The notes: generated from the letters alone by a model not told the origin. Shown: positions 1 through 64,000, numbered from the stretch's first letter. The stretch is DNA of 64,000 nt from an uncultured Methanomassiliicoccales archaeon (GCA_963695345.1 OY968769.1:2304001-2368000), one strand, 5' to 3'. Made by a program: numbers and translations.

Positions 1-489
1 TGGCGTATCCCGGCGCTACGCATCACCGTGACCAAGGGCCTGGAGACAGCGCTCGACAAGAAGAAGAAGAAGATCGGACTATCGAGAGCCTTCATAAACA
101 CCGGCGCGGTCAACAGCGTGACCGACACCATCACCATCGGTGTCCCCATGACCGACCTCAAGGGGGCATTGGTCGCGGAGGGGCTGTGGCATCTCAACTT
201 CGGAAACCTTACCGGCATGAGGGTCATCTGCAGAAAGGGTCGCCAGATAGGCTACGTGGACAACCTGGTGTTCGATCCCAAGGACAGCTGGAAGATAAGT
301 CTCATCGACGTCAGACTGGACAAGACCACCAAAGATGACCTGAACATCAAGAAGAAGATGATGTCCGGATCCGGGATCGTCATCAGGACCACCGACATCC
401 TTACCGTCGGGGACATGGTCATGCTGAAGATCGACATCGATGAATTGAAGCAATGGCTGGAGAACCGGCCAGCCTCAATGAAGAGCTGA
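1..489 (+). CDS. Tandem PRC-barrel domain protein (5'-truncated at window edge)
   Basis: Frame is open from base 1 (WRIPALRITVTK...). The second unit has the PRC-barrel pattern LTGMRVICRKGRQIGYVDNLVFDPKDSWKI. The first unit parallels it (WRIPALRI vs WKISLIDV; VNSVTDTI vs ILTVGDMV). Confidence 0.7.
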   Translation, partial: WRIPALRITVTKGLETALDKKKKKIGLSRAFINTGAVNSVTDTITIGVPMTDLKGALVAEGLWHLNFGNLTGMRVICRKGRQIGYVDNLVFDPKDSWKISLIDVRLDKTTKDDLNIKKKMMSGSGIVIRTTDILTVGDMVMLKIDIDELKQWLENRPASMKS

Positions 490-504
490 TGGAGAGGAAC
501 ACTC

Positions 505-1431
505 CTGATCGAAACCGTTGAGCTTTCCCGGAAGTTCGAACAGACCATGGCGGTCGAGGACCTTACGATCACGATCGATGATGGGGAGGTCTTCGGTTTC
601 CTGGGACCCAACGGCGCGGGAAAGACCACCACCATCAGGATGCTGTGCTGCCTGATCGAACCCACTTCCGGCCAGGCTTTCGTGGACGGACTGGACGTCA
701 ACGACAAGGAATCGCGCATCAAGATCCGCCAGAACATCGGACTGCTCCCGGAGAATCCCGGGCTCTATGAGTCGCTTTCCGCATACCAGAACCTGGACTT
801 CTATGCCAGAATGTATGGTGTCCCTTCTGACAAACGATCCTCCCGCATAACCGAGCTACTTCAGGCCTTGGACATCCTGGACCGCAGGAACGACGCGGTG
901 GGTACCTTCTCCAAGGGGATGAAACAGAAGATCGCCATCGCCCGGGCGCTGGTCCACGATCCGAAATACCTGTTCCTGGACGAACCGACCTCCGGCCTGG
1001 ACCCGGTCTCCTCGATAACGGTCCGCAACTATCTGATGGAGCTGAAGCGGGAAGGGAGGACCATATTCATCAACACCCACCATCTTGATGAGGCGCAGAA
1101 GCTCTGCGACCAGATCGGCATCCTGAAGACGCGTTTGCTGGCAAAGGGTTCGCCGGAGCATCTCGCCAACGAGTTCTTCGGCAAGACCACCATGATCGAG
1201 CTTCGCGAGGTAACGCCTGAGATACTTAAGGTGGTCCAAGGCTCCAAGGGGGTCAGGGCGTTCCGCCAGGAGAAGGAACGGATCTTTCTCTCCATCGACG
1301 ACCCGGTCACCGACAACCCGGCCATCATCGCCGAGCTGGTCGGTTCCGGCGCGCACATCGTCCATGTTGAGGAAGTGAAGAAGGGGCTGGAGGACGTCTA
1401 CCTGCGCATCCTCGGAGGCAACGGCCAATGA
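505..1431 (+). CDS. ABC-2 type exporter ATP-binding protein
   Basis: Walker A GPNGAGKT, signature FSKGMKQK, Walker B FLDEP. Coding homology (LIETVELSRKF) extends upstream of ATG 547 to about CTG 505, so the exact start is uncertain. Confidence 0.93.
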   Translation: MIETVELSRKFEQTMAVEDLTITIDDGEVFGFLGPNGAGKTTTIRMLCCLIEPTSGQAFVDGLDVNDKESRIKIRQNIGLLPENPGLYESLSAYQNLDFYARMYGVPSDKRSSRITELLQALDILDRRNDAVGTFSKGMKQKIAIARALVHDPKYLFLDEPTSGLDPVSSITVRNYLMELKREGRTIFINTHHLDEAQKLCDQIGILKTRLLAKGSPEHLANEFFGKTTMIELREVTPEILKVVQGSKGVRAFRQEKERIFLSIDDPVTDNPAIIAELVGSGAHIVHVEEVKKGLEDVYLRILGGNGQ

Positions 1432-2456
1432 TCCGTTTCGAGAAGATGTGGGCCATCGCCCGGAAGGAGTTCTCCGAGTTCCGGCGAAACCGGTACGTGC
1501 TGATGAGCCTGGTCATCATGCCCATGATCATGACGATCGTCCTGCCGATCGTCTACCTGGTGCCGGTCACGGCGCTGTCCACCGAGAACACCAAGCCCAT
1601 CGAGCTCGACCTGAACATCCAGAACACCTACGATGGGATCAACTTCACCAATGGATTCTTCTCCAACGCATCGTTCACCAACTGCGAGCTGTCGAACGTC
1701 ATACTGGACAAATGCCAGGTCAAGGGTGGTTACGTCAACTTCTCGTTGATCAGGTCGTCCGAGGTCAATGATTCCTGGATGCAGTCCACCACGCTTTATT
1801 TCTCCAATCTGAACAACAATACCAGGATCGACGTGGTATTGGTGTCGAGCGTGGTCATCGGTGGGCCGTCCGAACTGGTCAGCACCCTTCTGTTGCTGAT
1901 CAATCTCCTCATGCTCATGTTCATGGTACTGCCGGCCGTCCTGCCGACCATCATCGCCTCCTATACCCTTGTCGGGGAAAAGGTCAATAAAAGTCTGGAA
2001 CCCCTGCTGGCCACCCCCACCACCGACCTGGAGCTGCTGGGCGGGAAATCGCTCAGCATCTTCCTGCCCACCATGTTGGCGGCGTGGCTGTCGTTCGTGC
2101 CGTTCGTAATACTAGTGGACCTCATCACCGGGCCGGTCCTGGGCTATTTCATCCTGCCGAACACGATGTGGATCATCGCCATCTTCATCATGTCCCCGCT
2201 GATCGCGCTGTTAAGCATCCTGGCCAATGTCATCGTCTCCTCCCGGGTCTCCGACGTCCGGAGCGCGCAACAGTTAGGCTCGCTGGTCGTACTGCCGGTC
2301 ATACTCTTCTTCGTCCTGATCCTGACCCAGTCCTCGACCACCAGCGTCAGCCTGATGGTCATGTTCTCGGTCCTGATGGTGGCGGTCGATGCCGTCGTCC
2401 TGTTCCTGGCCCTGCGGGTCTTCCGCCGCGAGGAAATACTGATACGGTGGAAATAG
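1428..2456 (+). CDS. ABC-2 type permease with an inserted beta-helix-like extracellular segment
   Basis: ATGA overlap with the ATPase. Motifs IARKEF and GEKVNKSLEPLLATP..ELLGGK; six hydrophobic segments. Confidence 0.9.
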   Translation: MIRFEKMWAIARKEFSEFRRNRYVLMSLVIMPMIMTIVLPIVYLVPVTALSTENTKPIELDLNIQNTYDGINFTNGFFSNASFTNCELSNVILDKCQVKGGYVNFSLIRSSEVNDSWMQSTTLYFSNLNNNTRIDVVLVSSVVIGGPSELVSTLLLLINLLMLMFMVLPAVLPTIIASYTLVGEKVNKSLEPLLATPTTDLELLGGKSLSIFLPTMLAAWLSFVPFVILVDLITGPVLGYFILPNTMWIIAIFIMSPLIALLSILANVIVSSRVSDVRSAQQLGSLVVLPVILFFVLILTQSSTTSVSLMVMFSVLMVAVDAVVLFLALRVFRREEILIRWK

Positions 2457-2556
2457 TGCTCCTGGCTCCAATATCCAAGGGGCGTTGAATATCCTTCATA
2501 ATTCCGTCTAGAATGAATACGATTCCCTATGAAGTGGAGGGTATCTTTTGTTAAAA

Positions 2557-3282
2557 TCAAATGAAGGCAATGATCGCCGCCATAACGCCTGATAAAGTGA
2601 TCCAGAGGAGGTAGTTCTTCCACATCTTTCCATCTCGCTCCCAATAGTAGGCCCACCATTTTCCATAGCCCATTTCACCTGGATTTCCATTCTTCATGGC
2701 ATTGGCGATCTCAACGTTCCAATATGCCTTTCGTAGATTGTAGCCGATCCAGAAAGCGCCGAGGAACAAAGGCAACAGGATCGGGAACCATATTGCCCTG
2801 GCCCCTGGCGCCCTGGAAGCGGATTCGAAGCTGATGGATGTCTGATACGTTCTGGTCGATGGCGAGGATTCGTTCTCGCTTCTACCGTCGATGCTGACTA
2901 TCACCGGAAAGCCTCCCCAGAAACCTGTCGTGATGCTTCCCTTGAAGTCATGGTTCTCGCCTGGATTCACTATCTGGTCGCCTTCGAATATCGTGTGGTA
3001 CTCGGTCGGACTCTTGAATTGATCATTTGTAAACATCCCATCGCCCGGCCATTTTATGGTAACTACGATCTTGGTCAAATGGATCGCATCTGACCCACTG
3101 TTTGTTACTATCACATGATAATCGAAGGGGGTATCCTGGTATGCATGGTTCGGACTGGTCCGGATATCAATCGATCCATCAAGCAGTCCGTCGCTTGGGT
3201 TGGCCATAATGAACGAGGTGATGAACACCGTTAGAACGACAATAGCGATCACTGATCTGGTGACGCTCGCGAACCAATTCAA
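2557..3282 (-). CDS. Hypothetical membrane protein with Ig/CARDB-like extracellular domain
   Basis: TTG start, N-terminal hydrophobic signal, beta-rich domain (VIVTNSGSDAIHLTKIVV; VNPGENHDF) and two C-terminal TM helices. GC looks lower than in neighbours. Confidence 0.6.
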   Translation of the reverse strand: MNWFASVTRSVIAIVVLTVFITSFIMANPSDGLLDGSIDIRTSPNHAYQDTPFDYHVIVTNSGSDAIHLTKIVVTIKWPGDGMFTNDQFKSPTEYHTIFEGDQIVNPGENHDFKGSITTGFWGGFPVIVSIDGRSENESSPSTRTYQTSISFESASRAPGARAIWFPILLPLFLGAFWIGYNLRKAYWNVEIANAMKNGNPGEMGYGKWWAYYWERDGKMWKNYLLWITLSGVMAAIIAFI

Positions 3283-3442
3283 AAATTATTCTCCCCCAGG
3301 ATAATACGAGTTTTTGATTTAAGGTTTGTTCACGATATCTCAATACCGGAGGACCAATTGACCGATCATTGGTCACCCATTCTCCGTCTCCATCAGAGGA
3401 AATAATAGTGTGAGAAACATATCACATCATACAGGTGTGGCT

Positions 3443-3829
3443 ATGAACATGGAATCGGCGGAATGGATGGCCCGGGCGGAACGTGAGTACGATTCAGCCC
3501 TGGATATGTTCAAGATGTCCTACCATCGGTTCGCCCTCCTTCATGCCCAGATGAGCCTATACTATTCCCTGCGGGCCGTGGCCATCGATAAGGGACTCAG
3601 CCCTCACGAGACCATCGACCTGGGCGGATTGGCCCATCTCATCGGAACTCCTCCCGCCATATCACAGATCGTGGCAGACCTAAGAAGCGAGTGCATGCTG
3701 ATCCACAAAGGAGAATACTGGCAGGACCCGGACAAAGACCGGGTGGGAAAACTGCTCGACGCGGCCGGCGAGGTCCTCGAATGGGCGGAGAGCGCGTTCG
3801 ACGGCAGCTGTTGGTCGGACAAGGAATAA
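3443..3829 (+). CDS. Stand-alone HEPN-domain protein (MNT-HEPN type), degenerate
   Basis: WMARAEREYDSALDMF..FALLHAQMSLYYSLRA..ETIDL..LDAAGEVLEWAE follows the HEPN helical pattern. AGGTG RBS lies before ATG 3443. Confidence 0.7.
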   Translation: MNMESAEWMARAEREYDSALDMFKMSYHRFALLHAQMSLYYSLRAVAIDKGLSPHETIDLGGLAHLIGTPPAISQIVADLRSECMLIHKGEYWQDPDKDRVGKLLDAAGEVLEWAESAFDGSCWSDKE

Positions 3830-3830
3830 G

Positions 3831-3857
3831 AAAAAGCGGGCCGAGAACGGCCCTTTT
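3831..3857. terminator. Bidirectional terminator-like hairpin
   Basis: AAAAA-GC-GGGCCG-AGAA-CGGCCC-TTTT between convergent genes. Confidence 0.6.
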
Positions 3858-3890
3858 AACCGGGGTTCGGGAAAAGGTTCCCTGAAGGGC

Positions 3891-5000
3891 TCAGTCCTCC
3901 TTCCACTTGGAGATGTAGGCCCCCAGCACGATGAACACCACGGCGATCACGGCAATGACCGCCAGGTTGCCGATCGCCGAGCTGCTGTTGGCGAACACCA
4001 TGGTGTCCCTCAGGCCGTTGTTCAGATAGGTCAGCGGCATCACCTTGGAGATCTCCTGGAGGTAGCTGGGCATCTGTTCCAGCGGGAAGAACGACCCGGA
4101 AAGGAACATCATCGGGAACGTCACGGCGGATGATGCGGCGTTGGCGGTCTCCTCGTCCTTGGCGAATCTGGAAAGCAGCATGCCCAGTCCGGTGAACATC
4201 GCCGCCCCCACCATGATCAGCGCGATCGCCTCGATGGTCAGGGTCATATGCACGTTGAACGCCAGCATGCCGACGATCATGATGGCCGCGACCGAGATGA
4301 AGCAGACCACGATGTACCAGAGCACGTGCGACAGCAACCATTCCAATCGGGTGAACGGAGTGGTGGCCAGCTTCCTGAAGATGCCGGTGGAGCGATACCT
4401 TGACTGGAGCCCCTGCATGTAGAAGGTGCAGTTGGTCATGATGGTCATTCCCATGATGCCCGGCAGGAAGAAATCGATGTAGCCCAGTCCTTTCTGGTTG
4501 ATCTCGCCGGAGGCGACGGTCATGACCCTGGAACCGTTCGCCAAGGCGAGGTTGGTGGAGTCCGCTATCGATGATACGATGCTCTGCACCACCCGCGCCG
4601 AACCGGACGTGGGGTCGACCCTTAACAGTACCTGCCCGGTGGCACCGGGGAGGGGGGCCAGATTGAAGTTCGCGGGTATGACCAGCACGTTGCTCAAGGA
4701 ATTGTTCTTGATGTATTGCTCGAGGTTTTGGTTGGCCGATACGTTCACCACGGTGACGATCCCGGACATCTGCATGGGCACGATCACCTGCTGATAGCCG
4801 GTGGAGTTCTCCCCGTCGAAAGCGGCGGTGTTGTCCTGGACGTAGATGTTGTAGTTCGAGGGGGCGCCGCTGTTGGAGAATATCGCCCCGAATATGAATA
4901 TCAGCAAAACCGGGAATGCCAGCGTCCAGAACACTCCGCCCTTGTTCCGGAAGAACATCTTGCCGGTGGCTATGAAGTCCATGAGGATGCGGTTCTTCAT
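3891..5000 (-). CDS. ABC-2 type exporter permease
   Basis: FWTLAFP, YIDFFLPG, FLSGSFFPLEQMP..PLTY motifs. Overlaps the stop of the ATPase gene. Confidence 0.93.
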   Translation of the reverse strand: MKNRILMDFIATGKMFFRNKGGVFWTLAFPVLLIFIFGAIFSNSGAPSNYNIYVQDNTAAFDGENSTGYQQVIVPMQMSGIVTVVNVSANQNLEQYIKNNSLSNVLVIPANFNLAPLPGATGQVLLRVDPTSGSARVVQSIVSSIADSTNLALANGSRVMTVASGEINQKGLGYIDFFLPGIMGMTIMTNCTFYMQGLQSRYRSTGIFRKLATTPFTRLEWLLSHVLWYIVVCFISVAAIMIVGMLAFNVHMTLTIEAIALIMVGAAMFTGLGMLLSRFAKDEETANAASSAVTFPMMFLSGSFFPLEQMPSYLQEISKVMPLTYLNNGLRDTMVFANSSSAIGNLAVIAVIAVVFIVLGAYISKWKED

Positions 5001-5920
5001 GATTCCACCTCCTCGCTGATCTTATGTCCAGTGAGCTTGAGGAACACATCCTCCAGCGTCGACCGTTTCAACAGTATCTCATCATATACCGCTTCGGAAT
5101 CCGAGAGGGTCTTCACGATCTTCGGCAGGATGGTCTTGTCCTCCACGTGGATCCACACATCCCCGTTCTTGGCATCGTATTCCAACCCGGACGCCTTGAT
5201 CGAATCCCTGGCCGCCGGCGACGCTCCCTTGATGATGCACAGCGATCCGATCCCGAACTCCTCGATGATCGCCTTCGGAGTCCCGAACGCGATGAACTTG
5301 CCCGAGTTCATGATCGCCACCCGGTCGGAAAGGACCTCCGCCTCCTCCATGTAGTGGGTGGTCAGGATGACCGTCTTGTTCCTGGACTTGAGATTGTGGA
5401 TGACATCCCACACCTCCCGTCGGGCCTTCGGGTCGAGACCGGTCGTCGGTTCGTCCAGGAAGATTATGTCCGGGTCGTTGGCCATGGAGATGGCGACCCC
5501 TACCCTCTGCTTCAGCCCCCCGGACAGGTTCTTGAACATCTCGTTCCTCTTCCCCTCCAGGTTGACCGCCCTGATCAGGTCGTCGGTCGGAAGGCTACGG
5601 TCGTAGAGCCCGGCGAAGTAATCGATGCTCTCCTTGACGGTGAGCAGGTCGTATGAATGGAAATCCTGCGGCAGCACCCCGATCCTCTTCTTGATCTCCC
5701 TCTGCTGATGGTGGATGTCGTTTCCGAGCACCGTGACCGATCCCGACGTGGGGCGGCGCAGGCACTCCATTATCTCCACGGTGGTGGTCTTTCCCGCCCC
5801 GTTGGGTCCCAGAATGGAGAAGACCTCTCCCGGATGAACCTCGAAACTGATACCGTTTACGGCCTTGAGGTCGCCGTAATTCTTGACCAGGTCCCTTACC
5901 TCGATGACGTTTTCGGACAT
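4997..5920 (-). CDS. ABC-2 type exporter ATP-binding protein
   Basis: GPNGAGKT, LSGGLKQR, FLDEPTTGLD, TTHYMEEA. Confidence 0.95.
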   Translation of the reverse strand: MSENVIEVRDLVKNYGDLKAVNGISFEVHPGEVFSILGPNGAGKTTTVEIMECLRRPTSGSVTVLGNDIHHQQREIKKRIGVLPQDFHSYDLLTVKESIDYFAGLYDRSLPTDDLIRAVNLEGKRNEMFKNLSGGLKQRVGVAISMANDPDIIFLDEPTTGLDPKARREVWDVIHNLKSRNKTVILTTHYMEEAEVLSDRVAIMNSGKFIAFGTPKAIIEEFGIGSLCIIKGASPAARDSIKASGLEYDAKNGDVWIHVEDKTILPKIVKTLSDSEAVYDEILLKRSTLEDVFLKLTGHKISEEVES

Positions 5921-6207
5921 TTTCCCCCCTCACACCAGAAAGGTGATGTTACTAATATCAATTGTGAAGGATTGTATTGACATGACGTAGCATGGATCGT
6001 CTATCGACCGGCGATAATGACTAACGGATGTGGGTGTCGTAAGATCGACCTCATGGAACCCCCTCAGGAACGATTTCTTCAAAGGAAATCGCAGCTGTGG
6101 ACAGGCCACATTATCTGTCATGATAATCTCAGGCAAAGTCACTTTAAGAATAGAGCGAATCTCAACGGCATAATGCAGACGCCATCGAAACCCCAGGGAG
6201 GTGTGCC

Positions 6208-7551
6208 ATGCTATCCAAAGGATTACTGATTCCTCTGTCCTTTGCCAGCCTCCCGGTCATTTCGATCACATTCTTCGACAAGAAGAAAAGGTCCAGGAAG
6301 CCAAAGGAAGAGGATGATGTAGATGTGCCTCCAGATGGCCTGAGCGTCGAGGAACTGGAGCGCCTCGACCTGGACCAGCTTGATGCTCTTGGCTCGAGCG
6401 TATTGGGCGATGAATCCCGATCCGAGGACGCCAAAGAGATCACCCTGCTGCCTGGATGGTCCTTCATCCCCAGCATCACGATCTCATTCCGACGCCGGGA
6501 CAAGCTCACCGAGCCGTCCTTCGAGACGGCGGAGGAAGAGGAGATCATAGAAGGCATAAGGAAAGCACCACTGCCTGACACCATCTTCGAATCGCCCAGG
6601 CAGTCCGCCCGTCCGGCCATGGACCGGGACGTGGCCGAGTTCGATCCGGAGACGGACGCCATCATACGTCCCGATTCCTTCGATGAGCTCAACCCCTCGT
6701 CCGGTGCCCCCGCCCTTACCAAGGCAAAAGCCCCCCGGAAACGGGAGGAACTTTCTCTCGAGAGCGGGCCAGATCCGTCCGAGATGGACCTGGATCTGGA
6801 CCTTGAACTGCCCGGCAACGACATCGGTTTCGAGGTCGAGCTTCCCGATGACAATCTGATCAAACCCAGGCCTGGGCGGGACAATGCCACGGTCGTTCCG
6901 GTTGGCATGGACCGGGACGATCTGGACCTGATGCTCGGAGGCGGGCTGCCCCGCAGCTCCATCGTCCTCGTCGAGGGAAGGAAGGGCTCCGGCGTCGAGC
7001 AGTTCATCCAACGCCTCACCTACGGGTTCCTGCAGAACGGGGTGGGCGTGACCTACATCTCGACCGAGAACGCCACCAGCGATTTCATCGAGCAGATGTA
7101 CGGGTCCGGGTTCATGATGGCCAACCACCTGTTGGGCAGGAAGATCCTTTACATCCCCATCGATTCGCTGATACGCAAGGAACGGGCCATGGCCGGATAC
7201 ATCGACCGCCTGATCCGCTCACCGCAGCTGCTCAACGACGTTATCATCATAGACCGGCTGTCCACCATGACCGCTAACGATCTGGACGAGAACGGGCACC
7301 TGAAACTGCTGTCCTATCTGAAAGGCGCGGTGACCAAGAACCGCACCGTGATCCTGGTCACCGACGAGAAGCAGAACGGGATCGAGACCATCCGGGAGGA
7401 GGCCAAGGCCCGGATGAGCATGGCCGTCATCGAGGACGGTCCGGAGACCACCCACTCGGTCCACGTCCTCAAGTACCCGGAATCGGTCCCGGAGGCAAAA
7501 GAGGAAATCCGTTTCAAGATAGAACCGGGCCTCGGAATGGTTGTCCAGTAG
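6208..7551 (+). CDS. FlaH(ArlH)/KaiC-like RecA-fold protein with degenerate Walker A and long acidic N-terminal extension
   Basis: LGGGLPRSSIVLVEGRKGSGVEQFIQRLTYGFLQNG..YISTE, IIIDRLS and FKIEPGLG resemble ArlH. GGAGGTG RBS before ATG. Confidence 0.75.
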   Translation: MLSKGLLIPLSFASLPVISITFFDKKKRSRKPKEEDDVDVPPDGLSVEELERLDLDQLDALGSSVLGDESRSEDAKEITLLPGWSFIPSITISFRRRDKLTEPSFETAEEEEIIEGIRKAPLPDTIFESPRQSARPAMDRDVAEFDPETDAIIRPDSFDELNPSSGAPALTKAKAPRKREELSLESGPDPSEMDLDLDLELPGNDIGFEVELPDDNLIKPRPGRDNATVVPVGMDRDDLDLMLGGGLPRSSIVLVEGRKGSGVEQFIQRLTYGFLQNGVGVTYISTENATSDFIEQMYGSGFMMANHLLGRKILYIPIDSLIRKERAMAGYIDRLIRSPQLLNDVIIIDRLSTMTANDLDENGHLKLLSYLKGAVTKNRTVILVTDEKQNGIETIREEAKARMSMAVIEDGPETTHSVHVLKYPESVPEAKEEIRFKIEPGLGMVVQ

Positions 7552-7646
7552 TCGTTCCGAGCTGTTCCAATTTTTGATAACTGACTGATAACGTCTTTAT
7601 AAACAGGTGCCGCTCGAAAGCTGATCATTCTTGAGAGCTGATATCG

Positions 7647-10600
7647 ATGCGTGAGACCCGGCCGCGATACAATTCCGTCTGCCTACTGGTAGCATTGTTG
7701 CTCCTAGTGCCGCTGTTCTCCATGAACGGCCTCGCAGCACCGGTCCCCGATTCCCCCACCGATGTGACCGCGTGGGGGAGCAATTCCCGGATCACCATCA
7801 ATTGGACCGCTCCGGTGAACACCGGCGGATATCCCATCACCGGTTATTCCATATACAAGGGCACCAGCCCAACCGACATGCGGGTGTACGTGGTGGTGGC
7901 GTCCACTCCCTTCACCTACCAGGACAACGTGGTCGAGAACGGTCAGACCTACTACTATTACGTGACCGCCCACAACGTCAACGGAGAAGGGGCGCCATCG
8001 TCCACGGTCTCCGACATGCCCCTGAACGTACCCTCCGCCCCGACGGCGCCCACCGCCACATCCGGCATCGGCCAGATGATCATCGGCTGGAACCCTCCCT
8101 ACAACGAGGGGGGTTCTCCGGTGACCAACTACCGCATCTACCGGGGCACCTCCGCCTCCCTGCTGCTGTTCCTCAAGGACTCGGCCCAGACCACCGCCAC
8201 CGACAGCGGACTGAGCAACGGTCAGACCTACTTCTATCAGATCTCCGCGGTGAACGCGGTCGGTGAGGGCACCAAATGCGCGGTGTTCCAGGGAACCTTG
8301 GCATCGGCGCCCGGCCCCCTGCTCGACCTTCAGGCAGTCGCCTCGGACTCCAAGGTGACGCTGACCTGGACCGCTCCATCCGACAACGGCGGCTCGCCTG
8401 TGACCGGCTATATCGTCTATCGTTCGGTCGCGTCCGGTGAGGAGAACGTCCTCCAGCCGGTCACGGCCACCACCTATCTGGACCTGAACCTGGTCAACGG
8501 GGTCACCTACTACTACCAGGTGTCCGCGGTCAACGCGGTCGGGGAAGGGCAGCCCTCCTCCGAGGTGGCCTGCACGCCGGCCGCCGTCCTGGGACCGCCG
8601 ACCTCGATAACCGCGGTGCCTTCCAATTCCGTCATCTCGATGAGCTGGACCGCACCCGCCAACACCGGCGGGTCGACCGCCTCCTCCTACAAGATATATC
8701 GGGGCACATCGGCCACCACGCTGCTGTTCCTGGCCTCGGTCACCCTGACCAGCTATCAGGATACCGGCCTCACCAATGGGCAGATCTACTTCTACAAGAT
8801 CAGCTCGGTCAACTCCGTCGGCGAAGGAGCCCAGTCCTCGGCGGTCGGGGCAACCCCGTTCTCCACGCCATCGGTGCCCCTATCCTTGACCGGGACCAGC
8901 GGCAACGGCGGCGTATCCTTGGATTGGTCCCCTCCGTTCAGCAACGGAGGCTCATCCGTGCTCCGTTACCATATCTATTGGTCGGATTCGGCCACCGGGC
9001 CCTGGACCATGATCGATACCCTGAGCGCGGGAACGGTCTACGCCCACAGCGGCCTGACGAACGGACAGACCTATTATTACCAGGTGGCGGCGGTCAATTC
9101 CGCCGGGGAAGGCCCCAGGACAGCGACCGCGTCCGCCACTCCGCACACGGTGCCCTCGGCGCCGGCCATCATTTCCGCGACCGGCGGGACCGGCAACGTC
9201 ACCTTGACCTGGACGGCGCCGGCGTCGGATGGCGGATCGGCTCTGACCAAGTACTCGGTATATCGGGGAACTTCCAGCGGGTCGGAGACGTTCCTCCGGG
9301 ATGCCGGACAGTCCCTGACCGTGATCGACAACACGGTATCGGCGGGCACGACCTACTACTACCGGGTCACCGTCTGGAATTCGCAGGGGGAGAGCCCCAG
9401 ATCGAACGGGGCCAGTGCCACCACATTCGGTGCGCCTACGCCGCCGACCGCGCTCACCTGCACGGCCGGGGACTCGCTCATATCGCTTCACTGGGACGCC
9501 CCCGGCTCCGACGGGGGCTCGTCGGTGCTGGCCTATCGGGTCTTCTTCGGCAGCAGCCCCGGTGTCTATTCCGCCAACCAGACGGTATCCTCCAACTCCT
9601 TCCTGCATGGGTCGCTGACCAACGGTGTACGCTATTTCTACGCCGTGGCGGCCATCAACTCGGTCGGTCAGGGACCGCTCTCCGCCGAGAGCTCCGCAGT
9701 CCCGATGACCAACCCCACCGCGCCACAATCGCTGCTGGCAACTGCCGGGGTCAGACAGATATACCTCTCCTGGCAGCCGCCGCTGGTCAACGGAGGGTCC
9801 AACGTCACCGGCTACAAGCTGTACCGCGGCCCCACCGCCACCAGTCATTCCCTCATCGCCGTGCTCGGCCCGGAGCGGGAGTTCACCGATACCGGGCTCT
9901 TGAACGGGACCACCTATCATTACTCAGTCTCCGCGATCAACTCCCAGGGGGAGAGCCTGCGCAGCCTGGAATCCTCGGCCCGGACGAATTCCGTGCCCAC
10001 CGTCCCCACCGGTCTGTCGGTCACCGCCGGAAACTCCCAGGCAACCCTTTCCTGGTCGGCGCCGAGCGACAACGGCGGTTCGGCCATCGGTTCCTATGGC
10101 ATTTACCGGTCGACGGTCCAGGGCAGCTATGTGCTGGTAGCCAACACCGCCTCATTGATCTATACCGATCCCGGCCTGACGAACGGCCAACGCTATTACT
10201 ACGCGGTGTCGGCCGTAAATCCCGTAGGAGAAGGCCCCCGGACGGTCCAGCTGTCGGTCCTGCCGGCCAGCATACCGTCGGAACCGCAGTGGCTGATGGC
10301 GACCCCCGGCGTCAAGAGCATAACCCTCTCCTGGACGGCCCCCACCACCGACGGCGGCTCCCCGCTGCTGGGATATCATATCCTCCGGGGAAATGCGCCC
10401 GGTTCGGAAACGCAGTATGCCGATGTCGGCACCACATCGTTCGCCGATTCGTCCCTGGACGACGGCGAGACCCACTATTACGAGGTGATCGCCTACAACG
10501 CCATCGGGAACGGACCGGCGTCGGACGAGGTTTACGCCACCACGTTGTCCCTCCCGAGCGCCCCGACATTCCTCCAGGCGACCGTTTCGGACCGGTCGGT

Positions 10601-12614
10601 CTCTCTGCATTGGTCGGAACCGGTGAACGGCGGGGGAACTCCCATCGCCTACTATTCCCTGTATCAGGGGGACTCACCCAGCTCAATGTCCCTGCTGACC
10701 TCGATCTCGTCCCGGTCCTATGACGTCTCCGGACTGGTGAACGGGCACCTCTATTACTTCGCGGTGTCGGCCACCAATGCCGTCGGCGAGGGTTCATTGA
10801 CCACGCCGCTGTCGGCAATGCCTTCCAAGACGCCATCGGTACCGCTGCAATTCGCCTCCGTCGCCGGGATCCGTCAAGTGGCCCTCAGTTGGTCTGCCCC
10901 CACGGACAACGGAGGCGCGGCCATCACCGGCTATCACCTGTACCGTTCCCTGACCGAGACAGGATCATACGATTTCGTGGTCTCCCTCGGGGCCACCTCA
11001 TATACCGATACCCAGCTGAACAACGGAGCGAAGTACTACTACCGTCTGGCCGCTGTGAACTCCGCCGGGGAGGGCCCGTACGCGGAAACCAGCGCCACCA
11101 CCTACTCGATCCCGGAACCATCGGTCCTCAACGCCACCGTGAGCGGACTGGATGTCCATCTCACCTGGTCCGCGTCGGAGAGCGCCACATCCTACCGCAT
11201 ATACCGCGGGGACGTATCCGGGGAGGAGACCTACCTCCGGTCAGCCCTGACCCTGGGCTACGTCGACGGACCGTTCGCCTCGGGACGCACCCTGTACTAC
11301 TACGTCACCTCGGTCAACGTGACCGGGGAGAGCGCGCATTCGAACGAGGCATCGGTCACCATCGTGACCCCCCCGTCGGCCCCCACCGATCTCACCGCTG
11401 AGATCGCCGGGACCAAGGCGGTCCTCAGATGGGAGGCGCCATCGAACCACGGCAGCTCCCCGACCCTGACATACCAGGTGCTGCGCGGACCCACCCATGG
11501 CTCCGAAGTGCCCATCGGCACGAGCACCACCACCACCTACAACGACACCACGATCGTCTCCCGGGAGCGCTACTACTACCAGGTTAAGGCGGTCAACTCC
11601 GCCGGCACCAGCGCCCCGTCGAACGAGGTGACCCTGCTCTACAGCAACACCTTCACCGCGCCGGTCCTGACGGTCAGCGCAGGCATAGAGAGGGTCCTGC
11701 TCAGATGGACCGTTCCATCCCAGACCAACGGTTACCCGCTGACCGGATATCAGGTCTACCGGGGAAGCACCAGCGGTTCAGAGACGTTCCTGATCGCGGT
11801 CAACGTCACCGAGATGACCGATACCAGCGTGATCGCGGGCCAGACCTACTACTACCAGGTCCGCGGCACCACCGCGGTGGAGACCGGGCCGGCCTCGAAC
11901 GAGGGGAGCGCCACTCCATACACCTATCCGGGCGTTCCCGCGTCGTTCGTGGCGACCCCCGCCGAACGCTCGGCCAACCTGAACTGGTCAGTCCCGACAT
12001 CGGATGGATTCTCCCCCATCCTCGGTTACCACGTCTTCCGGGGCGTCACCGTCAGCAACCTCAGCCAGGTGGCCTCCGTGACAACGCTCAGGCACCTGGA
12101 TGTCGGCCTCGCGGCGGGGACCACGTACTATTACCGGGTCGCCGCGTTCAACGCCGCCGGGGACGGCAACCTCTCCAGCCCCCTGGCGATAACCACTCCC
12201 ATAGTGATCGACCCGCCGATCGGCCTGACCGCCACCGGCGCAGAGGGCAAGATCACCCTCGTCTGGAACCAGCCGGCCGGGGCGAACGTGTTCACGTACA
12301 GCATATTCCGCGGGAACGGTACCGGCGAGGAGGTCTTCCTGATCAACTATCCGGCTACCAGCTGGGTCGACTTCAACGTCACCGCTGGCCAGAACTATTA
12401 CTACCGGGTCTCCGCGCTGACCATGAACGGCGAGAGCCAGATGTCCGAGGAGGCGGTGGCCTCTCCGAAGGCTTCCCACGTCGATCCGCATGACGGCCTG
12501 CTCGACCAGATGTGGTTCCGCGTTCTCATCATCATGGGCATCCTGGCGGGAGGTTTCTTCTCCTTCATCCTGTTCGTCAGGAAGGGCACGCTCCGGGTGA
12601 GGCGAGACCGGTAA
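7647..12614 (+). CDS. Membrane-anchored surface protein with about 16-17 fibronectin type III repeats
   Basis: Signal peptide, repeated W.AP..GGS.I..Y.IYR / YYY.VSAVN.VGEG units of about 95 aa, and a C-terminal TM with basic tail. Confidence 0.92.
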   Translation: MRETRPRYNSVCLLVALLLLVPLFSMNGLAAPVPDSPTDVTAWGSNSRITINWTAPVNTGGYPITGYSIYKGTSPTDMRVYVVVASTPFTYQDNVVENGQTYYYYVTAHNVNGEGAPSSTVSDMPLNVPSAPTAPTATSGIGQMIIGWNPPYNEGGSPVTNYRIYRGTSASLLLFLKDSAQTTATDSGLSNGQTYFYQISAVNAVGEGTKCAVFQGTLASAPGPLLDLQAVASDSKVTLTWTAPSDNGGSPVTGYIVYRSVASGEENVLQPVTATTYLDLNLVNGVTYYYQVSAVNAVGEGQPSSEVACTPAAVLGPPTSITAVPSNSVISMSWTAPANTGGSTASSYKIYRGTSATTLLFLASVTLTSYQDTGLTNGQIYFYKISSVNSVGEGAQSSAVGATPFSTPSVPLSLTGTSGNGGVSLDWSPPFSNGGSSVLRYHIYWSDSATGPWTMIDTLSAGTVYAHSGLTNGQTYYYQVAAVNSAGEGPRTATASATPHTVPSAPAIISATGGTGNVTLTWTAPASDGGSALTKYSVYRGTSSGSETFLRDAGQSLTVIDNTVSAGTTYYYRVTVWNSQGESPRSNGASATTFGAPTPPTALTCTAGDSLISLHWDAPGSDGGSSVLAYRVFFGSSPGVYSANQTVSSNSFLHGSLTNGVRYFYAVAAINSVGQGPLSAESSAVPMTNPTAPQSLLATAGVRQIYLSWQPPLVNGGSNVTGYKLYRGPTATSHSLIAVLGPEREFTDTGLLNGTTYHYSVSAINSQGESLRSLESSARTNSVPTVPTGLSVTAGNSQATLSWSAPSDNGGSAIGSYGIYRSTVQGSYVLVANTASLIYTDPGLTNGQRYYYAVSAVNPVGEGPRTVQLSVLPASIPSEPQWLMATPGVKSITLSWTAPTTDGGSPLLGYHILRGNAPGSETQYADVGTTSFADSSLDDGETHYYEVIAYNAIGNGPASDEVYATTLSLPSAPTFLQATVSDRSVSLHWSEPVNGGGTPIAYYSLYQGDSPSSMSLLTSISSRSYDVSGLVNGHLYYFAVSATNAVGEGSLTTPLSAMPSKTPSVPLQFASVAGIRQVALSWSAPTDNGGAAITGYHLYRSLTETGSYDFVVSLGATSYTDTQLNNGAKYYYRLAAVNSAGEGPYAETSATTYSIPEPSVLNATVSGLDVHLTWSASESATSYRIYRGDVSGEETYLRSALTLGYVDGPFASGRTLYYYVTSVNVTGESAHSNEASVTIVTPPSAPTDLTAEIAGTKAVLRWEAPSNHGSSPTLTYQVLRGPTHGSEVPIGTSTTTTYNDTTIVSRERYYYQVKAVNSAGTSAPSNEVTLLYSNTFTAPVLTVSAGIERVLLRWTVPSQTNGYPLTGYQVYRGSTSGSETFLIAVNVTEMTDTSVIAGQTYYYQVRGTTAVETGPASNEGSATPYTYPGVPASFVATPAERSANLNWSVPTSDGFSPILGYHVFRGVTVSNLSQVASVTTLRHLDVGLAAGTTYYYRVAAFNAAGDGNLSSPLAITTPIVIDPPIGLTATGAEGKITLVWNQPAGANVFTYSIFRGNGTGEEVFLINYPATSWVDFNVTAGQNYYYRVSALTMNGESQMSEEAVASPKASHVDPHDGLLDQMWFRVLIIMGILAGGFFSFILFVRKGTLRVRRDR

Positions 12615-12815
12615 GGAGGCCAAAGAGCGGTGATGAACGGGTAGGCACCTGGGAAACTCATTTTACAAAACATCAGTATTTTCTTATTATTGTTTATTAT
12701 CAAGTCCATATCACAATAATATCTTACAAATGTTTGACAAACAGGCCGATTAGGAAATCATTTTTGATAGCTATATCAGGCCATTTAATAGCCAATTAGC
12801 AGGTCAAGTCCTGCC

Positions 12816-15800
12816 ATGCGCCGGACGTACCTTAGTGCTCATCATCTACTCATAGCACTGGTACTGCTCCTGCCTGGACTGCTTCTTCCCTTTTCCATCA
12901 TGCCGATGGCATCGGAGCTATCGGTCGAAGCGGGGGACACGAGCGTCTCGGTGCAGACACATTTGATGACGGCCGATGAGGTAGCTCTACTACAGTCGGT
13001 CACCGGTACCTTCGTGAACGGGACGGACTACAACGTGATCATCGACGGGCACGGGACCGGACTGGCCCCGCCGACCGCCTCGCAGTACACGGACATGGTG
13101 GGGAACGTGCAGGTCACCGACTTGGTGCTGACCAGCCTCATGGCCCCGTCATCCTATGATATCTCAACCCAAGCCTATTTCCCGGTCGTCGGGAACCAGG
13201 GGAGCCAGGGGTCGTGCGCCGCCTGGGCCATGGCCTATTACGACTACGGTTACCTGGAGGCCAGGGACAATAACTGGACCGACGCCTCCACCGGCAACAC
13301 GGCCCATCTGATGAGCCCGGCCTGGGCCTACAACCGGGTCAACTTCGGGGTGGACCGCGGGACCTTCATGGACAACGTGGCCGACGTGATCTCCGACTGG
13401 GGGGTCGCCAGCCTAATGACGATGCCCTACCAGCAGTCCGATGTCAGAAGCTGGGGGACGGAGGCGGCGGCCCGCGAGGCCCCGCTGCACCGGTCTTCCG
13501 GCGTAAGCTACATCAGCTACAGTTCGTCCAACCCTTCAGCGGCGATCAACAACATCAAGAACCTGATCTCCGCCAACTCCCCGGTGACGTTCGCCATCGA
13601 CGCCAACGTGTTCTCCTCCTCGCTGGCGGACAACATCATCACCGCCAACGAGTACAACACGGTAAGCATGAACCATGCCCAGACCATCGTCGGCTATGAC
13701 GATTCCCGATCGGACGGCGTGCACTCCGACCTGGGCGCGTTCAAGGTGGTGAACTCCTGGGGGAAGAACTGGGGCAATGGAGGCTATTATTGGATCTCCT
13801 ACGACGCGATGAAGAAGATCGGGAACAATCTCTATCTCACCTACATCACGGACCAGCCTTCCTACCAGCCCAGCCTGCTTGCCATCATCGAGTTCAACAA
13901 CGCCCCGACCAGGGAAGCCTCGATCACCGTCGGTGTCGGCACCGTCGGTGGCTCCGACAAGATCATCCCCTATTTCGAGAAGAACTACGATTCCTCGGTG
14001 ACCGCCGCCTTCCCGTCGTTCCTGGCCATCGACATGACCGAGCTGCTGGCGAAATATCAGTCCGGCAAGACCAGCTTCTATTTGACCATGGGCTCGTCCA
14101 CCACCGCTGGAAACGTCTCCTCGTTCCGCATCGAACAGTATCAGAACGGTTACTCCTGCGCCGCCACGCAGGTCTCCGGCCAGTCACCGGATGTGCCGAA
14201 GGTGAACCCGGGCTCGGTGAGCGTGACATTGACGCCCTACGCCATCATTGCCCCGGAGACCGCCCTGGACAATTCCGGACTATCCATGACCGGCTCGGGT
14301 AACGCCCAGTGGTCCCCGGTGACCCGGGACTCCCATTACGGCGGCAGCGCCATGCAGAGCGGCAACGTGGGCAACGGCGCCAAGAGCACGCTGCAGACCA
14401 CCGTGCTCGGCCCTTCGGCCATCTCGTTCTGGTGGAAGACATCGACCGAGACCACCGACCTGGTGCGGTTCTATGTGGACTCGGTCAACCGGGCCAACGC
14501 CAGCGGCGCCACCGCCTGGTCGGAGGTGAGCATGGAGATCGCCTCGGGAACGCATGTGCTCAAATGGGAGTATGTGAAGGACGCATCCATAGCCGGGAAT
14601 CAGGACCTGGTGCTTCTCGATCAGATCGTTGCCACCTCGGGCAGCACCGTTCCGACCGCCCCCGCCGGCCTGTCCGCCACGGTCGGATCGAGCATTCAGC
14701 TCAACTGGTCGACCCCATCATCGAATGGCGGTTCGACCATAACGTCATACAACTTATACCGGGGGACATCCTCGGGAACGGAAACGCTCCTGACCAGTGT
14801 TCCGGCGTCCTCCCTGACCTATACCGACGGCAGCGCCGCCGTGAACCAGACCTACTTCTATCAGGTCACCGCCCGGAACTCGGTGGGCGAGTCGTCCCGG
14901 TCCAATGAGGCCAGTGCCAAGATACCGATATCGGTCCCGTCCGCCCCTGCCTCGATGGCCGCGGTGGCCGGGGCCTCCTTCATCGACCTCTCCTGGTCCT
15001 CGAACGGGATCAGCCTGACCGGTTTCCACCTTTACCGGGGCACCGTGTCCAACGGTGAGTCGTTGTTCCAGACCCTGCCACTATCGGCCCGCTCGTTCCG
15101 GGACAGCAACATCACGCCGGGAACCGTTTACTTCTATCGGGTAGACGCGTTCAACGACCTCGTCTCCTCCGCCTACAGCAACGAGGCGTCCGCCCGCATA
15201 CCTTCCGTTCCGAACGCCCCGACCGCCCTTGCCGGTACCGGCTCCACATCGGGAATATATCTCACCTGGGCCGCCCCGACCGACAATGGCGGTTCAGCCC
15301 TCCTCGGTTACCGGATCTACCGTGGAACCGTTGCCGGAGGCGAGTCCACCTCTCCCATCGTATCGCAGGTTTCGACCTCATACACCGATCTGAGCGCCCT
15401 CTCCGGAATCAGATATTACTATGTGGTCAAGGCGTACAACGCCATCGGGGATTCCGCCGTCAGCAATGAAGCGACCGCCATGGTGCCTACGCTCCCAGGG
15501 GCCCCCACCACGCTCAGCGCCACCGTCGCCGGCGCCTACATCCACCTGAGCTGGACGCTGCCCGTCGACAACGGAGGCGCCACCATCGACCGATACAATA
15601 TCTATCGCGGCATATACCCCGGCGCGGAGAGCGCGATCGCTCTCGGGACTTCCAGCGTAACCTCCTATGATGACGCGTCGGCGGTCCTGGGAACCCAATA
15701 CTACTATGTAGTCCGGGCGCACAACCAGGTCGGAGAATCCGCACCGAGCAACGAAGCATCCAGCCGGATCATCAATGCCCCGGACGCCCCCTCCTCCCTG

Positions 15801-18704
15801 ATGGCGAGCGTCACGCTCGGGCACGTTTCACTTTCCTGGATCGCTCCGTCCTCCAATGGCGGCAGCCCCGTGACCTCATACAAGATATGCCGCGGAGCCG
15901 CCGCAGACCCGGAGACGCATGTGCAGGTCGGCACTGCCATCGCCCCGGCCTATGATGACTCCCAGATCATTGTGGGACAGACCTACTATTACTCCGTGAG
16001 GGCGGTCAACATCGTGGGCAGCTCGGTGTCTAGCAACGTCGTTTCCGTCCTGGCGAAGGGGCTCGCGAGTGCGCCGGTCGCGCTCATCACGCAGATATCC
16101 GACCGATCGGTGCTCCTTTCCTGGTCAGAACCGACCAGCGATGGATTCTCAGCAATAACCGGCTACAAGGTGTACCGGTCCATGACACCCGGTACGGGGA
16201 CGCTTGCCGCCACCGTAACCGGGTCGTCGTTCACTGACAACGGCCTGGTCAACGGCGAACTGTACTACTATAGGGTATCGGCAGTGAACGCCATGGGTGA
16301 AGGACCCCTCTCATCGGAGGTCTATGATTCCCCGGCGACCGTCCCGGCGGCCCCTGCTGTGGCGGAAGCTACTTTCTCGATCGGGAATGTGGATCTGACG
16401 TGGTCGTCCATGGACGATGGCGGAAGGACGATATCCTGGTTCTCGGTATACCGCGGGAGTTCTCCGGACTTCGCCTCGGCATCACTGATGGCCGAACCCA
16501 TCACCGGGAACGCCTATCAAGATCCCACCGCGGCCGTCGGTTCCACCTACTACTATTTCGTCACCGCCACAAGCTCCATGGGCACCTCCGGTCCCGGTTC
16601 ATCAGGGCCGTTGCTCATCTCCATCTATCCATCGGCACCGGTATCGGTGGCCGCCACGGTGCAGTCCGACCATATCCAGCTCAGCTGGTCCCCCCCTCCG
16701 TCATCCGGTTCCTCCTTGGTGTCCGGGTATTACGTCTATCGTGCCCTGAGCTCGGGAGGGGGGACGGTCATCGCCCACCTGGGCGATGTGATGGCATACA
16801 GCGATACCGCGGTCAGTCTGGGCCAGGTCTATTACTATTGCGTTAAGGCCGAGAACCAGAACGGCTCCGGCCCGCTCTCCGCGGAGGTGCATGCCATCTA
16901 CGCGCAGGTCCCCGGTTCACCCACCGAGCTGACCGTCGCCGGTGCCATCGGTAACGCCCGGTTGACTTGGTCCGCCCCGGCACAGAACGGCGCTCCCATT
17001 CTGGGCTACACCGTTCGCGCATGGACAACGGACAGCGCTCCGTCGGTCGTGGCACAGGCAGGGGCGGATTCGTCATCGGCACTCATCAGCGGCCTGATCA
17101 ACGGGGTCCAGTACTGGTTCACCGTAGCAGCCTCGAACCTTGCCGGCGAGGGGTCCCCCAGCTCCTCCGCGACCTGCTGGATAGGAACCGTTCCCAGCGC
17201 TCCGTCGGCAATATCCGCGTCCCAGGGCAACGGCACGATATCGATTTCATGGGCTCCGCCTACATCGAACGGCGGCATCGCCGGGCTGAACTACCAATTG
17301 TGGCGTTCATCAACGGGAGGCAGCACCCTGATCGCGTCATTGGACGGATCGGCAAGGACCTACGTCGATGGTTCGGTCATAGCCGGAACCGCCTACCACT
17401 ATTCGATGGCCGCATCGAACTCGATCGGGTCCAGCCCAATGTCGGTTCCGGTGGACGCGTACGCAGCTACGGTCCCAGGGGCGCCTTCCCTGGTCGTGGT
17501 CGAACCGGGCGTGTCATCCATCCTGGTGGTCTGGACGGTGCCGGAGGACGGCGGGTCCTCTCTGTCCGGATTCGCTGTCTATCGGTCCGCCGGGGCAGGG
17601 TGGCAGCTGCTCTCCACATTGTCTGACCCATCCACCACCGCTTATCGGGACCAGACCGTGGTCGGCGGAATATCATACCAATATCGGGTCGCGGCGATCA
17701 ACTCGGTGGGAGAGGGTTTCCAATCTAGTGGGTCCCCATATTTTTCCACCATATCAGTTCCATCGACATTCGGTATGGAAGCCTACGTGGGAGACTCAAA
17801 CGTCACGCTCGCATGGGATATGCCAAGCAGCCACGGAACACCTTTGCTCGGCTTCACCATCGTCCGGACCGAAATCGCGACCGGAACGGTAACCATGGCC
17901 AATGTCTCTTCGTCGGGATCCGTATTCACCGACAATGGCGTGATCCCGGGCAAGGAATACCTGTACCAGATCATCGCGTTCAATGCCGCGGGCTCTGTTT
18001 CGACCGGGCCGGTATCGGTTCGTTCGCTGCGCAACGTCACCATCGACATGCGGGTGGTTCCCTTCCAGAACAGCATTTCCGTATCGGGAGTGGTCGCTAA
18101 CCTTTCCGGCAATGGAATCGGCGGTCAGACGGTGACGATCTATCTAAGCACCAGCATGTCGGGGGATTGGACAGAAGTTGGGCGAACGACCACCACCGCC
18201 AGCGGCAAGTTCTCTTCACTGCTCAGTGCCAGTGCCGGAATAATCCGTCTGATGGCGGTGCTTTCGGATGACGGTACGCACGGGCCGATATCCATAGAAC
18301 AGACCGTAGGGTCCCTGAGATTGAGGAACGGGGACCTGGCCAGCATATCATCCAATTCGGTGGTCTCGGGAGCCATCAGCAGCAGCACGGAGGACCGGAT
18401 AACTTTCAGCCTCGAACAGACCGGTACGGCAAATGTCACCATTCCCAAGAACTCAGTGTCCAGTCTCGATATGATCGGGGTCACCATCGGAGGCAGGCAG
18501 GGAAGCTATCGGGTAACCGAGACCGATGACCAATATATTTTCACCTTATTCGATGTCGAGGCTGGCCAGATAATCTCTCTGAGCATTGGACAGGCATCTA
18601 CCGATGACAACATTCCGACAATGGCTGGTCTGGGGTTGCTTTTCGGAGCCTGCGCCTGCGCCTTCATATATTGGCGTGGCCGATCGAAAGAACGGAGACG
18701 ATGA
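12816..18704 (+). CDS. Surface papain-family (C1A) cysteine protease with about 12 FN3 repeats and C-terminal TM anchor
   Basis: NQGSQGSCAAWA (Gln/Cys), NHAQTIVGY (His) and VVNSWG (Asn) form the catalytic set. Followed by an FN3 array and a TM helix with a RGRSKERRR tail. Confidence 0.9.
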   Translation: MRRTYLSAHHLLIALVLLLPGLLLPFSIMPMASELSVEAGDTSVSVQTHLMTADEVALLQSVTGTFVNGTDYNVIIDGHGTGLAPPTASQYTDMVGNVQVTDLVLTSLMAPSSYDISTQAYFPVVGNQGSQGSCAAWAMAYYDYGYLEARDNNWTDASTGNTAHLMSPAWAYNRVNFGVDRGTFMDNVADVISDWGVASLMTMPYQQSDVRSWGTEAAAREAPLHRSSGVSYISYSSSNPSAAINNIKNLISANSPVTFAIDANVFSSSLADNIITANEYNTVSMNHAQTIVGYDDSRSDGVHSDLGAFKVVNSWGKNWGNGGYYWISYDAMKKIGNNLYLTYITDQPSYQPSLLAIIEFNNAPTREASITVGVGTVGGSDKIIPYFEKNYDSSVTAAFPSFLAIDMTELLAKYQSGKTSFYLTMGSSTTAGNVSSFRIEQYQNGYSCAATQVSGQSPDVPKVNPGSVSVTLTPYAIIAPETALDNSGLSMTGSGNAQWSPVTRDSHYGGSAMQSGNVGNGAKSTLQTTVLGPSAISFWWKTSTETTDLVRFYVDSVNRANASGATAWSEVSMEIASGTHVLKWEYVKDASIAGNQDLVLLDQIVATSGSTVPTAPAGLSATVGSSIQLNWSTPSSNGGSTITSYNLYRGTSSGTETLLTSVPASSLTYTDGSAAVNQTYFYQVTARNSVGESSRSNEASAKIPISVPSAPASMAAVAGASFIDLSWSSNGISLTGFHLYRGTVSNGESLFQTLPLSARSFRDSNITPGTVYFYRVDAFNDLVSSAYSNEASARIPSVPNAPTALAGTGSTSGIYLTWAAPTDNGGSALLGYRIYRGTVAGGESTSPIVSQVSTSYTDLSALSGIRYYYVVKAYNAIGDSAVSNEATAMVPTLPGAPTTLSATVAGAYIHLSWTLPVDNGGATIDRYNIYRGIYPGAESAIALGTSSVTSYDDASAVLGTQYYYVVRAHNQVGESAPSNEASSRIINAPDAPSSLMASVTLGHVSLSWIAPSSNGGSPVTSYKICRGAAADPETHVQVGTAIAPAYDDSQIIVGQTYYYSVRAVNIVGSSVSSNVVSVLAKGLASAPVALITQISDRSVLLSWSEPTSDGFSAITGYKVYRSMTPGTGTLAATVTGSSFTDNGLVNGELYYYRVSAVNAMGEGPLSSEVYDSPATVPAAPAVAEATFSIGNVDLTWSSMDDGGRTISWFSVYRGSSPDFASASLMAEPITGNAYQDPTAAVGSTYYYFVTATSSMGTSGPGSSGPLLISIYPSAPVSVAATVQSDHIQLSWSPPPSSGSSLVSGYYVYRALSSGGGTVIAHLGDVMAYSDTAVSLGQVYYYCVKAENQNGSGPLSAEVHAIYAQVPGSPTELTVAGAIGNARLTWSAPAQNGAPILGYTVRAWTTDSAPSVVAQAGADSSSALISGLINGVQYWFTVAASNLAGEGSPSSSATCWIGTVPSAPSAISASQGNGTISISWAPPTSNGGIAGLNYQLWRSSTGGSTLIASLDGSARTYVDGSVIAGTAYHYSMAASNSIGSSPMSVPVDAYAATVPGAPSLVVVEPGVSSILVVWTVPEDGGSSLSGFAVYRSAGAGWQLLSTLSDPSTTAYRDQTVVGGISYQYRVAAINSVGEGFQSSGSPYFSTISVPSTFGMEAYVGDSNVTLAWDMPSSHGTPLLGFTIVRTEIATGTVTMANVSSSGSVFTDNGVIPGKEYLYQIIAFNAAGSVSTGPVSVRSLRNVTIDMRVVPFQNSISVSGVVANLSGNGIGGQTVTIYLSTSMSGDWTEVGRTTTTASGKFSSLLSASAGIIRLMAVLSDDGTHGPISIEQTVGSLRLRNGDLASISSNSVVSGAISSSTEDRITFSLEQTGTANVTIPKNSVSSLDMIGVTIGGRQGSYRVTETDDQYIFTLFDVEAGQIISLSIGQASTDDNIPTMAGLGLLFGACACAFIYWRGRSKERRR

Positions 18705-18879
18705 TCTGGATCCGGTCGTTCTCGTGCATCGATGCGCAGGTCAATGAAATGTGACCACGACGGTCCAGTAGATAAGCCGTTCCGTGGGGCTCCTCTCTAA
18801 TCAGCCGTGATCTAGGAAATGAATCGTTCTCCTTGATCCTCATAGTCTTACCTGCTCGTCATTCTGACCTCATTCTGAT

Positions 18880-19345
18880 TTCATTTTGAACTATTCCGCA
18901 GGCAAATTTCAGTTTTGAAAATGAACGACGTGAGAATTCAGGCTCAACACTACCCAGACACTCCAAACAAAGGTTTGAGTTAAGTTTTATCGGGCATTAT
19001 TTCCCTATTCATAATTCAATAAAAATCTATTTCAAATAAAAATATCATCAGAAATTTTATATAAATATTATATGCTGGGCATCATTTGATGAAGTCGTTA
19101 CTTCAAGACAATGACTGAAAATGTTACCTAAAAAAATTACAATTATTAATAGTATATTTAATCCAGTCAAAATCTATTAACTATTTGACTCACACATTTA
19201 ATATGAATAATATTCTTACTAATATTGTATAATAGCGATGCCAGTAATAATTTTCATTAATTGTAATAATTCAAAAATTGGAGCTACAATAATTACTCTG
19301 CGTTAACTAAACTATATATATCTTTTTCCTCAATTGTTTGTATGT
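18880..19345. promoter_or_regulatory. Long, very AT-rich intergenic/promoter region
   Basis: A visibly A/T-dominated stretch in a GC-rich background with several TATA-like boxes (TTTTATATA, TTTAATAT, TATATATA). Lies upstream of the AGGAGG-led gene at 19423. Confidence 0.55.
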
Positions 19346-19422
19346 GAAAATAGCCCGGAGACAAGCCGCCTACTGAGTCATGAAGGGCTCGTCTTTGGAA
19401 CTTTAAGGGGAGGAGGGGTAAA

Positions 19423-21699
19423 ATGAATAGATCTGGAGCTCTCAAGCTCACCGCAATACTGCTAGTGCTGGTCCTATGTATATCGACCATCGGCATAGGA
19501 CTACAATTGGCCTCTAAGGGCACATCCTCGGTAGGGTCGGTCGATGCCTCGACCAATCCGATCGGACAACAGCCCTTGAACACGGGAGAAGGGTCGCCGA
19601 ACTCCGGACTAAGTTCCGGAACTTCAAACGGCTCAAACTTGCTTGCCGACAACTTTTTCGGCGGCGATTCCTTACAATATTTCTTGACTGGTAACTATGG
19701 CTACCGGGCACTCTATGCAAGCGATTGCACCAACCTGCGTATCTCAACCTGCACCAGGACGGTCCTGAGCGCGGATTCGATCACCTATGGCATGTCCATC
19801 ACGGACGTCGCAACGGTGACCGCTTCCTGGGGAAGCGTTGTGCCTACTGGAACGGTCGACTTCCAGGTGAAGATCGGAGAGAGCGGCGCCTGGAACACCT
19901 ACGTCGGAGGGAATGATATTCCTCTGGTGGATGGTTCGGCGGTCTCGGGAGCCTATACGCCAGCAACATCCGGCACCTATTACTTCCGGGCCGTATATAG
20001 CGGCGATAGCAACTTCTACTGTTCCCAGAGCAGGGACGGCGCGGAGAAGCTGACCGTCTCGCCAGCCTCGACGACCATAACCACCATCATCGGCGCATCC
20101 GAGATCAGCCTAGGCAGGTCAGTTACCGACAACGCCACAGTGACCGGTCTTGGATCGAACTACCCGGTCCCGACCGGAACGGCAACCTTCATGGTCAAGG
20201 CGCCCGGCGGAACATACGTCCAGTACGGTGAGATCAAGACCCTCGACTGCAACGGAAAGGCGGTCTCGGACATGTACCTCCCGCTAATGGCTGGAACGTA
20301 TCAATTCAAGGCAGTCTATGCCCCGGCCGCCAACAACATCCTCTACTCAGCTTGCTCGGAAGAGAACGAGCAGTTGACCGTTGTCAAGGCCTGCTCCGGC
20401 ACGACCACGGTCCTGTCCTCTGAAAGCATCGCAATGGGATCGTCGATCACCGATACGGCGATCGTGACCGGCGTCGACACGATATGTGACCCGACCGGCA
20501 CCGTGACCTTCATGGTCAAGGTCCCGGGCACGGCGGACTTCGTGAAATACGGCGATGTCAAGACACTCGATGCGAGCGGACAGGCGGTGTCGGATGCATA
20601 CACGCCCCTTGAGGCCGGAACGTTCTACTTCAAGGCGGTATACGGCGGCGACTGTAACTACCTGATGTCGGCCGACGGGGATTGCGCTGAGCCCTTGGAA
20701 GTCATCCAGTGTCAATCCAGCACCACCACCACCGAGCTCGGTGTCAGGTGCATAACCCTCGGACAGTCCGTATTCGATAACGCGACCGTTACCGGCCTGG
20801 GCGGGAATTTCCCGACCCCGACCGGATCCGTGACCTTCTGGGTCTCAGCTGACAATGGAGCTAGCTGGACCCAGTACGGGTGCGCGGTTGAGCTGTGCGC
20901 AGGATCGGCAACATCCTCGGAATCCTACACCCCGCTCGCCACCGGCCTCTATTTGTTCAAGGCCATATACAGCGGCGACGACAACCTCCTCGGGTCCGAG
21001 AGCGCCATCTGCGACGAGCAGCTGACCGTGAACCCCTCCGCGTCGACCACTCACACGGAACTAGGCGCGGTGCAGATAAGCCTGGGACAGTCAGTCTCCG
21101 ACAATGCCACGGTCCAGGGCCTGGGCGGGGATTTCCCGACCCCGACCGGAACGGTCGATTTCCAGGTAAGGTACAATTGCGGCAGCTGGAGCACCTTCGA
21201 CGCGGGCGTTGAACTGGTCGATGGAACGGCGACCTCGAAGATGTATAAACCGACGATCGCCGGCGACTACGAATTCCGGGCCGTCTACAGCGGTGACAAC
21301 AACTACCAGGTCTCGGGCAGCGCAGTTTGCGAAGAGCCATTGAAGGTCCTGAAGGCCGCGACGAAGACCCACACATGCCTCGGGACCGACTCAATTGTAC
21401 TCGGCCAGTCGGTCAGGGACAACGCCACGGTCATCGGCGTAGCGGGATCACCGGCGCCATCCGGCACCGTGAGCTTCTATGTCAGTGCCGACGGCGGACA
21501 ATCCTGGACCATGGTCGGAAGCGGACCGGTATCGCTGAACAACGGCAGGGCCCAGTCGGAATGGTACATGCCGCTCGAAGCTGGGGACTATCTCTTCAAG
21601 GCGGTCTACAGCGGAGACAGCAACTATCTGCCCTCGGAGAGCAGACTCTGCTCTGAGCCCCTGCATGTCGAAGGGACTCCAACCGAGATACCGAATTGA
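19423..21699 (+). CDS. Secreted Cys-rich protein with six Ig-like (Big_3-type) repeats
   Basis: Signal peptide, Ser/Gly linker, then six repeats of about 107 aa (SV.DNATV.G..PTGTV.F.V ... G.Y.F.AVYSGD.NY). No C-terminal TM. Confidence 0.85.
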   Translation: MNRSGALKLTAILLVLVLCISTIGIGLQLASKGTSSVGSVDASTNPIGQQPLNTGEGSPNSGLSSGTSNGSNLLADNFFGGDSLQYFLTGNYGYRALYASDCTNLRISTCTRTVLSADSITYGMSITDVATVTASWGSVVPTGTVDFQVKIGESGAWNTYVGGNDIPLVDGSAVSGAYTPATSGTYYFRAVYSGDSNFYCSQSRDGAEKLTVSPASTTITTIIGASEISLGRSVTDNATVTGLGSNYPVPTGTATFMVKAPGGTYVQYGEIKTLDCNGKAVSDMYLPLMAGTYQFKAVYAPAANNILYSACSEENEQLTVVKACSGTTTVLSSESIAMGSSITDTAIVTGVDTICDPTGTVTFMVKVPGTADFVKYGDVKTLDASGQAVSDAYTPLEAGTFYFKAVYGGDCNYLMSADGDCAEPLEVIQCQSSTTTTELGVRCITLGQSVFDNATVTGLGGNFPTPTGSVTFWVSADNGASWTQYGCAVELCAGSATSSESYTPLATGLYLFKAIYSGDDNLLGSESAICDEQLTVNPSASTTHTELGAVQISLGQSVSDNATVQGLGGDFPTPTGTVDFQVRYNCGSWSTFDAGVELVDGTATSKMYKPTIAGDYEFRAVYSGDNNYQVSGSAVCEEPLKVLKAATKTHTCLGTDSIVLGQSVRDNATVIGVAGSPAPSGTVSFYVSADGGQSWTMVGSGPVSLNNGRAQSEWYMPLEAGDYLFKAVYSGDSNYLPSESRLCSEPLHVEGTPTEIPN

Positions 21700-21719
21700 G
21701 TGATCGGGAAAACACCAAC

Positions 21720-21753
21720 GGGGAGGCGACTCCCCCCTTTCTCCCCTATTTTT
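21720..21753 (+). terminator. Terminator-like hairpin
   Basis: GGGGAG-GCGA-CTCCCC (GNRA loop) followed by a pyrimidine/T-rich tract. Confidence 0.6.
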
Positions 21754-21902
21754 ATCCAGGATATCTGTGTTCTGAAACGATCTGTTGTCATGGACGGTCA
21801 CCGGCGATCGGCACCCTCCAAGATCAATTGACACTCCCAGGAAGACCTGAAGCAACCTGAAAGTATTATCACTAGGTACGCTCCTAAACGTCGCGGAAAT
21901 CC

Positions 21903-22661
21903 ATGACCGCAGGAAGCCCGACCCTGAACGAAAACGACAGGACCCGTTACCTCAGGCAGATCGCGATGGAGGGCTTCGGGGAGGATGGGCAAAAAGAGCT
22001 GAAGAAGGCGACGGTCACGGTCATGGGCGTAGGAGGCCTGGGATCGCCAGTCTCCATGTACCTGGCGGCCGCCGGTGTGGGGAAGATCATACTGGTCGAT
22101 TACCAGTCCCCGGACCTTTCCAATCTCAACCGGCAGGTACTGCATTGGGAGAAGGACGTCGAGAATGGAACGGGGAAGGCGATCTCGGCCGCCAACAAGC
22201 TACGCCAGATGAACTCGGATATCGAGATCGTACCCAAGGCGGTGAAGATCGGCGCCGAGGAGCTGGGCGACGTGGTGGAGGACAGCTCGGTCATCTTGGA
22301 CTGCCTGGACAACTTCCAGGCCAGGAAGATACTGAACGTCCATTGCTCCAAGGAACGGGTGCCGTTCGTCCATGCCGCCGTTGAAGGCTTCTCTGGGCAG
22401 CTGACCGTTATCATACCCGGCCGCACTCCATGCCTGGAGTGTCTGTTCCCCACACCTCCCGTGAAGAAACCGATGATACCGATCATAGGATGCACCGCCG
22501 GCGTCTTTGGCAGCCTGGAAGCGGCCGAGGCGGTCAAACTGATAACGGGTGTGGGTGTACCCTTGGCCGGGAAATTGCTCGTGGGCGACATCTCCGTGAA
22601 CTATTGGGAGACCATCGAAGTCAACCGTGTCGGACACTGTCCAGTTTGCCATGGTCTTTGA
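21903..22661 (+). CDS. HesA/MoeB/ThiF family E1-like adenylyltransferase
   Basis: RYLRQI, GVGGLG, SNLNRQ, DCLDN, and zinc motifs CLEC / CPVC. Confidence 0.92.
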   Translation: MTAGSPTLNENDRTRYLRQIAMEGFGEDGQKELKKATVTVMGVGGLGSPVSMYLAAAGVGKIILVDYQSPDLSNLNRQVLHWEKDVENGTGKAISAANKLRQMNSDIEIVPKAVKIGAEELGDVVEDSSVILDCLDNFQARKILNVHCSKERVPFVHAAVEGFSGQLTVIIPGRTPCLECLFPTPPVKKPMIPIIGCTAGVFGSLEAAEAVKLITGVGVPLAGKLLVGDISVNYWETIEVNRVGHCPVCHGL

Positions 22662-22734
22662 GTTAGTGTCATTGTAGTCGGGAAATGGAACTAGTCCCCT
22701 CGCGTTCATTCCATTATCATAAAGGTGAAAAGCA

Positions 22735-22923
22735 ATGGACCTTGAGACATCGTTGGACCGGATGTGCGCGGGCGTTGAGGAGCTGAATTTCAGGATGGCG
22801 CGGATCGAGATCGCGCTGCGAAAACAGAATCTCAGAATAAGGTTGAGCGAGCCGACGATCGTCATCAGGGACGTGTCATCGGCTTCGCTCGGACAGGGGA
22901 CCCAGGGCCGGTCACTTGCTTGA
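22735..22923 (+). CDS. Small hypothetical protein (62 aa)
   Basis: AGGTGA RBS upstream; predicted coiled N-terminus. No recognisable family. Confidence 0.4.
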   Translation: MDLETSLDRMCAGVEELNFRMARIEIALRKQNLRIRLSEPTIVIRDVSSASLGQGTQGRSLA

Positions 22924-23337
22924 CGGCTTTTCCTCCGCCATGGTGATGGGGGGTTTGTAGTTCAGCAGGATGGTGAGATGCTCGAGAACGATGTTGGCAT
23001 GGTTTATGGCCGCGTCGAGCACCATCCTTCCTGCCGGTGTTATGTCGTATATCCTCTTTCTCCCATCAATGGCCGAGGTGATCAATCCATTCTTCACAAG
23101 CGCCTGCAGTGCTGGATAAATGGACCCAGGGGACGGTCTCCAATCCTCGGAGGTGATCCGTTCGATCTCCTTGATGAGGGCGTAACCGTGGATAGGCCTT
23201 TCGGCCACCAATCTCAATATGGCCAGCTTGAGGAACCCGGTCTTGAATCCAAACTTGTGGAAGGATTTCCGTATGTGGACTGCCTCCGGGATGTCTGGAA
23301 AGAGCGTTGGCCCCCCTTCGATCGGTCCGTCGTCCAT
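22912..23337 (-). CDS. PadR family transcriptional regulator
   Basis: PIHGYALIKEI..PSPGSIYPALQAL..GLI..RKRIYDITPAG. Confidence 0.92.
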   Translation of the reverse strand: MDDGPIEGGPTLFPDIPEAVHIRKSFHKFGFKTGFLKLAILRLVAERPIHGYALIKEIERITSEDWRPSPGSIYPALQALVKNGLITSAIDGRKRIYDITPAGRMVLDAAINHANIVLEHLTILLNYKPPITMAEEKPSSK

Positions 23338-23346
23338 TATATCAGA

Positions 23347-24072
23347 TCACAGGAAGTAGAACCTGGTCCCGTACTTGACGCTGATATTGGCGACCTTCTC
23401 CAACCGGTCCAGAACGCCCGAGTAACGCCTGACCATCATCTTGCTCTCCAGCGGCAGTTTCTCGCGCAGCACCTTGATCTCCTCCAGCATCCTGACGGCG
23501 TCCTCTTTGGTGAAGAGGGTCTTGGTCTTGACCGCGGCGGGAACGCCGGCAATGATGGCGCATCCGTACTTGGCGGCGATCTCGGGCAAAGCGGAGTTGT
23601 CCGGACCGAAGGTCCCTATGCAGCCCCTCCCCTCATCCCAGGAAACAGAGCATTTCTTGCATGCCTCGCCCATCTCATCGAAGGTGAGCATGTCCCACTT
23701 GGTGAGCCGGTTGTCCGGGTCGGCCAGGTCCAGCAGCTTCTTCTGAGTGTCGGCCGATGCGTTGTCCACCGCGATCCAGCCAGTGTATTGTTTGTTCGCC
23801 AGGGGTGCCAACTTCTGCTTGTCGGCATCGTTCTTGACCTTCTCCAGATAGATGTTCTCTGCCTCAGCGTCCACGCGGTTGCGCTTGGCGAACGCTTCGA
23901 ACTCGGAACCAAAAGCGGTCTTGGCCGCGGCAACGGGGACCATCAGGTCGAATTCAGCGCAGGACTCGAATCCGGTCACATCCTTGAGGTTGACCTTCAG
24001 GATCGAGGTCTTGGCGTTCTTGCACGTTGACGCATCGGTATCCAATTCACAGATTGCTATGCTAACTCCCAT
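23347..24072 (-). CDS. Conserved-looking hypothetical Cys-containing protein
   Basis: Clean ORF with strong GC3 codon bias; motif CKKC-x9-C-x19-C plus three N-terminal Cys. Ends 9 nt before padR. Confidence 0.75.
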   Translation of the reverse strand: MGVSIAICELDTDASTCKNAKTSILKVNLKDVTGFESCAEFDLMVPVAAAKTAFGSEFEAFAKRNRVDAEAENIYLEKVKNDADKQKLAPLANKQYTGWIAVDNASADTQKKLLDLADPDNRLTKWDMLTFDEMGEACKKCSVSWDEGRGCIGTFGPDNSALPEIAAKYGCAIIAGVPAAVKTKTLFTKEDAVRMLEEIKVLREKLPLESKMMVRRYSGVLDRLEKVANISVKYGTRFYFL

Positions 24073-24327
24073 TCTTTCCCTTCCTGAGACTGAGTTACAG
24101 GACGGGGATTATTTAATCCCTTTTCTTGTCTCTGAAAATATTCACGATGGAATCACAGGGAGCAGACTGGATTGGTCGGCGGACGCGTTCCAAGTGAGCA
24201 AAATCGAACCTCCGGAAACGGACCGTTTTTCCTGGGCCAGACCGACACAACGGCCCACAGGGCGATCAAAAAGGTGATTGGGCATCGAAGGACCTACCTT
24301 TGTCCTCGGAACGCCACTTTCCGCACC

Positions 24328-25425
24328 TCAGGAGCGCTGTTTGTTGTTCCTTGCCTTGCGCGAAGCCTTCTCCCGCAGTCTCCTTTCGGCCGCCTTCCTC
24401 TCGTCCACCGGCTGGAATTCCTGGGCCATCCAGTCCTTTCGGTAGGAAACCAGTTCTACCACATAGTAGAGCGCCCAGAGGCTCATGCCGATGATCAGGA
24501 GAATGACATACGGCTGGTAATCGAGGTCCACCTGGACCATGCCGATGTCGGCCCGGAACCGTCCCTGGAGGGTGGCGTACCAGATCCACAGGTCGAGCAT
24601 TCCTACGATCACGATGCTGAAACCCATCCGGGACACGGAACCCTTCGGGTAGAACCCCTTGAAGAAGCTCAATGCCGCTATGGGAACGCCCACCAGGAAC
24701 AGCAGCGTCACCGTTGAGCTGAGGGTCTCGGAGAACTGATCGGTGATGGTGTTGCCGATCGAGGATATCAGGGCGTTCATCACGATCACGATGGCGATCG
24801 GTATTATGACGAAGCGCAGCAGCGCACCCCGGGCCATGCGGATCCCTTTGGTGAGGCGGCCGTAGCGGAAGCGGAAGTCATGCCACAGCTTATGCGCCTT
24901 CGGGTCCTCGGGGGCGTGCTGTCTCCGGGGGAGGAAAGGCGTTCCATCGATGGCCGCCTTGGCCTTTTTCCACACCCACCGGTAATCGACCCATTCGCCT
25001 ATCAGGTACAGCATGCCCAGGCCGATGAGCACGGCGAAAAGGTAGAACAAGGACATCATGTCGACGTCCGGGCCAGCCGTCCTCAGGGCGCCATGGATCC
25101 CAGAATCGATGAAAATGACATACCCCAAGGCGATGATCGCCACCGCGCGCATCTGACCGAACACCAGTCTCGAGGCAGTGCCGGCTGGATAGAACTCGCT
25201 GAAAAAGGACAGTATCGCCAGTATGGTGCCGAAAACGACGAAGACCGTTTTCAGTCCCAGCAAGGCCTGGTCCAGGTCGAGCAGGGAAGCGTTGCCAACG
25301 CTCTCCAGCAACGATGATGTGACAAGTATCAGCACGATGGGCAAGATGATGAACTGGGCCACCGCCCGGGCGCTTCCGTAGAGGCCGCTGGCCAGCACTC
25401 CGTATCGGGGGGAGAGGTCGGTCAT
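24328..25425 (-). CDS. Membrane protein built from two tandem copies of a 4-TM domain
   Basis: The real start (MTDLSPRY) overlaps the upstream stop as ATGA. Duplicated motif LSFFSEFYPAGTASR / LSFFKGFYPKGSVSR. Confidence 0.75.
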   Translation of the reverse strand: MTDLSPRYGVLASGLYGSARAVAQFIILPIVLILVTSSLLESVGNASLLDLDQALLGLKTVFVVFGTILAILSFFSEFYPAGTASRLVFGQMRAVAIIALGYVIFIDSGIHGALRTAGPDVDMMSLFYLFAVLIGLGMLYLIGEWVDYRWVWKKAKAAIDGTPFLPRRQHAPEDPKAHKLWHDFRFRYGRLTKGIRMARGALLRFVIIPIAIVIVMNALISSIGNTITDQFSETLSSTVTLLFLVGVPIAALSFFKGFYPKGSVSRMGFSIVIVGMLDLWIWYATLQGRFRADIGMVQVDLDYQPYVILLIIGMSLWALYYVVELVSYRKDWMAQEFQPVDERKAAERRLREKASRKARNNKQRS

Positions 25426-26588
25426 GTTCCTCCCACCGGGGCGGTCCAATGATAGGGCCGCGATTGTGTGATAGTCATTCCCATGACGGTCGCGTTCAGG
25501 GTGACCGTCCAGTTCTGGGAATGCGTGAGGAACCAGGAGGATTCGGACAGAGATAGGGGCATCGAGACCTGACCCTGCGTATGTTGGCCAACGGTGACGG
25601 TGGTGGTCCCTTGGGAAATGACAGAGGTCGCGTTCCTGAGGATGCATTCGACCTGCATCTGTTTGCCCAGAACGGCGCAGGCGGCGTCGAAGCCGAAGGA
25701 CACCTGGGCGGACATCGGCGATCCGGAGGAGACGGACGGTGTGCCGACCACGAGGTTCGATATCAACGGATCCCACTGTCTCGAGTAGGTCTGCCTGAAC
25801 TCCGCTCCCTGGAATTCGATGATAACGTCGACCGTCAGATTGTCATGGTTCATCATCAGATGCAGCGCTGCCGCCTGGGATATCACCATCTTCAATCCTC
25901 CGGCATTGTGCTTGGCAATGGGGACCAGGTCCGTTCCCGTACCCAGCACATCCGTCGCATTGCGCAGTATGGTCCTGATGCTGACCTGCTTTCCTACGAT
26001 CAGGTCGCCGGCATCAAAGCCATACGGTACCTGGACCACATACGCCGATCCGTTCTGCTGCATCTGCACGTTCTGCAGGTCGATCTGCAGATTGTCGATC
26101 AACGGGGTCCAATCCATTGTTTGATTGGCTCCGACATGGATGTTCACCAGGCGCTCCATGTAGTATGTCGACAGGGTCAAGGACATGTTCAAGGTGGTGT
26201 GATTGAACGCGAGCTCCCGAAGGATGGACGGCGCCATTCCGTCCAGGTCCATGTCCATTCTGACGTTCAGGAGGGAGGTCTTGCCAGCGACGATATCGGA
26301 CGGTGTGCTGTCGGATTCGGATATCAGGGTCCCGTTCATGTCGGTGAGCCTGATCCCCACCGAGAAATCCTGGATGTCGTAGAACCCGCCATTGTATACC
26401 TGGACTGGCGCTTCGAAAGTGACCACATTGGTCGAGTTATCATAGGTCCAACCGGTGGTCTGGTCCTGCGGGAACTTGATGTCCAGCCCACCGAGGGCCA
26501 ACGGTACCACTGCCAGCAATAGCAACATCGTGGTGATGACGCTGACGATCAGGATCCCGATCCTGACCGACAATAAACCCCAGCGCAT
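25422..26588 (-). CDS. Membrane-anchored extracellular beta-sandwich (LEA_2/WHy-like) repeat protein
   Basis: N-terminal TM; VQVYNGGFYDIQDFSVGIRL..IVAGKTS. Internal repeats WTPLIDNL / WDPLISNL and PYGFDAG / SFGFDAA. Confidence 0.65.
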   Translation of the reverse strand: MRWGLLSVRIGILIVSVITTMLLLLAVVPLALGGLDIKFPQDQTTGWTYDNSTNVVTFEAPVQVYNGGFYDIQDFSVGIRLTDMNGTLISESDSTPSDIVAGKTSLLNVRMDMDLDGMAPSILRELAFNHTTLNMSLTLSTYYMERLVNIHVGANQTMDWTPLIDNLQIDLQNVQMQQNGSAYVVQVPYGFDAGDLIVGKQVSIRTILRNATDVLGTGTDLVPIAKHNAGGLKMVISQAAALHLMMNHDNLTVDVIIEFQGAEFRQTYSRQWDPLISNLVVGTPSVSSGSPMSAQVSFGFDAACAVLGKQMQVECILRNATSVISQGTTTVTVGQHTQGQVSMPLSLSESSWFLTHSQNWTVTLNATVMGMTITQSRPYHWTAPVGGT

Positions 26589-26942
26589 TGAAAACTCATT
26601 TATTCTTCGTTATTAAAGGCCTCGCACCTGGGTCCGTTTTTTGAAATCTGGCGCCTTAATCCGTGTCATTCGAACGCCCATGCCATTCCGGAGAATGTCG
26701 GCCACCCACCTACCGGGTGATCTGGTGCCGGCCAGGAAACGGTCATCGTCGACTGACGACGCCTGGAGATGGAACGGCCCAAGGCCATCAGGATAACGGA
26801 ACCCCTCCGCCTCCATGGACCAGGCGTCCCGATTCCATTGATGGCCAGGTCATCGAATCTGACTGGACTCATAAGATGTTCCAGGCACCATTTGTACCGA
26901 TATTGTTAAATCGGCTATCCTGTTTTATCTGAACGTACGGTT

Positions 26943-27371
26943 ATGGTAAAACAGAAGCTCGAGATCGAATGTCCGGTCTGCGACGCAAAAATAAGCATTG
27001 ACGCTCGTTCGTGCCCCAGATGCGGCGCCGACCTGGGCATGGCCGACTTCCAGGACCTGGAAAACCTGGCCAAGGACATTTCGGAAGGAAAAACGAACTT
27101 CGAGGAGCCTCAGGAAAAAGGGGAGGCTCCGGAGAACGAGCGGGAGAGGGAGATGACCGAAGAGGTCCAGGTTCCTCCCAAGGACGATCCAGAACCGGAA
27201 GTCAAGGAAAAGAAGAAGGAATCTGTTCCCAATGTCGAGGAACCGGCACCAAAAGCCCTCCCGAAGGTAGAACCTCCTAAAGAAGAGGTCAAGGAGGAAG
27301 AGGAAGCGGTCCAGGACGATGCGGGAAAGAAAAAGGGCTTATTCTCGAAATTCTTCGGGAAGAAGAAGTGA
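26943..27371 (+). CDS. Zinc-ribbon protein with acidic linker and amphipathic C-terminal tail
   Basis: CPVC-x10-CPRCG, an E/K/P-rich linker, and terminal KKKGLFSKFFGKKK. Confidence 0.75.
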   Translation: MVKQKLEIECPVCDAKISIDARSCPRCGADLGMADFQDLENLAKDISEGKTNFEEPQEKGEAPENEREREMTEEVQVPPKDDPEPEVKEKKKESVPNVEEPAPKALPKVEPPKEEVKEEEEAVQDDAGKKKGLFSKFFGKKK

Positions 27372-27379
27372 CCTGAATC

Positions 27380-27874
27380 ATGAGCGACATCCGGATCAAA
27401 AAGAGGGGGAGGCTCCGGGAGAAGGAGATCAAATCATTGTCCGAGGAGATCACCTCGCGGGTAGGAATGCAGGTTTTCACCCTCAAGGACACGATCGACA
27501 AGGCGGAGAGCTCGGATTTCGACGTCCTTTTCGTTAACAATGAGATACTGGCCTTGGTCATTTCTGGAAGGGCGTTTCTGACGGTCAAGGGTGTTCTGAA
27601 GTACAACCCTCCGAAATCCTATGTCACCGTCGATATGGGGGCGGTCCCCTTCGTGGTCAAGGGGGCGGACATCATGGGGCCCGGTATCGTCGACGCGGAC
27701 AAGGACATAAAGCCAGGGGATTTCGTCTGGGTGAGGGACGTCAAGAACCTGCGCGCTTTGGCCATCGGTGAGGCATTGGTGTCCGGGGAGGAGATGCTGG
27801 GAAGGAAATCCGGCAAGGCCATCAAGAACCTGCACTACGTTGGCGACAAACTCTGGAAGTACGATGAAAGATAG
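27380..27874 (+). CDS. PUA-domain RNA-binding protein (archaeal Tma20/MCTS1-like)
   Basis: VTVDMGAVPFVVKGADIMGPGIV..GKAIKNLHYVGDKLW. Confidence 0.92.
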   Translation: MSDIRIKKRGRLREKEIKSLSEEITSRVGMQVFTLKDTIDKAESSDFDVLFVNNEILALVISGRAFLTVKGVLKYNPPKSYVTVDMGAVPFVVKGADIMGPGIVDADKDIKPGDFVWVRDVKNLRALAIGEALVSGEEMLGRKSGKAIKNLHYVGDKLWKYDER

Positions 27875-27992
27875 TTCGTGCAGTCCATGGCCCAATCAGT
27901 TCGATCGAGGGTCCCGGCTCTTCGGTCGTTGTAAAAAGCGATGCAAACTCTAAATATGCCCGCCCTACTTCGTACCTTAGTAGCAATTATCG

Positions 27993-29897
27993 ATGCCAGT
28001 AGGTATTCATATGCGGAACAGGGCAGCCGTGGTCGGTATGATTTTGTTGTTGACCATCTCGTCGTTCATACCGGTCCAGTTTACCGCCGTTGCGGTAACG
28101 AGTGGTGACTACGACTATTCTATCATCAACAACGAAACCGCGGTGGAGATAACATCATACACCGGGTCCGCGAACGAAGTCACCATTCCCGATACGATCG
28201 ATGGTTATCCGGTCCTCTCGATCGGCGGGTTCGCTTTCTACTCGGACACCGACCTTAGCAAGGTGGTCATACCCCAGGGGGTCACCAACATAGGTTATTC
28301 CGCATTCTATCAGTGCATCGCCTTGAAGACCGTCTCCATTCCCGATTCGGTCACCACCATAGGCAATGGTGCTTTCTATGAGTGCAGATCGTTGTCATCC
28401 CTCGCTCTCCCTGACGGTCTGGTGTCCATCGATGCCTACGCGTTCTATGGCAGCGATCTGACGACCATCGTCATTCCGGACGGCGTCAGCACCATCGGGA
28501 ACAATGCCTTCCAGGGGTGCCATAACCTCACCTCGGTCACTCTTCCCAGAGGGCTGAACTTGCTGGAGGGCGAAGAGTTCGCGGAGTGCTATGACCTGAC
28601 CTCCATAAATATTCCGGACGGTGTCATCAGCATCGGTGAGGCCTCGTTCTTCAATTGCACCTCGTTGACCTCGATCGCGATCCCAGACAGTGTCGTGAGC
28701 ATCGGGGACAATGCGTTCCAAGGATGTGCCGGATTGACCCAGGTGACCATCGGATCAGGGCTGGCCTCCATAGGCTCCGCCGCATTCTACGGGTGCAGGT
28801 CGATAACGTCAATCCTATTGCCGGATAGTGTGGTCTCCATCGGATCTGCGGCATTCTCCGGTTGCACAGCGCTGACCACACTGAGGCTGGGAAGCGAACT
28901 TGCAGGCATCGGGGCCCTGACCTGCCATGGCTGCCAATCCCTGGTGACGCTTGAGGTACCAGACACCGTTTCGTTCATCGGATATAGCGCATTCTTTAAT
29001 TGCACCGCCCTGAGCAGCGTTGTCATCGGGAGCGGTGTCACATACATCGGTAAAACGGCGTTCGGGAACTGTTCCACCCTGACCTCGGTCGTCTTCAAGA
29101 GCGGAGCGCCATCGGTGGCTTCCGACTGGGTCTTGAATCATAATTCCAGCCTCAGCATCAAAAGCTATGCCGGGGCTGACGGTTTCACCATGCCGCTCTG
29201 GGAGGGCATCGCTTCAGAACAGAACGGATCGGAAATGGCCGCGCCCAATGGTCTGAGCGCAGATCTCCGCCCCGCTTCCGTGTGGCTTTCCTGGAAGGGT
29301 CTGCAGGGGGAAATCAACTCCTCCATCGACTACTACATCGTCTACCAGGACGGAATAGATGTCAAGCACGTGAACGGAACTTCGACCGTTTTCACCGGAC
29401 TTGAAACTGGCAGGACGTACACCTTTAAGGTTTCGGCACACTCCGCCTCGGTACCCGGTCTGAACTCGACCTCCCTGGCGGCCGGGCCCATCTATCCTCA
29501 GGTACCCATCAGCGTGAACATCGTCACCCCGACGGAGGATTCCAAGCTGGTGACCGGGAACGTGGAGCTGAGATGGACGGTGAGCGGCAATTCGTTTGCG
29601 GTCGCATACTATCTGGTCAGCATCGACGATGGTCCCCAGGTCAGGCTGGCAGTGGAGGTGAACAACTACACCATGATCGGTCAGGGCGTCGGGGTCCACG
29701 AAGCGAACGTCACGGCGACTGACGGTATGGGCGGTTCGGCATTCGATCGGGTCTCATTCACGATCAACGCGACATCCACAACCGATGCTCCAGGGAGATC
29801 GAGTGATGATTCGGCCTTGATCGTGGTCGTGATTATCGTTGTATTGTTGGGCGCACTCGCCGCCATTGTCTGGGTACATCGAAGAAGAAAGAAGTGA
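27993..29897 (+). CDS. BspA-type leucine-rich repeat surface protein with FN3/Ig domains and TM anchor
   Basis: 23-aa repeats IPDSVxSIGxxAFxGCxxLTS, an FN3-like WKG..YTFKVSA unit, and a C-terminal TM with HRRRKK. Confidence 0.92.
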   Translation: MPVGIHMRNRAAVVGMILLLTISSFIPVQFTAVAVTSGDYDYSIINNETAVEITSYTGSANEVTIPDTIDGYPVLSIGGFAFYSDTDLSKVVIPQGVTNIGYSAFYQCIALKTVSIPDSVTTIGNGAFYECRSLSSLALPDGLVSIDAYAFYGSDLTTIVIPDGVSTIGNNAFQGCHNLTSVTLPRGLNLLEGEEFAECYDLTSINIPDGVISIGEASFFNCTSLTSIAIPDSVVSIGDNAFQGCAGLTQVTIGSGLASIGSAAFYGCRSITSILLPDSVVSIGSAAFSGCTALTTLRLGSELAGIGALTCHGCQSLVTLEVPDTVSFIGYSAFFNCTALSSVVIGSGVTYIGKTAFGNCSTLTSVVFKSGAPSVASDWVLNHNSSLSIKSYAGADGFTMPLWEGIASEQNGSEMAAPNGLSADLRPASVWLSWKGLQGEINSSIDYYIVYQDGIDVKHVNGTSTVFTGLETGRTYTFKVSAHSASVPGLNSTSLAAGPIYPQVPISVNIVTPTEDSKLVTGNVELRWTVSGNSFAVAYYLVSIDDGPQVRLAVEVNNYTMIGQGVGVHEANVTATDGMGGSAFDRVSFTINATSTTDAPGRSSDDSALIVVVIIVVLLGALAAIVWVHRRRKK

Positions 29898-30199
29898 GGG
29901 TCGGCATGATGGCCACTGCCTCGGTCCGTTTAAGATGAGGCCTTATTCAATATGGAACCAGGAATTGTATACAATCGTTAAATAGAAACTGTCAAATATA
30001 TTACATCGACTAGTTTTGATGATGCTTGTCTGGACAGCACAAGCAAAGAATGGAAGGGAGGATTTTAGATTATGCTCGACCTGCAGACCGGTTCCCATGT
30101 CAGAGGCCCGATTCAGACGTGGACAGTTACAAAGGGGTCGATCTGATGAGAATTCACGAAACATCTTCGGATCGGTCCCCACAGGATGCTCGAACGCCG

Positions 30200-30583
30200 A
30201 TGAAAACCCCATGTGAGCTGGTCGTCGGATATGTACTGCCATTGATACGGAGGGGGATGGCAGATGAATTGATGGACACTCACAACATCAGTCAAGCGCA
30301 GGTCGCCAGATACTTCGGGGTCACCGATTCGGCGATCAGTTTCTACCGCAATAATAAACGCACATACATCGATGGCTTCGAGAAAACAAAACAGTACTTG
30401 GACCTGAAGTTCGAGATCGAAGGCGGGGCCATTAAGCTGATTAACGGCATCGATTTCCAAACCATAGTGTGTCAGATATGCACGAACTTGAGGGGCTCGG
30501 GATTGCTGGAACTGATTCAGGAGGAGGTGGCTAGAACATCGAGGAACGGACGATTCCCGGACCGTTTGGTCCTCATCAGATGA
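30200..30583 (+). CDS. Archaeal HTH transcriptional regulator (COG2522-like)
   Basis: MKTPCELVVGYVLPLIRRGMADEL..SQAQVARYFGVTDSAISFY..KR and CQIC. The start may lie further upstream (the ORF is open to 30026). Confidence 0.75.
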   Translation: MKTPCELVVGYVLPLIRRGMADELMDTHNISQAQVARYFGVTDSAISFYRNNKRTYIDGFEKTKQYLDLKFEIEGGAIKLINGIDFQTIVCQICTNLRGSGLLELIQEEVARTSRNGRFPDRLVLIR

Positions 30584-30875
30584 ATGCGTGAGCTGACATC
30601 GTAAGGAACGGCTTCTTGTGATCGCCCCGGTCCGGTTGAAGCATCCCATTTATTCCCCACGGCAGCCATTCCTCGTATCATTTTGAAGGTCGTTTTGATC
30701 TCAGGCGACCTGCCAATCTCACCGCAGACGATCACGCTTCCTCTTTGGAGGCCTCGAGCGTCATCCCAAGATGATGTTCCCTGGGAGACTGCCTTTCAGG
30801 CAATCCAGATATTCTGGGGCCGAAATGTTAATATTATGTCACCCCATTTCTGAACCAATCAAAGAGGGATGCAAC

Positions 30876-31256
30876 TTGCCGCTGTTGAAGAAGCCGTTGA
30901 GAAAGGGGAAGGATGACGTTCAGACCGTTGAGACAGATCAATACATCGATCTCGGGGCACTGTATTTCCAAGAGGACAGCCCGCTCGCCGGGAACGGTAT
31001 GATCAAGGTCGCCGAGGTCTATCGTTTCGAGGACGTCACATCCGTAAGCCAGCCGGTCTACAATGGCAACATCGTCCTCATCGATTATTCGCCGATCGAG
31101 AACGACCAGCAGACCCTGAAGAAGATCACGAACGAGCTGAAGAACATCGCCCGCGACACCGGCGGCGACGTTGCGGCGATCGGGAACAACCTGATCGTGG
31201 TGGCGCCCAACGGGATCAAGATCGACAGGCACAAGATCAAGGGCGGCTTCAACTAA
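30876..31256 (+). CDS. sepF: Cell division protein SepF
   Basis: YIDL..IKVAEV..VYNGNIVLID..GGDVAAIGNNLIVVAPNGIKIDRHKI. TTG start after GAGGG. Confidence 0.88.
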   Translation: MPLLKKPLRKGKDDVQTVETDQYIDLGALYFQEDSPLAGNGMIKVAEVYRFEDVTSVSQPVYNGNIVLIDYSPIENDQQTLKKITNELKNIARDTGGDVAAIGNNLIVVAPNGIKIDRHKIKGGFN

Positions 31257-31332
31257 ACATATTACGCCCGGGGCATGGCCCCGGGATAACTGTTCTCAAA
31301 GCCAATATATAGTCCAATCCTGATTTTCCTCC

Positions 31333-32646
31333 GTGCCAGATTATAAGGTCATCCATGACAGCGTCCATGGCAGCGTCAAGGTGAGCGGTGTCTATCTGGA
31401 CCTGCTCCAGAGGCCAGAGGTCCAGCGCCTCCATGGGGTGCATCAGCTCGGATTGGCCTATCTGGTGTTCCCCGGGGCGCACCACACCCGGATGGAGCAT
31501 TCTCTCGGCACCTATCAGATCGCCTCCCGCATGGCGGCCGCGCTGGACATCCCGGAACATGAGCGGAAATGCGTCCTGGCGGCGGCGATGCTGCACGATA
31601 TCGGTCACGCTCCCTACTCCCACACCCTGGAGTGTGTCCTGGAGGAGCGGACCGGGATGACCCATACCGACATCGGCAGGGCGCTCATCAAGGGGGAGAT
31701 GCGTCACATCGATCCCAAGGAAGGCGAGGTCATCGGGGACCGGGGACCGATAGCCGACCTGCTGGAATCAGAAGGGATATCGTCCGACCTGGTGACCGAC
31801 CTGATCGTCTCTCCGCGCGGACCGGACCTGAGCGGTCAGAAGAAGTTGCCACTGGAAGGTGTGCAGACCTATTTCAACGAGAACAACTACCTGAGGCAGG
31901 TGATCCACGGCCCGGTGGACGCCGACCAGATGGACTATCTGGTGCGGGACGCCCACTATACCGGTGTGGCCCATGGGACCATCGATATCGATCGGATCAT
32001 GGACACCATCGAACTGCATCACGGAGACATCGCGGTCCGCAAGAGCGGAGTGGTGGCCATCGAGGGGCTGATGGTCGCCCGGGCCCTCATGTACACATCG
32101 GTCTACTTCCATCATACCGTGCGCATAGCGGAGATGATGCTGTGCAAGGCGGTCGAGAACGCCAGCGAGAGGGTAATCGAAGACATCCAGATCCAGACTG
32201 ATGCCAGTCTCTCCGAGCGGCTCCTGAAGGATGGCGGAAACTCCAGTCGGATCATGACCCTGCTGCGGTACCGGCATTTGTACAAGCGGGCGTACTCGAT
32301 GCTCATCTCCGATCTTGACCCGGAACAGCTGGACTCGCTGCTTCCTCTGACGTCCTACGAGAAGCGGAAGGACGTGGAACGACAGATAGCGGAGAGGGCG
32401 GAGGTGGACGGATCGGAGGTCATCCTCGACATGCCCGAAAGGGAGCTGCTCATCACCGAGCCGCGCATCGGCAAGACCGAGGTGCCGATCATCAACGGGG
32501 ACCGGGTCAGGCCGCTCTCCAAGTACAGCCCCCTGGCCAAGGCGATACAGACCCGCAGCGTCAACGATTGGGCGGTCATGGTGTCGACCCCCGGGGCCAA
32601 CCAGGAGAGGGTGCGAAAGGCGGCCGAAAAAGTACTTTTCTCCTGA
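31333..32646 (+). CDS. HD-superfamily phosphohydrolase (SAMHD1/dNTPase-like)
   Basis: DSVHG, QRL..QLG..FPGAHHTRMEHSLG, LHDIGH, DADQMDYLVRD, VYFHHTVR. Confidence 0.92.
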   Translation: MPDYKVIHDSVHGSVKVSGVYLDLLQRPEVQRLHGVHQLGLAYLVFPGAHHTRMEHSLGTYQIASRMAAALDIPEHERKCVLAAAMLHDIGHAPYSHTLECVLEERTGMTHTDIGRALIKGEMRHIDPKEGEVIGDRGPIADLLESEGISSDLVTDLIVSPRGPDLSGQKKLPLEGVQTYFNENNYLRQVIHGPVDADQMDYLVRDAHYTGVAHGTIDIDRIMDTIELHHGDIAVRKSGVVAIEGLMVARALMYTSVYFHHTVRIAEMMLCKAVENASERVIEDIQIQTDASLSERLLKDGGNSSRIMTLLRYRHLYKRAYSMLISDLDPEQLDSLLPLTSYEKRKDVERQIAERAEVDGSEVILDMPERELLITEPRIGKTEVPIINGDRVRPLSKYSPLAKAIQTRSVNDWAVMVSTPGANQERVRKAAEKVLFS

Positions 32647-32746
32647 ACCATCGCTATCCGGAACAGGCCTGGCCAGGGACTACTTTCATCCTTGATATCC
32701 GGGTCGAAAAACGCTTCAAACCATCCCCCCTATTCTATCTGCTACG

Positions 32747-34012
32747 ATGTTCGATCCCCTCTTCCTGTCCCTTTCCACCGTCGTTTCCATCCTCGCCATG
32801 GTCATGGGAGGTTACGTTCTTTTCAGAAACCCGCATCAGGGGATATCAAGGTCGTTCTTCGTGGTCATGGTCTTCCTGTCATTGTCATCGGCCCTTGACT
32901 ATCTGTTCCTCACCGCCGCCTCGATCGAGGTCGCCACCCTGATGGTGAGATTGCTGATATTCTGCCTGGTCTGCGTGTTCGGTGGATTCCTTTACCTGGC
33001 CACCTTCTTCTCGCTGCAGAGCGATTATTCCATTTTCCGCAGGAACAGGCTGCGATACATGGTACTGGTCATCTCCAGCGGGATCATTTCCGGTCTCTTC
33101 TTCGTCAAGGTTCAGATGGGCGATTTCGGCTGGTTCATCCCCAATTCGTTCGAGATGTTGGCATTAGGCCTATTGATCCTGACCTATCTGGGCTATGCCC
33201 TGTTCCTCTTGCATGCCGCCCATCGGGCGACCCGCGATCGCTCCGTCGACAAGTCCGTGGCCAGCCTGACCTTGGCCATGTCGGTGCCTTTCTGCTATCC
33301 TCTCCTGGTCTCGCTGGTCGAGCTGTTCGGCGTGTCCTTTCCCACACCGATGGCACCAGCCATCCTGATCACCTCCACGGTGTTCTTCTACGCCATCGTC
33401 AGGGAGCGGTTCCTGGATATCCGCCCCTCGGATGACTTCACCCGGGTCAAGTTCAAACCCATTGCCACCAAGCTCGAAACCGGGCGCTCCTATGCCGTCC
33501 AGGAAAAGGGGACGGAGGCGTCCTTCCGCATCTTTGCCTCCGAGCTCAACACCGGACGCAAGGGTCTGATCATATCCCAGAAGCACCCGGAACAGATCCG
33601 CGAGCAGTTCGGCCTGAAGAACACACCGATAATCTGGCTGGCCAACCGGCCGGTCAAGGAGGCGGTGTCGCCTTCGAACCTCCCTCTCCTGGAAAGGAAG
33701 ATAAAGCGCTTCATGAGCGAGGGGAGGAACACCATTGTCCTCATCGAGGGCTTGGACAATCTGATACTGGAAACATCCAGTGAAAAGACCATGAGGTTTC
33801 TGTTCGACCTCGGGGATGAGGCGCTGGTCCGGGGCTCCAGGCTGATCCTGTCTTTCGACCCCGAGGTCCTGTCCGAGCGCGACCTCGCGCTGCTGATGAG
33901 GGACATGGTGGTCCTGGACCATATGGGATTGCCGGTCCTCTTCCGGTCCGCGGGTGGCGCTGACCTGCCCGACCGGGTCGGGATCAGCCTTTCATCACAC
34001 CGATGGGCGTGA
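32747..34012 (+). CDS. 7TM sensor fused to DUF835 domain
   Basis: Seven TM segments followed by GLIISQKHPEQIR..TPIIWL..VSPSNL..IEGLDNLI..LGDE..ERDLALL. Confidence 0.8.
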   Translation: MFDPLFLSLSTVVSILAMVMGGYVLFRNPHQGISRSFFVVMVFLSLSSALDYLFLTAASIEVATLMVRLLIFCLVCVFGGFLYLATFFSLQSDYSIFRRNRLRYMVLVISSGIISGLFFVKVQMGDFGWFIPNSFEMLALGLLILTYLGYALFLLHAAHRATRDRSVDKSVASLTLAMSVPFCYPLLVSLVELFGVSFPTPMAPAILITSTVFFYAIVRERFLDIRPSDDFTRVKFKPIATKLETGRSYAVQEKGTEASFRIFASELNTGRKGLIISQKHPEQIREQFGLKNTPIIWLANRPVKEAVSPSNLPLLERKIKRFMSEGRNTIVLIEGLDNLILETSSEKTMRFLFDLGDEALVRGSRLILSFDPEVLSERDLALLMRDMVVLDHMGLPVLFRSAGGADLPDRVGISLSSHRWA

Positions 34013-35438
34013 GCTTAACCACTGGCCTGGAAAGGCCCGCCCCGCTTACCACGGCGATGACATCATCAATGTCCTTGTAGGCGCCCGGCGCTTCCTCGAT
34101 GATGCCGTCCTTGGTGCTCGCCTTGAGGTAGATGCCCTTCGACTCGAGCTGCTGCTTGACCGTCGAGGCGTTGTAGGTGTTGATCGCAGTGGCCCTCGAC
34201 ATCATGCGGCCGGCGCCATGGCAGGTGGAACCGAACGATTCCTTCATCCCCCGGTCCGTTCCCACCAGCACGTAGGTTCCCGCACCCATGTCCCCCGGGA
34301 TGATGACCGGGTGACCTACCGAGGAATATTTGGATGGGAGCTCCGGATGGCCGGCCGGGAAGGCTCGGGTGGCCCCTTTTCGGTGCACGTAGACCTTCCT
34401 CCTCCTGCCATCGACCTCGTGTTCCTCCAGCTTGGCGATGTTGTGCGCCACGTCGTAAACGTGCCGCATATCCATGTCCTCTGCCTTCCGGTGGAACACG
34501 CTCTCGAACGATTGGCGGACCCAGTGCATGATCATCTGCCGGTTCGCCCAGGCGAAGTTGGCACCGGCGCTCATGCCGTTGAAGTAATCCTGCCCGTCCT
34601 TTGAGTTGACCGGTGCGCAGGCCAGCTGGCGGTCGGGGAGGTTCAGGTTCATGGATTTCAGCGACCGTTCCATGACCTGCAGGTAGTCGGTGGCGATCTG
34701 ATGGCCGCATCCCCGGGAACCGCAATGGATGGTCACCGTGATCTGGCCCTCATGGGTCAGGCCGAACGCCTTGGCGGCCGAGGGATCGAAGATCTTGTCG
34801 ACCTTGTCGATCTCCAGGAAATGGTTCCCCGAACCCAACGAGCCGACCTGCGGGATGCCTCTCTGCTTTGCCTTCTGGGAGACCTTGGTCGGGTCGGCGT
34901 TCTCCAGCCTGCCCCCCTCTTCGGTGGTCTCCAGGTCGTCCTCCCATCCGAAGCCCTTCCGGACCGCCCATTCCGCTCCCTCGGTGAGGATGGCGTCGAT
35001 CTCGCTGGACGCCACATCGACCACGCCTTCCGAGCCGACACCGGAAGGGACATTCTTGAACAGCGTGCCGATGAGGTCCTTGACCCGGGGCTCGACGTCC
35101 TTGACCTCCAGGTTGGTGCTGAGGAGCCTCACCCCGCAGTTGATGTCGAAGCCGATGCCGCCGGGCGAGATGACTCCCTCCTCGGAATCCATCGCCGCGA
35201 CGCCGCCGATCGGAAACCCATATCCCCAATGGATATCCGGCATGGCCAATGACTTCCCGACTATGCCCGGTAGGGTGGCCACGTTGGCCGCCTGCTCCGG
35301 TGAATTGTCGCTCAGCACATGCTCGATCATCTTGTCATTGGAATAGATCATGGCGCTGGTGCGCATTCCCGGTTTGTAATCCTGCGGGATCTCCCAGCGG
35401 TAATCGTCGATCTTGTTGATGGTTCCCTTCCAAGCCAA
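33984..35438 (-). CDS. rtcB: RNA-splicing ligase RtcB
   Basis: MPDIHWGYGFPIGG, GFDINCG, GSLGSGNHFLE, HCGSRG, HNIA, HRKGAT, HGAGR, EEAPGAYK. TTG start. Confidence 0.97.
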   Translation of the reverse strand: MAWKGTINKIDDYRWEIPQDYKPGMRTSAMIYSNDKMIEHVLSDNSPEQAANVATLPGIVGKSLAMPDIHWGYGFPIGGVAAMDSEEGVISPGGIGFDINCGVRLLSTNLEVKDVEPRVKDLIGTLFKNVPSGVGSEGVVDVASSEIDAILTEGAEWAVRKGFGWEDDLETTEEGGRLENADPTKVSQKAKQRGIPQVGSLGSGNHFLEIDKVDKIFDPSAAKAFGLTHEGQITVTIHCGSRGCGHQIATDYLQVMERSLKSMNLNLPDRQLACAPVNSKDGQDYFNGMSAGANFAWANRQMIMHWVRQSFESVFHRKAEDMDMRHVYDVAHNIAKLEEHEVDGRRRKVYVHRKGATRAFPAGHPELPSKYSSVGHPVIIPGDMGAGTYVLVGTDRGMKESFGSTCHGAGRMMSRATAINTYNASTVKQQLESKGIYLKASTKDGIIEEAPGAYKDIDDVIAVVSGAGLSRPVVKLTPIGVMKG

Positions 35439-35547
35439 ATGTCACACCAGAACACGTACATGGCGGGGGTTAGATAAAGTTTTCAAATACACTACCGAAC
35501 AAAGGATAATTAGAGCATATGGGCATCGGGATGGGGCATAGGCGACT

Positions 35548-36736
35548 ATGATTCAGAATATTGCATGGTACTCAGCCTTCCCCCTGATGACGGGGGCCTT
35601 GGCACTGGTGTTGGGAATCGCGGCTCTCCGCCGGGACCGCCACATCGCCATAGCCAACGGGTTCCTGGTGCTCATGCTGGTCTTCCTCTGCGCCGGAATA
35701 TTCGATTTCCTGATGATCAACGCCTCAGATACGGAAACGGCCCTGCTGTTCGCCCGGGGGCTGATCCTTTCGATAGTCCTGATCTTTGCCGGTTTCCTCT
35801 TCCTGTCCACCAGTCTGGCCCTGATACCTCTCAACAGATGGCTGGGAAAGAACATCGTCCTGTACTCGGCGATGTCGTTCCTGGTCGGTCTGGTGCTGGC
35901 CTACAACCTGAACAGCCTGGAGCACAACCAGTACGGTTTCGGATTACCGGACACACCGGCGACATTGACGATACTGGTCGTGTTGGCGGCATTCACCGCG
36001 TATCACGCTTTCCCTGCTGGTCCGGCGTTGGCAGCAGTCCGATGATGAGATGGTAAGGGGAGTGTGCCTGCTCCTCGCCATGGCGGTCGCGGCGCCCTAT
36101 CTGTGGGGTCTGTCGCTGTTCATCATGGACCTTTACGATTTCGTTGTGCCCAGCGAGCTTTCTCCGGGATTCTTCGTCTCCATCGTGATCATCGGGTTTT
36201 CCTTCTACCGGCATCGTTTTTTCACCGTGGTGCCCGTTTCCGAGGACCGGGCCAGCATCATCGGCGCCAAAGGGCAGGAAGTGCTTCCGGAGGGAAGCTA
36301 CATTCTATTCGAGGAGGACAGGCCCGAAAGCATGTACGAGACCCTGCTGACCACGGTCTCCAACGGGGTCGAGGGCCTCATCGTCACCCGGACCTACCCC
36401 GACGATCTGCGGGAGAGGCACGGCCTGAAGCGAACCCCCGTGATATGGCTGTGCTCTCAGCCCGGTCAGGACTGGGTCGACCCCACTAACCTGTCCATCC
36501 TTGAGCACACCATCATCGAGTTCCTGAAAATGGGCCACAACACCGTGGTGGCGATCGATGGGATGGAATACCTCATCGCCAACAACGGTTCGCCCAAAGT
36601 GCTGCGCTTCCTGTATGGCCTGAGGGACGAGATACTGATGAGCCAATCCCGTCTGCTCATCACCATGAACCCCAAGGTGCTTGATGAAAAGGAGCTCGCC
36701 TTCTTCGAAAGGGACTTCATGGTGATAAAAAGATGA
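35548..36736 (+). pseudogene. 7TM-DUF835 protein split by a single +1 frameshift near 36001 (pseudogene or sequencing indel)
   Basis: Removing one base at about 36000-36001 joins ORF 35548..36045 to ORF 36050..36736 (FTA-ITLSLLVRRWQQSDDEMVRG). The joined product is a full paralog of 32747..34012 (GLIVTRTYP, TPVIWL, IDGMEYLI). Confidence 0.8.
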
Positions 36737-36743
36737 CAAGAAG

Positions 36744-36817
36744 GGCCGCGTCCGTGATTTGAACACGGGTCAAAGGATCCACAGTCCCACAGGATACCAG
36801 GCTACCCCAACGCGGCC
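36744..36817 (-). tRNA. tRNA-His(GTG), genomically encoded G-1, no encoded CCA
   Basis: Reverse strand reads G-GCCGCGT...TGGGA CTGTGGA TCCTT..CCGTG TTCAAAT CACGG ACGCGGC-C. A TATA-like TTTATTAA lies at 36846-36853 on the minus strand. Confidence 0.93.
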
Positions 36818-37118
36818 ATGCTGGAAGTTGTGGAACGCGTTTTGATTAATAAATGTTGCGCGTCACATTCATAAGGGAACAACCTGAAGGACAGGGGCGT
36901 TTTTTCCCAGAGTCCCATTGCGTCGACATAAGGACTTCGACCGGTCCGCCCATCTTCCGGGACGGGCGGGTCCGCCTTAACCATCCTCCGTCCAGGGGGT
37001 CCGGGGATGGATCCCTGTCCGGACCGCGCGATTCCACTAATAACTGGATTGCGCCAATATTCACATTATTTGTCCTATCGAGCGAACGGTTTAATAAAGC
37101 CACTCAAATCCAGGAGCG

Positions 37119-37955
37119 ATGCGGGACAAAATTGCGGTGGTCGTCCCATTCATTCTCATAGTCATAGCTGAGATATTCTTCTTCCTCAAGGACGCCTCCG
37201 ACACCCTTTCACTGCACGTGGTGAACATCTTCATCTGCGTTCTGATGGCCATCTTCATCGAGCGCTACTCGGATGTGTTCCAGGCGCTCATGCTCATATC
37301 GCTGCTCCGGGTCCTGAACGTCGGGATGCCGATCTTCTTCAACATGACCCTGTACTGGATGCCGTTCGTGTACGGGACAATAATCCTTTCCGGATACATC
37401 CTTTGGAAGATGGCCTTCGATACCAATGCCCAGAACGAGGGAGGTATAAGGAAACTGAAGGCTTACATCCTGGTCAATGCCAGACGCATCTGGGATTTCA
37501 TTAACCGGGGGGGAATGGAACAGAGCTCCAAATGGAACACTCTGTACGTTCCTTCGGCGATCGTCATCGGATTGGTGATGGCGAACTTCGAGTACCTCGT
37601 CCTCGGTCCCAACCCTCTCATCCCCGATCTGAGCGCGTTCAATCTCACCGTGCTCGCCGTGGTCATGATCATGTTCGTCGGTTTCGGGGAGGAGCTGGTC
37701 TTCAGAGGGTTCCTCCAGGCCCGGATAGAACGCCATTGGGGCATACCGTTGGCCCTTTTCACTTCCGCCTTCATGTTCTCCATAATGCACTCCGGATACG
37801 GCAGCATCCCGTACCTGATCTTCGTTTTCATCGTCGGTTTCATCCTGGCGGTGCTTTTCTGGAAGACCCGGAGCCTGATCTTCGTCGCGCTGATCCACGG
37901 GATCCTGAACTTCTTCCTGTTCTCGTTCCTACCCTACGGATGGGCTGTCTTCTAG
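37119..37955 (+). CDS. CPBP (Abi/CAAX type II) intramembrane metalloprotease
   Basis: EELVFRG, FSIMH, HGILN motifs; multi-TM. Confidence 0.9.
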   Translation: MRDKIAVVVPFILIVIAEIFFFLKDASDTLSLHVVNIFICVLMAIFIERYSDVFQALMLISLLRVLNVGMPIFFNMTLYWMPFVYGTIILSGYILWKMAFDTNAQNEGGIRKLKAYILVNARRIWDFINRGGMEQSSKWNTLYVPSAIVIGLVMANFEYLVLGPNPLIPDLSAFNLTVLAVVMIMFVGFGEELVFRGFLQARIERHWGIPLALFTSAFMFSIMHSGYGSIPYLIFVFIVGFILAVLFWKTRSLIFVALIHGILNFFLFSFLPYGWAVF

Positions 37956-38110
37956 AGGATACAACATGGTGGACAATATGGCTGACTAGTAGCCGGATGG
38001 ACACAACGGTGTAGTTCTGTCTCCCTGGTGTCAGTTATTATAATAATTTCCTGACATTGACACTACTTCTCGGCCATACCAATGGCCATGATGATTCGAA
38101 GGTAATTCAA

Positions 38111-39040
38111 ATGGTGGTCAAGAAACGCGACGTCATCTCGATGCTAGACCTCAAGGACGATCTAGAGGACGTCTTGGAATTGGCAGCGCAGCTCAAGAAA
38201 GGGAAGTATCGCAACGCCGAGCCCCTCAAGAACATGACCATGGCCATGTTGTTCGAGAAGGCGAGCACGCGCACCCGGGTATCATTCGAGGTGGGCATGA
38301 CCCAGCTGGGCGGACACGCGATATTCCTCAGCCCCAAGGACATGCAGCTGGGAAGGGGCGAGACGGTCGCTGACACCGCAAAGGTGATGAGCCGCTATGT
38401 CGACGTGATAATGTACCGCGCCTTCAAGCACGAGATCATGTTGGAACTGGCCCAGTGCTCGACAGTTCCGGTGATAAACGCACTGGATGACCTCGAGCAC
38501 CCCTGCCAGATAATGGCCGACCTGCAGACGATCAAGGAACGCAAGGGCAAGCTGGACGGGCTCAAGCTCACCTACGTTGGCGACGGGAACAATGTCTGCA
38601 ACTCCCTAATGCTCGGCGCCGCCATGACCGGCATGGATTTCGTGGCCGGATGCCCCAAGGGATACCAGCCGAACCTCGAACTGGCCAAGAAGGCGAGGGA
38701 GATCGCCGAGGCGAAAGGTCGCACGGTCTCGGTGGTCGAGGACCCCAAGGTGGCAGCCAAGGACGCCGACGTGCTCTATACCGATGTCTGGGTTTCCATG
38801 GGCGAGGAGGACGAGGCGGCCCAGCGGGAACGGGTGTTCAAACCCTATCAGATCAATGCTGACATGTTGTCGCTGGCCAAGGATGATGCGATCGTCCTGC
38901 ACTGCATGCCCGCTCACCGCGGCATGGAGATCAGCGCCGAGGTCTTCGACGGCGAGAGGAGCGTTGTCTTCGATGAGGCGGAGAACCGCCTGCACGCCCA
39001 GAAAGCGATAATCCTGACCGTGATGGGTCACCCTAACTGA
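38111..39040 (+). CDS. argF: Ornithine carbamoyltransferase
   Basis: STRTRVSFE, HPCQ, GDGNNV, TDVWVSMG, HCMP, AENRLH. Confidence 0.96.
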   Translation: MVVKKRDVISMLDLKDDLEDVLELAAQLKKGKYRNAEPLKNMTMAMLFEKASTRTRVSFEVGMTQLGGHAIFLSPKDMQLGRGETVADTAKVMSRYVDVIMYRAFKHEIMLELAQCSTVPVINALDDLEHPCQIMADLQTIKERKGKLDGLKLTYVGDGNNVCNSLMLGAAMTGMDFVAGCPKGYQPNLELAKKAREIAEAKGRTVSVVEDPKVAAKDADVLYTDVWVSMGEEDEAAQRERVFKPYQINADMLSLAKDDAIVLHCMPAHRGMEISAEVFDGERSVVFDEAENRLHAQKAIILTVMGHPN

Positions 39041-40521
39041 GCCGTGACGATACGGTCGATCTCAGCCAGGAAATCCTCTTCCCTTCCCGGCGGTATGGTC
39101 GCGCCGGCGGCGATGTTGTGGCCACCGCCGGTGCCTCCCACCGATTCGGAGGCGCAGCGCATCGCCGATGAAAGGTCAAGACCTCTTTCGACCAGTTCCT
39201 TCGTGCCTCGGGCGGAGGCCTTCGTCATCTCGACGCTGTCGTCATCGACGCTCACCGCGAAAGCGAGCAGCGGTCGATCGCATGGTATTTCCCCCGATCC
39301 GAGCAGCATCCCGGCCACTATGCCGACCACCGTGTCCTCTATCGGCAGACAGAAGGACCCGTCCATGTTCCTCAGGTACTGAACCGATCCAAGCACCACC
39401 CGGTCCTTTCCCTTGACCATCTCGATCGCGCCCTTCAGATTGTCCCGGTGGTTCTGCAGGTTGCGCAGCGCCTTCTGCTTCTCCCGCTTCAGCTGCGGTC
39501 CCTTGATGCAGACCTCCAGTCCGGTCGGTGCCTTCTCGTACCGGCCGCAGGAGTTGAGCAGGGTGGCGAACTCTTTGGCATCGTGCATGACCGTCCCCGG
39601 TTCCTCGCGCACCAGGGAATAGACCTCTCCCATCAGACGGGACGATGCCTCGCTCCCTTGACCGGCCTTATCCAGTATTTCTTTCAGAACACCCACGATG
39701 CGTTCCTTCTCATCGGTCCTGAGGTCCCTCCAACATCTCCAACGGCCGTCCTCCTTGAGCGGTACGCCCTGCTGCCTGAACAGCTCATAGCACAGGGACT
39801 CCTCGTTGGTGAGGTGGGGGAGCCGCGGGTCTGACGAGTACTTGAGGAAGTTCACCAGTGGCCGGGTCTCCCGGCCGAAGTACCGCACGTCCTGTGCGGT
39901 CTTGACCGAACCGACCATTTCCGCATCCTCCAGTATGCGGCGGTTCAATCCGATGAGTCGGCATTCCGAGGAGTCCTGGAAATCTCCCACCGCTCCGACG
40001 ATGGCCAAATGGGCCAAGTCCCGGTTCCTTCCGTCCATCGCCTTGGCGATGGCGTAGGCCGCCCCGGCGCCGCTCAGTTCCTTTGAACCATCGAACCCGA
40101 ACAGGTGCGGGTTGAGGTGCCGGGAATCGCCGGTATCGAAATCCAGGAGGTTCACCTGTCCTTTCTTCCTCGATCTGGGCCGTCCCGCCGGATCCACCTC
40201 ATGGTGATCGGCGATGCACAGCCCGGGATGATCCAGTTTGGACGCGTAGCCGCTCCCCAGGTCCACCAGCAGAACCCCGTCCGATTCGATCCGGTTGATC
40301 CGTTTGATCTCGTTCTCGTCGATCTTCTTGATGAAATTGTATTGAACGTCGATGCGCTGTTCCTGCAGCGACTTGAACGCGATGGACGTGGCGGTGATGC
40401 CGTCCGCGTCTATGTGCCCGACCACCGTGACCTTCCTGCATGTGAGGAGGAAATCCGCTATCTCCTTTGCCTGATTGTCGAACCCCGCCAGGTCCCTATG
40501 CTCTGTGTTCGTAGCCTGCAT
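39028..40521 (-). CDS. RecJ/Cdc45-like DHH family nuclease
   Basis: HIDADG, DLGS, DHH, ELSGAG, AVGD, SARG, GGGHNIAAG. Confidence 0.92.
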   Translation of the reverse strand: MQATNTEHRDLAGFDNQAKEIADFLLTCRKVTVVGHIDADGITATSIAFKSLQEQRIDVQYNFIKKIDENEIKRINRIESDGVLLVDLGSGYASKLDHPGLCIADHHEVDPAGRPRSRKKGQVNLLDFDTGDSRHLNPHLFGFDGSKELSGAGAAYAIAKAMDGRNRDLAHLAIVGAVGDFQDSSECRLIGLNRRILEDAEMVGSVKTAQDVRYFGRETRPLVNFLKYSSDPRLPHLTNEESLCYELFRQQGVPLKEDGRWRCWRDLRTDEKERIVGVLKEILDKAGQGSEASSRLMGEVYSLVREEPGTVMHDAKEFATLLNSCGRYEKAPTGLEVCIKGPQLKREKQKALRNLQNHRDNLKGAIEMVKGKDRVVLGSVQYLRNMDGSFCLPIEDTVVGIVAGMLLGSGEIPCDRPLLAFAVSVDDDSVEMTKASARGTKELVERGLDLSSAMRCASESVGGTGGGHNIAAGATIPPGREEDFLAEIDRIVTAQLG

Positions 40522-41305
40522 TGATGTCCCTCATCATCTTCTCCTTCATGATGTCGTAGACGAGCTCGGCCAACGGTTCCATGTTCTTCACATCCTCGGC
40601 GTTGTACCGGGTGAGCAGGTCCAGGGCGTTCTGATTGCCTTTCCTGCTCCAGAGATGCCACAGGTACACTGCCTGTTCTCCGGTGACATACTCGACCTCC
40701 TGCGGTCTGGAGATACCGATCTGCTGTTCCACGGACTTCAGGCCGCCGTGGTACCCCGCCTTGGGACAGACGTGGCGCAGGTCGAAGTGCGGCACCCGGG
40801 GGACGCAGAAGGGGAACTCGTGCCCTATCATGGGCAGATCGAACGAGCTGCCGTTGAAGGTGACCAGCATCTTCACCCCGTCGAGCGCTTCCTTGATCGA
40901 CGCCTGGTCGAGGCCCTGTCCCCGGACCAAAGTGGTCATCTTGCCGTTACGCATGATCCCCACCATGGTAACCACATGCCCCGGCCCGATCCCATCCGAT
41001 TCGATGTCCAGATAGGCCGTGCCCTGTTTCAGCTCGTCAAAGAGGCGCCATTGCTCGGTGGACGGCAGCAGGCCGCAGAAGTATTCGGAGCGTTCCCGGC
41101 CCAAGTAGTCCTCGGCCTCATTGAGCCGAAGGTCCAGGTCCTCCTTCCTCTTCCTGGAGAAACCGGCGATCGTATCCGTGGAAAGGAACTCGTTCCAGGT
41201 CGTGGTTCCTCGGCTCCAGATCCGCTTTTCGGTGGCCTTGCCGACGCTTGGCAGGAACAAGAAGGAACGGCGTATCATCCGTTGGCGGACGCTCTGCCTA
41301 ATCAT
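40496..41305 (-). CDS. YprB-like RNase H-fold exonuclease
   Basis: YLDIES, TFNGSSFDLP, HFDL, GGLKSVEQQIG, YNAEDV. The start may be ATG 41278. Confidence 0.88.
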   Translation of the reverse strand: MIRQSVRQRMIRRSFLFLPSVGKATEKRIWSRGTTTWNEFLSTDTIAGFSRKRKEDLDLRLNEAEDYLGRERSEYFCGLLPSTEQWRLFDELKQGTAYLDIESDGIGPGHVVTMVGIMRNGKMTTLVRGQGLDQASIKEALDGVKMLVTFNGSSFDLPMIGHEFPFCVPRVPHFDLRHVCPKAGYHGGLKSVEQQIGISRPQEVEYVTGEQAVYLWHLWSRKGNQNALDLLTRYNAEDVKNMEPLAELVYDIMKEKMMRDINAGYEHRA

Positions 41306-41419
41306 ATCGTTTTCTATCGGTCACACGAAAGTGGCCGATCTAGATCGGACGGAACGGGCTCCCCATTGTTCAAAAGGTTCAAGTCCTGAATGCTTGTTTG
41401 TTCCGCAAGGTAGAGCCCG

Positions 41420-42148
41420 ATGTTCAACGTCCAGATATTTCCCGGGGTCAGGATCACCAACGACCTCTGCCTTTGGATGGAGGACCGGGGTACGCTGGCC
41501 ATGGCCGACCTCCATATCGGTCTGGAAGCGGCGCTGGAGCTGACCGGGGTGCACCTCCCGAGGATCCAGTCAGCCACCATGAAGGAGTCGCTCATCCGCA
41601 TCATGGACCGGTACGATCCCGACACCGTTCTGATCCTGGGCGATCTCAAGCACGAGTTCTCCGGCAATCTCGACCAGGAATGGAAGGACGTCAGGGACAT
41701 CCTTTCGATGCTCAGGGACACCGCCACGGTGAAGGTGGCCAAGGGTAACCACGACAACTATCTGGCGAACATATCGCATAGGTTGGGGATCGAGGTCGCC
41801 GACAGTTTCGAGATCGACGGAATCGCCTTCATGCACGGGCACGCCATGAGCCCGCACCGGCCCCTGGTGATCGGGCACGAGCATCCGTCCGTACGCATCT
41901 TCGACCGGGTGGGGGCGTATCTGAAGCTTCCCTGCTTCCTCCATTTTGAAAAAGAGCAGATACTGGTGCTGCCAGCGTTCTCGCCCCTTTCCTCCGGCAC
42001 GGACTTCACCAACCTGGGACGGGCCGATACCATGTCGCCGGTCCTGGAGGGCGCGGACATTGAGGACGCCAAGGTCTACGCCTGCACCGAGATAGGCCTT
42101 CTCTCCATGGGCACCATCAGGGACCTGGGCCGGATCAGGACGTTCTGA
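41420..42148 (+). CDS. ICC-like metallophosphoesterase (COG1407-type)
   Basis: DLHIG, GDLKH, GNHD, HGH, GHEHP, LPAFSP. Confidence 0.9.
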   Translation: MFNVQIFPGVRITNDLCLWMEDRGTLAMADLHIGLEAALELTGVHLPRIQSATMKESLIRIMDRYDPDTVLILGDLKHEFSGNLDQEWKDVRDILSMLRDTATVKVAKGNHDNYLANISHRLGIEVADSFEIDGIAFMHGHAMSPHRPLVIGHEHPSVRIFDRVGAYLKLPCFLHFEKEQILVLPAFSPLSSGTDFTNLGRADTMSPVLEGADIEDAKVYACTEIGLLSMGTIRDLGRIRTF

Positions 42149-42163
42149 TCGAGCGTCAGTGGG

Positions 42164-42511
42164 TCATGACTTCTCGTTCTTTGGTTCGTTCCTGACCTCC
42201 CAGGCCAGGAACACGCTCAGCACCGTCCTGATACCAACCACGACGGCCAGCAGCAACAGGTCGTTGAAGGTGGGGGCCACGAACGATGTCAATATGTCTC
42301 CGGCAATGAAGAAGTCAAGTCCGAGCACGATCAGCTGGGTGAACCGGCGCTTGATATCGGAATATTCCATCGGTCTCCGCAGGAGAGCGTTGTACGTGAG
42401 CCTCCCGGCCGCCCAGAACCCTCCCAGCGATACTATCACCACCCCGATGGCGCTGAAGATGAGGGTAAGGAAGTTGGTCACGTCCGTCAGCGGGGTGAAT
42501 GTGATGGCCAT
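42164..42511 (-). CDS. DUF1622 family membrane protein
   Basis: LGLDFFIAGDILTS..PTFNDL..LAVVVGIRTVLS.FL..E. Lies 8 nt downstream of echF. Confidence 0.85.
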   Translation of the reverse strand: MAITFTPLTDVTNFLTLIFSAIGVVIVSLGGFWAAGRLTYNALLRRPMEYSDIKRRFTQLIVLGLDFFIAGDILTSFVAPTFNDLLLLAVVVGIRTVLSVFLAWEVRNEPKNEKS

Positions 42512-42519
42512 GGCGACAC

Positions 42520-42999
42520 CTACTCCGGGCCGGGCTCCGAGGCCGGTTCGGTGACTGCAGGCTCCGGGAGCGCGCCGTTGACCTCCGGCTCATCCGGTCG
42601 TTTCCTCAGCCTCAATTTCTCGCTCGGCGGTATCTGGATCACCTGATACTCGAACGGTTTCATTTCCAGCCCGTAGACGTGCGTCTCCCTCAGGTAGACC
42701 GCGTCCGAATACTTGGGCTCCATGGAGATGGTGTTGGTGGGGCAGACATCGACGCAGGTGCGGCAGGCTATGCACTTGGCGCGGACGATGGTCTGGGTCT
42801 TGCGCGTCTTGTCGGTGGTGATGGCCAGCGTGGGGCAGTTCTTCTCGCAGAGGCGGCACCAGATGCACTTCTTCATGTCCCACACCACCCGGCCCCGGTT
42901 GCTGTCCGGTATGTCCGCCTTCTCGTATGGATACAGCACGGTCTTGGGGCGGGAGAACAGGTTCTTCAGTGTGCTCTTCAGCATCGACATGTGGATCAC
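42520..42999 (-). CDS. echF: Ech hydrogenase subunit F (2x[4Fe-4S])
   Basis: KNLFSRPKT..YP; CIWCRLCEKNCP and CIACRTCVDVCP. Confidence 0.9.
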   Translation of the reverse strand: MIHMSMLKSTLKNLFSRPKTVLYPYEKADIPDSNRGRVVWDMKKCIWCRLCEKNCPTLAITTDKTRKTQTIVRAKCIACRTCVDVCPTNTISMEPKYSDAVYLRETHVYGLEMKPFEYQVIQIPPSEKLRLRKRPDEPEVNGALPEPAVTEPASEPGPE

Positions 43000-44078
43000 C
43001 TATCACAGCAGCATATGCACGGATCGACCGACACCGCGATCGGCGCCACGTCCGCCAGCTGCGCCCCGCCGATCATCGCCGCGATGGCCGGGATGTTGAC
43101 GAAGGCCGGGGTCCGTACATTAATGCAATCAAGCTTGACCTCTCCCTTGGCCTTGACGAAGTAAAAGAGCTCCCCTCTTGGCGCCTCGACCCTGCCCACG
43201 CCCTCGGCGGTCGGTATTCCCTTAACCGGCGTCAGGAACGGCTCGTCGCGTATCAGGTTCAAGGCCTGCCGGATCAGGTCGACGGATTGAATGACCTCGT
43301 CCATGCGGACCATGTTGCGGGCGTAGACATCGCCCTCCTCGTAGCATATCGGCTGGAACTTCATGCCGTCCACCCCGTATCCGGCGAATCCGGTCAGGCG
43401 GATATCGTGGGGCATGCCGCTTCCCCGTCCCACCGGACCGACCACGCAATAGCTCTCCGCCTCCGGTTTCTTCAGGATGCCCACTCCCCTCGTCCTCTTC
43501 CGGAACGTGCTGTCCCTGCGGATGACCTTCTGCAGCTCCAGGAACTTCGGCTCAATGAGGTCCATGGTCTTCTCGACGTCCCTCAGCTGCTCATAGGTGA
43601 CATCCTTCCTCAGGCCGCCGATCGCGTTCATGCTGTAGTGGACCCGGTTGCCCGAGACCCGGTTCACCAGCATCATGATCTCCTCCCTCTCCCGGAAGAA
43701 CTGCATGAACAGGTTCTCGTAGCCCAGCGCCTCCGCGGTGTGGCCCAGGGCCAGCAGGTGCGAGGTCAGCCTTTGGCATTCCATCATGATGGTGCGGACC
43801 AGGTTGGCCCGGTCGCTCACCTTCACGCCGAACGCGTTCTCCATGGCCTGGACATAGGCCGATGAGTGATGGTAGGAACAGATCCCGCAGATCCTTTCGC
43901 AGAGGAACAAGGTGCGCTTGTAGTCCTGGGCCATGGCGTGTTCCATTCCCCGGTGGTTATAGCCGATGTTGATGGTGGCACCGACCACCTTCTCCTCCTC
44001 CAGGACCAGCTTGAGGTTCATCGGCTCCAGGAAACTGGAGTGCTGGGGTCCGAACGGGATCACGCTGGTGCGGCTCAT
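42996..44078 (-). CDS. echE: Ech hydrogenase large [NiFe] subunit E
   Basis: PFGPQH, HRGME, ERICGIC (L1), EAPRGE, DPCICCCDR (L2). No cleavable tail. Confidence 0.93.
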   Translation of the reverse strand: MSRTSVIPFGPQHSSFLEPMNLKLVLEEEKVVGATINIGYNHRGMEHAMAQDYKRTLFLCERICGICSYHHSSAYVQAMENAFGVKVSDRANLVRTIMMECQRLTSHLLALGHTAEALGYENLFMQFFREREEIMMLVNRVSGNRVHYSMNAIGGLRKDVTYEQLRDVEKTMDLIEPKFLELQKVIRRDSTFRKRTRGVGILKKPEAESYCVVGPVGRGSGMPHDIRLTGFAGYGVDGMKFQPICYEEGDVYARNMVRMDEVIQSVDLIRQALNLIRDEPFLTPVKGIPTAEGVGRVEAPRGELFYFVKAKGEVKLDCINVRTPAFVNIPAIAAMIGGAQLADVAPIAVSVDPCICCCDR

Positions 44079-44515
44079 TTTTCGGCCTCCTTGGCAACCG
44101 CAGACGGGATCGGTGCCGCCGGCGATGCCCCGGGGGCCGGTGGGGGCGGCACCGCCTGCTTGAGCGGTTTCCGGAGCGGGGCCACGATTCCCTTTCCCGG
44201 TGTGAGCAGAAGGCCCCCTTCTATCCCCTTGAAATGAAGCCCCATCATGTCCACGACCTCCCGCTCCATGTTCACCGCCGCGGCATAATATGAGGAGAGG
44301 CTGTCGAGCTCGTCCTCGGCCTTGACCAGGTAACGTACGTCGGTATACTGGTTGTTGTAGTGGAAGCCGTAGATCAGTTCGAAGGTCCCATCGGTGTTAT
44401 CGATGGCGATGATGGTGATCAGCCTCGGTCTGGGGAACTTCAGCTCCATCCGGTCTATCCTGGCCTTTATGTCATTGACCGGTTTCGGTTCCTTGACGCT
44501 TGATCCATCGCTCAT
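44075..44515 (-). CDS. echD: Ech hydrogenase subunit D (NuoC-like)
   Basis: RLITI..ELIYGF..SLSSYY.AA..EREVVDMMGLHFKG; operon position. Confidence 0.85.
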   Translation of the reverse strand: MSDGSSVKEPKPVNDIKARIDRMELKFPRPRLITIIAIDNTDGTFELIYGFHYNNQYTDVRYLVKAEDELDSLSSYYAAAVNMEREVVDMMGLHFKGIEGGLLLTPGKGIVAPLRKPLKQAVPPPPAPGASPAAPIPSAVAKEAEK

Positions 44516-45012
44516 TGCTTGACCTCCGGAGACGTGACCGCACCCTCATCCGCATTCTCCCCCGATCCCTGTTCGGGGCTTTGCGCCGCCGCCTTCTCCT
44601 TCCATTTCGATATCGCCAGCACGACGCCGTCGATTATCGCCTCGGGACGGCAGGCGCATCCCGGAACATAGACGTCGACCGGAATGACCCGGTCGATGCC
44701 GCCATCCACGTTGTAGCAATCAAAGAACGGCACCCCGTTCGTGGCGCAGTTGCCGCATGCCACCACCACCTTCGGTCCGGGCGTCTGGTTGTATAGGGTC
44801 ATCAGTCGGTCCTCGGTCTTCTTGGTGACCGGTCCGGTGAGCAGGAGGATGTCCGCGTGCTTGGGGTTGGCCTTGTTGACCATGCCGAACCGTTCCACGT
44901 CGTACTTCGGAGTGAGCAGTGCCCACACCTCCAGGTCGCATCCGTTGCAGCTCCCGGTATCGAAGTGCAGTATCCATGGGCTTCTCATCCGCATTCTGTC
45001 CATCAAGGCCAT
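44512..45012 (-). CDS. echC: Ech hydrogenase small subunit C
   Basis: SPW..GSCNGCDLE, PKHAD, GNCA, VPGCACRP. Confidence 0.92.
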   Translation of the reverse strand: MALMDRMRMRSPWILHFDTGSCNGCDLEVWALLTPKYDVERFGMVNKANPKHADILLLTGPVTKKTEDRLMTLYNQTPGPKVVVACGNCATNGVPFFDCYNVDGGIDRVIPVDVYVPGCACRPEAIIDGVVLAISKWKEKAAAQSPEQGSGENADEGAVTSPEVKQ

Positions 45013-45881
45013 CTGAACACCCCTTTGTCCGCCAGGAACACTATCAGTATGTTGGCCGCCGTCAAGCTAATTCCGAAAGCCAAGGTGAACCGCACCATCC
45101 TGTTCCGGGTAAGCCTGGCGGAGCTGTTGTCGATGATCAGCGCCACCAGGAAGAAAGCCAGTACGATGATCGTTTTCCCGATCACGCTTACGTAGAAGTT
45201 CGGGTCGTGGAAGAACAGCGTCATGATGCCGAACACGATGCCCAGCTCGAACCAGTGGGCGATCTCGGTATACGCCAGGTACCGTCCGGAATACTCCACG
45301 TAGGGTCCGGATATGATCTCGGTATGCGCCACGGCGATATCGTACGGTGATTTCTCCATCTTTATGAGCACGACCGGAAGAAGGGACAGCAGCGCCAGAG
45401 GGAGGACCACGATAAGGTTCTGGGTTACCCCGTTGGAGAGGAAGGTTCCCTGCCGATAGCCGATGGCGAAGATCGCCAGGAACAGGACCGGTTCATACGC
45501 CAGTATCTGCAGCAGTTCCCTTTGCGCCCCGAAGTACGAGAATGGGGAGCGGGCGCTGAAGGCGCCCATCACCAGGGAGAATGAACCCGCTCCGGAAACG
45601 AAGAATACGATCAGGAGGTCACCGCCGGTGATCAATAGGACCAGGGCCGCCACCTGAAGCAGCATCGCCGCCACACCGAACACCGCCTGGCTGTTGTTCA
45701 TCACCCTTCGTTCCTTTCCGAACAGTTTTATCAGGTCATAGAACGGCTGAAGTATCGGGGGGCCGACGCGGTTCTGCATGCGGGCGGTGAGCTTCCGGTC
45801 AATGCCCATCAGCAATCCGACCGCGAAGGGTGAGGCGAAGATCAGCAGAAGCATCACCATCAGGTCCTCCGTCGTGCTCAT
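45003..45881 (-). CDS. echB: Ech hydrogenase membrane subunit B (NuoH-like)
   Basis: Start MSTTEDL overlaps the echA stop; GIDRKLTARMQNRVGPP..QPFYD, SPYD, EYSG. Confidence 0.9.
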   Translation of the reverse strand: MSTTEDLMVMLLLIFASPFAVGLLMGIDRKLTARMQNRVGPPILQPFYDLIKLFGKERRVMNNSQAVFGVAAMLLQVAALVLLITGGDLLIVFFVSGAGSFSLVMGAFSARSPFSYFGAQRELLQILAYEPVLFLAIFAIGYRQGTFLSNGVTQNLIVVLPLALLSLLPVVLIKMEKSPYDIAVAHTEIISGPYVEYSGRYLAYTEIAHWFELGIVFGIMTLFFHDPNFYVSVIGKTIIVLAFFLVALIIDNSSARLTRNRMVRFTLAFGISLTAANILIVFLADKGVFRWP

Positions 45882-47764
45882 TTGAACACCTCCAATGCGA
45901 GCGGCAATGAGATCAGGGCGATGAGCAGAAGGACCGCCGTCACGTTGGTCGCCCGGGTCATGAGCCTCTCCGTCCCCTCGTCCGCGTAGTACAGGCCGCC
46001 CAGCTCGAAGACCGGGTCTTCCCCGCCAGCATAGGCTTGGCTGAGGTCCTTCCGGTCCGGCCTCAGAAGGAATCCCAGGCCCAGGAATATCAGGCCGACC
46101 ACGATGAGCACCAGGACGATGGGGAACGCGCCCAGGCCGGTGGTCAGGGAGATGGTCTCGTCCCCGATCGGTGCAATGTAGTACCTGGTCACGAAGGGGT
46201 CCACCAGGTATTTGGTCACCAGGTTGACGGCGAAGGAGAGGACGATCCCCGCGACAAGCAGCGCCCCCAAGGTGAATAGGTAGAGCACCGGTACCTTCTC
46301 CCTCAGGATGGTCCTCCTTTCCGTCGTCGGCCCGGTGGCGAAGATCCGGCCCAGCCATTTGCCGTAGTAGACGATAGAGGCGGCAAATCCCACCGACAGG
46401 ATGATGCCGATCAACGGGAACGATATGTTCGCCTCAGACACGATCCACTTCCCGGCGAACATACCGAACGGCGGGAGCAGGATCATGAATACCCCGACGA
46501 AAATGGCCATCGAGACGAAAGGCATACGGTCCCGGAGGTTGGCCATGTTCTCGATGTCCTCCGATCCGGTCTCGTCCTTCACCACCCCGACGGCCATGAA
46601 CAGCAGGGCCTTCGATATCGCATGGAACAACAGAATGATGATCGCGGCGGTGATGGACAGGGGAGTGTTCAGCCCGACGCAGACAATGATCAGGCCGAGA
46701 TTCCCGATCGTTGAATAGGCCAGCACCCGCTTGGAATTGCTCTGGGCGATCGCCAGCAGGGATGTGGCCAGGAAAGATGCCGCTCCCACGATCCCGATGA
46801 TCCACAGCAGGAGGTCCTGGCCCAGCAGGTTGGGGGAGAGGCGGAGCAGCAGGTAGACCCCCAGGTTGACCATGGTGGCAGAATGGAGCAGGGCGGACAC
46901 CGGAGTGGGGGCCACCATGGCTCCGAGAAGCCACTTCTGGAACGGAACCTGGGCCGACTTGGTGAACGCGGCCACCGCCATCAAGGCGAACGGCAGGAGC
47001 TGCAGCCCCAGGATGCTGGTACCTGTCGGGAGCGCGGAGATGGTGAGGGTGTTGAAGTAATAGTATATGAGGACGATCGAGGCGAGCAATAGCATACCGC
47101 CTCCCAGGGTGATCTCGGCGGCTATCCGGGCAGACCTCTTGGCCTCAACCGTCTTGGTATGTCCGATGAGCAGGAAGGAGGTCAGCGTGGTGACCTCCCA
47201 GAAGAAGAATAGCCAGAGGAGGTCGTTGCAGAAGACCGCACCGTTCATGGCTCCCACGAAGATGAGCATCGCCGCGAAGAAGCGGGGCTGGTTCCCGTCG
47301 TTCTTCATGTATCGCAGCGCGTAGAGGATAATGGCCGTTCCGACCAGCGAGGTGATGAGCATCATGACGATGCTGAGATAATCGGCGAAGATGGCCGGGT
47401 CCGCCTCCTTGCCCATGATCGCAGATTGAAAGATGGCCATCGGCGCGATCTGCAGGAACGAGAACAGGACTATCCACTTGCTCTTCTCCCTGACCCCTAT
47501 GTAGAGGAAATACGCCATCAGGACAAGGTCGAGGAACAGTATGATCCATTCCATGGGGAAGAGGTCGGCGGCGTTGACCGCCACCGTCTCGATGCCATTG
47601 ACCGCCATATACCCTAAAAGGCCTATCGCCAGCAGGACAGTGATGAACGATGTGACGGCCACTATGACCCAGGGCGAGGTACCTCGCCTCCTGGTCATGC
47701 ATAAGATACCTCCCAGGGTTGGGGCGGCGATCAAAAGGAGGAGATACAAGGTAGTGGCCTGCAT
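45878..47764 (-). CDS. echA: Ech hydrogenase antiporter-like membrane subunit A (NuoL-like)
   Basis: FWEVTTLTSFLLIG, TKSAQVPF..WL..AMVAPTPVSALLHSATMV, KRVLAYST, HAISKALLF. Confidence 0.9.
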   Translation of the reverse strand: MQATTLYLLLLIAAPTLGGILCMTRRRGTSPWVIVAVTSFITVLLAIGLLGYMAVNGIETVAVNAADLFPMEWIILFLDLVLMAYFLYIGVREKSKWIVLFSFLQIAPMAIFQSAIMGKEADPAIFADYLSIVMMLITSLVGTAIILYALRYMKNDGNQPRFFAAMLIFVGAMNGAVFCNDLLWLFFFWEVTTLTSFLLIGHTKTVEAKRSARIAAEITLGGGMLLLASIVLIYYYFNTLTISALPTGTSILGLQLLPFALMAVAAFTKSAQVPFQKWLLGAMVAPTPVSALLHSATMVNLGVYLLLRLSPNLLGQDLLLWIIGIVGAASFLATSLLAIAQSNSKRVLAYSTIGNLGLIIVCVGLNTPLSITAAIIILLFHAISKALLFMAVGVVKDETGSEDIENMANLRDRMPFVSMAIFVGVFMILLPPFGMFAGKWIVSEANISFPLIGIILSVGFAASIVYYGKWLGRIFATGPTTERRTILREKVPVLYLFTLGALLVAGIVLSFAVNLVTKYLVDPFVTRYYIAPIGDETISLTTGLGAFPIVLVLIVVGLIFLGLGFLLRPDRKDLSQAYAGGEDPVFELGGLYYADEGTERLMTRATNVTAVLLLIALISLPLALEVFK

Positions 47765-47911
47765 ATAACCAGGACACCATTCCAATGCCACCCATATTAT
47801 GTTTGCCATGCGGGACATAAAAACCAATTCGAGCTGGCCGAGATCGTCATGACCTGACTTTCGTGGGAAATCTAATTAGTTGATAACGCGTTGGAGGGAT
47901 GGGGTCGTCCA

Positions 47912-48007
47912 TTGGCAGAATGCATCGTGTGTGGTTCGGTCATGAAGAAGAATCAGAAAAAGTGCCCAAACTGTGGTGCATCGCAGGATGAGGATGACGA
48001 TTATTGA
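47912..48007 (+). CDS. 31-aa single zinc-finger microprotein (not in ORF track)
   Basis: TTG GCA GAA TGC...TAT TGA reads MAECIVCGSVMKKNQKKCPNCGASQDEDDDY (CxxCG-x9-CPxCG). Purine-rich GGAGGGATGGGG upstream. Confidence 0.7.
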   Translation: MAECIVCGSVMKKNQKKCPNCGASQDEDDDY

Positions 48008-49097
48008 GCGCGAGCCGGAAGCGCACAGAGCCAGATGGTGGCAGCCGGAAGGCGATGGAATTCTATGTCGGTTATGCCCTCGCAGATGCCGAATACCAGA
48101 TGGGGCGGTCGGATTCTGCAATGCCCGGGCGAATCACTCCGGACAACTGGTGGCCTTGACCTACGGTCGGGTATGCGCCTCAGCGGTCGATCCGGTGGAA
48201 AAGAAACCGGTATTTCACTACCGTCCCGGAGCTAGGCTGTATTCTGTCGGCACGTTCGGATGTAATCTTGACTGCGGTTTCTGTCAGAACGCCGTCATGG
48301 CCCGTTCCCGGTTCGACAACATCCCATCCCAATATATGCCGCCGGAAGAACTGGTCCGCACCGCCCTGGAAAAGAAGGTCGATGGTATCGGGTGGACCTT
48401 CAACGACCCGGTGGTGTGGTCCGAATACGTCATCGACGTCTCCGGTCTCGCTCATTCCCAAGGATTGTTCAATCTGCTGAACACCAATGGATACATCGAA
48501 CCGGAGGCAAGGGACGATCTTCTTGAGAACATAGACGTGGTCAAAGTGGACATCAAAGGATTCACCGAGGCCACCTACAATGATCTTTGCCAGGGTCAAC
48601 TGGCCCCGGTCCTCGACACATGCAGGAGCATTAACGACAAGGGGATACACCTTGAGCTGGCATATCCGGTCATCCCGGGCCTGACCGGCGCCAAGGAGAT
48701 GATGGCCAGATTCGGTGAATGGGTCGTGGAGGAACTGGGAAATGAAACACCGATACACCTTTTCCGTTTCCAGCCGGCCTATCGATTGTCGAACCTGGAT
48801 AGTCCTGACATCACGTATCTGCAAGAGGTCCGCGAGCTGCTGCTGAAATTGGGTTTGAGATTCGTGTACCTGGGAGGCGTGACCGGTGTGGGGCAGGATA
48901 CCATTTGTCCGAAATGCGGGACGGTCGTGATCTACCGGGCATCGGAGGAAGCTAGCGAGAAAATATTCGTCAAGAAAGAGCAGGTAAGTCGCTTCTGCCC
49001 GACGTTCGCGAAAGTCCGAAATCTGATGGTCAACGGATGTTGTCCGCGATGCGGTGAGTCATTACCGATTCAAGAAAAAGACGTATCTGGCTCGTGA
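47994..49097 (+). CDS. AmmeMemoRadiSam-type radical SAM enzyme (PflX-like)
   Basis: CRLCPRRC..GFC, DPVEKKPVFHY, CNLDCGFCQN, HLFRFQP, CPKC, CPRC. Start could be 47973, 47988 or 47994. Confidence 0.88.
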   Translation: MTIIEREPEAHRARWWQPEGDGILCRLCPRRCRIPDGAVGFCNARANHSGQLVALTYGRVCASAVDPVEKKPVFHYRPGARLYSVGTFGCNLDCGFCQNAVMARSRFDNIPSQYMPPEELVRTALEKKVDGIGWTFNDPVVWSEYVIDVSGLAHSQGLFNLLNTNGYIEPEARDDLLENIDVVKVDIKGFTEATYNDLCQGQLAPVLDTCRSINDKGIHLELAYPVIPGLTGAKEMMARFGEWVVEELGNETPIHLFRFQPAYRLSNLDSPDITYLQEVRELLLKLGLRFVYLGGVTGVGQDTICPKCGTVVIYRASEEASEKIFVKKEQVSRFCPTFAKVRNLMVNGCCPRCGESLPIQEKDVSGS

Positions 49098-49120
49098 AAA
49101 CAATTTTCAGGAACAAATTT

Positions 49121-49153
49121 TGGATGGTACATCCATCATAAAAGGATTTAATA
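49121..49153 (+). promoter_or_regulatory. Candidate operator TGGATGG-TACAT-CCATC plus TATA box (TTTAATA) of the corrinoid gene
   Basis: Palindrome at 49121-49137 lies 9 nt upstream of TTTAATA at 49147. The same motif precedes mcrB. Confidence 0.55.
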
Positions 49154-49208
49154 CAATCCTTTAGCATCCGAGGATTAGATTTCTTATTCCATTTGGGAGG
49201 ATAGGCGC

Positions 49209-49847
49209 ATGAGTGAGACTCTACAGAATCTGATTGATATTGTAATCAAGGGAAAGATCAAAGAGGCCAAGCCATTGGCCGAGAAGGCCCTCGCCGAAGG
49301 AATAACCGCGAAGGTAATCATCTTTGAAGGACTCAACAAGGCCATGGAGATCGTGGGACAGAAATACGAGAAGAAGGAGTATTTCCTGCCCCAGGTCCTG
49401 CTTTCCGCCCAGACTCTCTACCAGGCCCTCGATGTGGCCCTGCCAAGGCTCGATAAGGCCTCCATCGGAGCGCAAGGGAAGATCGTCATCGCGGTCGTGG
49501 AAGGGGACGTTCATGACATCGGCAAGAACATCGTAAAGGCGATGCTGACCGGTTCCGGCCTCACCATTCTGGACCTGGGCAGGGACATCCCGGTCAAGAA
49601 CATCGTCGATAAGGCAAAGGCGGAGAACGCGAGCATCATCGCCACCTCCACCCTCATGACGCCCACCCTGGCCGGAATGAAGGACCTCGAGAGAATGGCC
49701 AAGGAAGGCAACCTGAAACCGAAGATCAAGACCATTGTCGGCGGCGGCGCGACCTCCAAGGAATTTGCCAACCAGATCGGGGCCGACGGTTGGGCATATG
49801 ACGCGAACGAGGCAGTCAAGGTTATCACGGAACTGTTGAAGCGTTGA
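49209..49847 (+). CDS. Methyltransferase cognate corrinoid protein (MtaC/MtbC/MttC family)
   Basis: Cap domain (YFLPQVL), EGDVHDIGKNIV (DxHxxG), DLGRD, STLMT, VGGG, IGAD. GGAGG RBS. Confidence 0.95.
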   Translation: MSETLQNLIDIVIKGKIKEAKPLAEKALAEGITAKVIIFEGLNKAMEIVGQKYEKKEYFLPQVLLSAQTLYQALDVALPRLDKASIGAQGKIVIAVVEGDVHDIGKNIVKAMLTGSGLTILDLGRDIPVKNIVDKAKAENASIIATSTLMTPTLAGMKDLERMAKEGNLKPKIKTIVGGGATSKEFANQIGADGWAYDANEAVKVITELLKR

Positions 49848-49887
49848 GGCGTAACAATTCCTAACCTTTTTCCTGTTTCCGAGACCC

Positions 49888-50619
49888 TCACGGGATACGG
49901 AACGGTCGTTTTGAACCATCGAAACCGCCGCTCCACATGCGGTGGTTCACCAATCCTCCCGCCAAAGCCGCCAACCCGACCATCACGTTCTGATCGCCGG
50001 AGGTACTGCCGTAGAGTGGATTGCCCAACGAGAGAGCGCCGAACACTATCGCAACCACGCCCATCGCCGCAAGCAGAAGTGCCAGGTTTCTAACCACCCG
50101 AGGGGCGAACCTTTCGGTCGGTTCCTTCAGCCTTGCGGTCCTGTCCCTGAACGTGAACAATAGCATGGAGACGGCGGAAACTCCAAAGACCCACTCGTAC
50201 GCGTTTCCGATCTCTTTGGAAAGCGAATCGGCCACATAATTCGGGAAGTGATGCTGGCCGAAATCACCGAGCAGGGGATAGAATACGGTCACCGGCATCT
50301 CCCACATGGAATCGAGTATCAAATGGGAAAGGAGTCCGGCTACCAGCGCCATCATTATCCAGGAACCTTTCTTCCTGTGGTAGGCGAGACCGATTACCAG
50401 GATCGCCATGAAGAAGAGGCCGCTGTGGGCATAGATGCGGCCAAAATCGATCGAACCGTTCAGGAGGATATGCCCCAGTGGCTTGTCGATAAGGTCAGGC
50501 AATATGCTGCCGATCGCCGCCAGGAGGATGACCTTCCGGTCCTGCAGAAACTGGAAGATCACCAGCCCGATCACGAGGCCTATGAAGAGGTGGCACATCA
50601 GCAGCATGTTCAACGCCAA
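49888..50619 (-). CDS. YdjM-like membrane-bound metal-dependent hydrolase
   Basis: CH, GSILPDLIDK, GRIYAHS, SHLILD, YPL motifs. Confidence 0.85.
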   Translation of the reverse strand: MALNMLLMCHLFIGLVIGLVIFQFLQDRKVILLAAIGSILPDLIDKPLGHILLNGSIDFGRIYAHSGLFFMAILVIGLAYHRKKGSWIMMALVAGLLSHLILDSMWEMPVTVFYPLLGDFGQHHFPNYVADSLSKEIGNAYEWVFGVSAVSMLLFTFRDRTARLKEPTERFAPRVVRNLALLLAAMGVVAIVFGALSLGNPLYGSTSGDQNVMVGLAALAGGLVNHRMWSGGFDGSKRPFRIP

Positions 50620-50781
50620 TCCTTGGAGAGCTATAAAAGGGGAACCGAGTAACTAACCAAGGGTAGGATAATGACCACATCCAAATTCGATTTTGAGGGA
50701 ATTGGATGGAATCTTTAATATCGGTATTGGTAATTCAATAGGATAGAGCCTGTCCCGACCGGGACGTGTTTCGAGCGGGCC

Positions 50782-52161
50782 ATGGTGGGGCTGAGAACTA
50801 TTAGAACCGGGAAACGAGTCGTTGGTATTCTCCTTGGCATGATGGTATTCATCGAGGGGATTTTCGCCATTTACATGGCCAAACCCACTTGGATTACTGG
50901 ATATGGGGGAATCACCCAATCGGCCTTGGTCCTGGCAGGGGCCCAACTTGCCATTATCGGAGCCTTGACGATTCTGGTCTGGGCCATCTACAAGGACAAG
51001 AAAATGGAAGGAACGATGGGGAAAGTGATTCCCCTCGTGATGCTGTCCGCCTCATTATTATTGATCATCGAAGGCATAATGGTAACATTCCTTTCCAACG
51101 ACATATTGATCGGCGCCACCCGCGGCGTTTCAAAGAAATACGTGGCCCTGATCGGCGTACAATTGTTCGTCATCGGGATGACCCAGCTGAGCCTTTGGAT
51201 CCGCCGCGAAAAGGAGCAAACCAACTGGCTGTTCGGCTGGGCGGCACTTTTCTTCTCCATCGTCCTGGTGGCCGAAGGACTATTCACTGCCTGCATTTCT
51301 GGGGACATCATCATCGCCGGCGTCGGCACGATCCCAAAGGGAACCGTGTTCCTATTGGGCCTTCAATTGTGCCTTCTGTCCGGGGTGTTGTACTTCATAC
51401 AGTTGTTCAAGGATGACGGCTTCCTTACTGGCCGACTGAGCAGGAAATGGATGAACCATATCATCGCCATCCTTGTGCTGGTCATCGCTCTTGAGAGCGT
51501 GGTCCTGGCCTATTTCACTGAGCCGATGGTCCTGGCATATTCAGATTCACAGGTGGAAGGGTTCGGAAAGCTATTCCTCAGCCCCATCGCCGCACAGCTG
51601 CTCGCGATCAGCCTGTTGGTGCTTTCCTCCTGGAAGTTGGCAGAGGCAAAGCTGGACCGGAAGTCATTGGTCGAGTTCTTGGGCATGGGCGCGGGAATCG
51701 CCCTCGCCGCCGAAGGCGCATTTGTGTTAGCGATCTCCGGCCGCATGCGGGTCCTGAACGAGATCGGTGGGATAAGGACAGGCACCGTCATGGCCGCCGG
51801 CCTGGTGCTGTTGCTGATCGGCATGGTGGTCCTTTTCTGCTGGCATTTCCGGAACGAAGGAATAGTGAAGAGGTTCGCAGGAAAAGGAAGACTGGACCTT
51901 TTCATGATGGTCATGGGTCTGATAACCGGCATCGCAGGAGTGGCGCTGTCGGCACTATCTGCCCGGGTGGTCATCGATGAAGTAGGCAGCATAGCCGCGA
52001 GATACATCGAACTCGCCGGTATCCAGCTTATTATTTTGGCATCGGTGATGGTTCTGATGTGGGTAATGCGGGTGGACGGGGTTACCTACAGGATGAAGCG
52101 CCTGTCCCTCATGACCGCGCTCTTCCTGATGCTCCTCATCCCGCCGGCCATCCTAATGTAG
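50782..52161 (+). CDS. Polytopic membrane protein with six internal TM-loop-TM repeats, function unknown
   Basis: Repeated EG..(beta segment)..G.I....G.QL unit, six times. Confidence 0.8.
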   Translation: MVGLRTIRTGKRVVGILLGMMVFIEGIFAIYMAKPTWITGYGGITQSALVLAGAQLAIIGALTILVWAIYKDKKMEGTMGKVIPLVMLSASLLLIIEGIMVTFLSNDILIGATRGVSKKYVALIGVQLFVIGMTQLSLWIRREKEQTNWLFGWAALFFSIVLVAEGLFTACISGDIIIAGVGTIPKGTVFLLGLQLCLLSGVLYFIQLFKDDGFLTGRLSRKWMNHIIAILVLVIALESVVLAYFTEPMVLAYSDSQVEGFGKLFLSPIAAQLLAISLLVLSSWKLAEAKLDRKSLVEFLGMGAGIALAAEGAFVLAISGRMRVLNEIGGIRTGTVMAAGLVLLLIGMVVLFCWHFRNEGIVKRFAGKGRLDLFMMVMGLITGIAGVALSALSARVVIDEVGSIAARYIELAGIQLIILASVMVLMWVMRVDGVTYRMKRLSLMTALFLMLLIPPAILM

Positions 52162-52233
52162 GCTCTATAGAGGGCTCAGAAACTATATTGACCCTCTATT
52201 CCCTTTTCCCTCATTCTACGGAGTGTATTATCC

Positions 52234-54189
52234 ATGGCACCGGAGGACAAGAGGATCTTAGGACTTGGGATCGACACGGGTGGAACATTCACCGATGCGG
52301 CAATTATCGACATGAAGACCATGGAGGTACTGACCAAGGCGAAATCTCCGACCACCTATCAGGACCTGTCCATAGGTCTTCTGGGCGCGGTCGATGGGGT
52401 AATCGCCTCGGGCCTGTTCGACGTGGACGAGATCAAGATCGTGGGACTTTCCACCACTCTTGCCACCAACTCGATCCTGACCGGCAAGGGCGGTCAGGTA
52501 GGCCTCATCTGCATCGGCTGGTCCCCTGACCGGGATTGGGACATGGGGACCAAGATAATCGAGACCGTGGAGGGCGGTCACACCGTAAGGGGCTATGAGA
52601 ACCAGCCACTGGATGTCGCGGCCCTCGAGAGGGCGATATCCTCGATGGCCTCAAAGGTCGACGCCATAGCCATCTCCAGCATCTTCAGCGTATACAACCC
52701 GGACCACGAGGTGCGCGCCCGCAAGGCCATCCTGGAGAGGGCGAACATGCTCACCGTCACCGGTCATGACCTGACCACCCAGCTGGGCATAAAAGAAAGG
52801 ACCATCACCGCCGTGCTGAACGCCAAGCTGATACCGATCATCGGGGACTTCCTGAACAGCGTGGAACATTCGATGGAGAAGAGGGGGATCAAGGGCCAGA
52901 TCATGGTGTATAAGGGTGACGGGTCGCTGATGAACATAGCAGTGGCCAGGACCAGGCCGGTGGACACCATCCTTTCCGGACCCGCCGCCAGCCTTATGGG
53001 GGGCAGGTTGCTGTCCAAACTGGAGAACTGCATTGTCCTGGACATCGGCGGAACGTCCACCGACATCGCTTATCTGGACAAGGGATTCCCGCGCATCAAC
53101 CGGGAAGGCGCCTCGGTCGGGAACTGGAGGACCCGGGTCAGGGCCATCGATATCTGGACCAGCGGACTCGGAGGGGACTCCGACATGCAGGTGGACCGCT
53201 ATGGACACCTGGAGATAGGGCCGGAAAGGGTCATGCCGCTGGCCTTGGCCTCGAAGAAGGACCCGGCGATCCTGGACAAACTGCGCCTGACCAGGCAGAC
53301 CACCTATTATATGGTGTACGACAGGGACACCGCCAAACTGAGCCACGAGGACCGTCTGGTGTACAACTTCCTCAAGGAGAACAAGGTGAGCACGTTCAAT
53401 GAGGCCAACGAGGGTGTTCCGGAGCTCTATTTCGTGACCGAGAACCTGCGCTCCCTCAAGGCCAAGGGATTCATTCTGCAGACCGGTCTGACCCCCACCG
53501 ACATCATGCACGTCAAAGGGATCTATACGCCCGGGGACGTCCTGGCATCAAGGGAGGGAGTGGAGATATTCTCCAATCTGGCGTGCGTGACCGTGGACCA
53601 TTTCATCGAGAACTTCATGGACGTGATGGTCACCAATATCGGCGGCGAAGTGGTAAAGAAGATCATATCGGACGAGGCCGGGGACATTATTCCGTCCCGC
53701 GCTTTGGACTATCTCATCAAGGCCATTCTGGGGGCCGCCGGATTCCGGACCATGTCCATCCAAGCCTCCCTCGACCGGCCGATAGTGGGGATCGGGGCGC
53801 CGGCACACGTGTTCGTCCCGGAACTGGAGAAGAGGATGAACGTCAAGGTCATCATCCCTCCGAACCATGACGTCGGGAATGCCGTCGGCGCGGTGTGCAG
53901 CAAGGTGTCGGAGATGATATCGGTGCAGGTCTACCCCCGAGACTACAAGTTCTGGGTGTTCACGCCTTTCGCCGACCCGCTGGAGTTCCACCACCGCGAG
54001 GAGGCCATCGAGAAGGCCAAGGAGGTCGCCTGCGATTACGTCAAAGAAAGGGCGCTGGCCGCCGGTGCCAAGAACGTCGAGGTCATGGTCGACGTGGACG
54101 AGAAGCGTTTCGCGCCAGGCTCGACCACGACCACTCCCACCTCCAACTGGACCGAGGTTAGGGCCAGAGCGACAGGAGACCCAATTTAG
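52234..54189 (+). CDS. Hydantoinase/oxoprolinase A-subunit-like ASKHA ATPase
   Basis: GIDTGGTFTD, STTLATN, ERTITAVLNA, SGPAAS, DIGGTSTD, GLGGDS, TPTD, NAVGA. Confidence 0.9.
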   Translation: MAPEDKRILGLGIDTGGTFTDAAIIDMKTMEVLTKAKSPTTYQDLSIGLLGAVDGVIASGLFDVDEIKIVGLSTTLATNSILTGKGGQVGLICIGWSPDRDWDMGTKIIETVEGGHTVRGYENQPLDVAALERAISSMASKVDAIAISSIFSVYNPDHEVRARKAILERANMLTVTGHDLTTQLGIKERTITAVLNAKLIPIIGDFLNSVEHSMEKRGIKGQIMVYKGDGSLMNIAVARTRPVDTILSGPAASLMGGRLLSKLENCIVLDIGGTSTDIAYLDKGFPRINREGASVGNWRTRVRAIDIWTSGLGGDSDMQVDRYGHLEIGPERVMPLALASKKDPAILDKLRLTRQTTYYMVYDRDTAKLSHEDRLVYNFLKENKVSTFNEANEGVPELYFVTENLRSLKAKGFILQTGLTPTDIMHVKGIYTPGDVLASREGVEIFSNLACVTVDHFIENFMDVMVTNIGGEVVKKIISDEAGDIIPSRALDYLIKAILGAAGFRTMSIQASLDRPIVGIGAPAHVFVPELEKRMNVKVIIPPNHDVGNAVGAVCSKVSEMISVQVYPRDYKFWVFTPFADPLEFHHREEAIEKAKEVACDYVKERALAAGAKNVEVMVDVDEKRFAPGSTTTTPTSNWTEVRARATGDPI

Positions 54190-54267
54190 GCCGGAGAAAC
54201 ATTGAAGTAATATAATCAAGATAATGCGGCTGAATATCTTATTTAAGATGTTATTGGAGGGAATTTA

Positions 54268-55278
54268 GTGGCTAGCAAAATGACTCCGAGGGAGCGCGTT
54301 CTCGCCGCTCTTGATTTGAAGGAAGTTGACAGGCCTCCAGTTGTATGCTTCACACAGAGCGCAACTGTTGATGTGATGGACGCGGTCAAGGTATATTGGC
54401 CCGAAGCCCACACCGACGCACACAAGATGGCTGAGTTGGCCATGGGTGTCCCGACGGTATTGGGTCTTGAGTCCGTCAGGATGCCGTACTGCCTGACCGT
54501 CGAGGCTGAGATCATGGGTTGCGTCGTAAACCTGGGTGGCCAGGACAGGACCCCAATGGTCAAGAAGCACGCGTTCGATGAGGACTCCGAGGTAGTAATC
54601 CCGGATGACATAACCTCAAAGGGCAGAATGAAGACCGTCATCGAGGCTGTAAAGATCGCCAAGGCAAAGGTCGGAAATGAATACCCGATCGTTGTCGGAA
54701 CCACCGGCCCAGTCACCATCGCGGGACACCTGGTCGGAACCGAGAACCTGCTCCTGTGGATGATCGTCAACCCGAGCGCCGTCCAGAAGTTCGTGGACAT
54801 AGCGACCAAGATCGAGAAGGAATACTGTACCGCACTGGCAGCCGCCGGCGCAGATGTCATCGTCATGAGCGACCCATCGTCCTCGACCGACATGATGTCC
54901 GCCGAACTGTTCGACCAGTACAGCAAGCCGTCGATCCGCGAGTGCTTCACCGACGTCGGTGAGACCAAGACCGTCCTGCACATCTGTGGCAACACCACCG
55001 TCCTGCTGGACCACATGATCGACACTGGCGTCAACGGCCTGTCGATCGAGGAGAAGGTCGAGCCGGAAGAGGCTGTCAGGCTGGTAGGCGGAAGGGCCGC
55101 TCTCGTCGGAAACGTCGGAGTGGTCAGGCCGTTGCTGCAGGGCACCCCTGAGGAATGCTACGAGGCAGGCAAGAGATGCAAGGAAGCCGGCTTCAACCTC
55201 GTCGCACCGGGATGCGGACTCGCGGCACGTGTGCCTCTGGCCAACATCCAGGCATTGGTCAAGGCAGTCAAGGAGTGA
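54268..55278 (+). CDS. Methylcobamide:CoM methyltransferase (MT2, MtaA/MtbA family)
   Basis: UroD fold: PYCLTVEAE, GPVTIAGHLVG, zinc ligands HICG and APGCG. GTG start after GGAGG. Confidence 0.93.
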   Translation: MASKMTPRERVLAALDLKEVDRPPVVCFTQSATVDVMDAVKVYWPEAHTDAHKMAELAMGVPTVLGLESVRMPYCLTVEAEIMGCVVNLGGQDRTPMVKKHAFDEDSEVVIPDDITSKGRMKTVIEAVKIAKAKVGNEYPIVVGTTGPVTIAGHLVGTENLLLWMIVNPSAVQKFVDIATKIEKEYCTALAAAGADVIVMSDPSSSTDMMSAELFDQYSKPSIRECFTDVGETKTVLHICGNTTVLLDHMIDTGVNGLSIEEKVEPEEAVRLVGGRAALVGNVGVVRPLLQGTPEECYEAGKRCKEAGFNLVAPGCGLAARVPLANIQALVKAVKE

Positions 55279-55288
55279 ACTTCTTAAG

Positions 55289-55319
55289 GGGGAGAGATCC
55301 CCCTATCAACGATTTTTTT
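55289..55319 (+). terminator. Terminator-like hairpin plus T-tract
   Basis: GGGGA-GAGA-TCCCC followed by TTTTTTT, right after the MT2 stop. Confidence 0.6.
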
Positions 55320-55756
55320 CTACATTTCAGTCCCGGATTATGAATATCGGATTTTTCAGTAGCCCAGCTACATAGCGATGCTCGGTGCCTTGAGGATCAC
55401 CTGTTTCTGCTGAGCCATTCGTAACCTGGGCGAAACGAAACCAGTCATGCTGTCATCGAGGAGGGCCGATAGGCCATTGGGTCCAGGGACTGGAATCACC
55501 CCGGGCCCCATTGATTCAACGATCGATGCTGCCCCGAGATAACAGAACTTACCACCGCCGTCCGGTCCACCGTACGAAGTCATAGGTCGTTCAGAACGGT
55601 TGATCTCAGTCCTCTACCAAGCCGACGCGGCAGGCTTCATGAAACAACCTTGGACCCTTCCATGTGGACGTTATTGGATCCATCCAGTCTTTCAGTGATG
55701 TGTACAGTTTTAAGAAAGCTGATATATAGACAGTATGCAATCTTCGAACGATTTTC

Positions 55757-57406
55757 ATGGCATACGGTGTTGCTCTAGACCTGGGAACCAGTGGATATCG
55801 TTCTCATCTGGTTGACCTTTCTAACAAAGGTAAGATAGTGTCGACCTCAATCACAATGAGACATCCGTTGCCGGGCGCGAACATCATGGACCATCTCCAT
55901 TTTTGGATGGAGAACGGGAGCGAGGTCGGACACAGCATTATAACGGAGACAGTGGACCACCTGATCGAATTGCATGGTGCCAAACCAGATGAGATAGAGA
56001 GGATCGCGGTCTGCGGCAATCCGGCCCAGCTCTCCATGTTCGAGAACATCGAGATCCGCGACCTGGCCTATGCTGGGCAATCGCTCCTCAGTCGGCTCAA
56101 CATCAAGGTTCCGGAACGGCGGGCACACGTGATCAAGGCCGATGAGCTGGGCCTCAGATCGGTCAATAAGGCCGCCGACATCCGTATCCCGCCATCCATC
56201 CGCCATGAGATCGGCGCTGATGCGCTGGCCATGATCATCAAGACCAAGCTCCTGGATAAAGATGAGACCTGCATGGTCACCGACTACGGCACGAACGCCG
56301 AGATGGGTCTTTACCATGAAGGGGAGCTCTACACCGGATCCGCCGCCGCCGGACCGGCAATGGAAGGGCAGTCGATCAAGTTCGGAATGCTGGCAGCCCC
56401 GGAGGCCATCTCTGATCTGGCGATAGGGCCGGATGAGATGTGGTACAATTACGTCCTCGACAAACACCTCCATCCGTGCAAGGCGGCGATGGTCGGGCCC
56501 CGGAACAACAAGGTCCAGGTCATCGAGAACCTGACCGCCCGGGGCATCACCGGAACCGGAGTGGTGGCCGCCGTGGCGATGGGCCTGGAGACCGGGATCA
56601 TCAAATTGCCCGGTATCGACACGCCAGACCACATGATACACTTGATGAACGGGATCACCTTCACCGAGCATGACCTGAAGGAAGCGGGAAAGGCCATGGG
56701 CGCCATCCGGGCGGGTCACCGGACGCTCATCCAGAATGTCGGAATAGACGATGCCGAGGTCAAGACCATGTACCTGGCCGGAGCGTCCGGAACATACGTG
56801 GATCCGATAAAGGCACAAAGGGTGGGCCTCTTGCCCCGGGTACTGGAGAGAACGGTCCAGGCAGGCAACACGTCGCTCATGATGGCCTATGATATCCTGG
56901 TGGACGACAACGGCCTGGACCACATGCAGGATGTGGCCAACTCGATCGCCTCCAAGCACATCATGTTCGCCACCAGCGAGGTCTTCGAGGATCACTACGT
57001 CAACGAACTGGCCTACTGGGATGAGGGTATGCCCTTCGACATGGTCAACACCATGCTGAAGAAGGCCGGATACCGGCCCATGCCCGAGATCGTACGCCCG
57101 AAGGAGATGATACGATTGGTAAGCAGCGACATCCCGGTCATCGGGGACCGAGGGCTTAAGACACTGGAGGATGTCGGGGTGTACCTCATCGGTTCCTTCG
57201 AGGGCTGCATTGGCTGCCAGAAATGCGAGCTGGAGTGTCCGGAGCGGGCCTTGAAGATCCTGCCGATGGGAGATGACAAGTTCAAGGTCAGGATAGCAAC
57301 CGAGTTCTGCCTTGGGACGGCGTGCAAGCATTGTGAAAATGTATGTCCCAAGAAGGTCTATAATCTCAGCAAGCTCGCGGTGGTAAGAAGAGGAGATGAC
57401 CAGTAA
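55757..57406 (+). CDS. ramA: Corrinoid protein reductive activase RamA
   Basis: ALDLGTSG, HPLPGANIMDH, IGADA, TDYGTNAE, AGPAMEG, and C-terminal CIGCQKCELECP / CLGTACKHCENVCP. Confidence 0.93.
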   Translation: MAYGVALDLGTSGYRSHLVDLSNKGKIVSTSITMRHPLPGANIMDHLHFWMENGSEVGHSIITETVDHLIELHGAKPDEIERIAVCGNPAQLSMFENIEIRDLAYAGQSLLSRLNIKVPERRAHVIKADELGLRSVNKAADIRIPPSIRHEIGADALAMIIKTKLLDKDETCMVTDYGTNAEMGLYHEGELYTGSAAAGPAMEGQSIKFGMLAAPEAISDLAIGPDEMWYNYVLDKHLHPCKAAMVGPRNNKVQVIENLTARGITGTGVVAAVAMGLETGIIKLPGIDTPDHMIHLMNGITFTEHDLKEAGKAMGAIRAGHRTLIQNVGIDDAEVKTMYLAGASGTYVDPIKAQRVGLLPRVLERTVQAGNTSLMMAYDILVDDNGLDHMQDVANSIASKHIMFATSEVFEDHYVNELAYWDEGMPFDMVNTMLKKAGYRPMPEIVRPKEMIRLVSSDIPVIGDRGLKTLEDVGVYLIGSFEGCIGCQKCELECPERALKILPMGDDKFKVRIATEFCLGTACKHCENVCPKKVYNLSKLAVVRRGDDQ

Positions 57407-58270
57407 GTGCGCATAATATCTGTCGTTGACAACATGTCGGGCACGTCCTTCAACTACTCCAAGTTGGTCAAGCGCCTGGACAGGCCGGACCGGCACTTCC
57501 TTTCGGAGCATGGGCTGTCAATACTGATCGAGACCGATGACGGCAAGAGGGTACTGGTGGACACCGGTGCCTCAAACATGGTTTTCTCCCATAATCTCAA
57601 TCTGCTGGGATTCAAACCGAACGACATCGATGCGGTCTTCATATCCCATGGCCACTATGATCATATGGGCGGCCTCATACCGATGATCGACGCCGGAAAA
57701 CCCATCTACGGCGACCCGAAACTGTTCTCCTCGAAGCGCTTCGCCGTCGCCATTGATGGCACCAAGAGGGACATCAGCGCCCCGAGGGAGCTAATCGACG
57801 CCCTGCCCCGGGCCAATCTCCACCTTTCCTCTTCCAGCGTGGAGATAGTACCAGGCGTGAAGACATCCGGGCAGATCGTCCGGGAGTCGAAGTTCGAGGT
57901 CCAGGACCGGTTCCTCAAGGAGGAGGAGATCGGTTGTCCGGTCAATGACGAGGTCTTCGAGGAGCAGGCGCTCTTCATCCAGACCAAGAAGGGCCTGGTG
58001 ATCGTGTCGGGATGCGGTCACCCCGGCATCGTGAACGTGGTCACCCAGGCGAAGAGAAGCTTCGACAAGAGGATATACATGGTCATCGGCGGGTTCCATC
58101 TCAGCTCAGCCAGCAAGGACCGGATCCTGAAGACCATGGACGGACTCAAGGCACTGGGCGTTGACCGAATAGCTCCCACCCACTGCACCGGTTTCGAGGC
58201 ATTGAAGATGATGTCCGACCGATTCGTCGGGTTCGATATGCTTCCCTCCGGCAGCGAGATCACGATCTGA
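57407..58270 (+). CDS. MBL-fold metallohydrolase (COG1237-like)
   Basis: EHGLS, DTG, SHGHYDHMGG, GCGHPG, GGFHL, HCTG. The GTG start directly follows the ramA TAA. Confidence 0.9.
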   Translation: MRIISVVDNMSGTSFNYSKLVKRLDRPDRHFLSEHGLSILIETDDGKRVLVDTGASNMVFSHNLNLLGFKPNDIDAVFISHGHYDHMGGLIPMIDAGKPIYGDPKLFSSKRFAVAIDGTKRDISAPRELIDALPRANLHLSSSSVEIVPGVKTSGQIVRESKFEVQDRFLKEEEIGCPVNDEVFEEQALFIQTKKGLVIVSGCGHPGIVNVVTQAKRSFDKRIYMVIGGFHLSSASKDRILKTMDGLKALGVDRIAPTHCTGFEALKMMSDRFVGFDMLPSGSEITI

Positions 58271-58330
58271 GATCGTCAGGATCGCCGGAACGAGCTTTTT
58301 TATCCTCGTTCCGACAACGTTCTTTACGAC

Positions 58331-58876
58331 ATGTTTGTGGAGAGGCCGGACGATTGGCAATGGCAGGAACTGGTCACCACCTATGGACATCCAACGTTCG
58401 CCGATCAGGAACGGAGGATCCATGGAAGTGCCGAGGACAAGGACGCCATGACGCGCCGAGGGGACGTGATCCTGCTCATTTTCAATCTTGGCGGTTCGTG
58501 TGTCTTTGTCAAAAGGAAAGGAGCGATGGACTGGTCCTTTCCGACAGGCCCGATCGGGCCGGGGGAAGGGATCATCGAGGCAGCACATCGAGAGGCGATG
58601 GAACAGGCCGGGGTCACGATAGTTCCGATCGGGGTTCCGCTCTGCCAAAGGGTGAATGCGACATCCAGGGACACGACCTCCCAGAGATGGCGTTTGGTGG
58701 TGGTGGCGGAGACCGCCACGTCCGACCTGCGTCCGGAGGATCAAGGAGGTGTCGAAGCCAGGCTTTTCGACATTCCTCCGACCGTGCATGATCATGACAA
58801 AGCGGCATGGATGGCAGAATTGCACGGTGTCGCCACCCGCTTCATGCGGTCGATGGACGCCATGGACGGGATATGA
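58331..58876 (+). CDS. NUDIX-like protein (variant box)
   Basis: PTGPIGPGEGIIEAAHREAMEQAGV matches Gx5Ex7REUxEExGU, with EE changed to EQ. Confidence 0.75.
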   Translation: MFVERPDDWQWQELVTTYGHPTFADQERRIHGSAEDKDAMTRRGDVILLIFNLGGSCVFVKRKGAMDWSFPTGPIGPGEGIIEAAHREAMEQAGVTIVPIGVPLCQRVNATSRDTTSQRWRLVVVAETATSDLRPEDQGGVEARLFDIPPTVHDHDKAAWMAELHGVATRFMRSMDAMDGI

Positions 58877-58962
58877 GCGTCACCGAACGAACAATATATC
58901 TTCCACCGACGCAAATAATACAAGTCACCCTGAACAGAAGAGCCCTGTGAGGAGGTGTTTTG

Positions 58963-59247
58963 ATGGCCGAAGATGAAAAGAGATTGGAATGTAAGGATTG
59001 CGGAGATACCGGTCCCGGCCCAGAGAAGACCAGTAAAATATGGGTGAAGGACAGGTTCGTTGACGCTTACGGTATCGATGACATCATTGAGGATGTTTTC
59101 CACATGAACATCAAGGACCGCAACCGTATCGCTGATGAGCTGATGTCCCGGTTCCTAGAGAACAACCAGATACCTGATGGTCTGGAGAAGGACTACCGGA
59201 CCGCATTGGTCGATGAATATGAAATAAGGCTGCTGCCGTATCTCTGA
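58963..59247 (+). CDS. Small hypothetical protein with CxxCG motif
   Basis: GGAGGTG RBS; CKDCG followed by a helical domain (NQIP..DYRTALVDEY). Confidence 0.7.
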   Translation: MAEDEKRLECKDCGDTGPGPEKTSKIWVKDRFVDAYGIDDIIEDVFHMNIKDRNRIADELMSRFLENNQIPDGLEKDYRTALVDEYEIRLLPYL

Positions 59248-59304
59248 GAAGTCGGATATTCGATGGACTTATAGGGGCGCAGAGCTTGTCGAACCCGATC
59301 AAGA

Positions 59305-60141
59305 ATGACCTGGGCATCCGATCTTTTTGAGCTGTTCGAAGGCATGGACTTTCTCGAGCAGTCATACGAGCAAATGATTGACGACCGGTTCACGGAAGAG
59401 ATCAGGCTGATCGACGCCTCCGAGAGCCGCATGCTCATCGACGAGGACGAATGGCCGCTGTCGTTCGCGGTCAAGACCCCGAAGGGATGGAGGGCGACCA
59501 GCTTTCTTCTCCGGAAACCCCGGGTGGAGATCGTTGAGCGGTATGAGGCATTGGGCGGAGAGATATTCCAGACCGACAAGGCCGAGTTCGCCGCCGCGAT
59601 GAGGGAACATTTCTCCGAGAGATTGCTCCAGCAGGTGCAGACCGCGGTGGAGGATTTCTCCGCCGAGAGATGCACCAAGGTGCAGGATCTGATCACCGAT
59701 GTCTGGGGCGAGAGGATCGGCCAAGGCTGTTTGGATGTGGCGTGCGGCTCGGGTCTCGGATCGGCCGCCTTGAGACAGTTGGGTATGATCCCCATATCCT
59801 ATGACAACGATCCCGGGCTGCTGGCCTTGGGCATGAGGAAGGGCCGTCTGATGCCAGAGGGTACGATGTGCATCGACGCCACCAGGGCGAGCCTGCTGGC
59901 TCCCAGGGCCCCGCTCGGCCTGATCCTGATGGCCGGTTCCATCAACAACTTCAACGAGTATGTTTGGAAGGCCATAGTACAGGAGACCCTCAAGTTGACA
60001 TCGATGACGTTGATCACGGTGGAGACGAAGAACGAAGCGGAACGGGTCAAAGGCTGGTGCGTCCCCAAAGGCCGCGATGTCAACCTGTTCGAGAACGACC
60101 GTGACCCGTTCTATGACCGTTGGGTGTGCTCGATCTCCTGA
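59305..60141 (+). CDS. Class I SAM-dependent methyltransferase-like protein
   Basis: Motif I CLDVACGSGLGS, acidic strand-2 end SYDND, IDA. Extra N-terminal domain. Confidence 0.8.
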   Translation: MTWASDLFELFEGMDFLEQSYEQMIDDRFTEEIRLIDASESRMLIDEDEWPLSFAVKTPKGWRATSFLLRKPRVEIVERYEALGGEIFQTDKAEFAAAMREHFSERLLQQVQTAVEDFSAERCTKVQDLITDVWGERIGQGCLDVACGSGLGSAALRQLGMIPISYDNDPGLLALGMRKGRLMPEGTMCIDATRASLLAPRAPLGLILMAGSINNFNEYVWKAIVQETLKLTSMTLITVETKNEAERVKGWCVPKGRDVNLFENDRDPFYDRWVCSIS

Positions 60142-60328
60142 TCACGCCGATCTGGTCATGGGTCCGAGCAAGAGTGGGACAATGGTGATATAGCCGCCAT
60201 TGGCACCATCCTTTTTTCCGTCCCTTTATTGTGAACCGTCAATGATTTATATTATTGACATTGATTGGTGAAACATTGTAACACGAATCGTTTAGAAAAC
60301 GTTCGATTATTGCAATGGAGGGTGCTAA

Positions 60329-60799
60329 ATGGACGAAACGGACCTGAAGATCCTGAAGATGCTGAAGCAAGACTCCAGAGTAAGCCTCGGCAAGATCGCT
60401 GAAAAGCTAGAGATATCCAAGGCAACCGTCTCGCGCCGGATCTCCAAGATGGAGAACGACGACCTGATCTCCGGATATACCTTAATCACCAATTCCACCA
60501 AGCTCGGCCTGATGCGTGCCATCATCGGGATAGAGGTGGTCGGGTCGTCCCTGACCGAGGTCATCGAGGAGCTGAAGAGGTTCGAGGAGATCCAGAACAT
60601 CTTCAAGGTCTTTGGAGACCACAGCCTGATCTGCGAGGTCTATACCAAGAACGTAGACTCCCTCTACGACCTGATCCAGAGCCGAATCCTCAAGGTGGCA
60701 AGCATCCATAATGTCGAGGTGGACATTCTTATCGAGAAGATATCGTTGAACCCCGACGCCGAGTTGGACATGCTCAGCAAGGCCACATCCATTGTCTGA
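60329..60799 (+). CDS. Lrp/AsnC family transcriptional regulator
   Basis: MDETDLKILKML..DSR..IAEKLEISKATVSRRISKM..VFGDHSL. Confidence 0.93.
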   Translation: MDETDLKILKMLKQDSRVSLGKIAEKLEISKATVSRRISKMENDDLISGYTLITNSTKLGLMRAIIGIEVVGSSLTEVIEELKRFEEIQNIFKVFGDHSLICEVYTKNVDSLYDLIQSRILKVASIHNVEVDILIEKISLNPDAELDMLSKATSIV

Positions 60800-60856
60800 C
60801 AGCAGTCCAGGAGCGAACTGCACAACCGTTATAATCGGCAAGCGCATCCACCGTTC

Positions 60857-62075
60857 ATGAGCCGCAAGGCGAAGGTGGCCGCGCCCGGCCCGGAAGGCTA
60901 TCGCACCGAGGACCCGGAGGAGACCCTGTCCCGCATAGAACCCCTCACCAAGAAGGCAGGGATAAGCCGTGTCGCCGACATCACCGGGCTGGACCGTATC
61001 GGTATTCCGGTTTTCTCCACCATCCGTCCGTCCGCCGAGACTGGTGCCATATCCATCTACAACGGAAAGGGCCTGACCCCGGCCCAGGCCAGGATATCGG
61101 CGATAATGGAAGGCATCGAAAGATACAGCGCGGAAGTGCACGGCGACGTCCTGGTCAGGGAACTCATGGAGGATATGCTGAGCGGTGGGAACGCTCTCGA
61201 TCCGCGCGAGCTTATCCTTCCCATCTACACCAAAATGAGGCTGAAGGACATGCCTGTCGCCTGGGTGAAGGGAAGGGAGATCGGGAGCGAAAAGGAGATC
61301 ATGGTTCCGGCCAGCGCCGTCTATCATCCCTATGGCTCAGCGGCGGACCTGCCCTTGTTCCGTTCCAACACCAACGGGCTCGCCTCCGGCAATACCCTGA
61401 ATGAGGCGATATTGCACGGACTCTGCGAGGTCATCGAGAGGGACGCTTGGTCCCTGACGGAGGTAAAGAGGAAGGTCATCTCGGATATATCAATAGATGA
61501 AGAGGGCGGACTGCTGAGGGAGACCCTGGACCGGTTCACCTCCAAGGGGGTGGAGGTGCATCTCAAGAACCTCACCAGCGACATTGGCATGCCGGTCATC
61601 GCAGCGGCGGCGGACGACGTGCAGCTGCAGGATGCGGGTCTGCTGACCCTTGGCATAGGGGCGCACCCGTCCCCCAAGGTGGCGGCCCTGAAGGCTTTGA
61701 CGGAGGTGGCCCAGAGCAGGCTAACCCAGATACACGGGGCGAGGGAGGATGCGGTCATGGCGGACGGCAACCGGAAGCTTGGCTATGACCGTGTGAAGCG
61801 GATGAACCAGCTATGGTTCGGGAAGGCCGCCGCGATCAGGAACATAGAGGATATGGAAGTCTATCGACAAAGGGGACATCGAGGCCAATATTGCAGAGGT
61901 GGTTGACCGTGTCCACGCAGTGGGATTAAGGTCGGCCATCGTCACCGATCTGACCAGAAAGGAGATCGGCATACCGGTCGTTAGGGTGCTTGTCCCGGGT
62001 CTCGAGGTGTTCTCCATCGATTCTGACCGGGTGGGAAGAAGGTTGATGGAAGCGGAAAGGAGCCTTCGCGGATGA
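60857..62075 (+). CDS. ycaO: YcaO (McrA glycine thioamidation protein), interrupted by a +1 frameshift near 61862
   Basis: ITGLDRIGIPV, GKG, MEGIER, SNTNGLASG, EVIERD, LTEVAQSR. The expected C-terminus DLTRKEIGIPVVRVLVPGLE lies in another frame, whose TGA (62075) overlaps the tfuA ATG. Confidence 0.92.
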
Positions 62076-62749
62076 AACCGGTCATCTTCCTGGGAATGAG
62101 CCTGCCTCTGGACGAGGCCAGAAAGATCCTTGACGCCGACTACCGTCCGCCCATCAGAAGAGGTGACCTGCCCCGGCTGGACGAAAGGACCCGGTGGGTC
62201 GGGATCATAGATGGGGTTTTCATGAACGACTGTTCGGTAGGTCACCGAGAGATCATTGCCCTGCTGAAGAGAGGGGTGACGGTGGTCGGAGGAGGCAGCA
62301 TGGGCGCGCTGAGGGCGTCCGAGCTGGGAGACCTCGGGATGATCGGGGTCGGCAGGGTCTATGAGATGTATCTCAATGGCGAGATCGAGGGCGATGATGA
62401 AGTGGCGATCATATTCAATCCGGAGACGAACGATCCCCTGTCAGAACCGCTCGTGAATATCCGCGCGACGCTGGCACTCGCCGTGGAAAGAGGGGTGCTG
62501 GAGGCGGACGCATCGAACCAGATTCTGGAAAAGGTCCGGGCGGAATACTTCCCTAGGCGTTCAATCCCGAGAACGGTCGAGCTAGCAAGGGAAATCTTGG
62601 ACCATCGAACGTTCAAGGATTTTACTGAATTCGTAAACATTTCAACGGTAGACCTCAAAAGAAGGGATGCTATCGCCGTATTGCAGAAAATCGAGAAAAT
62701 CCGAAAAAACGCAATCCTCGAAAAATCCGAAAAAACGAAAATTTCGTAA
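62072..62749 (+). CDS. tfuA: TfuA (McrA thioamidation partner)
   Basis: PPIRRGDL, IIDGVF, HREI, SMGALRASEL, DDEVA, SEPLVNIR, DLKRRDA. Confidence 0.95.
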   Translation: MKPVIFLGMSLPLDEARKILDADYRPPIRRGDLPRLDERTRWVGIIDGVFMNDCSVGHREIIALLKRGVTVVGGGSMGALRASELGDLGMIGVGRVYEMYLNGEIEGDDEVAIIFNPETNDPLSEPLVNIRATLALAVERGVLEADASNQILEKVRAEYFPRRSIPRTVELAREILDHRTFKDFTEFVNISTVDLKRRDAIAVLQKIEKIRKNAILEKSEKTKIS

Positions 62750-62787
62750 AAATCGAAACCTCCGTCAACACCTTAAAAACCAAAAAA

Positions 62788-62888
62788 ATTAACGCCGTTA
62801 ATGTTCATCATCTGACCATCTGGATGATGTTTTTGCGTTTACCGTCGTTTAGGATGGATGGATTCTCCATCCATCATCAAGCTTAAAT
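62788..62888 (+). promoter_or_regulatory. mcr promoter region with three tandem inverted repeats and a TATA-like box
   Basis: ATTAACG-C-CGTTAAT (62788-62802), CATCATC-N10-GATGATG (62806-62829), GATGGATGGA-TTC-TCCATCCATC (62853-62875), and CTTAAAT at 62882. Confidence 0.6.
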
Positions 62889-62986
62889 CATATTTGCTGA
62901 TACTATACCCTCGCAAGGGGAGCCGATTTTCACTAGATTGATGCAAATCTCTTGTGAAAATTGAGTTATTAAAAAGGAGGTAAAAC

Positions 62987-64000
62987 ATGGCAAAGTACAA
63001 GGACAAGGTGGACTTGTATGACGACAGGGGCAAGGTTATCGAAAAGCAAGTGCCCCTCGAGGCAATAAGTCCTCTATACAACCCAGCCATAAAGCGAACA
63101 GTTTCTCTAGCTAAGAGAACGATCGCGGTCGACCTAGGCGCTATTGAGAAAGGTCTCAAGACCGGCCGCGTCGGCGGCGGAGTTCTGCGCGGAAGAGAGA
63201 TGAACCTCGCGATTGTGGCAAACGCAGAGAAAATCGCAAAGAAGACCAAGGAAATCCTGAAGACCAGCAAGGATGATGACACTGAAGTCAGAACCTTGAT
63301 GGAAGGGAAGAAGATGATCGTCATCGTCCCGGAGACCAGGTTGGACGCTGGTGTAGAGTACACCACCGGATTCACCGCGGCCGCCGCAGCAGTGACGCAG
63401 GTCATCCTCGACGAGTTCGACGTTGACATGTTCCAGGCGAGCATGGTCAAGGCGGCCGTATGGGGAAGGTACCCGCAGACCATCAACTTCCAGAACTCCA
63501 ACCTGAAGTCTATTCTGGATGTCCCGCAGCTGAACGAGGGTGCTGGATACGCCCTCAGGAACATCATGGCCAACCACATTGTTGCCCTATCCGGCAAGAG
63601 CGCCATGAACGCCGCAGCACTGTCCTCGATATTCGAGCATGCCGCGTCATTCGAGATGGGCGACGCAATCGGCCCGTTCGAAAGGCAGCAGCTACTCGGT
63701 CTCGCATACCAGGGACTGAACGCCAACAACATCGTCTACGGCATAACCAAGGACAACGGCAAGACCGGAACAGTCGGTACCGTCGTCGAGTCCATCGTCG
63801 GCCGTGCGATCGAAGACAAGGTCATAAAGGTCAAGGAGAAGTTGCCGTCGGGATTCAAGATCTACACAACCAACGACTTCCCGCTGTGGAACGCATATGC
63901 CGCCGCAGGAATGCTCGCCGCAATCATGGTCAACATCGGTGCCGCAAGAGCATCCCAGGGTATCCCGTCAACCATCCTATACTACAACGACCTGCTTGAG
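62987..64000 (+). CDS. mcrB: Methyl-coenzyme M reductase beta subunit (runs off window; absent from ORF track)
   Basis: AGGAGGT RBS, then [94 protein letters not shown]. Confidence 0.98.

Follow-up and report, generated by a model that had tools for sequence, protein, structure and literature searches.

What a stand-alone relative of hydantoinase A subunits (HyuA) contributes to a gene cluster for corrinoid-dependent methyl transfer that encodes no substrate-specific methyltransferase (MT1) is the question raised by positions 49209–57406 of a 64,000-nucleotide stretch from a Methanomassiliicoccales archaeon (the window), which corresponds to 2304–2368 kb of a 2.56-Mb contig. ORF calling together with Pfam and NCBIfam models placed five named genes there, all on the plus strand and encoding a corrinoid protein, a six-repeat membrane protein, the HyuA-like ASKHA ATPase, an MT2 and RamA (Table 1), in agreement with the co-orientation given in a preliminary description of this DNA, and the spacer between the HyuA-like and MT2 genes measures 78 nt, as was reported there. 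The YdjM-like gene, which lies on the opposite strand and splits the corrinoid gene from the remainder of the cluster, and the gap between MT2 and RamA were left out of that description. The MBL-fold hydrolase gene begins at the base following the RamA stop codon.

Table 1. Features of the corrinoid gene cluster and its flanks, in window coordinates
Feature	Position	Strand	Basis
Radical SAM enzyme, AmmeMemoRadiSam type	47973..49097	+	TIGR04337 280.8 bits, cut-off 220
Orphan corrinoid (cobamide-binding) protein	49209..49847	+	Pfam B12-binding + B12-binding_2
YdjM-like membrane protein	49888..50619	-	PF04307 E 2.3e-15
Membrane protein, six ~75-aa two-helix repeats	50782..52161	+	hhalign repeats
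Stand-alone HyuA-like ASKHA ATPase, P0002, 651 aa	52234..54189	+	Hydant_A_N + Hydantoinase_A
MT2, methylcobamide:CoM methyltransferase, MtaA/MtbA type	54268..55278	+	URO-D; PRK06252 369.5 bits, cut-off 244
Non-coding gap, 478 nt, between MT2 and RamA	55279..55756		
RamA, ATP-dependent reductive activase of corrinoid proteins	55757..57406	+	TIGR04270 706.3 bits, cut-off 500
MBL-fold hydrolase	57407..58270	+	Lactamase_B E 1.4e-13

No MT1 gene (MtaB, MtmB, MtbB, MttB or other) was found within 47973–58270, whether TAG was read through or not, and translation of TAG as a residue gave no additional long ORF within 49000–58400, which bears out the earlier statement that both an MT1 and an amber readthrough ORF are missing; the cluster falls one component short of a complete methylotrophic module (MT1, corrinoid protein, MT2 and RamA). 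The genome's own MtaB (2 copies), MttB, MtmB (2 copies) and MtbB genes are remote (~282 kb, 1849 kb and 486–500 kb). Between MT2 and RamA, 19 related loci have a minus-strand gene for a divergent UroD-family methyltransferase (tblastn with the L004 gene as query; 44–100% identity); its product scores under every NCBIfam cut-off and is a possible MT1 candidate. The corresponding gap in the window holds no credible remnant of this L004-type gene, whose top match in the genome (36%) is located at 117385–118374.

As for the other partners, the corrinoid protein reaches no named equivalog, scoring 170 bits against MtgC (cut-off 310), 157 against MtbC (350) and 125 against MtaC (450), with a TIGR02370 score of 182 bits (215), and its closest paralogue in the genome is at 42%. 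It holds the DxHxxG His-on motif, kept as GDVHDIG in 24 of 25 syntenic orthologues, whose mean column identity is 76%. The MT2 passes the MtaA/CmuA subfamily models, TIGR01463 (326.9 bits, cut-off 235.4) as well as the PRK06252 model of Table 1, and stays below the cut-offs of the MtaA_Meth (368.3 bits, cut-off 400) and MtbA (260.2, cut-off 600) equivalogs. RamA carries RACo_C_ter, Raco_middle and Fer4_7 domains and a C-terminal 2x[4Fe-4S] domain. Two further full RamA genes occur in the genome, one adjoining MtaB and one adjoining the methylamine/pyl cluster.

The arrangement recurs in related genomes. Among the 80 best loci, a similarity-based selection of close kin whose counts overstate independence, a same-strand corrinoid gene is present no more than 3.5 kb upstream of the HyuA-like gene in 47, an MT2 gene (at least 45% identity) no more than 6 kb downstream in 50, and RamA within 9 kb in 41, with all three nearby in 38/80, or 28/43 when only loci with full flanks are considered. 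The order corrinoid–HyuA–MT2–RamA also holds in the Methanomethylophilaceae, where HyuA identity is only 39–42%. In a sample of 151 genomes from the phylum, 17 encode a true RamA, all of them from one order, and 16 of these gave a strong full-length HyuA-like match, against none of the other 134; in the single RamA genome without such a match (G126), the orthologous corrinoid protein, MT2 and third RamA were likewise not found. Conservation across the order puts the gene grouping in the window far above chance, and the orphan corrinoid protein, the MtaA/MtbA-type MT2, RamA and the stand-alone HyuA-like ATPase together constitute a conserved Methanomassiliicoccales module. The ATPase is a real, conserved and previously undescribed component, and its conserved link with the corrinoid, MT2 and RamA genes upholds what had been proposed for it.

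The YdjM-like, six-repeat and MBL-fold hydrolase genes are lineage-specific inserts added to this module in the source genome. YdjM is restricted to the closest loci (L004–L008 and L029). The six-repeat protein has 19 homologues only at E<=0.001 and is encoded in L004–L006, L015–L021 and L024–L029, being missing from Methanomethylophilaceae loci; it has no Pfam or NCBIfam match, and its repeats, which were undetected by plain blastp self-comparison, were recovered by hhalign in 15/15 pairs at probability 93.6–99.1, which substantiates the six repeats noted previously. The hydrolase gene is kept after RamA in many Methanomassiliicoccaceae loci. The flanking AmmeMemoRadiSam-type gene is probably outside the module; tblastn places it immediately 5' of the corrinoid gene in many loci from Methanomassiliicoccaceae and in none from Methanomethylophilaceae.

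The ATPase itself matches both HyuA family domains (PF05378, E 7.9e-30; PF01968, E 1.6e-38), and its phosphate-binding motifs, DxGG..TD (residues 14–21) and DxGGT.TD (270–277), are invariant across 47 sequences. The same alignment contains no invariant cysteine, and the protein therefore cannot itself hold an Fe-S centre for reduction. Its predicted structure (AF2 pLDDT 86.7) matches HyuA subunits over the full length (TM 0.59–0.64, 15–19% identity), whereas by sequence the canonical HyuA chains in the PDB align with core residues 114–332 only (E 4e-33 to 5e-8). The partner subunit HyuB (PF02538) has no match in the genome, which is represented by one contig of 85% estimated marker completeness, and the same search detected it in 6/14 named control genomes; this extends genome-wide the earlier remark that a B subunit is lacking, and places the protein outside the HyuB-partnered hydantoinase/oxoprolinase A subunits. 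HyuB was also not seen beside relatives in the Pfam-scanned neighbourhoods, so that of the two associations that the preliminary description had set against each other, with HyuB or with corrinoid, MT2 and RamA genes, the latter was found. Named HyuA equivalogs (caprolactamase alpha, acetophenone carboxylase subunits) gave a top score of 128.8 bits (cut-off 1000), and identity with GlmL/MutL was rejected as well (NF040745 24.5 bits, cut-off 475; PF13941 covering residues 12–57 only). Judged by its sequence, the protein belongs to a distinct, widespread HyuB-less HyuA subfamily.

The relatives within this subfamily bear on the earlier suggestion that the ATPase substitutes for MT1. In such a scheme, it would use ATP to activate an inert methyl donor or would methylate the orphan corrinoid protein, after which MT2 would methylate CoM. 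Canonical HyuA enzymes phosphorylate small substrates, and the transporter genes adjoining HyuA-like genes (SBF, six-repeat protein) would suit a small-molecule substrate; every MT1 enzyme known to us is a TIM barrel, however, in contrast to the predicted ASKHA fold. The absence of an MT1 from the cluster and a corrinoid protein that fits no named equivalog are in line with the scheme, as is genome G126, in which methanol and methylamine systems are present and the whole module was not found, as expected of a separate substrate-specific system; for this order, Table S10 of PMC4153887 moreover lists an orphan corrinoid “mtxC” assigned to an “uncertain methyl-compound”. Some bacterial relatives, on the other hand, belong to clusters with an MttB-type MT1 of their own (L174, MttB-corrinoid-HyuA; L175, MttB-MttB-corrinoid-HyuA), the divergent UroD-family enzyme is available as an MT1 in the 19 related loci, and cobamide-biosynthesis and CobW genes are among the neighbours. 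The glycine-betaine-induced nine-gene cluster described for strain DCMF also carries an MT1 plus a HydA-type gene (PMC9768040). The ATPase is thus probably no MT1 substitute, a role that we regard as quite unlikely, and the earlier “in place of” is not supported.

Domain fusions point in the same direction. Of the top 150 representative relatives, nine measure 833–959 aa, and every one of these is a DUF1638-HyuA fusion, to whose HyuA part the window protein is homologous over its full length (34–38% identity); the latter has no DUF1638 domain by Pfam and is not itself such a fusion. Bacterial fusion loci with MttB include L160 (fusion-MttB-corrinoid) and L114 (fusion/RACo/MttB), and only 3/14 fully flanked fusion genes have a B12- or C1-related neighbour (L104 MttB, L139 CobT/CobS, L167 Pterin_bind); the neighbourhoods of most fusions are unrelated, and their distance from methyltransferase genes also speaks against MT1 replacement. 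The genome has five DUF1638 genes, none adjacent to a HyuA-like gene and one flanked by two corrinoid genes. According to the relevant passages of PMC5764234, DUF1638 of Phaeobacter shows cofitness with both a split MetH and a RamA-like protein, and a role in B12 reactivation was proposed; a biosynthetic one was judged unlikely since DUF1638, unlike the biosynthesis genes, is not essential in that organism. DUF1638 is also reported to be induced together with RamA by glycine betaine (PMC12478193).

The paralogues broaden this picture. Two of the three HyuA-like paralogues in the genome adjoin a RamA gene, namely the window copy and one in a RamA-SBF-HyuA group next to pylC, while the third, at 65%, adjoins a Na/H exchanger and histidine kinases and no corrinoid genes. 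A second deep paralogue clade in the tree was sampled as 15 regions from evenly drawn genomes of the same order, covering 16/21 listed places, and 12/15 had corrinoid- or cobamide-related neighbours: a corrinoid plus UroD-family methyltransferase pair adjoining the HyuA-like gene in eight, a UroD-family gene alone in two, cobamide-biosynthesis genes in two (CbiJ/CbiA; CobN) and nothing related in three. The gene orders include corrinoid-UroD-CobW GTPase-x-x-HyuA-DUF1638-Fur-CbiMQ (L183) and corrinoid-UroD-x-UroD-corrinoid-..-CobW-x-x-HyuA-HyuA (L048). An SBF-family transporter recurs near HyuA-like genes, as in the paralogue of the source genome and in L016, L018, L019, L024 and L027. Corrinoid neighbours are absent in several paralogue clades (the 65% paralogue, L009–L014, L044–L052, L190, L191 and L194) and from most fusion loci, as would be the case if the neighbourhood were coincidental and the protein a metabolic HyuA relative unrelated to corrinoids; this is very improbable, however, given that two deep paralogue clades, two archaeal families and bacteria all show the linkage and that the domain is fused to the B12-linked family DUF1638.

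Corrinoid plus UroD-family pairs adjoin both paralogue clades and are not accompanied by a TIM-barrel MT1 of the Mta/Mtm/Mtb/Mtt kind, and the genome's own MtaBC and Mtm/Mtb/Mtt clusters have RamA and no adjacent HyuA-like gene, the exception being the RamA-SBF-HyuA group ~9 kb past the methylamine genes. These observations would fit a two-component system like MtsA/MtsB, in which one methyltransferase would carry out both half-reactions and the ATPase would be an activator specific to MT1-less corrinoid/UroD pairs and no general cobamide helper. MtsAB homologues have been reported in the order, dimethylsulfide not being used by M. alvi (PMC10673518). That a separate MT1 is present in the bacterial MttB-corrinoid-HyuA clusters, that RamA is already in the window cluster and that its MT2 scores as an ordinary MtaA/MtbA-type enzyme all argue to the contrary, as does the “mtbA” label of an M. 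luminyensis gene likened to the window gene by kind, not by sequence (PMC5688252), and we consider such a system unlikely.

An enzyme acting on the free cofactor, in an ATP-dependent salvage, remodelling or lower-ligand step, would account for the CbiJ/CbiA, CobN, CbiMQ, CobW, TP_methylase and CobT/CobS neighbours (L183, L184, L195 and L196; L139) and would agree with the small-molecule kinase chemistry of the HyuA family. The DUF1638 model, a two-lobed alpha/beta fold whose top matches are middling and ligand-binding or racemase-like (Z 8–9.6), could be accommodated too. The commonest immediate neighbour, however, is a corrinoid protein gene and not a biosynthesis gene, and DUF1638 was judged unlikely to be biosynthetic in Phaeobacter, which leaves this option a slim chance.

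Because the linkage is conserved, some bacterial clusters contain an MT1 as well and DUF1638 fusions occur, the proteins of this HyuB-less subfamily are best read, with a probability of roughly 55%, as accessory factors that serve cobamide-dependent methyltransferase systems at the expense of ATP, the window ATPase most likely loading, repairing or activating corrinoid proteins. Of the roles that had been listed in the preliminary description, that of a corrinoid loading or repair factor is the one best matched by the DUF1638 fusions and by the CobW, cobamide-biosynthesis and RamA neighbours. The protein would bind and hydrolyse ATP at its intact ASKHA site, and the energy would be applied to the corrinoid protein, its putative client, or to the cobamide, with cofactor loading, exchange, repair or assisted reductive reactivation as candidate maintenance steps. 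In doing so, it may act together with RamA, and also with DUF1638 and CobW-type GTPases wherever these occur.

Among known systems, the “HydA” of strain DCMF, an N-methylhydantoinase A/oxoprolinase-type gene, is co-induced inside a corrinoid methyltransferase cluster that is syntenic in Sporomusa ovata and Ca. Frackibacter and that differs in having three MttB-type MT1 genes and in using THF (PMC9768040). Its likeness to the window protein is by description only; in the literature found, such a gene in corrinoid clusters is mentioned in that report alone, whose account of the cluster gives it no function. The DUF1638 plus RamA-like B12 reactivation set (Price et al. 2018, PMC5764234) is likewise accessory to corrinoid-dependent methyl transfer, and DUF1638, to which relatives of the window ATPase are fused, directly follows the HyuA-like gene in L183; the passages on this set mention no HyuA-like partner. 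The A subunits of canonical hydantoinase, oxoprolinase, acetone and acetophenone carboxylase and caprolactamase share the Pfam domains and full-length fold (9h03_A, 5m45_B, 5svc_B, 5l9w_B/b, 6yra_A) but differ in the low identity and core-restricted sequence similarity given above, in the corrinoid-related context of the HyuA-like genes and in the HyuB that was not found in this genome. MtsA/MtsB resembles the module in combining a corrinoid protein with one UroD-family methyltransferase and no separate MT1, and differs from it in that the window MT2 scores as MtaA/MtbA-type; we know of no ATPase in the described MtsAB methylthiol:CoM system. GlmL/MutL, EutA and DdrA/GdrA are actin-fold ATPases of the ASKHA type that assist or reactivate adenosylcobalamin enzymes and whose genes adjoin those for B12-binding subunits or lie between them; the HyuA-like protein shows weak N-terminal matches to the GlmL/MutL models (PF13941 at E 4e-8, besides NF040745), whereas the clients of these proteins are radical AdoCbl enzymes. 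RamA and RACo combine Fe-S domains with a RACo_C_ter ASKHA domain, in contrast to the Hydant_A_N and Hydantoinase_A domains of the HyuA-like protein, in which no cysteine is invariant, and RACo is retrieved with the predicted structure only at Foldseek rank 40 (TM 0.21); they are nevertheless ASKHA-fold ATPases of corrinoid methyltransferase clusters that spend ATP on keeping the cobamide active, and a true RamA is encoded two genes downstream of the HyuA-like gene in the window.

The stand-alone, HyuB-less hydantoinase-A-like (HyuA-like) ATPase sits in a corrinoid methyl-transfer cluster whose gene content is collected in the table below. All genes named in the preliminary description proved correct, although the minus-strand YdjM-like gene had been left out. 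The 459-aa membrane protein consists of six related units of ~75 aa, which were detected by hhalign on the alignment (15 of 15 pairs at a probability of 93.6-99.1) and not by plain blastp of the protein against itself; together with the YdjM gene, the radical SAM gene, and the MBL hydrolase it forms the lineage-specific company of the module. The corrinoid protein and the MT2, i.e. the methylcobamide:CoM methyltransferase, were classed against the Mta/Mtb/Mtt families by HMM scores only. Outside the cluster, overlapping long minus-strand frames at window 45003-47827, whose listed ORF starts overlap, carry Proton_antipo_M/N and NADHdh domains and are probably Fpo-like complex subunits. At the window end, YcaO (60857-61906) and TfuA (62072-62749), a pair that serves to form the thioglycine of methyl-CoM reductase, lie directly upstream of McrB (62987 to the window end). 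The window comes from the genome of a Methanomassiliicoccales-type methanogen.

Gene content of the region around the HyuA-like gene (window positions)
Feature	Position	Strand	Remark
AmmeMemoRadiSam-type radical SAM enzyme	from 47973	+	first plausible gene in 47973-58270
Corrinoid protein, 212 aa	49209-49847	+	
YdjM-like membrane protein	49888-50619	-	
Membrane protein, 459 aa	between the YdjM-like and HyuA-like genes	+	no family match
HyuA-like protein, 651 aa	52234-54189	+	
MT2, MtaA/MtbA-type	54268-55278	+	78 nt past the HyuA-like gene
Gap, 478 nt	55279-55756		between MT2 and RamA
RamA	55757-57406	+	TIGR04270, 706 bits vs cut-off 500
MBL-fold hydrolase	up to 58270	+	directly abuts RamA

The AlphaFold model of the HyuA-like protein (pLDDT 86.7, pTM 0.82) resembles, over its full length, the A-type subunits of N-methylhydantoinase, acetone carboxylase, acetophenone carboxylase, and caprolactamase with TM-scores of 0.59-0.64 at an identity of just 15-19%, the sequence match being confined to residues 114-332. 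All 47 family members share the two ASKHA phosphate motifs and additional glycine-rich motifs without variation, and no cysteine is invariant among them. The full-length likeness of fold, the low identity, and the invariant motifs argue that the protein is a diverged, HyuB-less branch of the HyuA family that probably binds nucleotide. This branch is extensive: 1124 representative clusters (50% clustering) match at E<=1e-30, and the best 150 of these are near-full-length matches of 32-50% identity, except for one 86% fragment, with named members from Methanomassiliicoccales, candidate division MSBL1, Bacillota, and Armatimonadota. Co-prediction with the corrinoid protein scored 0.00 in each of two runs without controls, which speaks neither for nor against an interaction.

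Both absences claimed from the sequence alone have held up. No MT1-type domain, that is, no substrate-specific methyltransferase, was found in the cluster by Pfam scan of 47973-58270, and TAG read-through yields no additional long frame there. The MT1 genes of the genome (one contig, C1, 2.56 Mb, with a marker-based completeness estimate of 85%), namely MtaB (2), MtmB (2, TAG), MtbB (TAG), and MttB (TAG), all lie far from the cluster, at about 282, 1849, and 486-500 kb as against 2304-2368 kb for the window, a separation of mostly 1.8 Mb or more. The hydantoinase B subunit (HyuB, PF02538) gave 0 matches across this 85% complete genome, the control search being positive in 6 of 14 genomes. As a separate observation, the MtbB (PF09505) match at C1:492592-493981 is split into profile positions 1-396, with one TAG, and 392-463, in a neighboring frame that overlaps the first, with a single in-frame TGA, and a further C-terminal piece is found ~4 kb off (C1:498197-498628), so that the dimethylamine methyltransferase gene may be frameshifted or split here.

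That the ATPase is conserved in linkage with corrinoid, MT2, and RamA genes was borne out in the 80 best loci, chosen by similarity, from species-representative genomes titled Methanomassiliicoccales or unclassified archaeal MAGs, where neighbors were assigned from tblastn cut-offs and simple ORF picking. A same-strand corrinoid gene lies <=3.5 kb upstream of the HyuA-like gene in 47 loci, MT2 <=6 kb downstream in 50, and RamA within <=9 kb in 41, with all three present in 38 of the 80; when only the 43 sufficiently flanked loci are counted, the full set occurs in 28 and one or more of these genes in 33. These loci come from related genomes, and the counts are therefore not independent events. 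Methanomethylophilaceae loci hold the four genes close together and in one orientation, with 39-42% identity for the ATPase and 60-67% for the corrinoid protein. In a quick FastTree phylogeny (81 sequences, midpoint-rooted, no bootstrap), unlinked paralogue groups nest within the linked group, one of them being the 65% paralogue of the same genome, whose neighbors are a Na/H exchanger and histidine kinases; this nesting suggests that the unlinked paralogues arose by duplication followed by loss of linkage. In one syntenic corrinoid orthologue (locus L035:9250-9888), the His of the DxHxxG motif that ligates cobalt is replaced by Asn (GDVNDIG), which reflects a sequencing error or else a His-off variant.

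The gap between MT2 and RamA is occupied in 19 related loci by a divergent UroD-family methyltransferase gene on the minus strand, which fills exactly this interval (e.g. L004:13148-14155(-), L015:13324-14337(-), L041:13264-14277(-)) and encodes a protein with 24-27% identity to MT2 that falls under every NCBIfam cut-off. It is absent from the interval in the window, in locus L029, and in the Methanomethylophilaceae loci; its best match in the genome under study is 36%, and the gap holds no credible remnant, the sole 22-residue match falling inside the end of the MT2 gene. UroD-family enzymes can serve as MT1 in some systems, so that this enzyme may be the module's MT1 in those relatives, which would then hold a complete module, trimmed in the genome described here.

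Because the 80 loci were picked by similarity, genomes sampled evenly across the phylum were also examined. Strong full-length HyuA-like matches occur in 16 of the 17 same-order genomes (the present one included) and in 0 of the 134 others, 10 of which have weak core-only matches. RamA exceeds its cut-off in exactly the 17 same-order genomes, and as the RamA-positive and ATPase-positive genomes form one clade, this co-occurrence gives no independent support. The sole same-order genome lacking the ATPase (G126, 99% complete, 20 contigs) has two RamA genes, by MtmB and MtaB, and a best corrinoid match of just 42% identity, directly followed by a 45% MT2, so that the whole module was not found there. 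Most of the 15 regions fetched, which cover 16 of the 21 listed places in other same-order genomes, represent a second, deep paralogue clade that includes a 40% paralogue of the present genome. The ATPase gene is flanked by both a corrinoid and a UroD-family methyltransferase gene in 8 of the 15, by a UroD-family gene alone in 2, and directly by cobamide-biosynthesis genes in 2 (CbiJ/TP_methylase plus CbiA-like; CobN); 3 of the 15 have no related neighbor. Locus L183 has the order corrinoid, UroD-family, CobW/MeaB-like GTPase, two unknown genes, HyuA-like, DUF1638, Fur, and CbiM/CbiQ, and in locus L048 two corrinoid/UroD pairs accompany a CobW GTPase and a tandem pair of HyuA-like genes. The 40%-identical paralogue itself follows a second RamA and an SBF-family transporter, a group (C1:506725-511300; L091:2716-7396) adjoining a PylC-like gene (pylC) and methylamine genes. 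SBF genes also lie between HyuA-like and MT2 in five loci (L016, L018, L019, L024, L027). A HAD-family hydrolase gene adjoins the second-clade HyuA-like gene in 5 of the 15 regions (L182, L185, L192, L193, L195), 2 of which also have, slightly farther away, genes for an SMR transporter and a UroD-family protein.

As for links outside the archaea, all nine proteins of 833-959 aa among the top 150 relatives are fusions of an N-terminal DUF1638 with a HyuA-like part, a cluster that a language-model search had indicated beforehand. In the 80 metagenome loci retrieved with such a fusion as query, most fusion genes sit amid unrelated genes; a Pfam scan of those fully flanked found a related neighbor in 3 of 14 (MttB; CobT/CobS; a pterin-binding methyltransferase), and further loci have the arrangements fusion-MttB-corrinoid (L160), fusion/RACo/MttB (L114), and RACo-x-x-fusion (L112). 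The eight unfused relatives include MttB-corrinoid-HyuA in two loci (L174, L175) and HyuA-UroD in one (L172). The present genome has five DUF1638 genes, none adjoining a HyuA-like gene, one of which (L093:1282-2028) lies between two corrinoid genes of a methylamine cluster (C1:485083-488571). DUF1638 alignments have three invariant cysteines and invariant His and Asp, and the domain might bind a metal. Its AF2 model (pLDDT 91.7) gave no Foldseek match at E<=0.001, and the middling, tied VIA-align matches (Z 8-9.6) to PrpR/NtrC sensor, Asp/Glu/hydantoin racemase-like, and LacI/periplasmic-binding folds are indecisive for fold or function. In PMC5764234, the fitness pattern of DUF1638 in Phaeobacter inhibens matches those of a RamA-like protein and of split methionine synthase pieces, and a role in B12 reactivation was proposed, no mechanism being given there; in Ruegeria pomeroyi (PMC12478193), DUF1638 is, with RamA, more abundant on N-osmolytes such as glycine betaine.

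In literature searches combining hydantoinase/oxoprolinase with corrinoid terms, a single paper (PMC9768040) describes such a gene in a corrinoid cluster, the glycine-betaine-induced methyltransferase cluster of strain DCMF; it reports syntenic regions in Sporomusa ovata and Ca. Frackibacter and leaves the gene without a suggested function. In full-text searches, no paper was found pairing "Methanomassiliicoccales" with "hydantoinase" or "Methanomassiliicoccus" with "oxoprolinase". Table S10 of Borrel et al. 2014 (PMC4153887) gives "mtxC1-3" as orphan corrinoid proteins for an "uncertain methyl-compound", together with "mta/mtbA" genes, in three Methanomassiliicoccales genomes, and the mtxC1 and mta/mtbA1 accessions of one species are two numbers apart. 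A figure legend of Kröninger et al. 2017 (PMC5688252) labels that MT2 "mtbA"; these entries may correspond to the genes of the window. The searched text of either paper makes no mention of the gene between mtxC1 and mta/mtbA1, and "hydantoinase" has 0 occurrences in the searched Borrel supplements. A Methanosarcina acetivorans evolution experiment (bioRxiv 10.1101/2025.05.05.652248) reports a 1-bp frameshift in the putative hydantoinase/oxoprolinase MA4396 in one of four populations, along with loci its authors tie to regulation of methylotrophic methanogenesis. The idea that the biochemically defined methyltransferase activation protein (MAP) of Methanosarcina barkeri is a HyuA-like/DUF1638 pair was dropped, as there were secondary mentions only, i.e. 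its autophosphorylation with ATP (in PMC5007285) and a gene label in a figure legend (PMC3814188), and nothing tying it to this family.

The recurring partners, i.e. a corrinoid protein (often encoded directly upstream), UroD-family methyltransferases, RamA/RACo, CobW-type GTPases, DUF1638, and cobalt/cobamide genes, taken with the intact nucleotide site and the missing HyuB, suggest that the protein is an ATP-dependent helper serving corrinoid proteins or their cobamide. Such a helper could act in cofactor loading or exchange, in aiding reductive activation, or on free cobamide; having no conserved cysteines, the protein cannot itself be the electron carrier. The earlier proposal that the ATPase stands "in place of" an MT1 is not supported: relatives occur in clusters that already hold an MttB-type MT1 (e.g. 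L174, L175), which makes replacement of MT1 unlikely. The bolder possibility that the HyuB-less ATPase, the orphan corrinoid protein, and a UroD-family enzyme constitute an ATP-driven, MT1-less methyl-transfer system, with ATP activating an unreactive methyl donor or the corrinoid-substrate encounter, is in our view a long shot; if true, methanogens and anaerobic bacteria would gain methyl groups from a compound class new as substrates.

Corrinoid methyltransferase systems power methylotrophic methanogenesis, and in gut bacteria they clear trimethylamine precursors. In Methanomassiliicoccales, which produce methane in gut and rumen, the ATPase flags a conserved module round an orphan corrinoid protein. 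If the helper reading holds and a second widespread ATPase class is tied to corrinoid systems, it would be a missing part for reconstitution experiments and could account for the inactivity of some heterologously expressed corrinoid proteins. To our knowledge, the upkeep of known corrinoid systems has so far been attributed to RamA/RACo alone; DUF1638 stands beside these without an explanation, and such an ATPase class would supply it with a partner.
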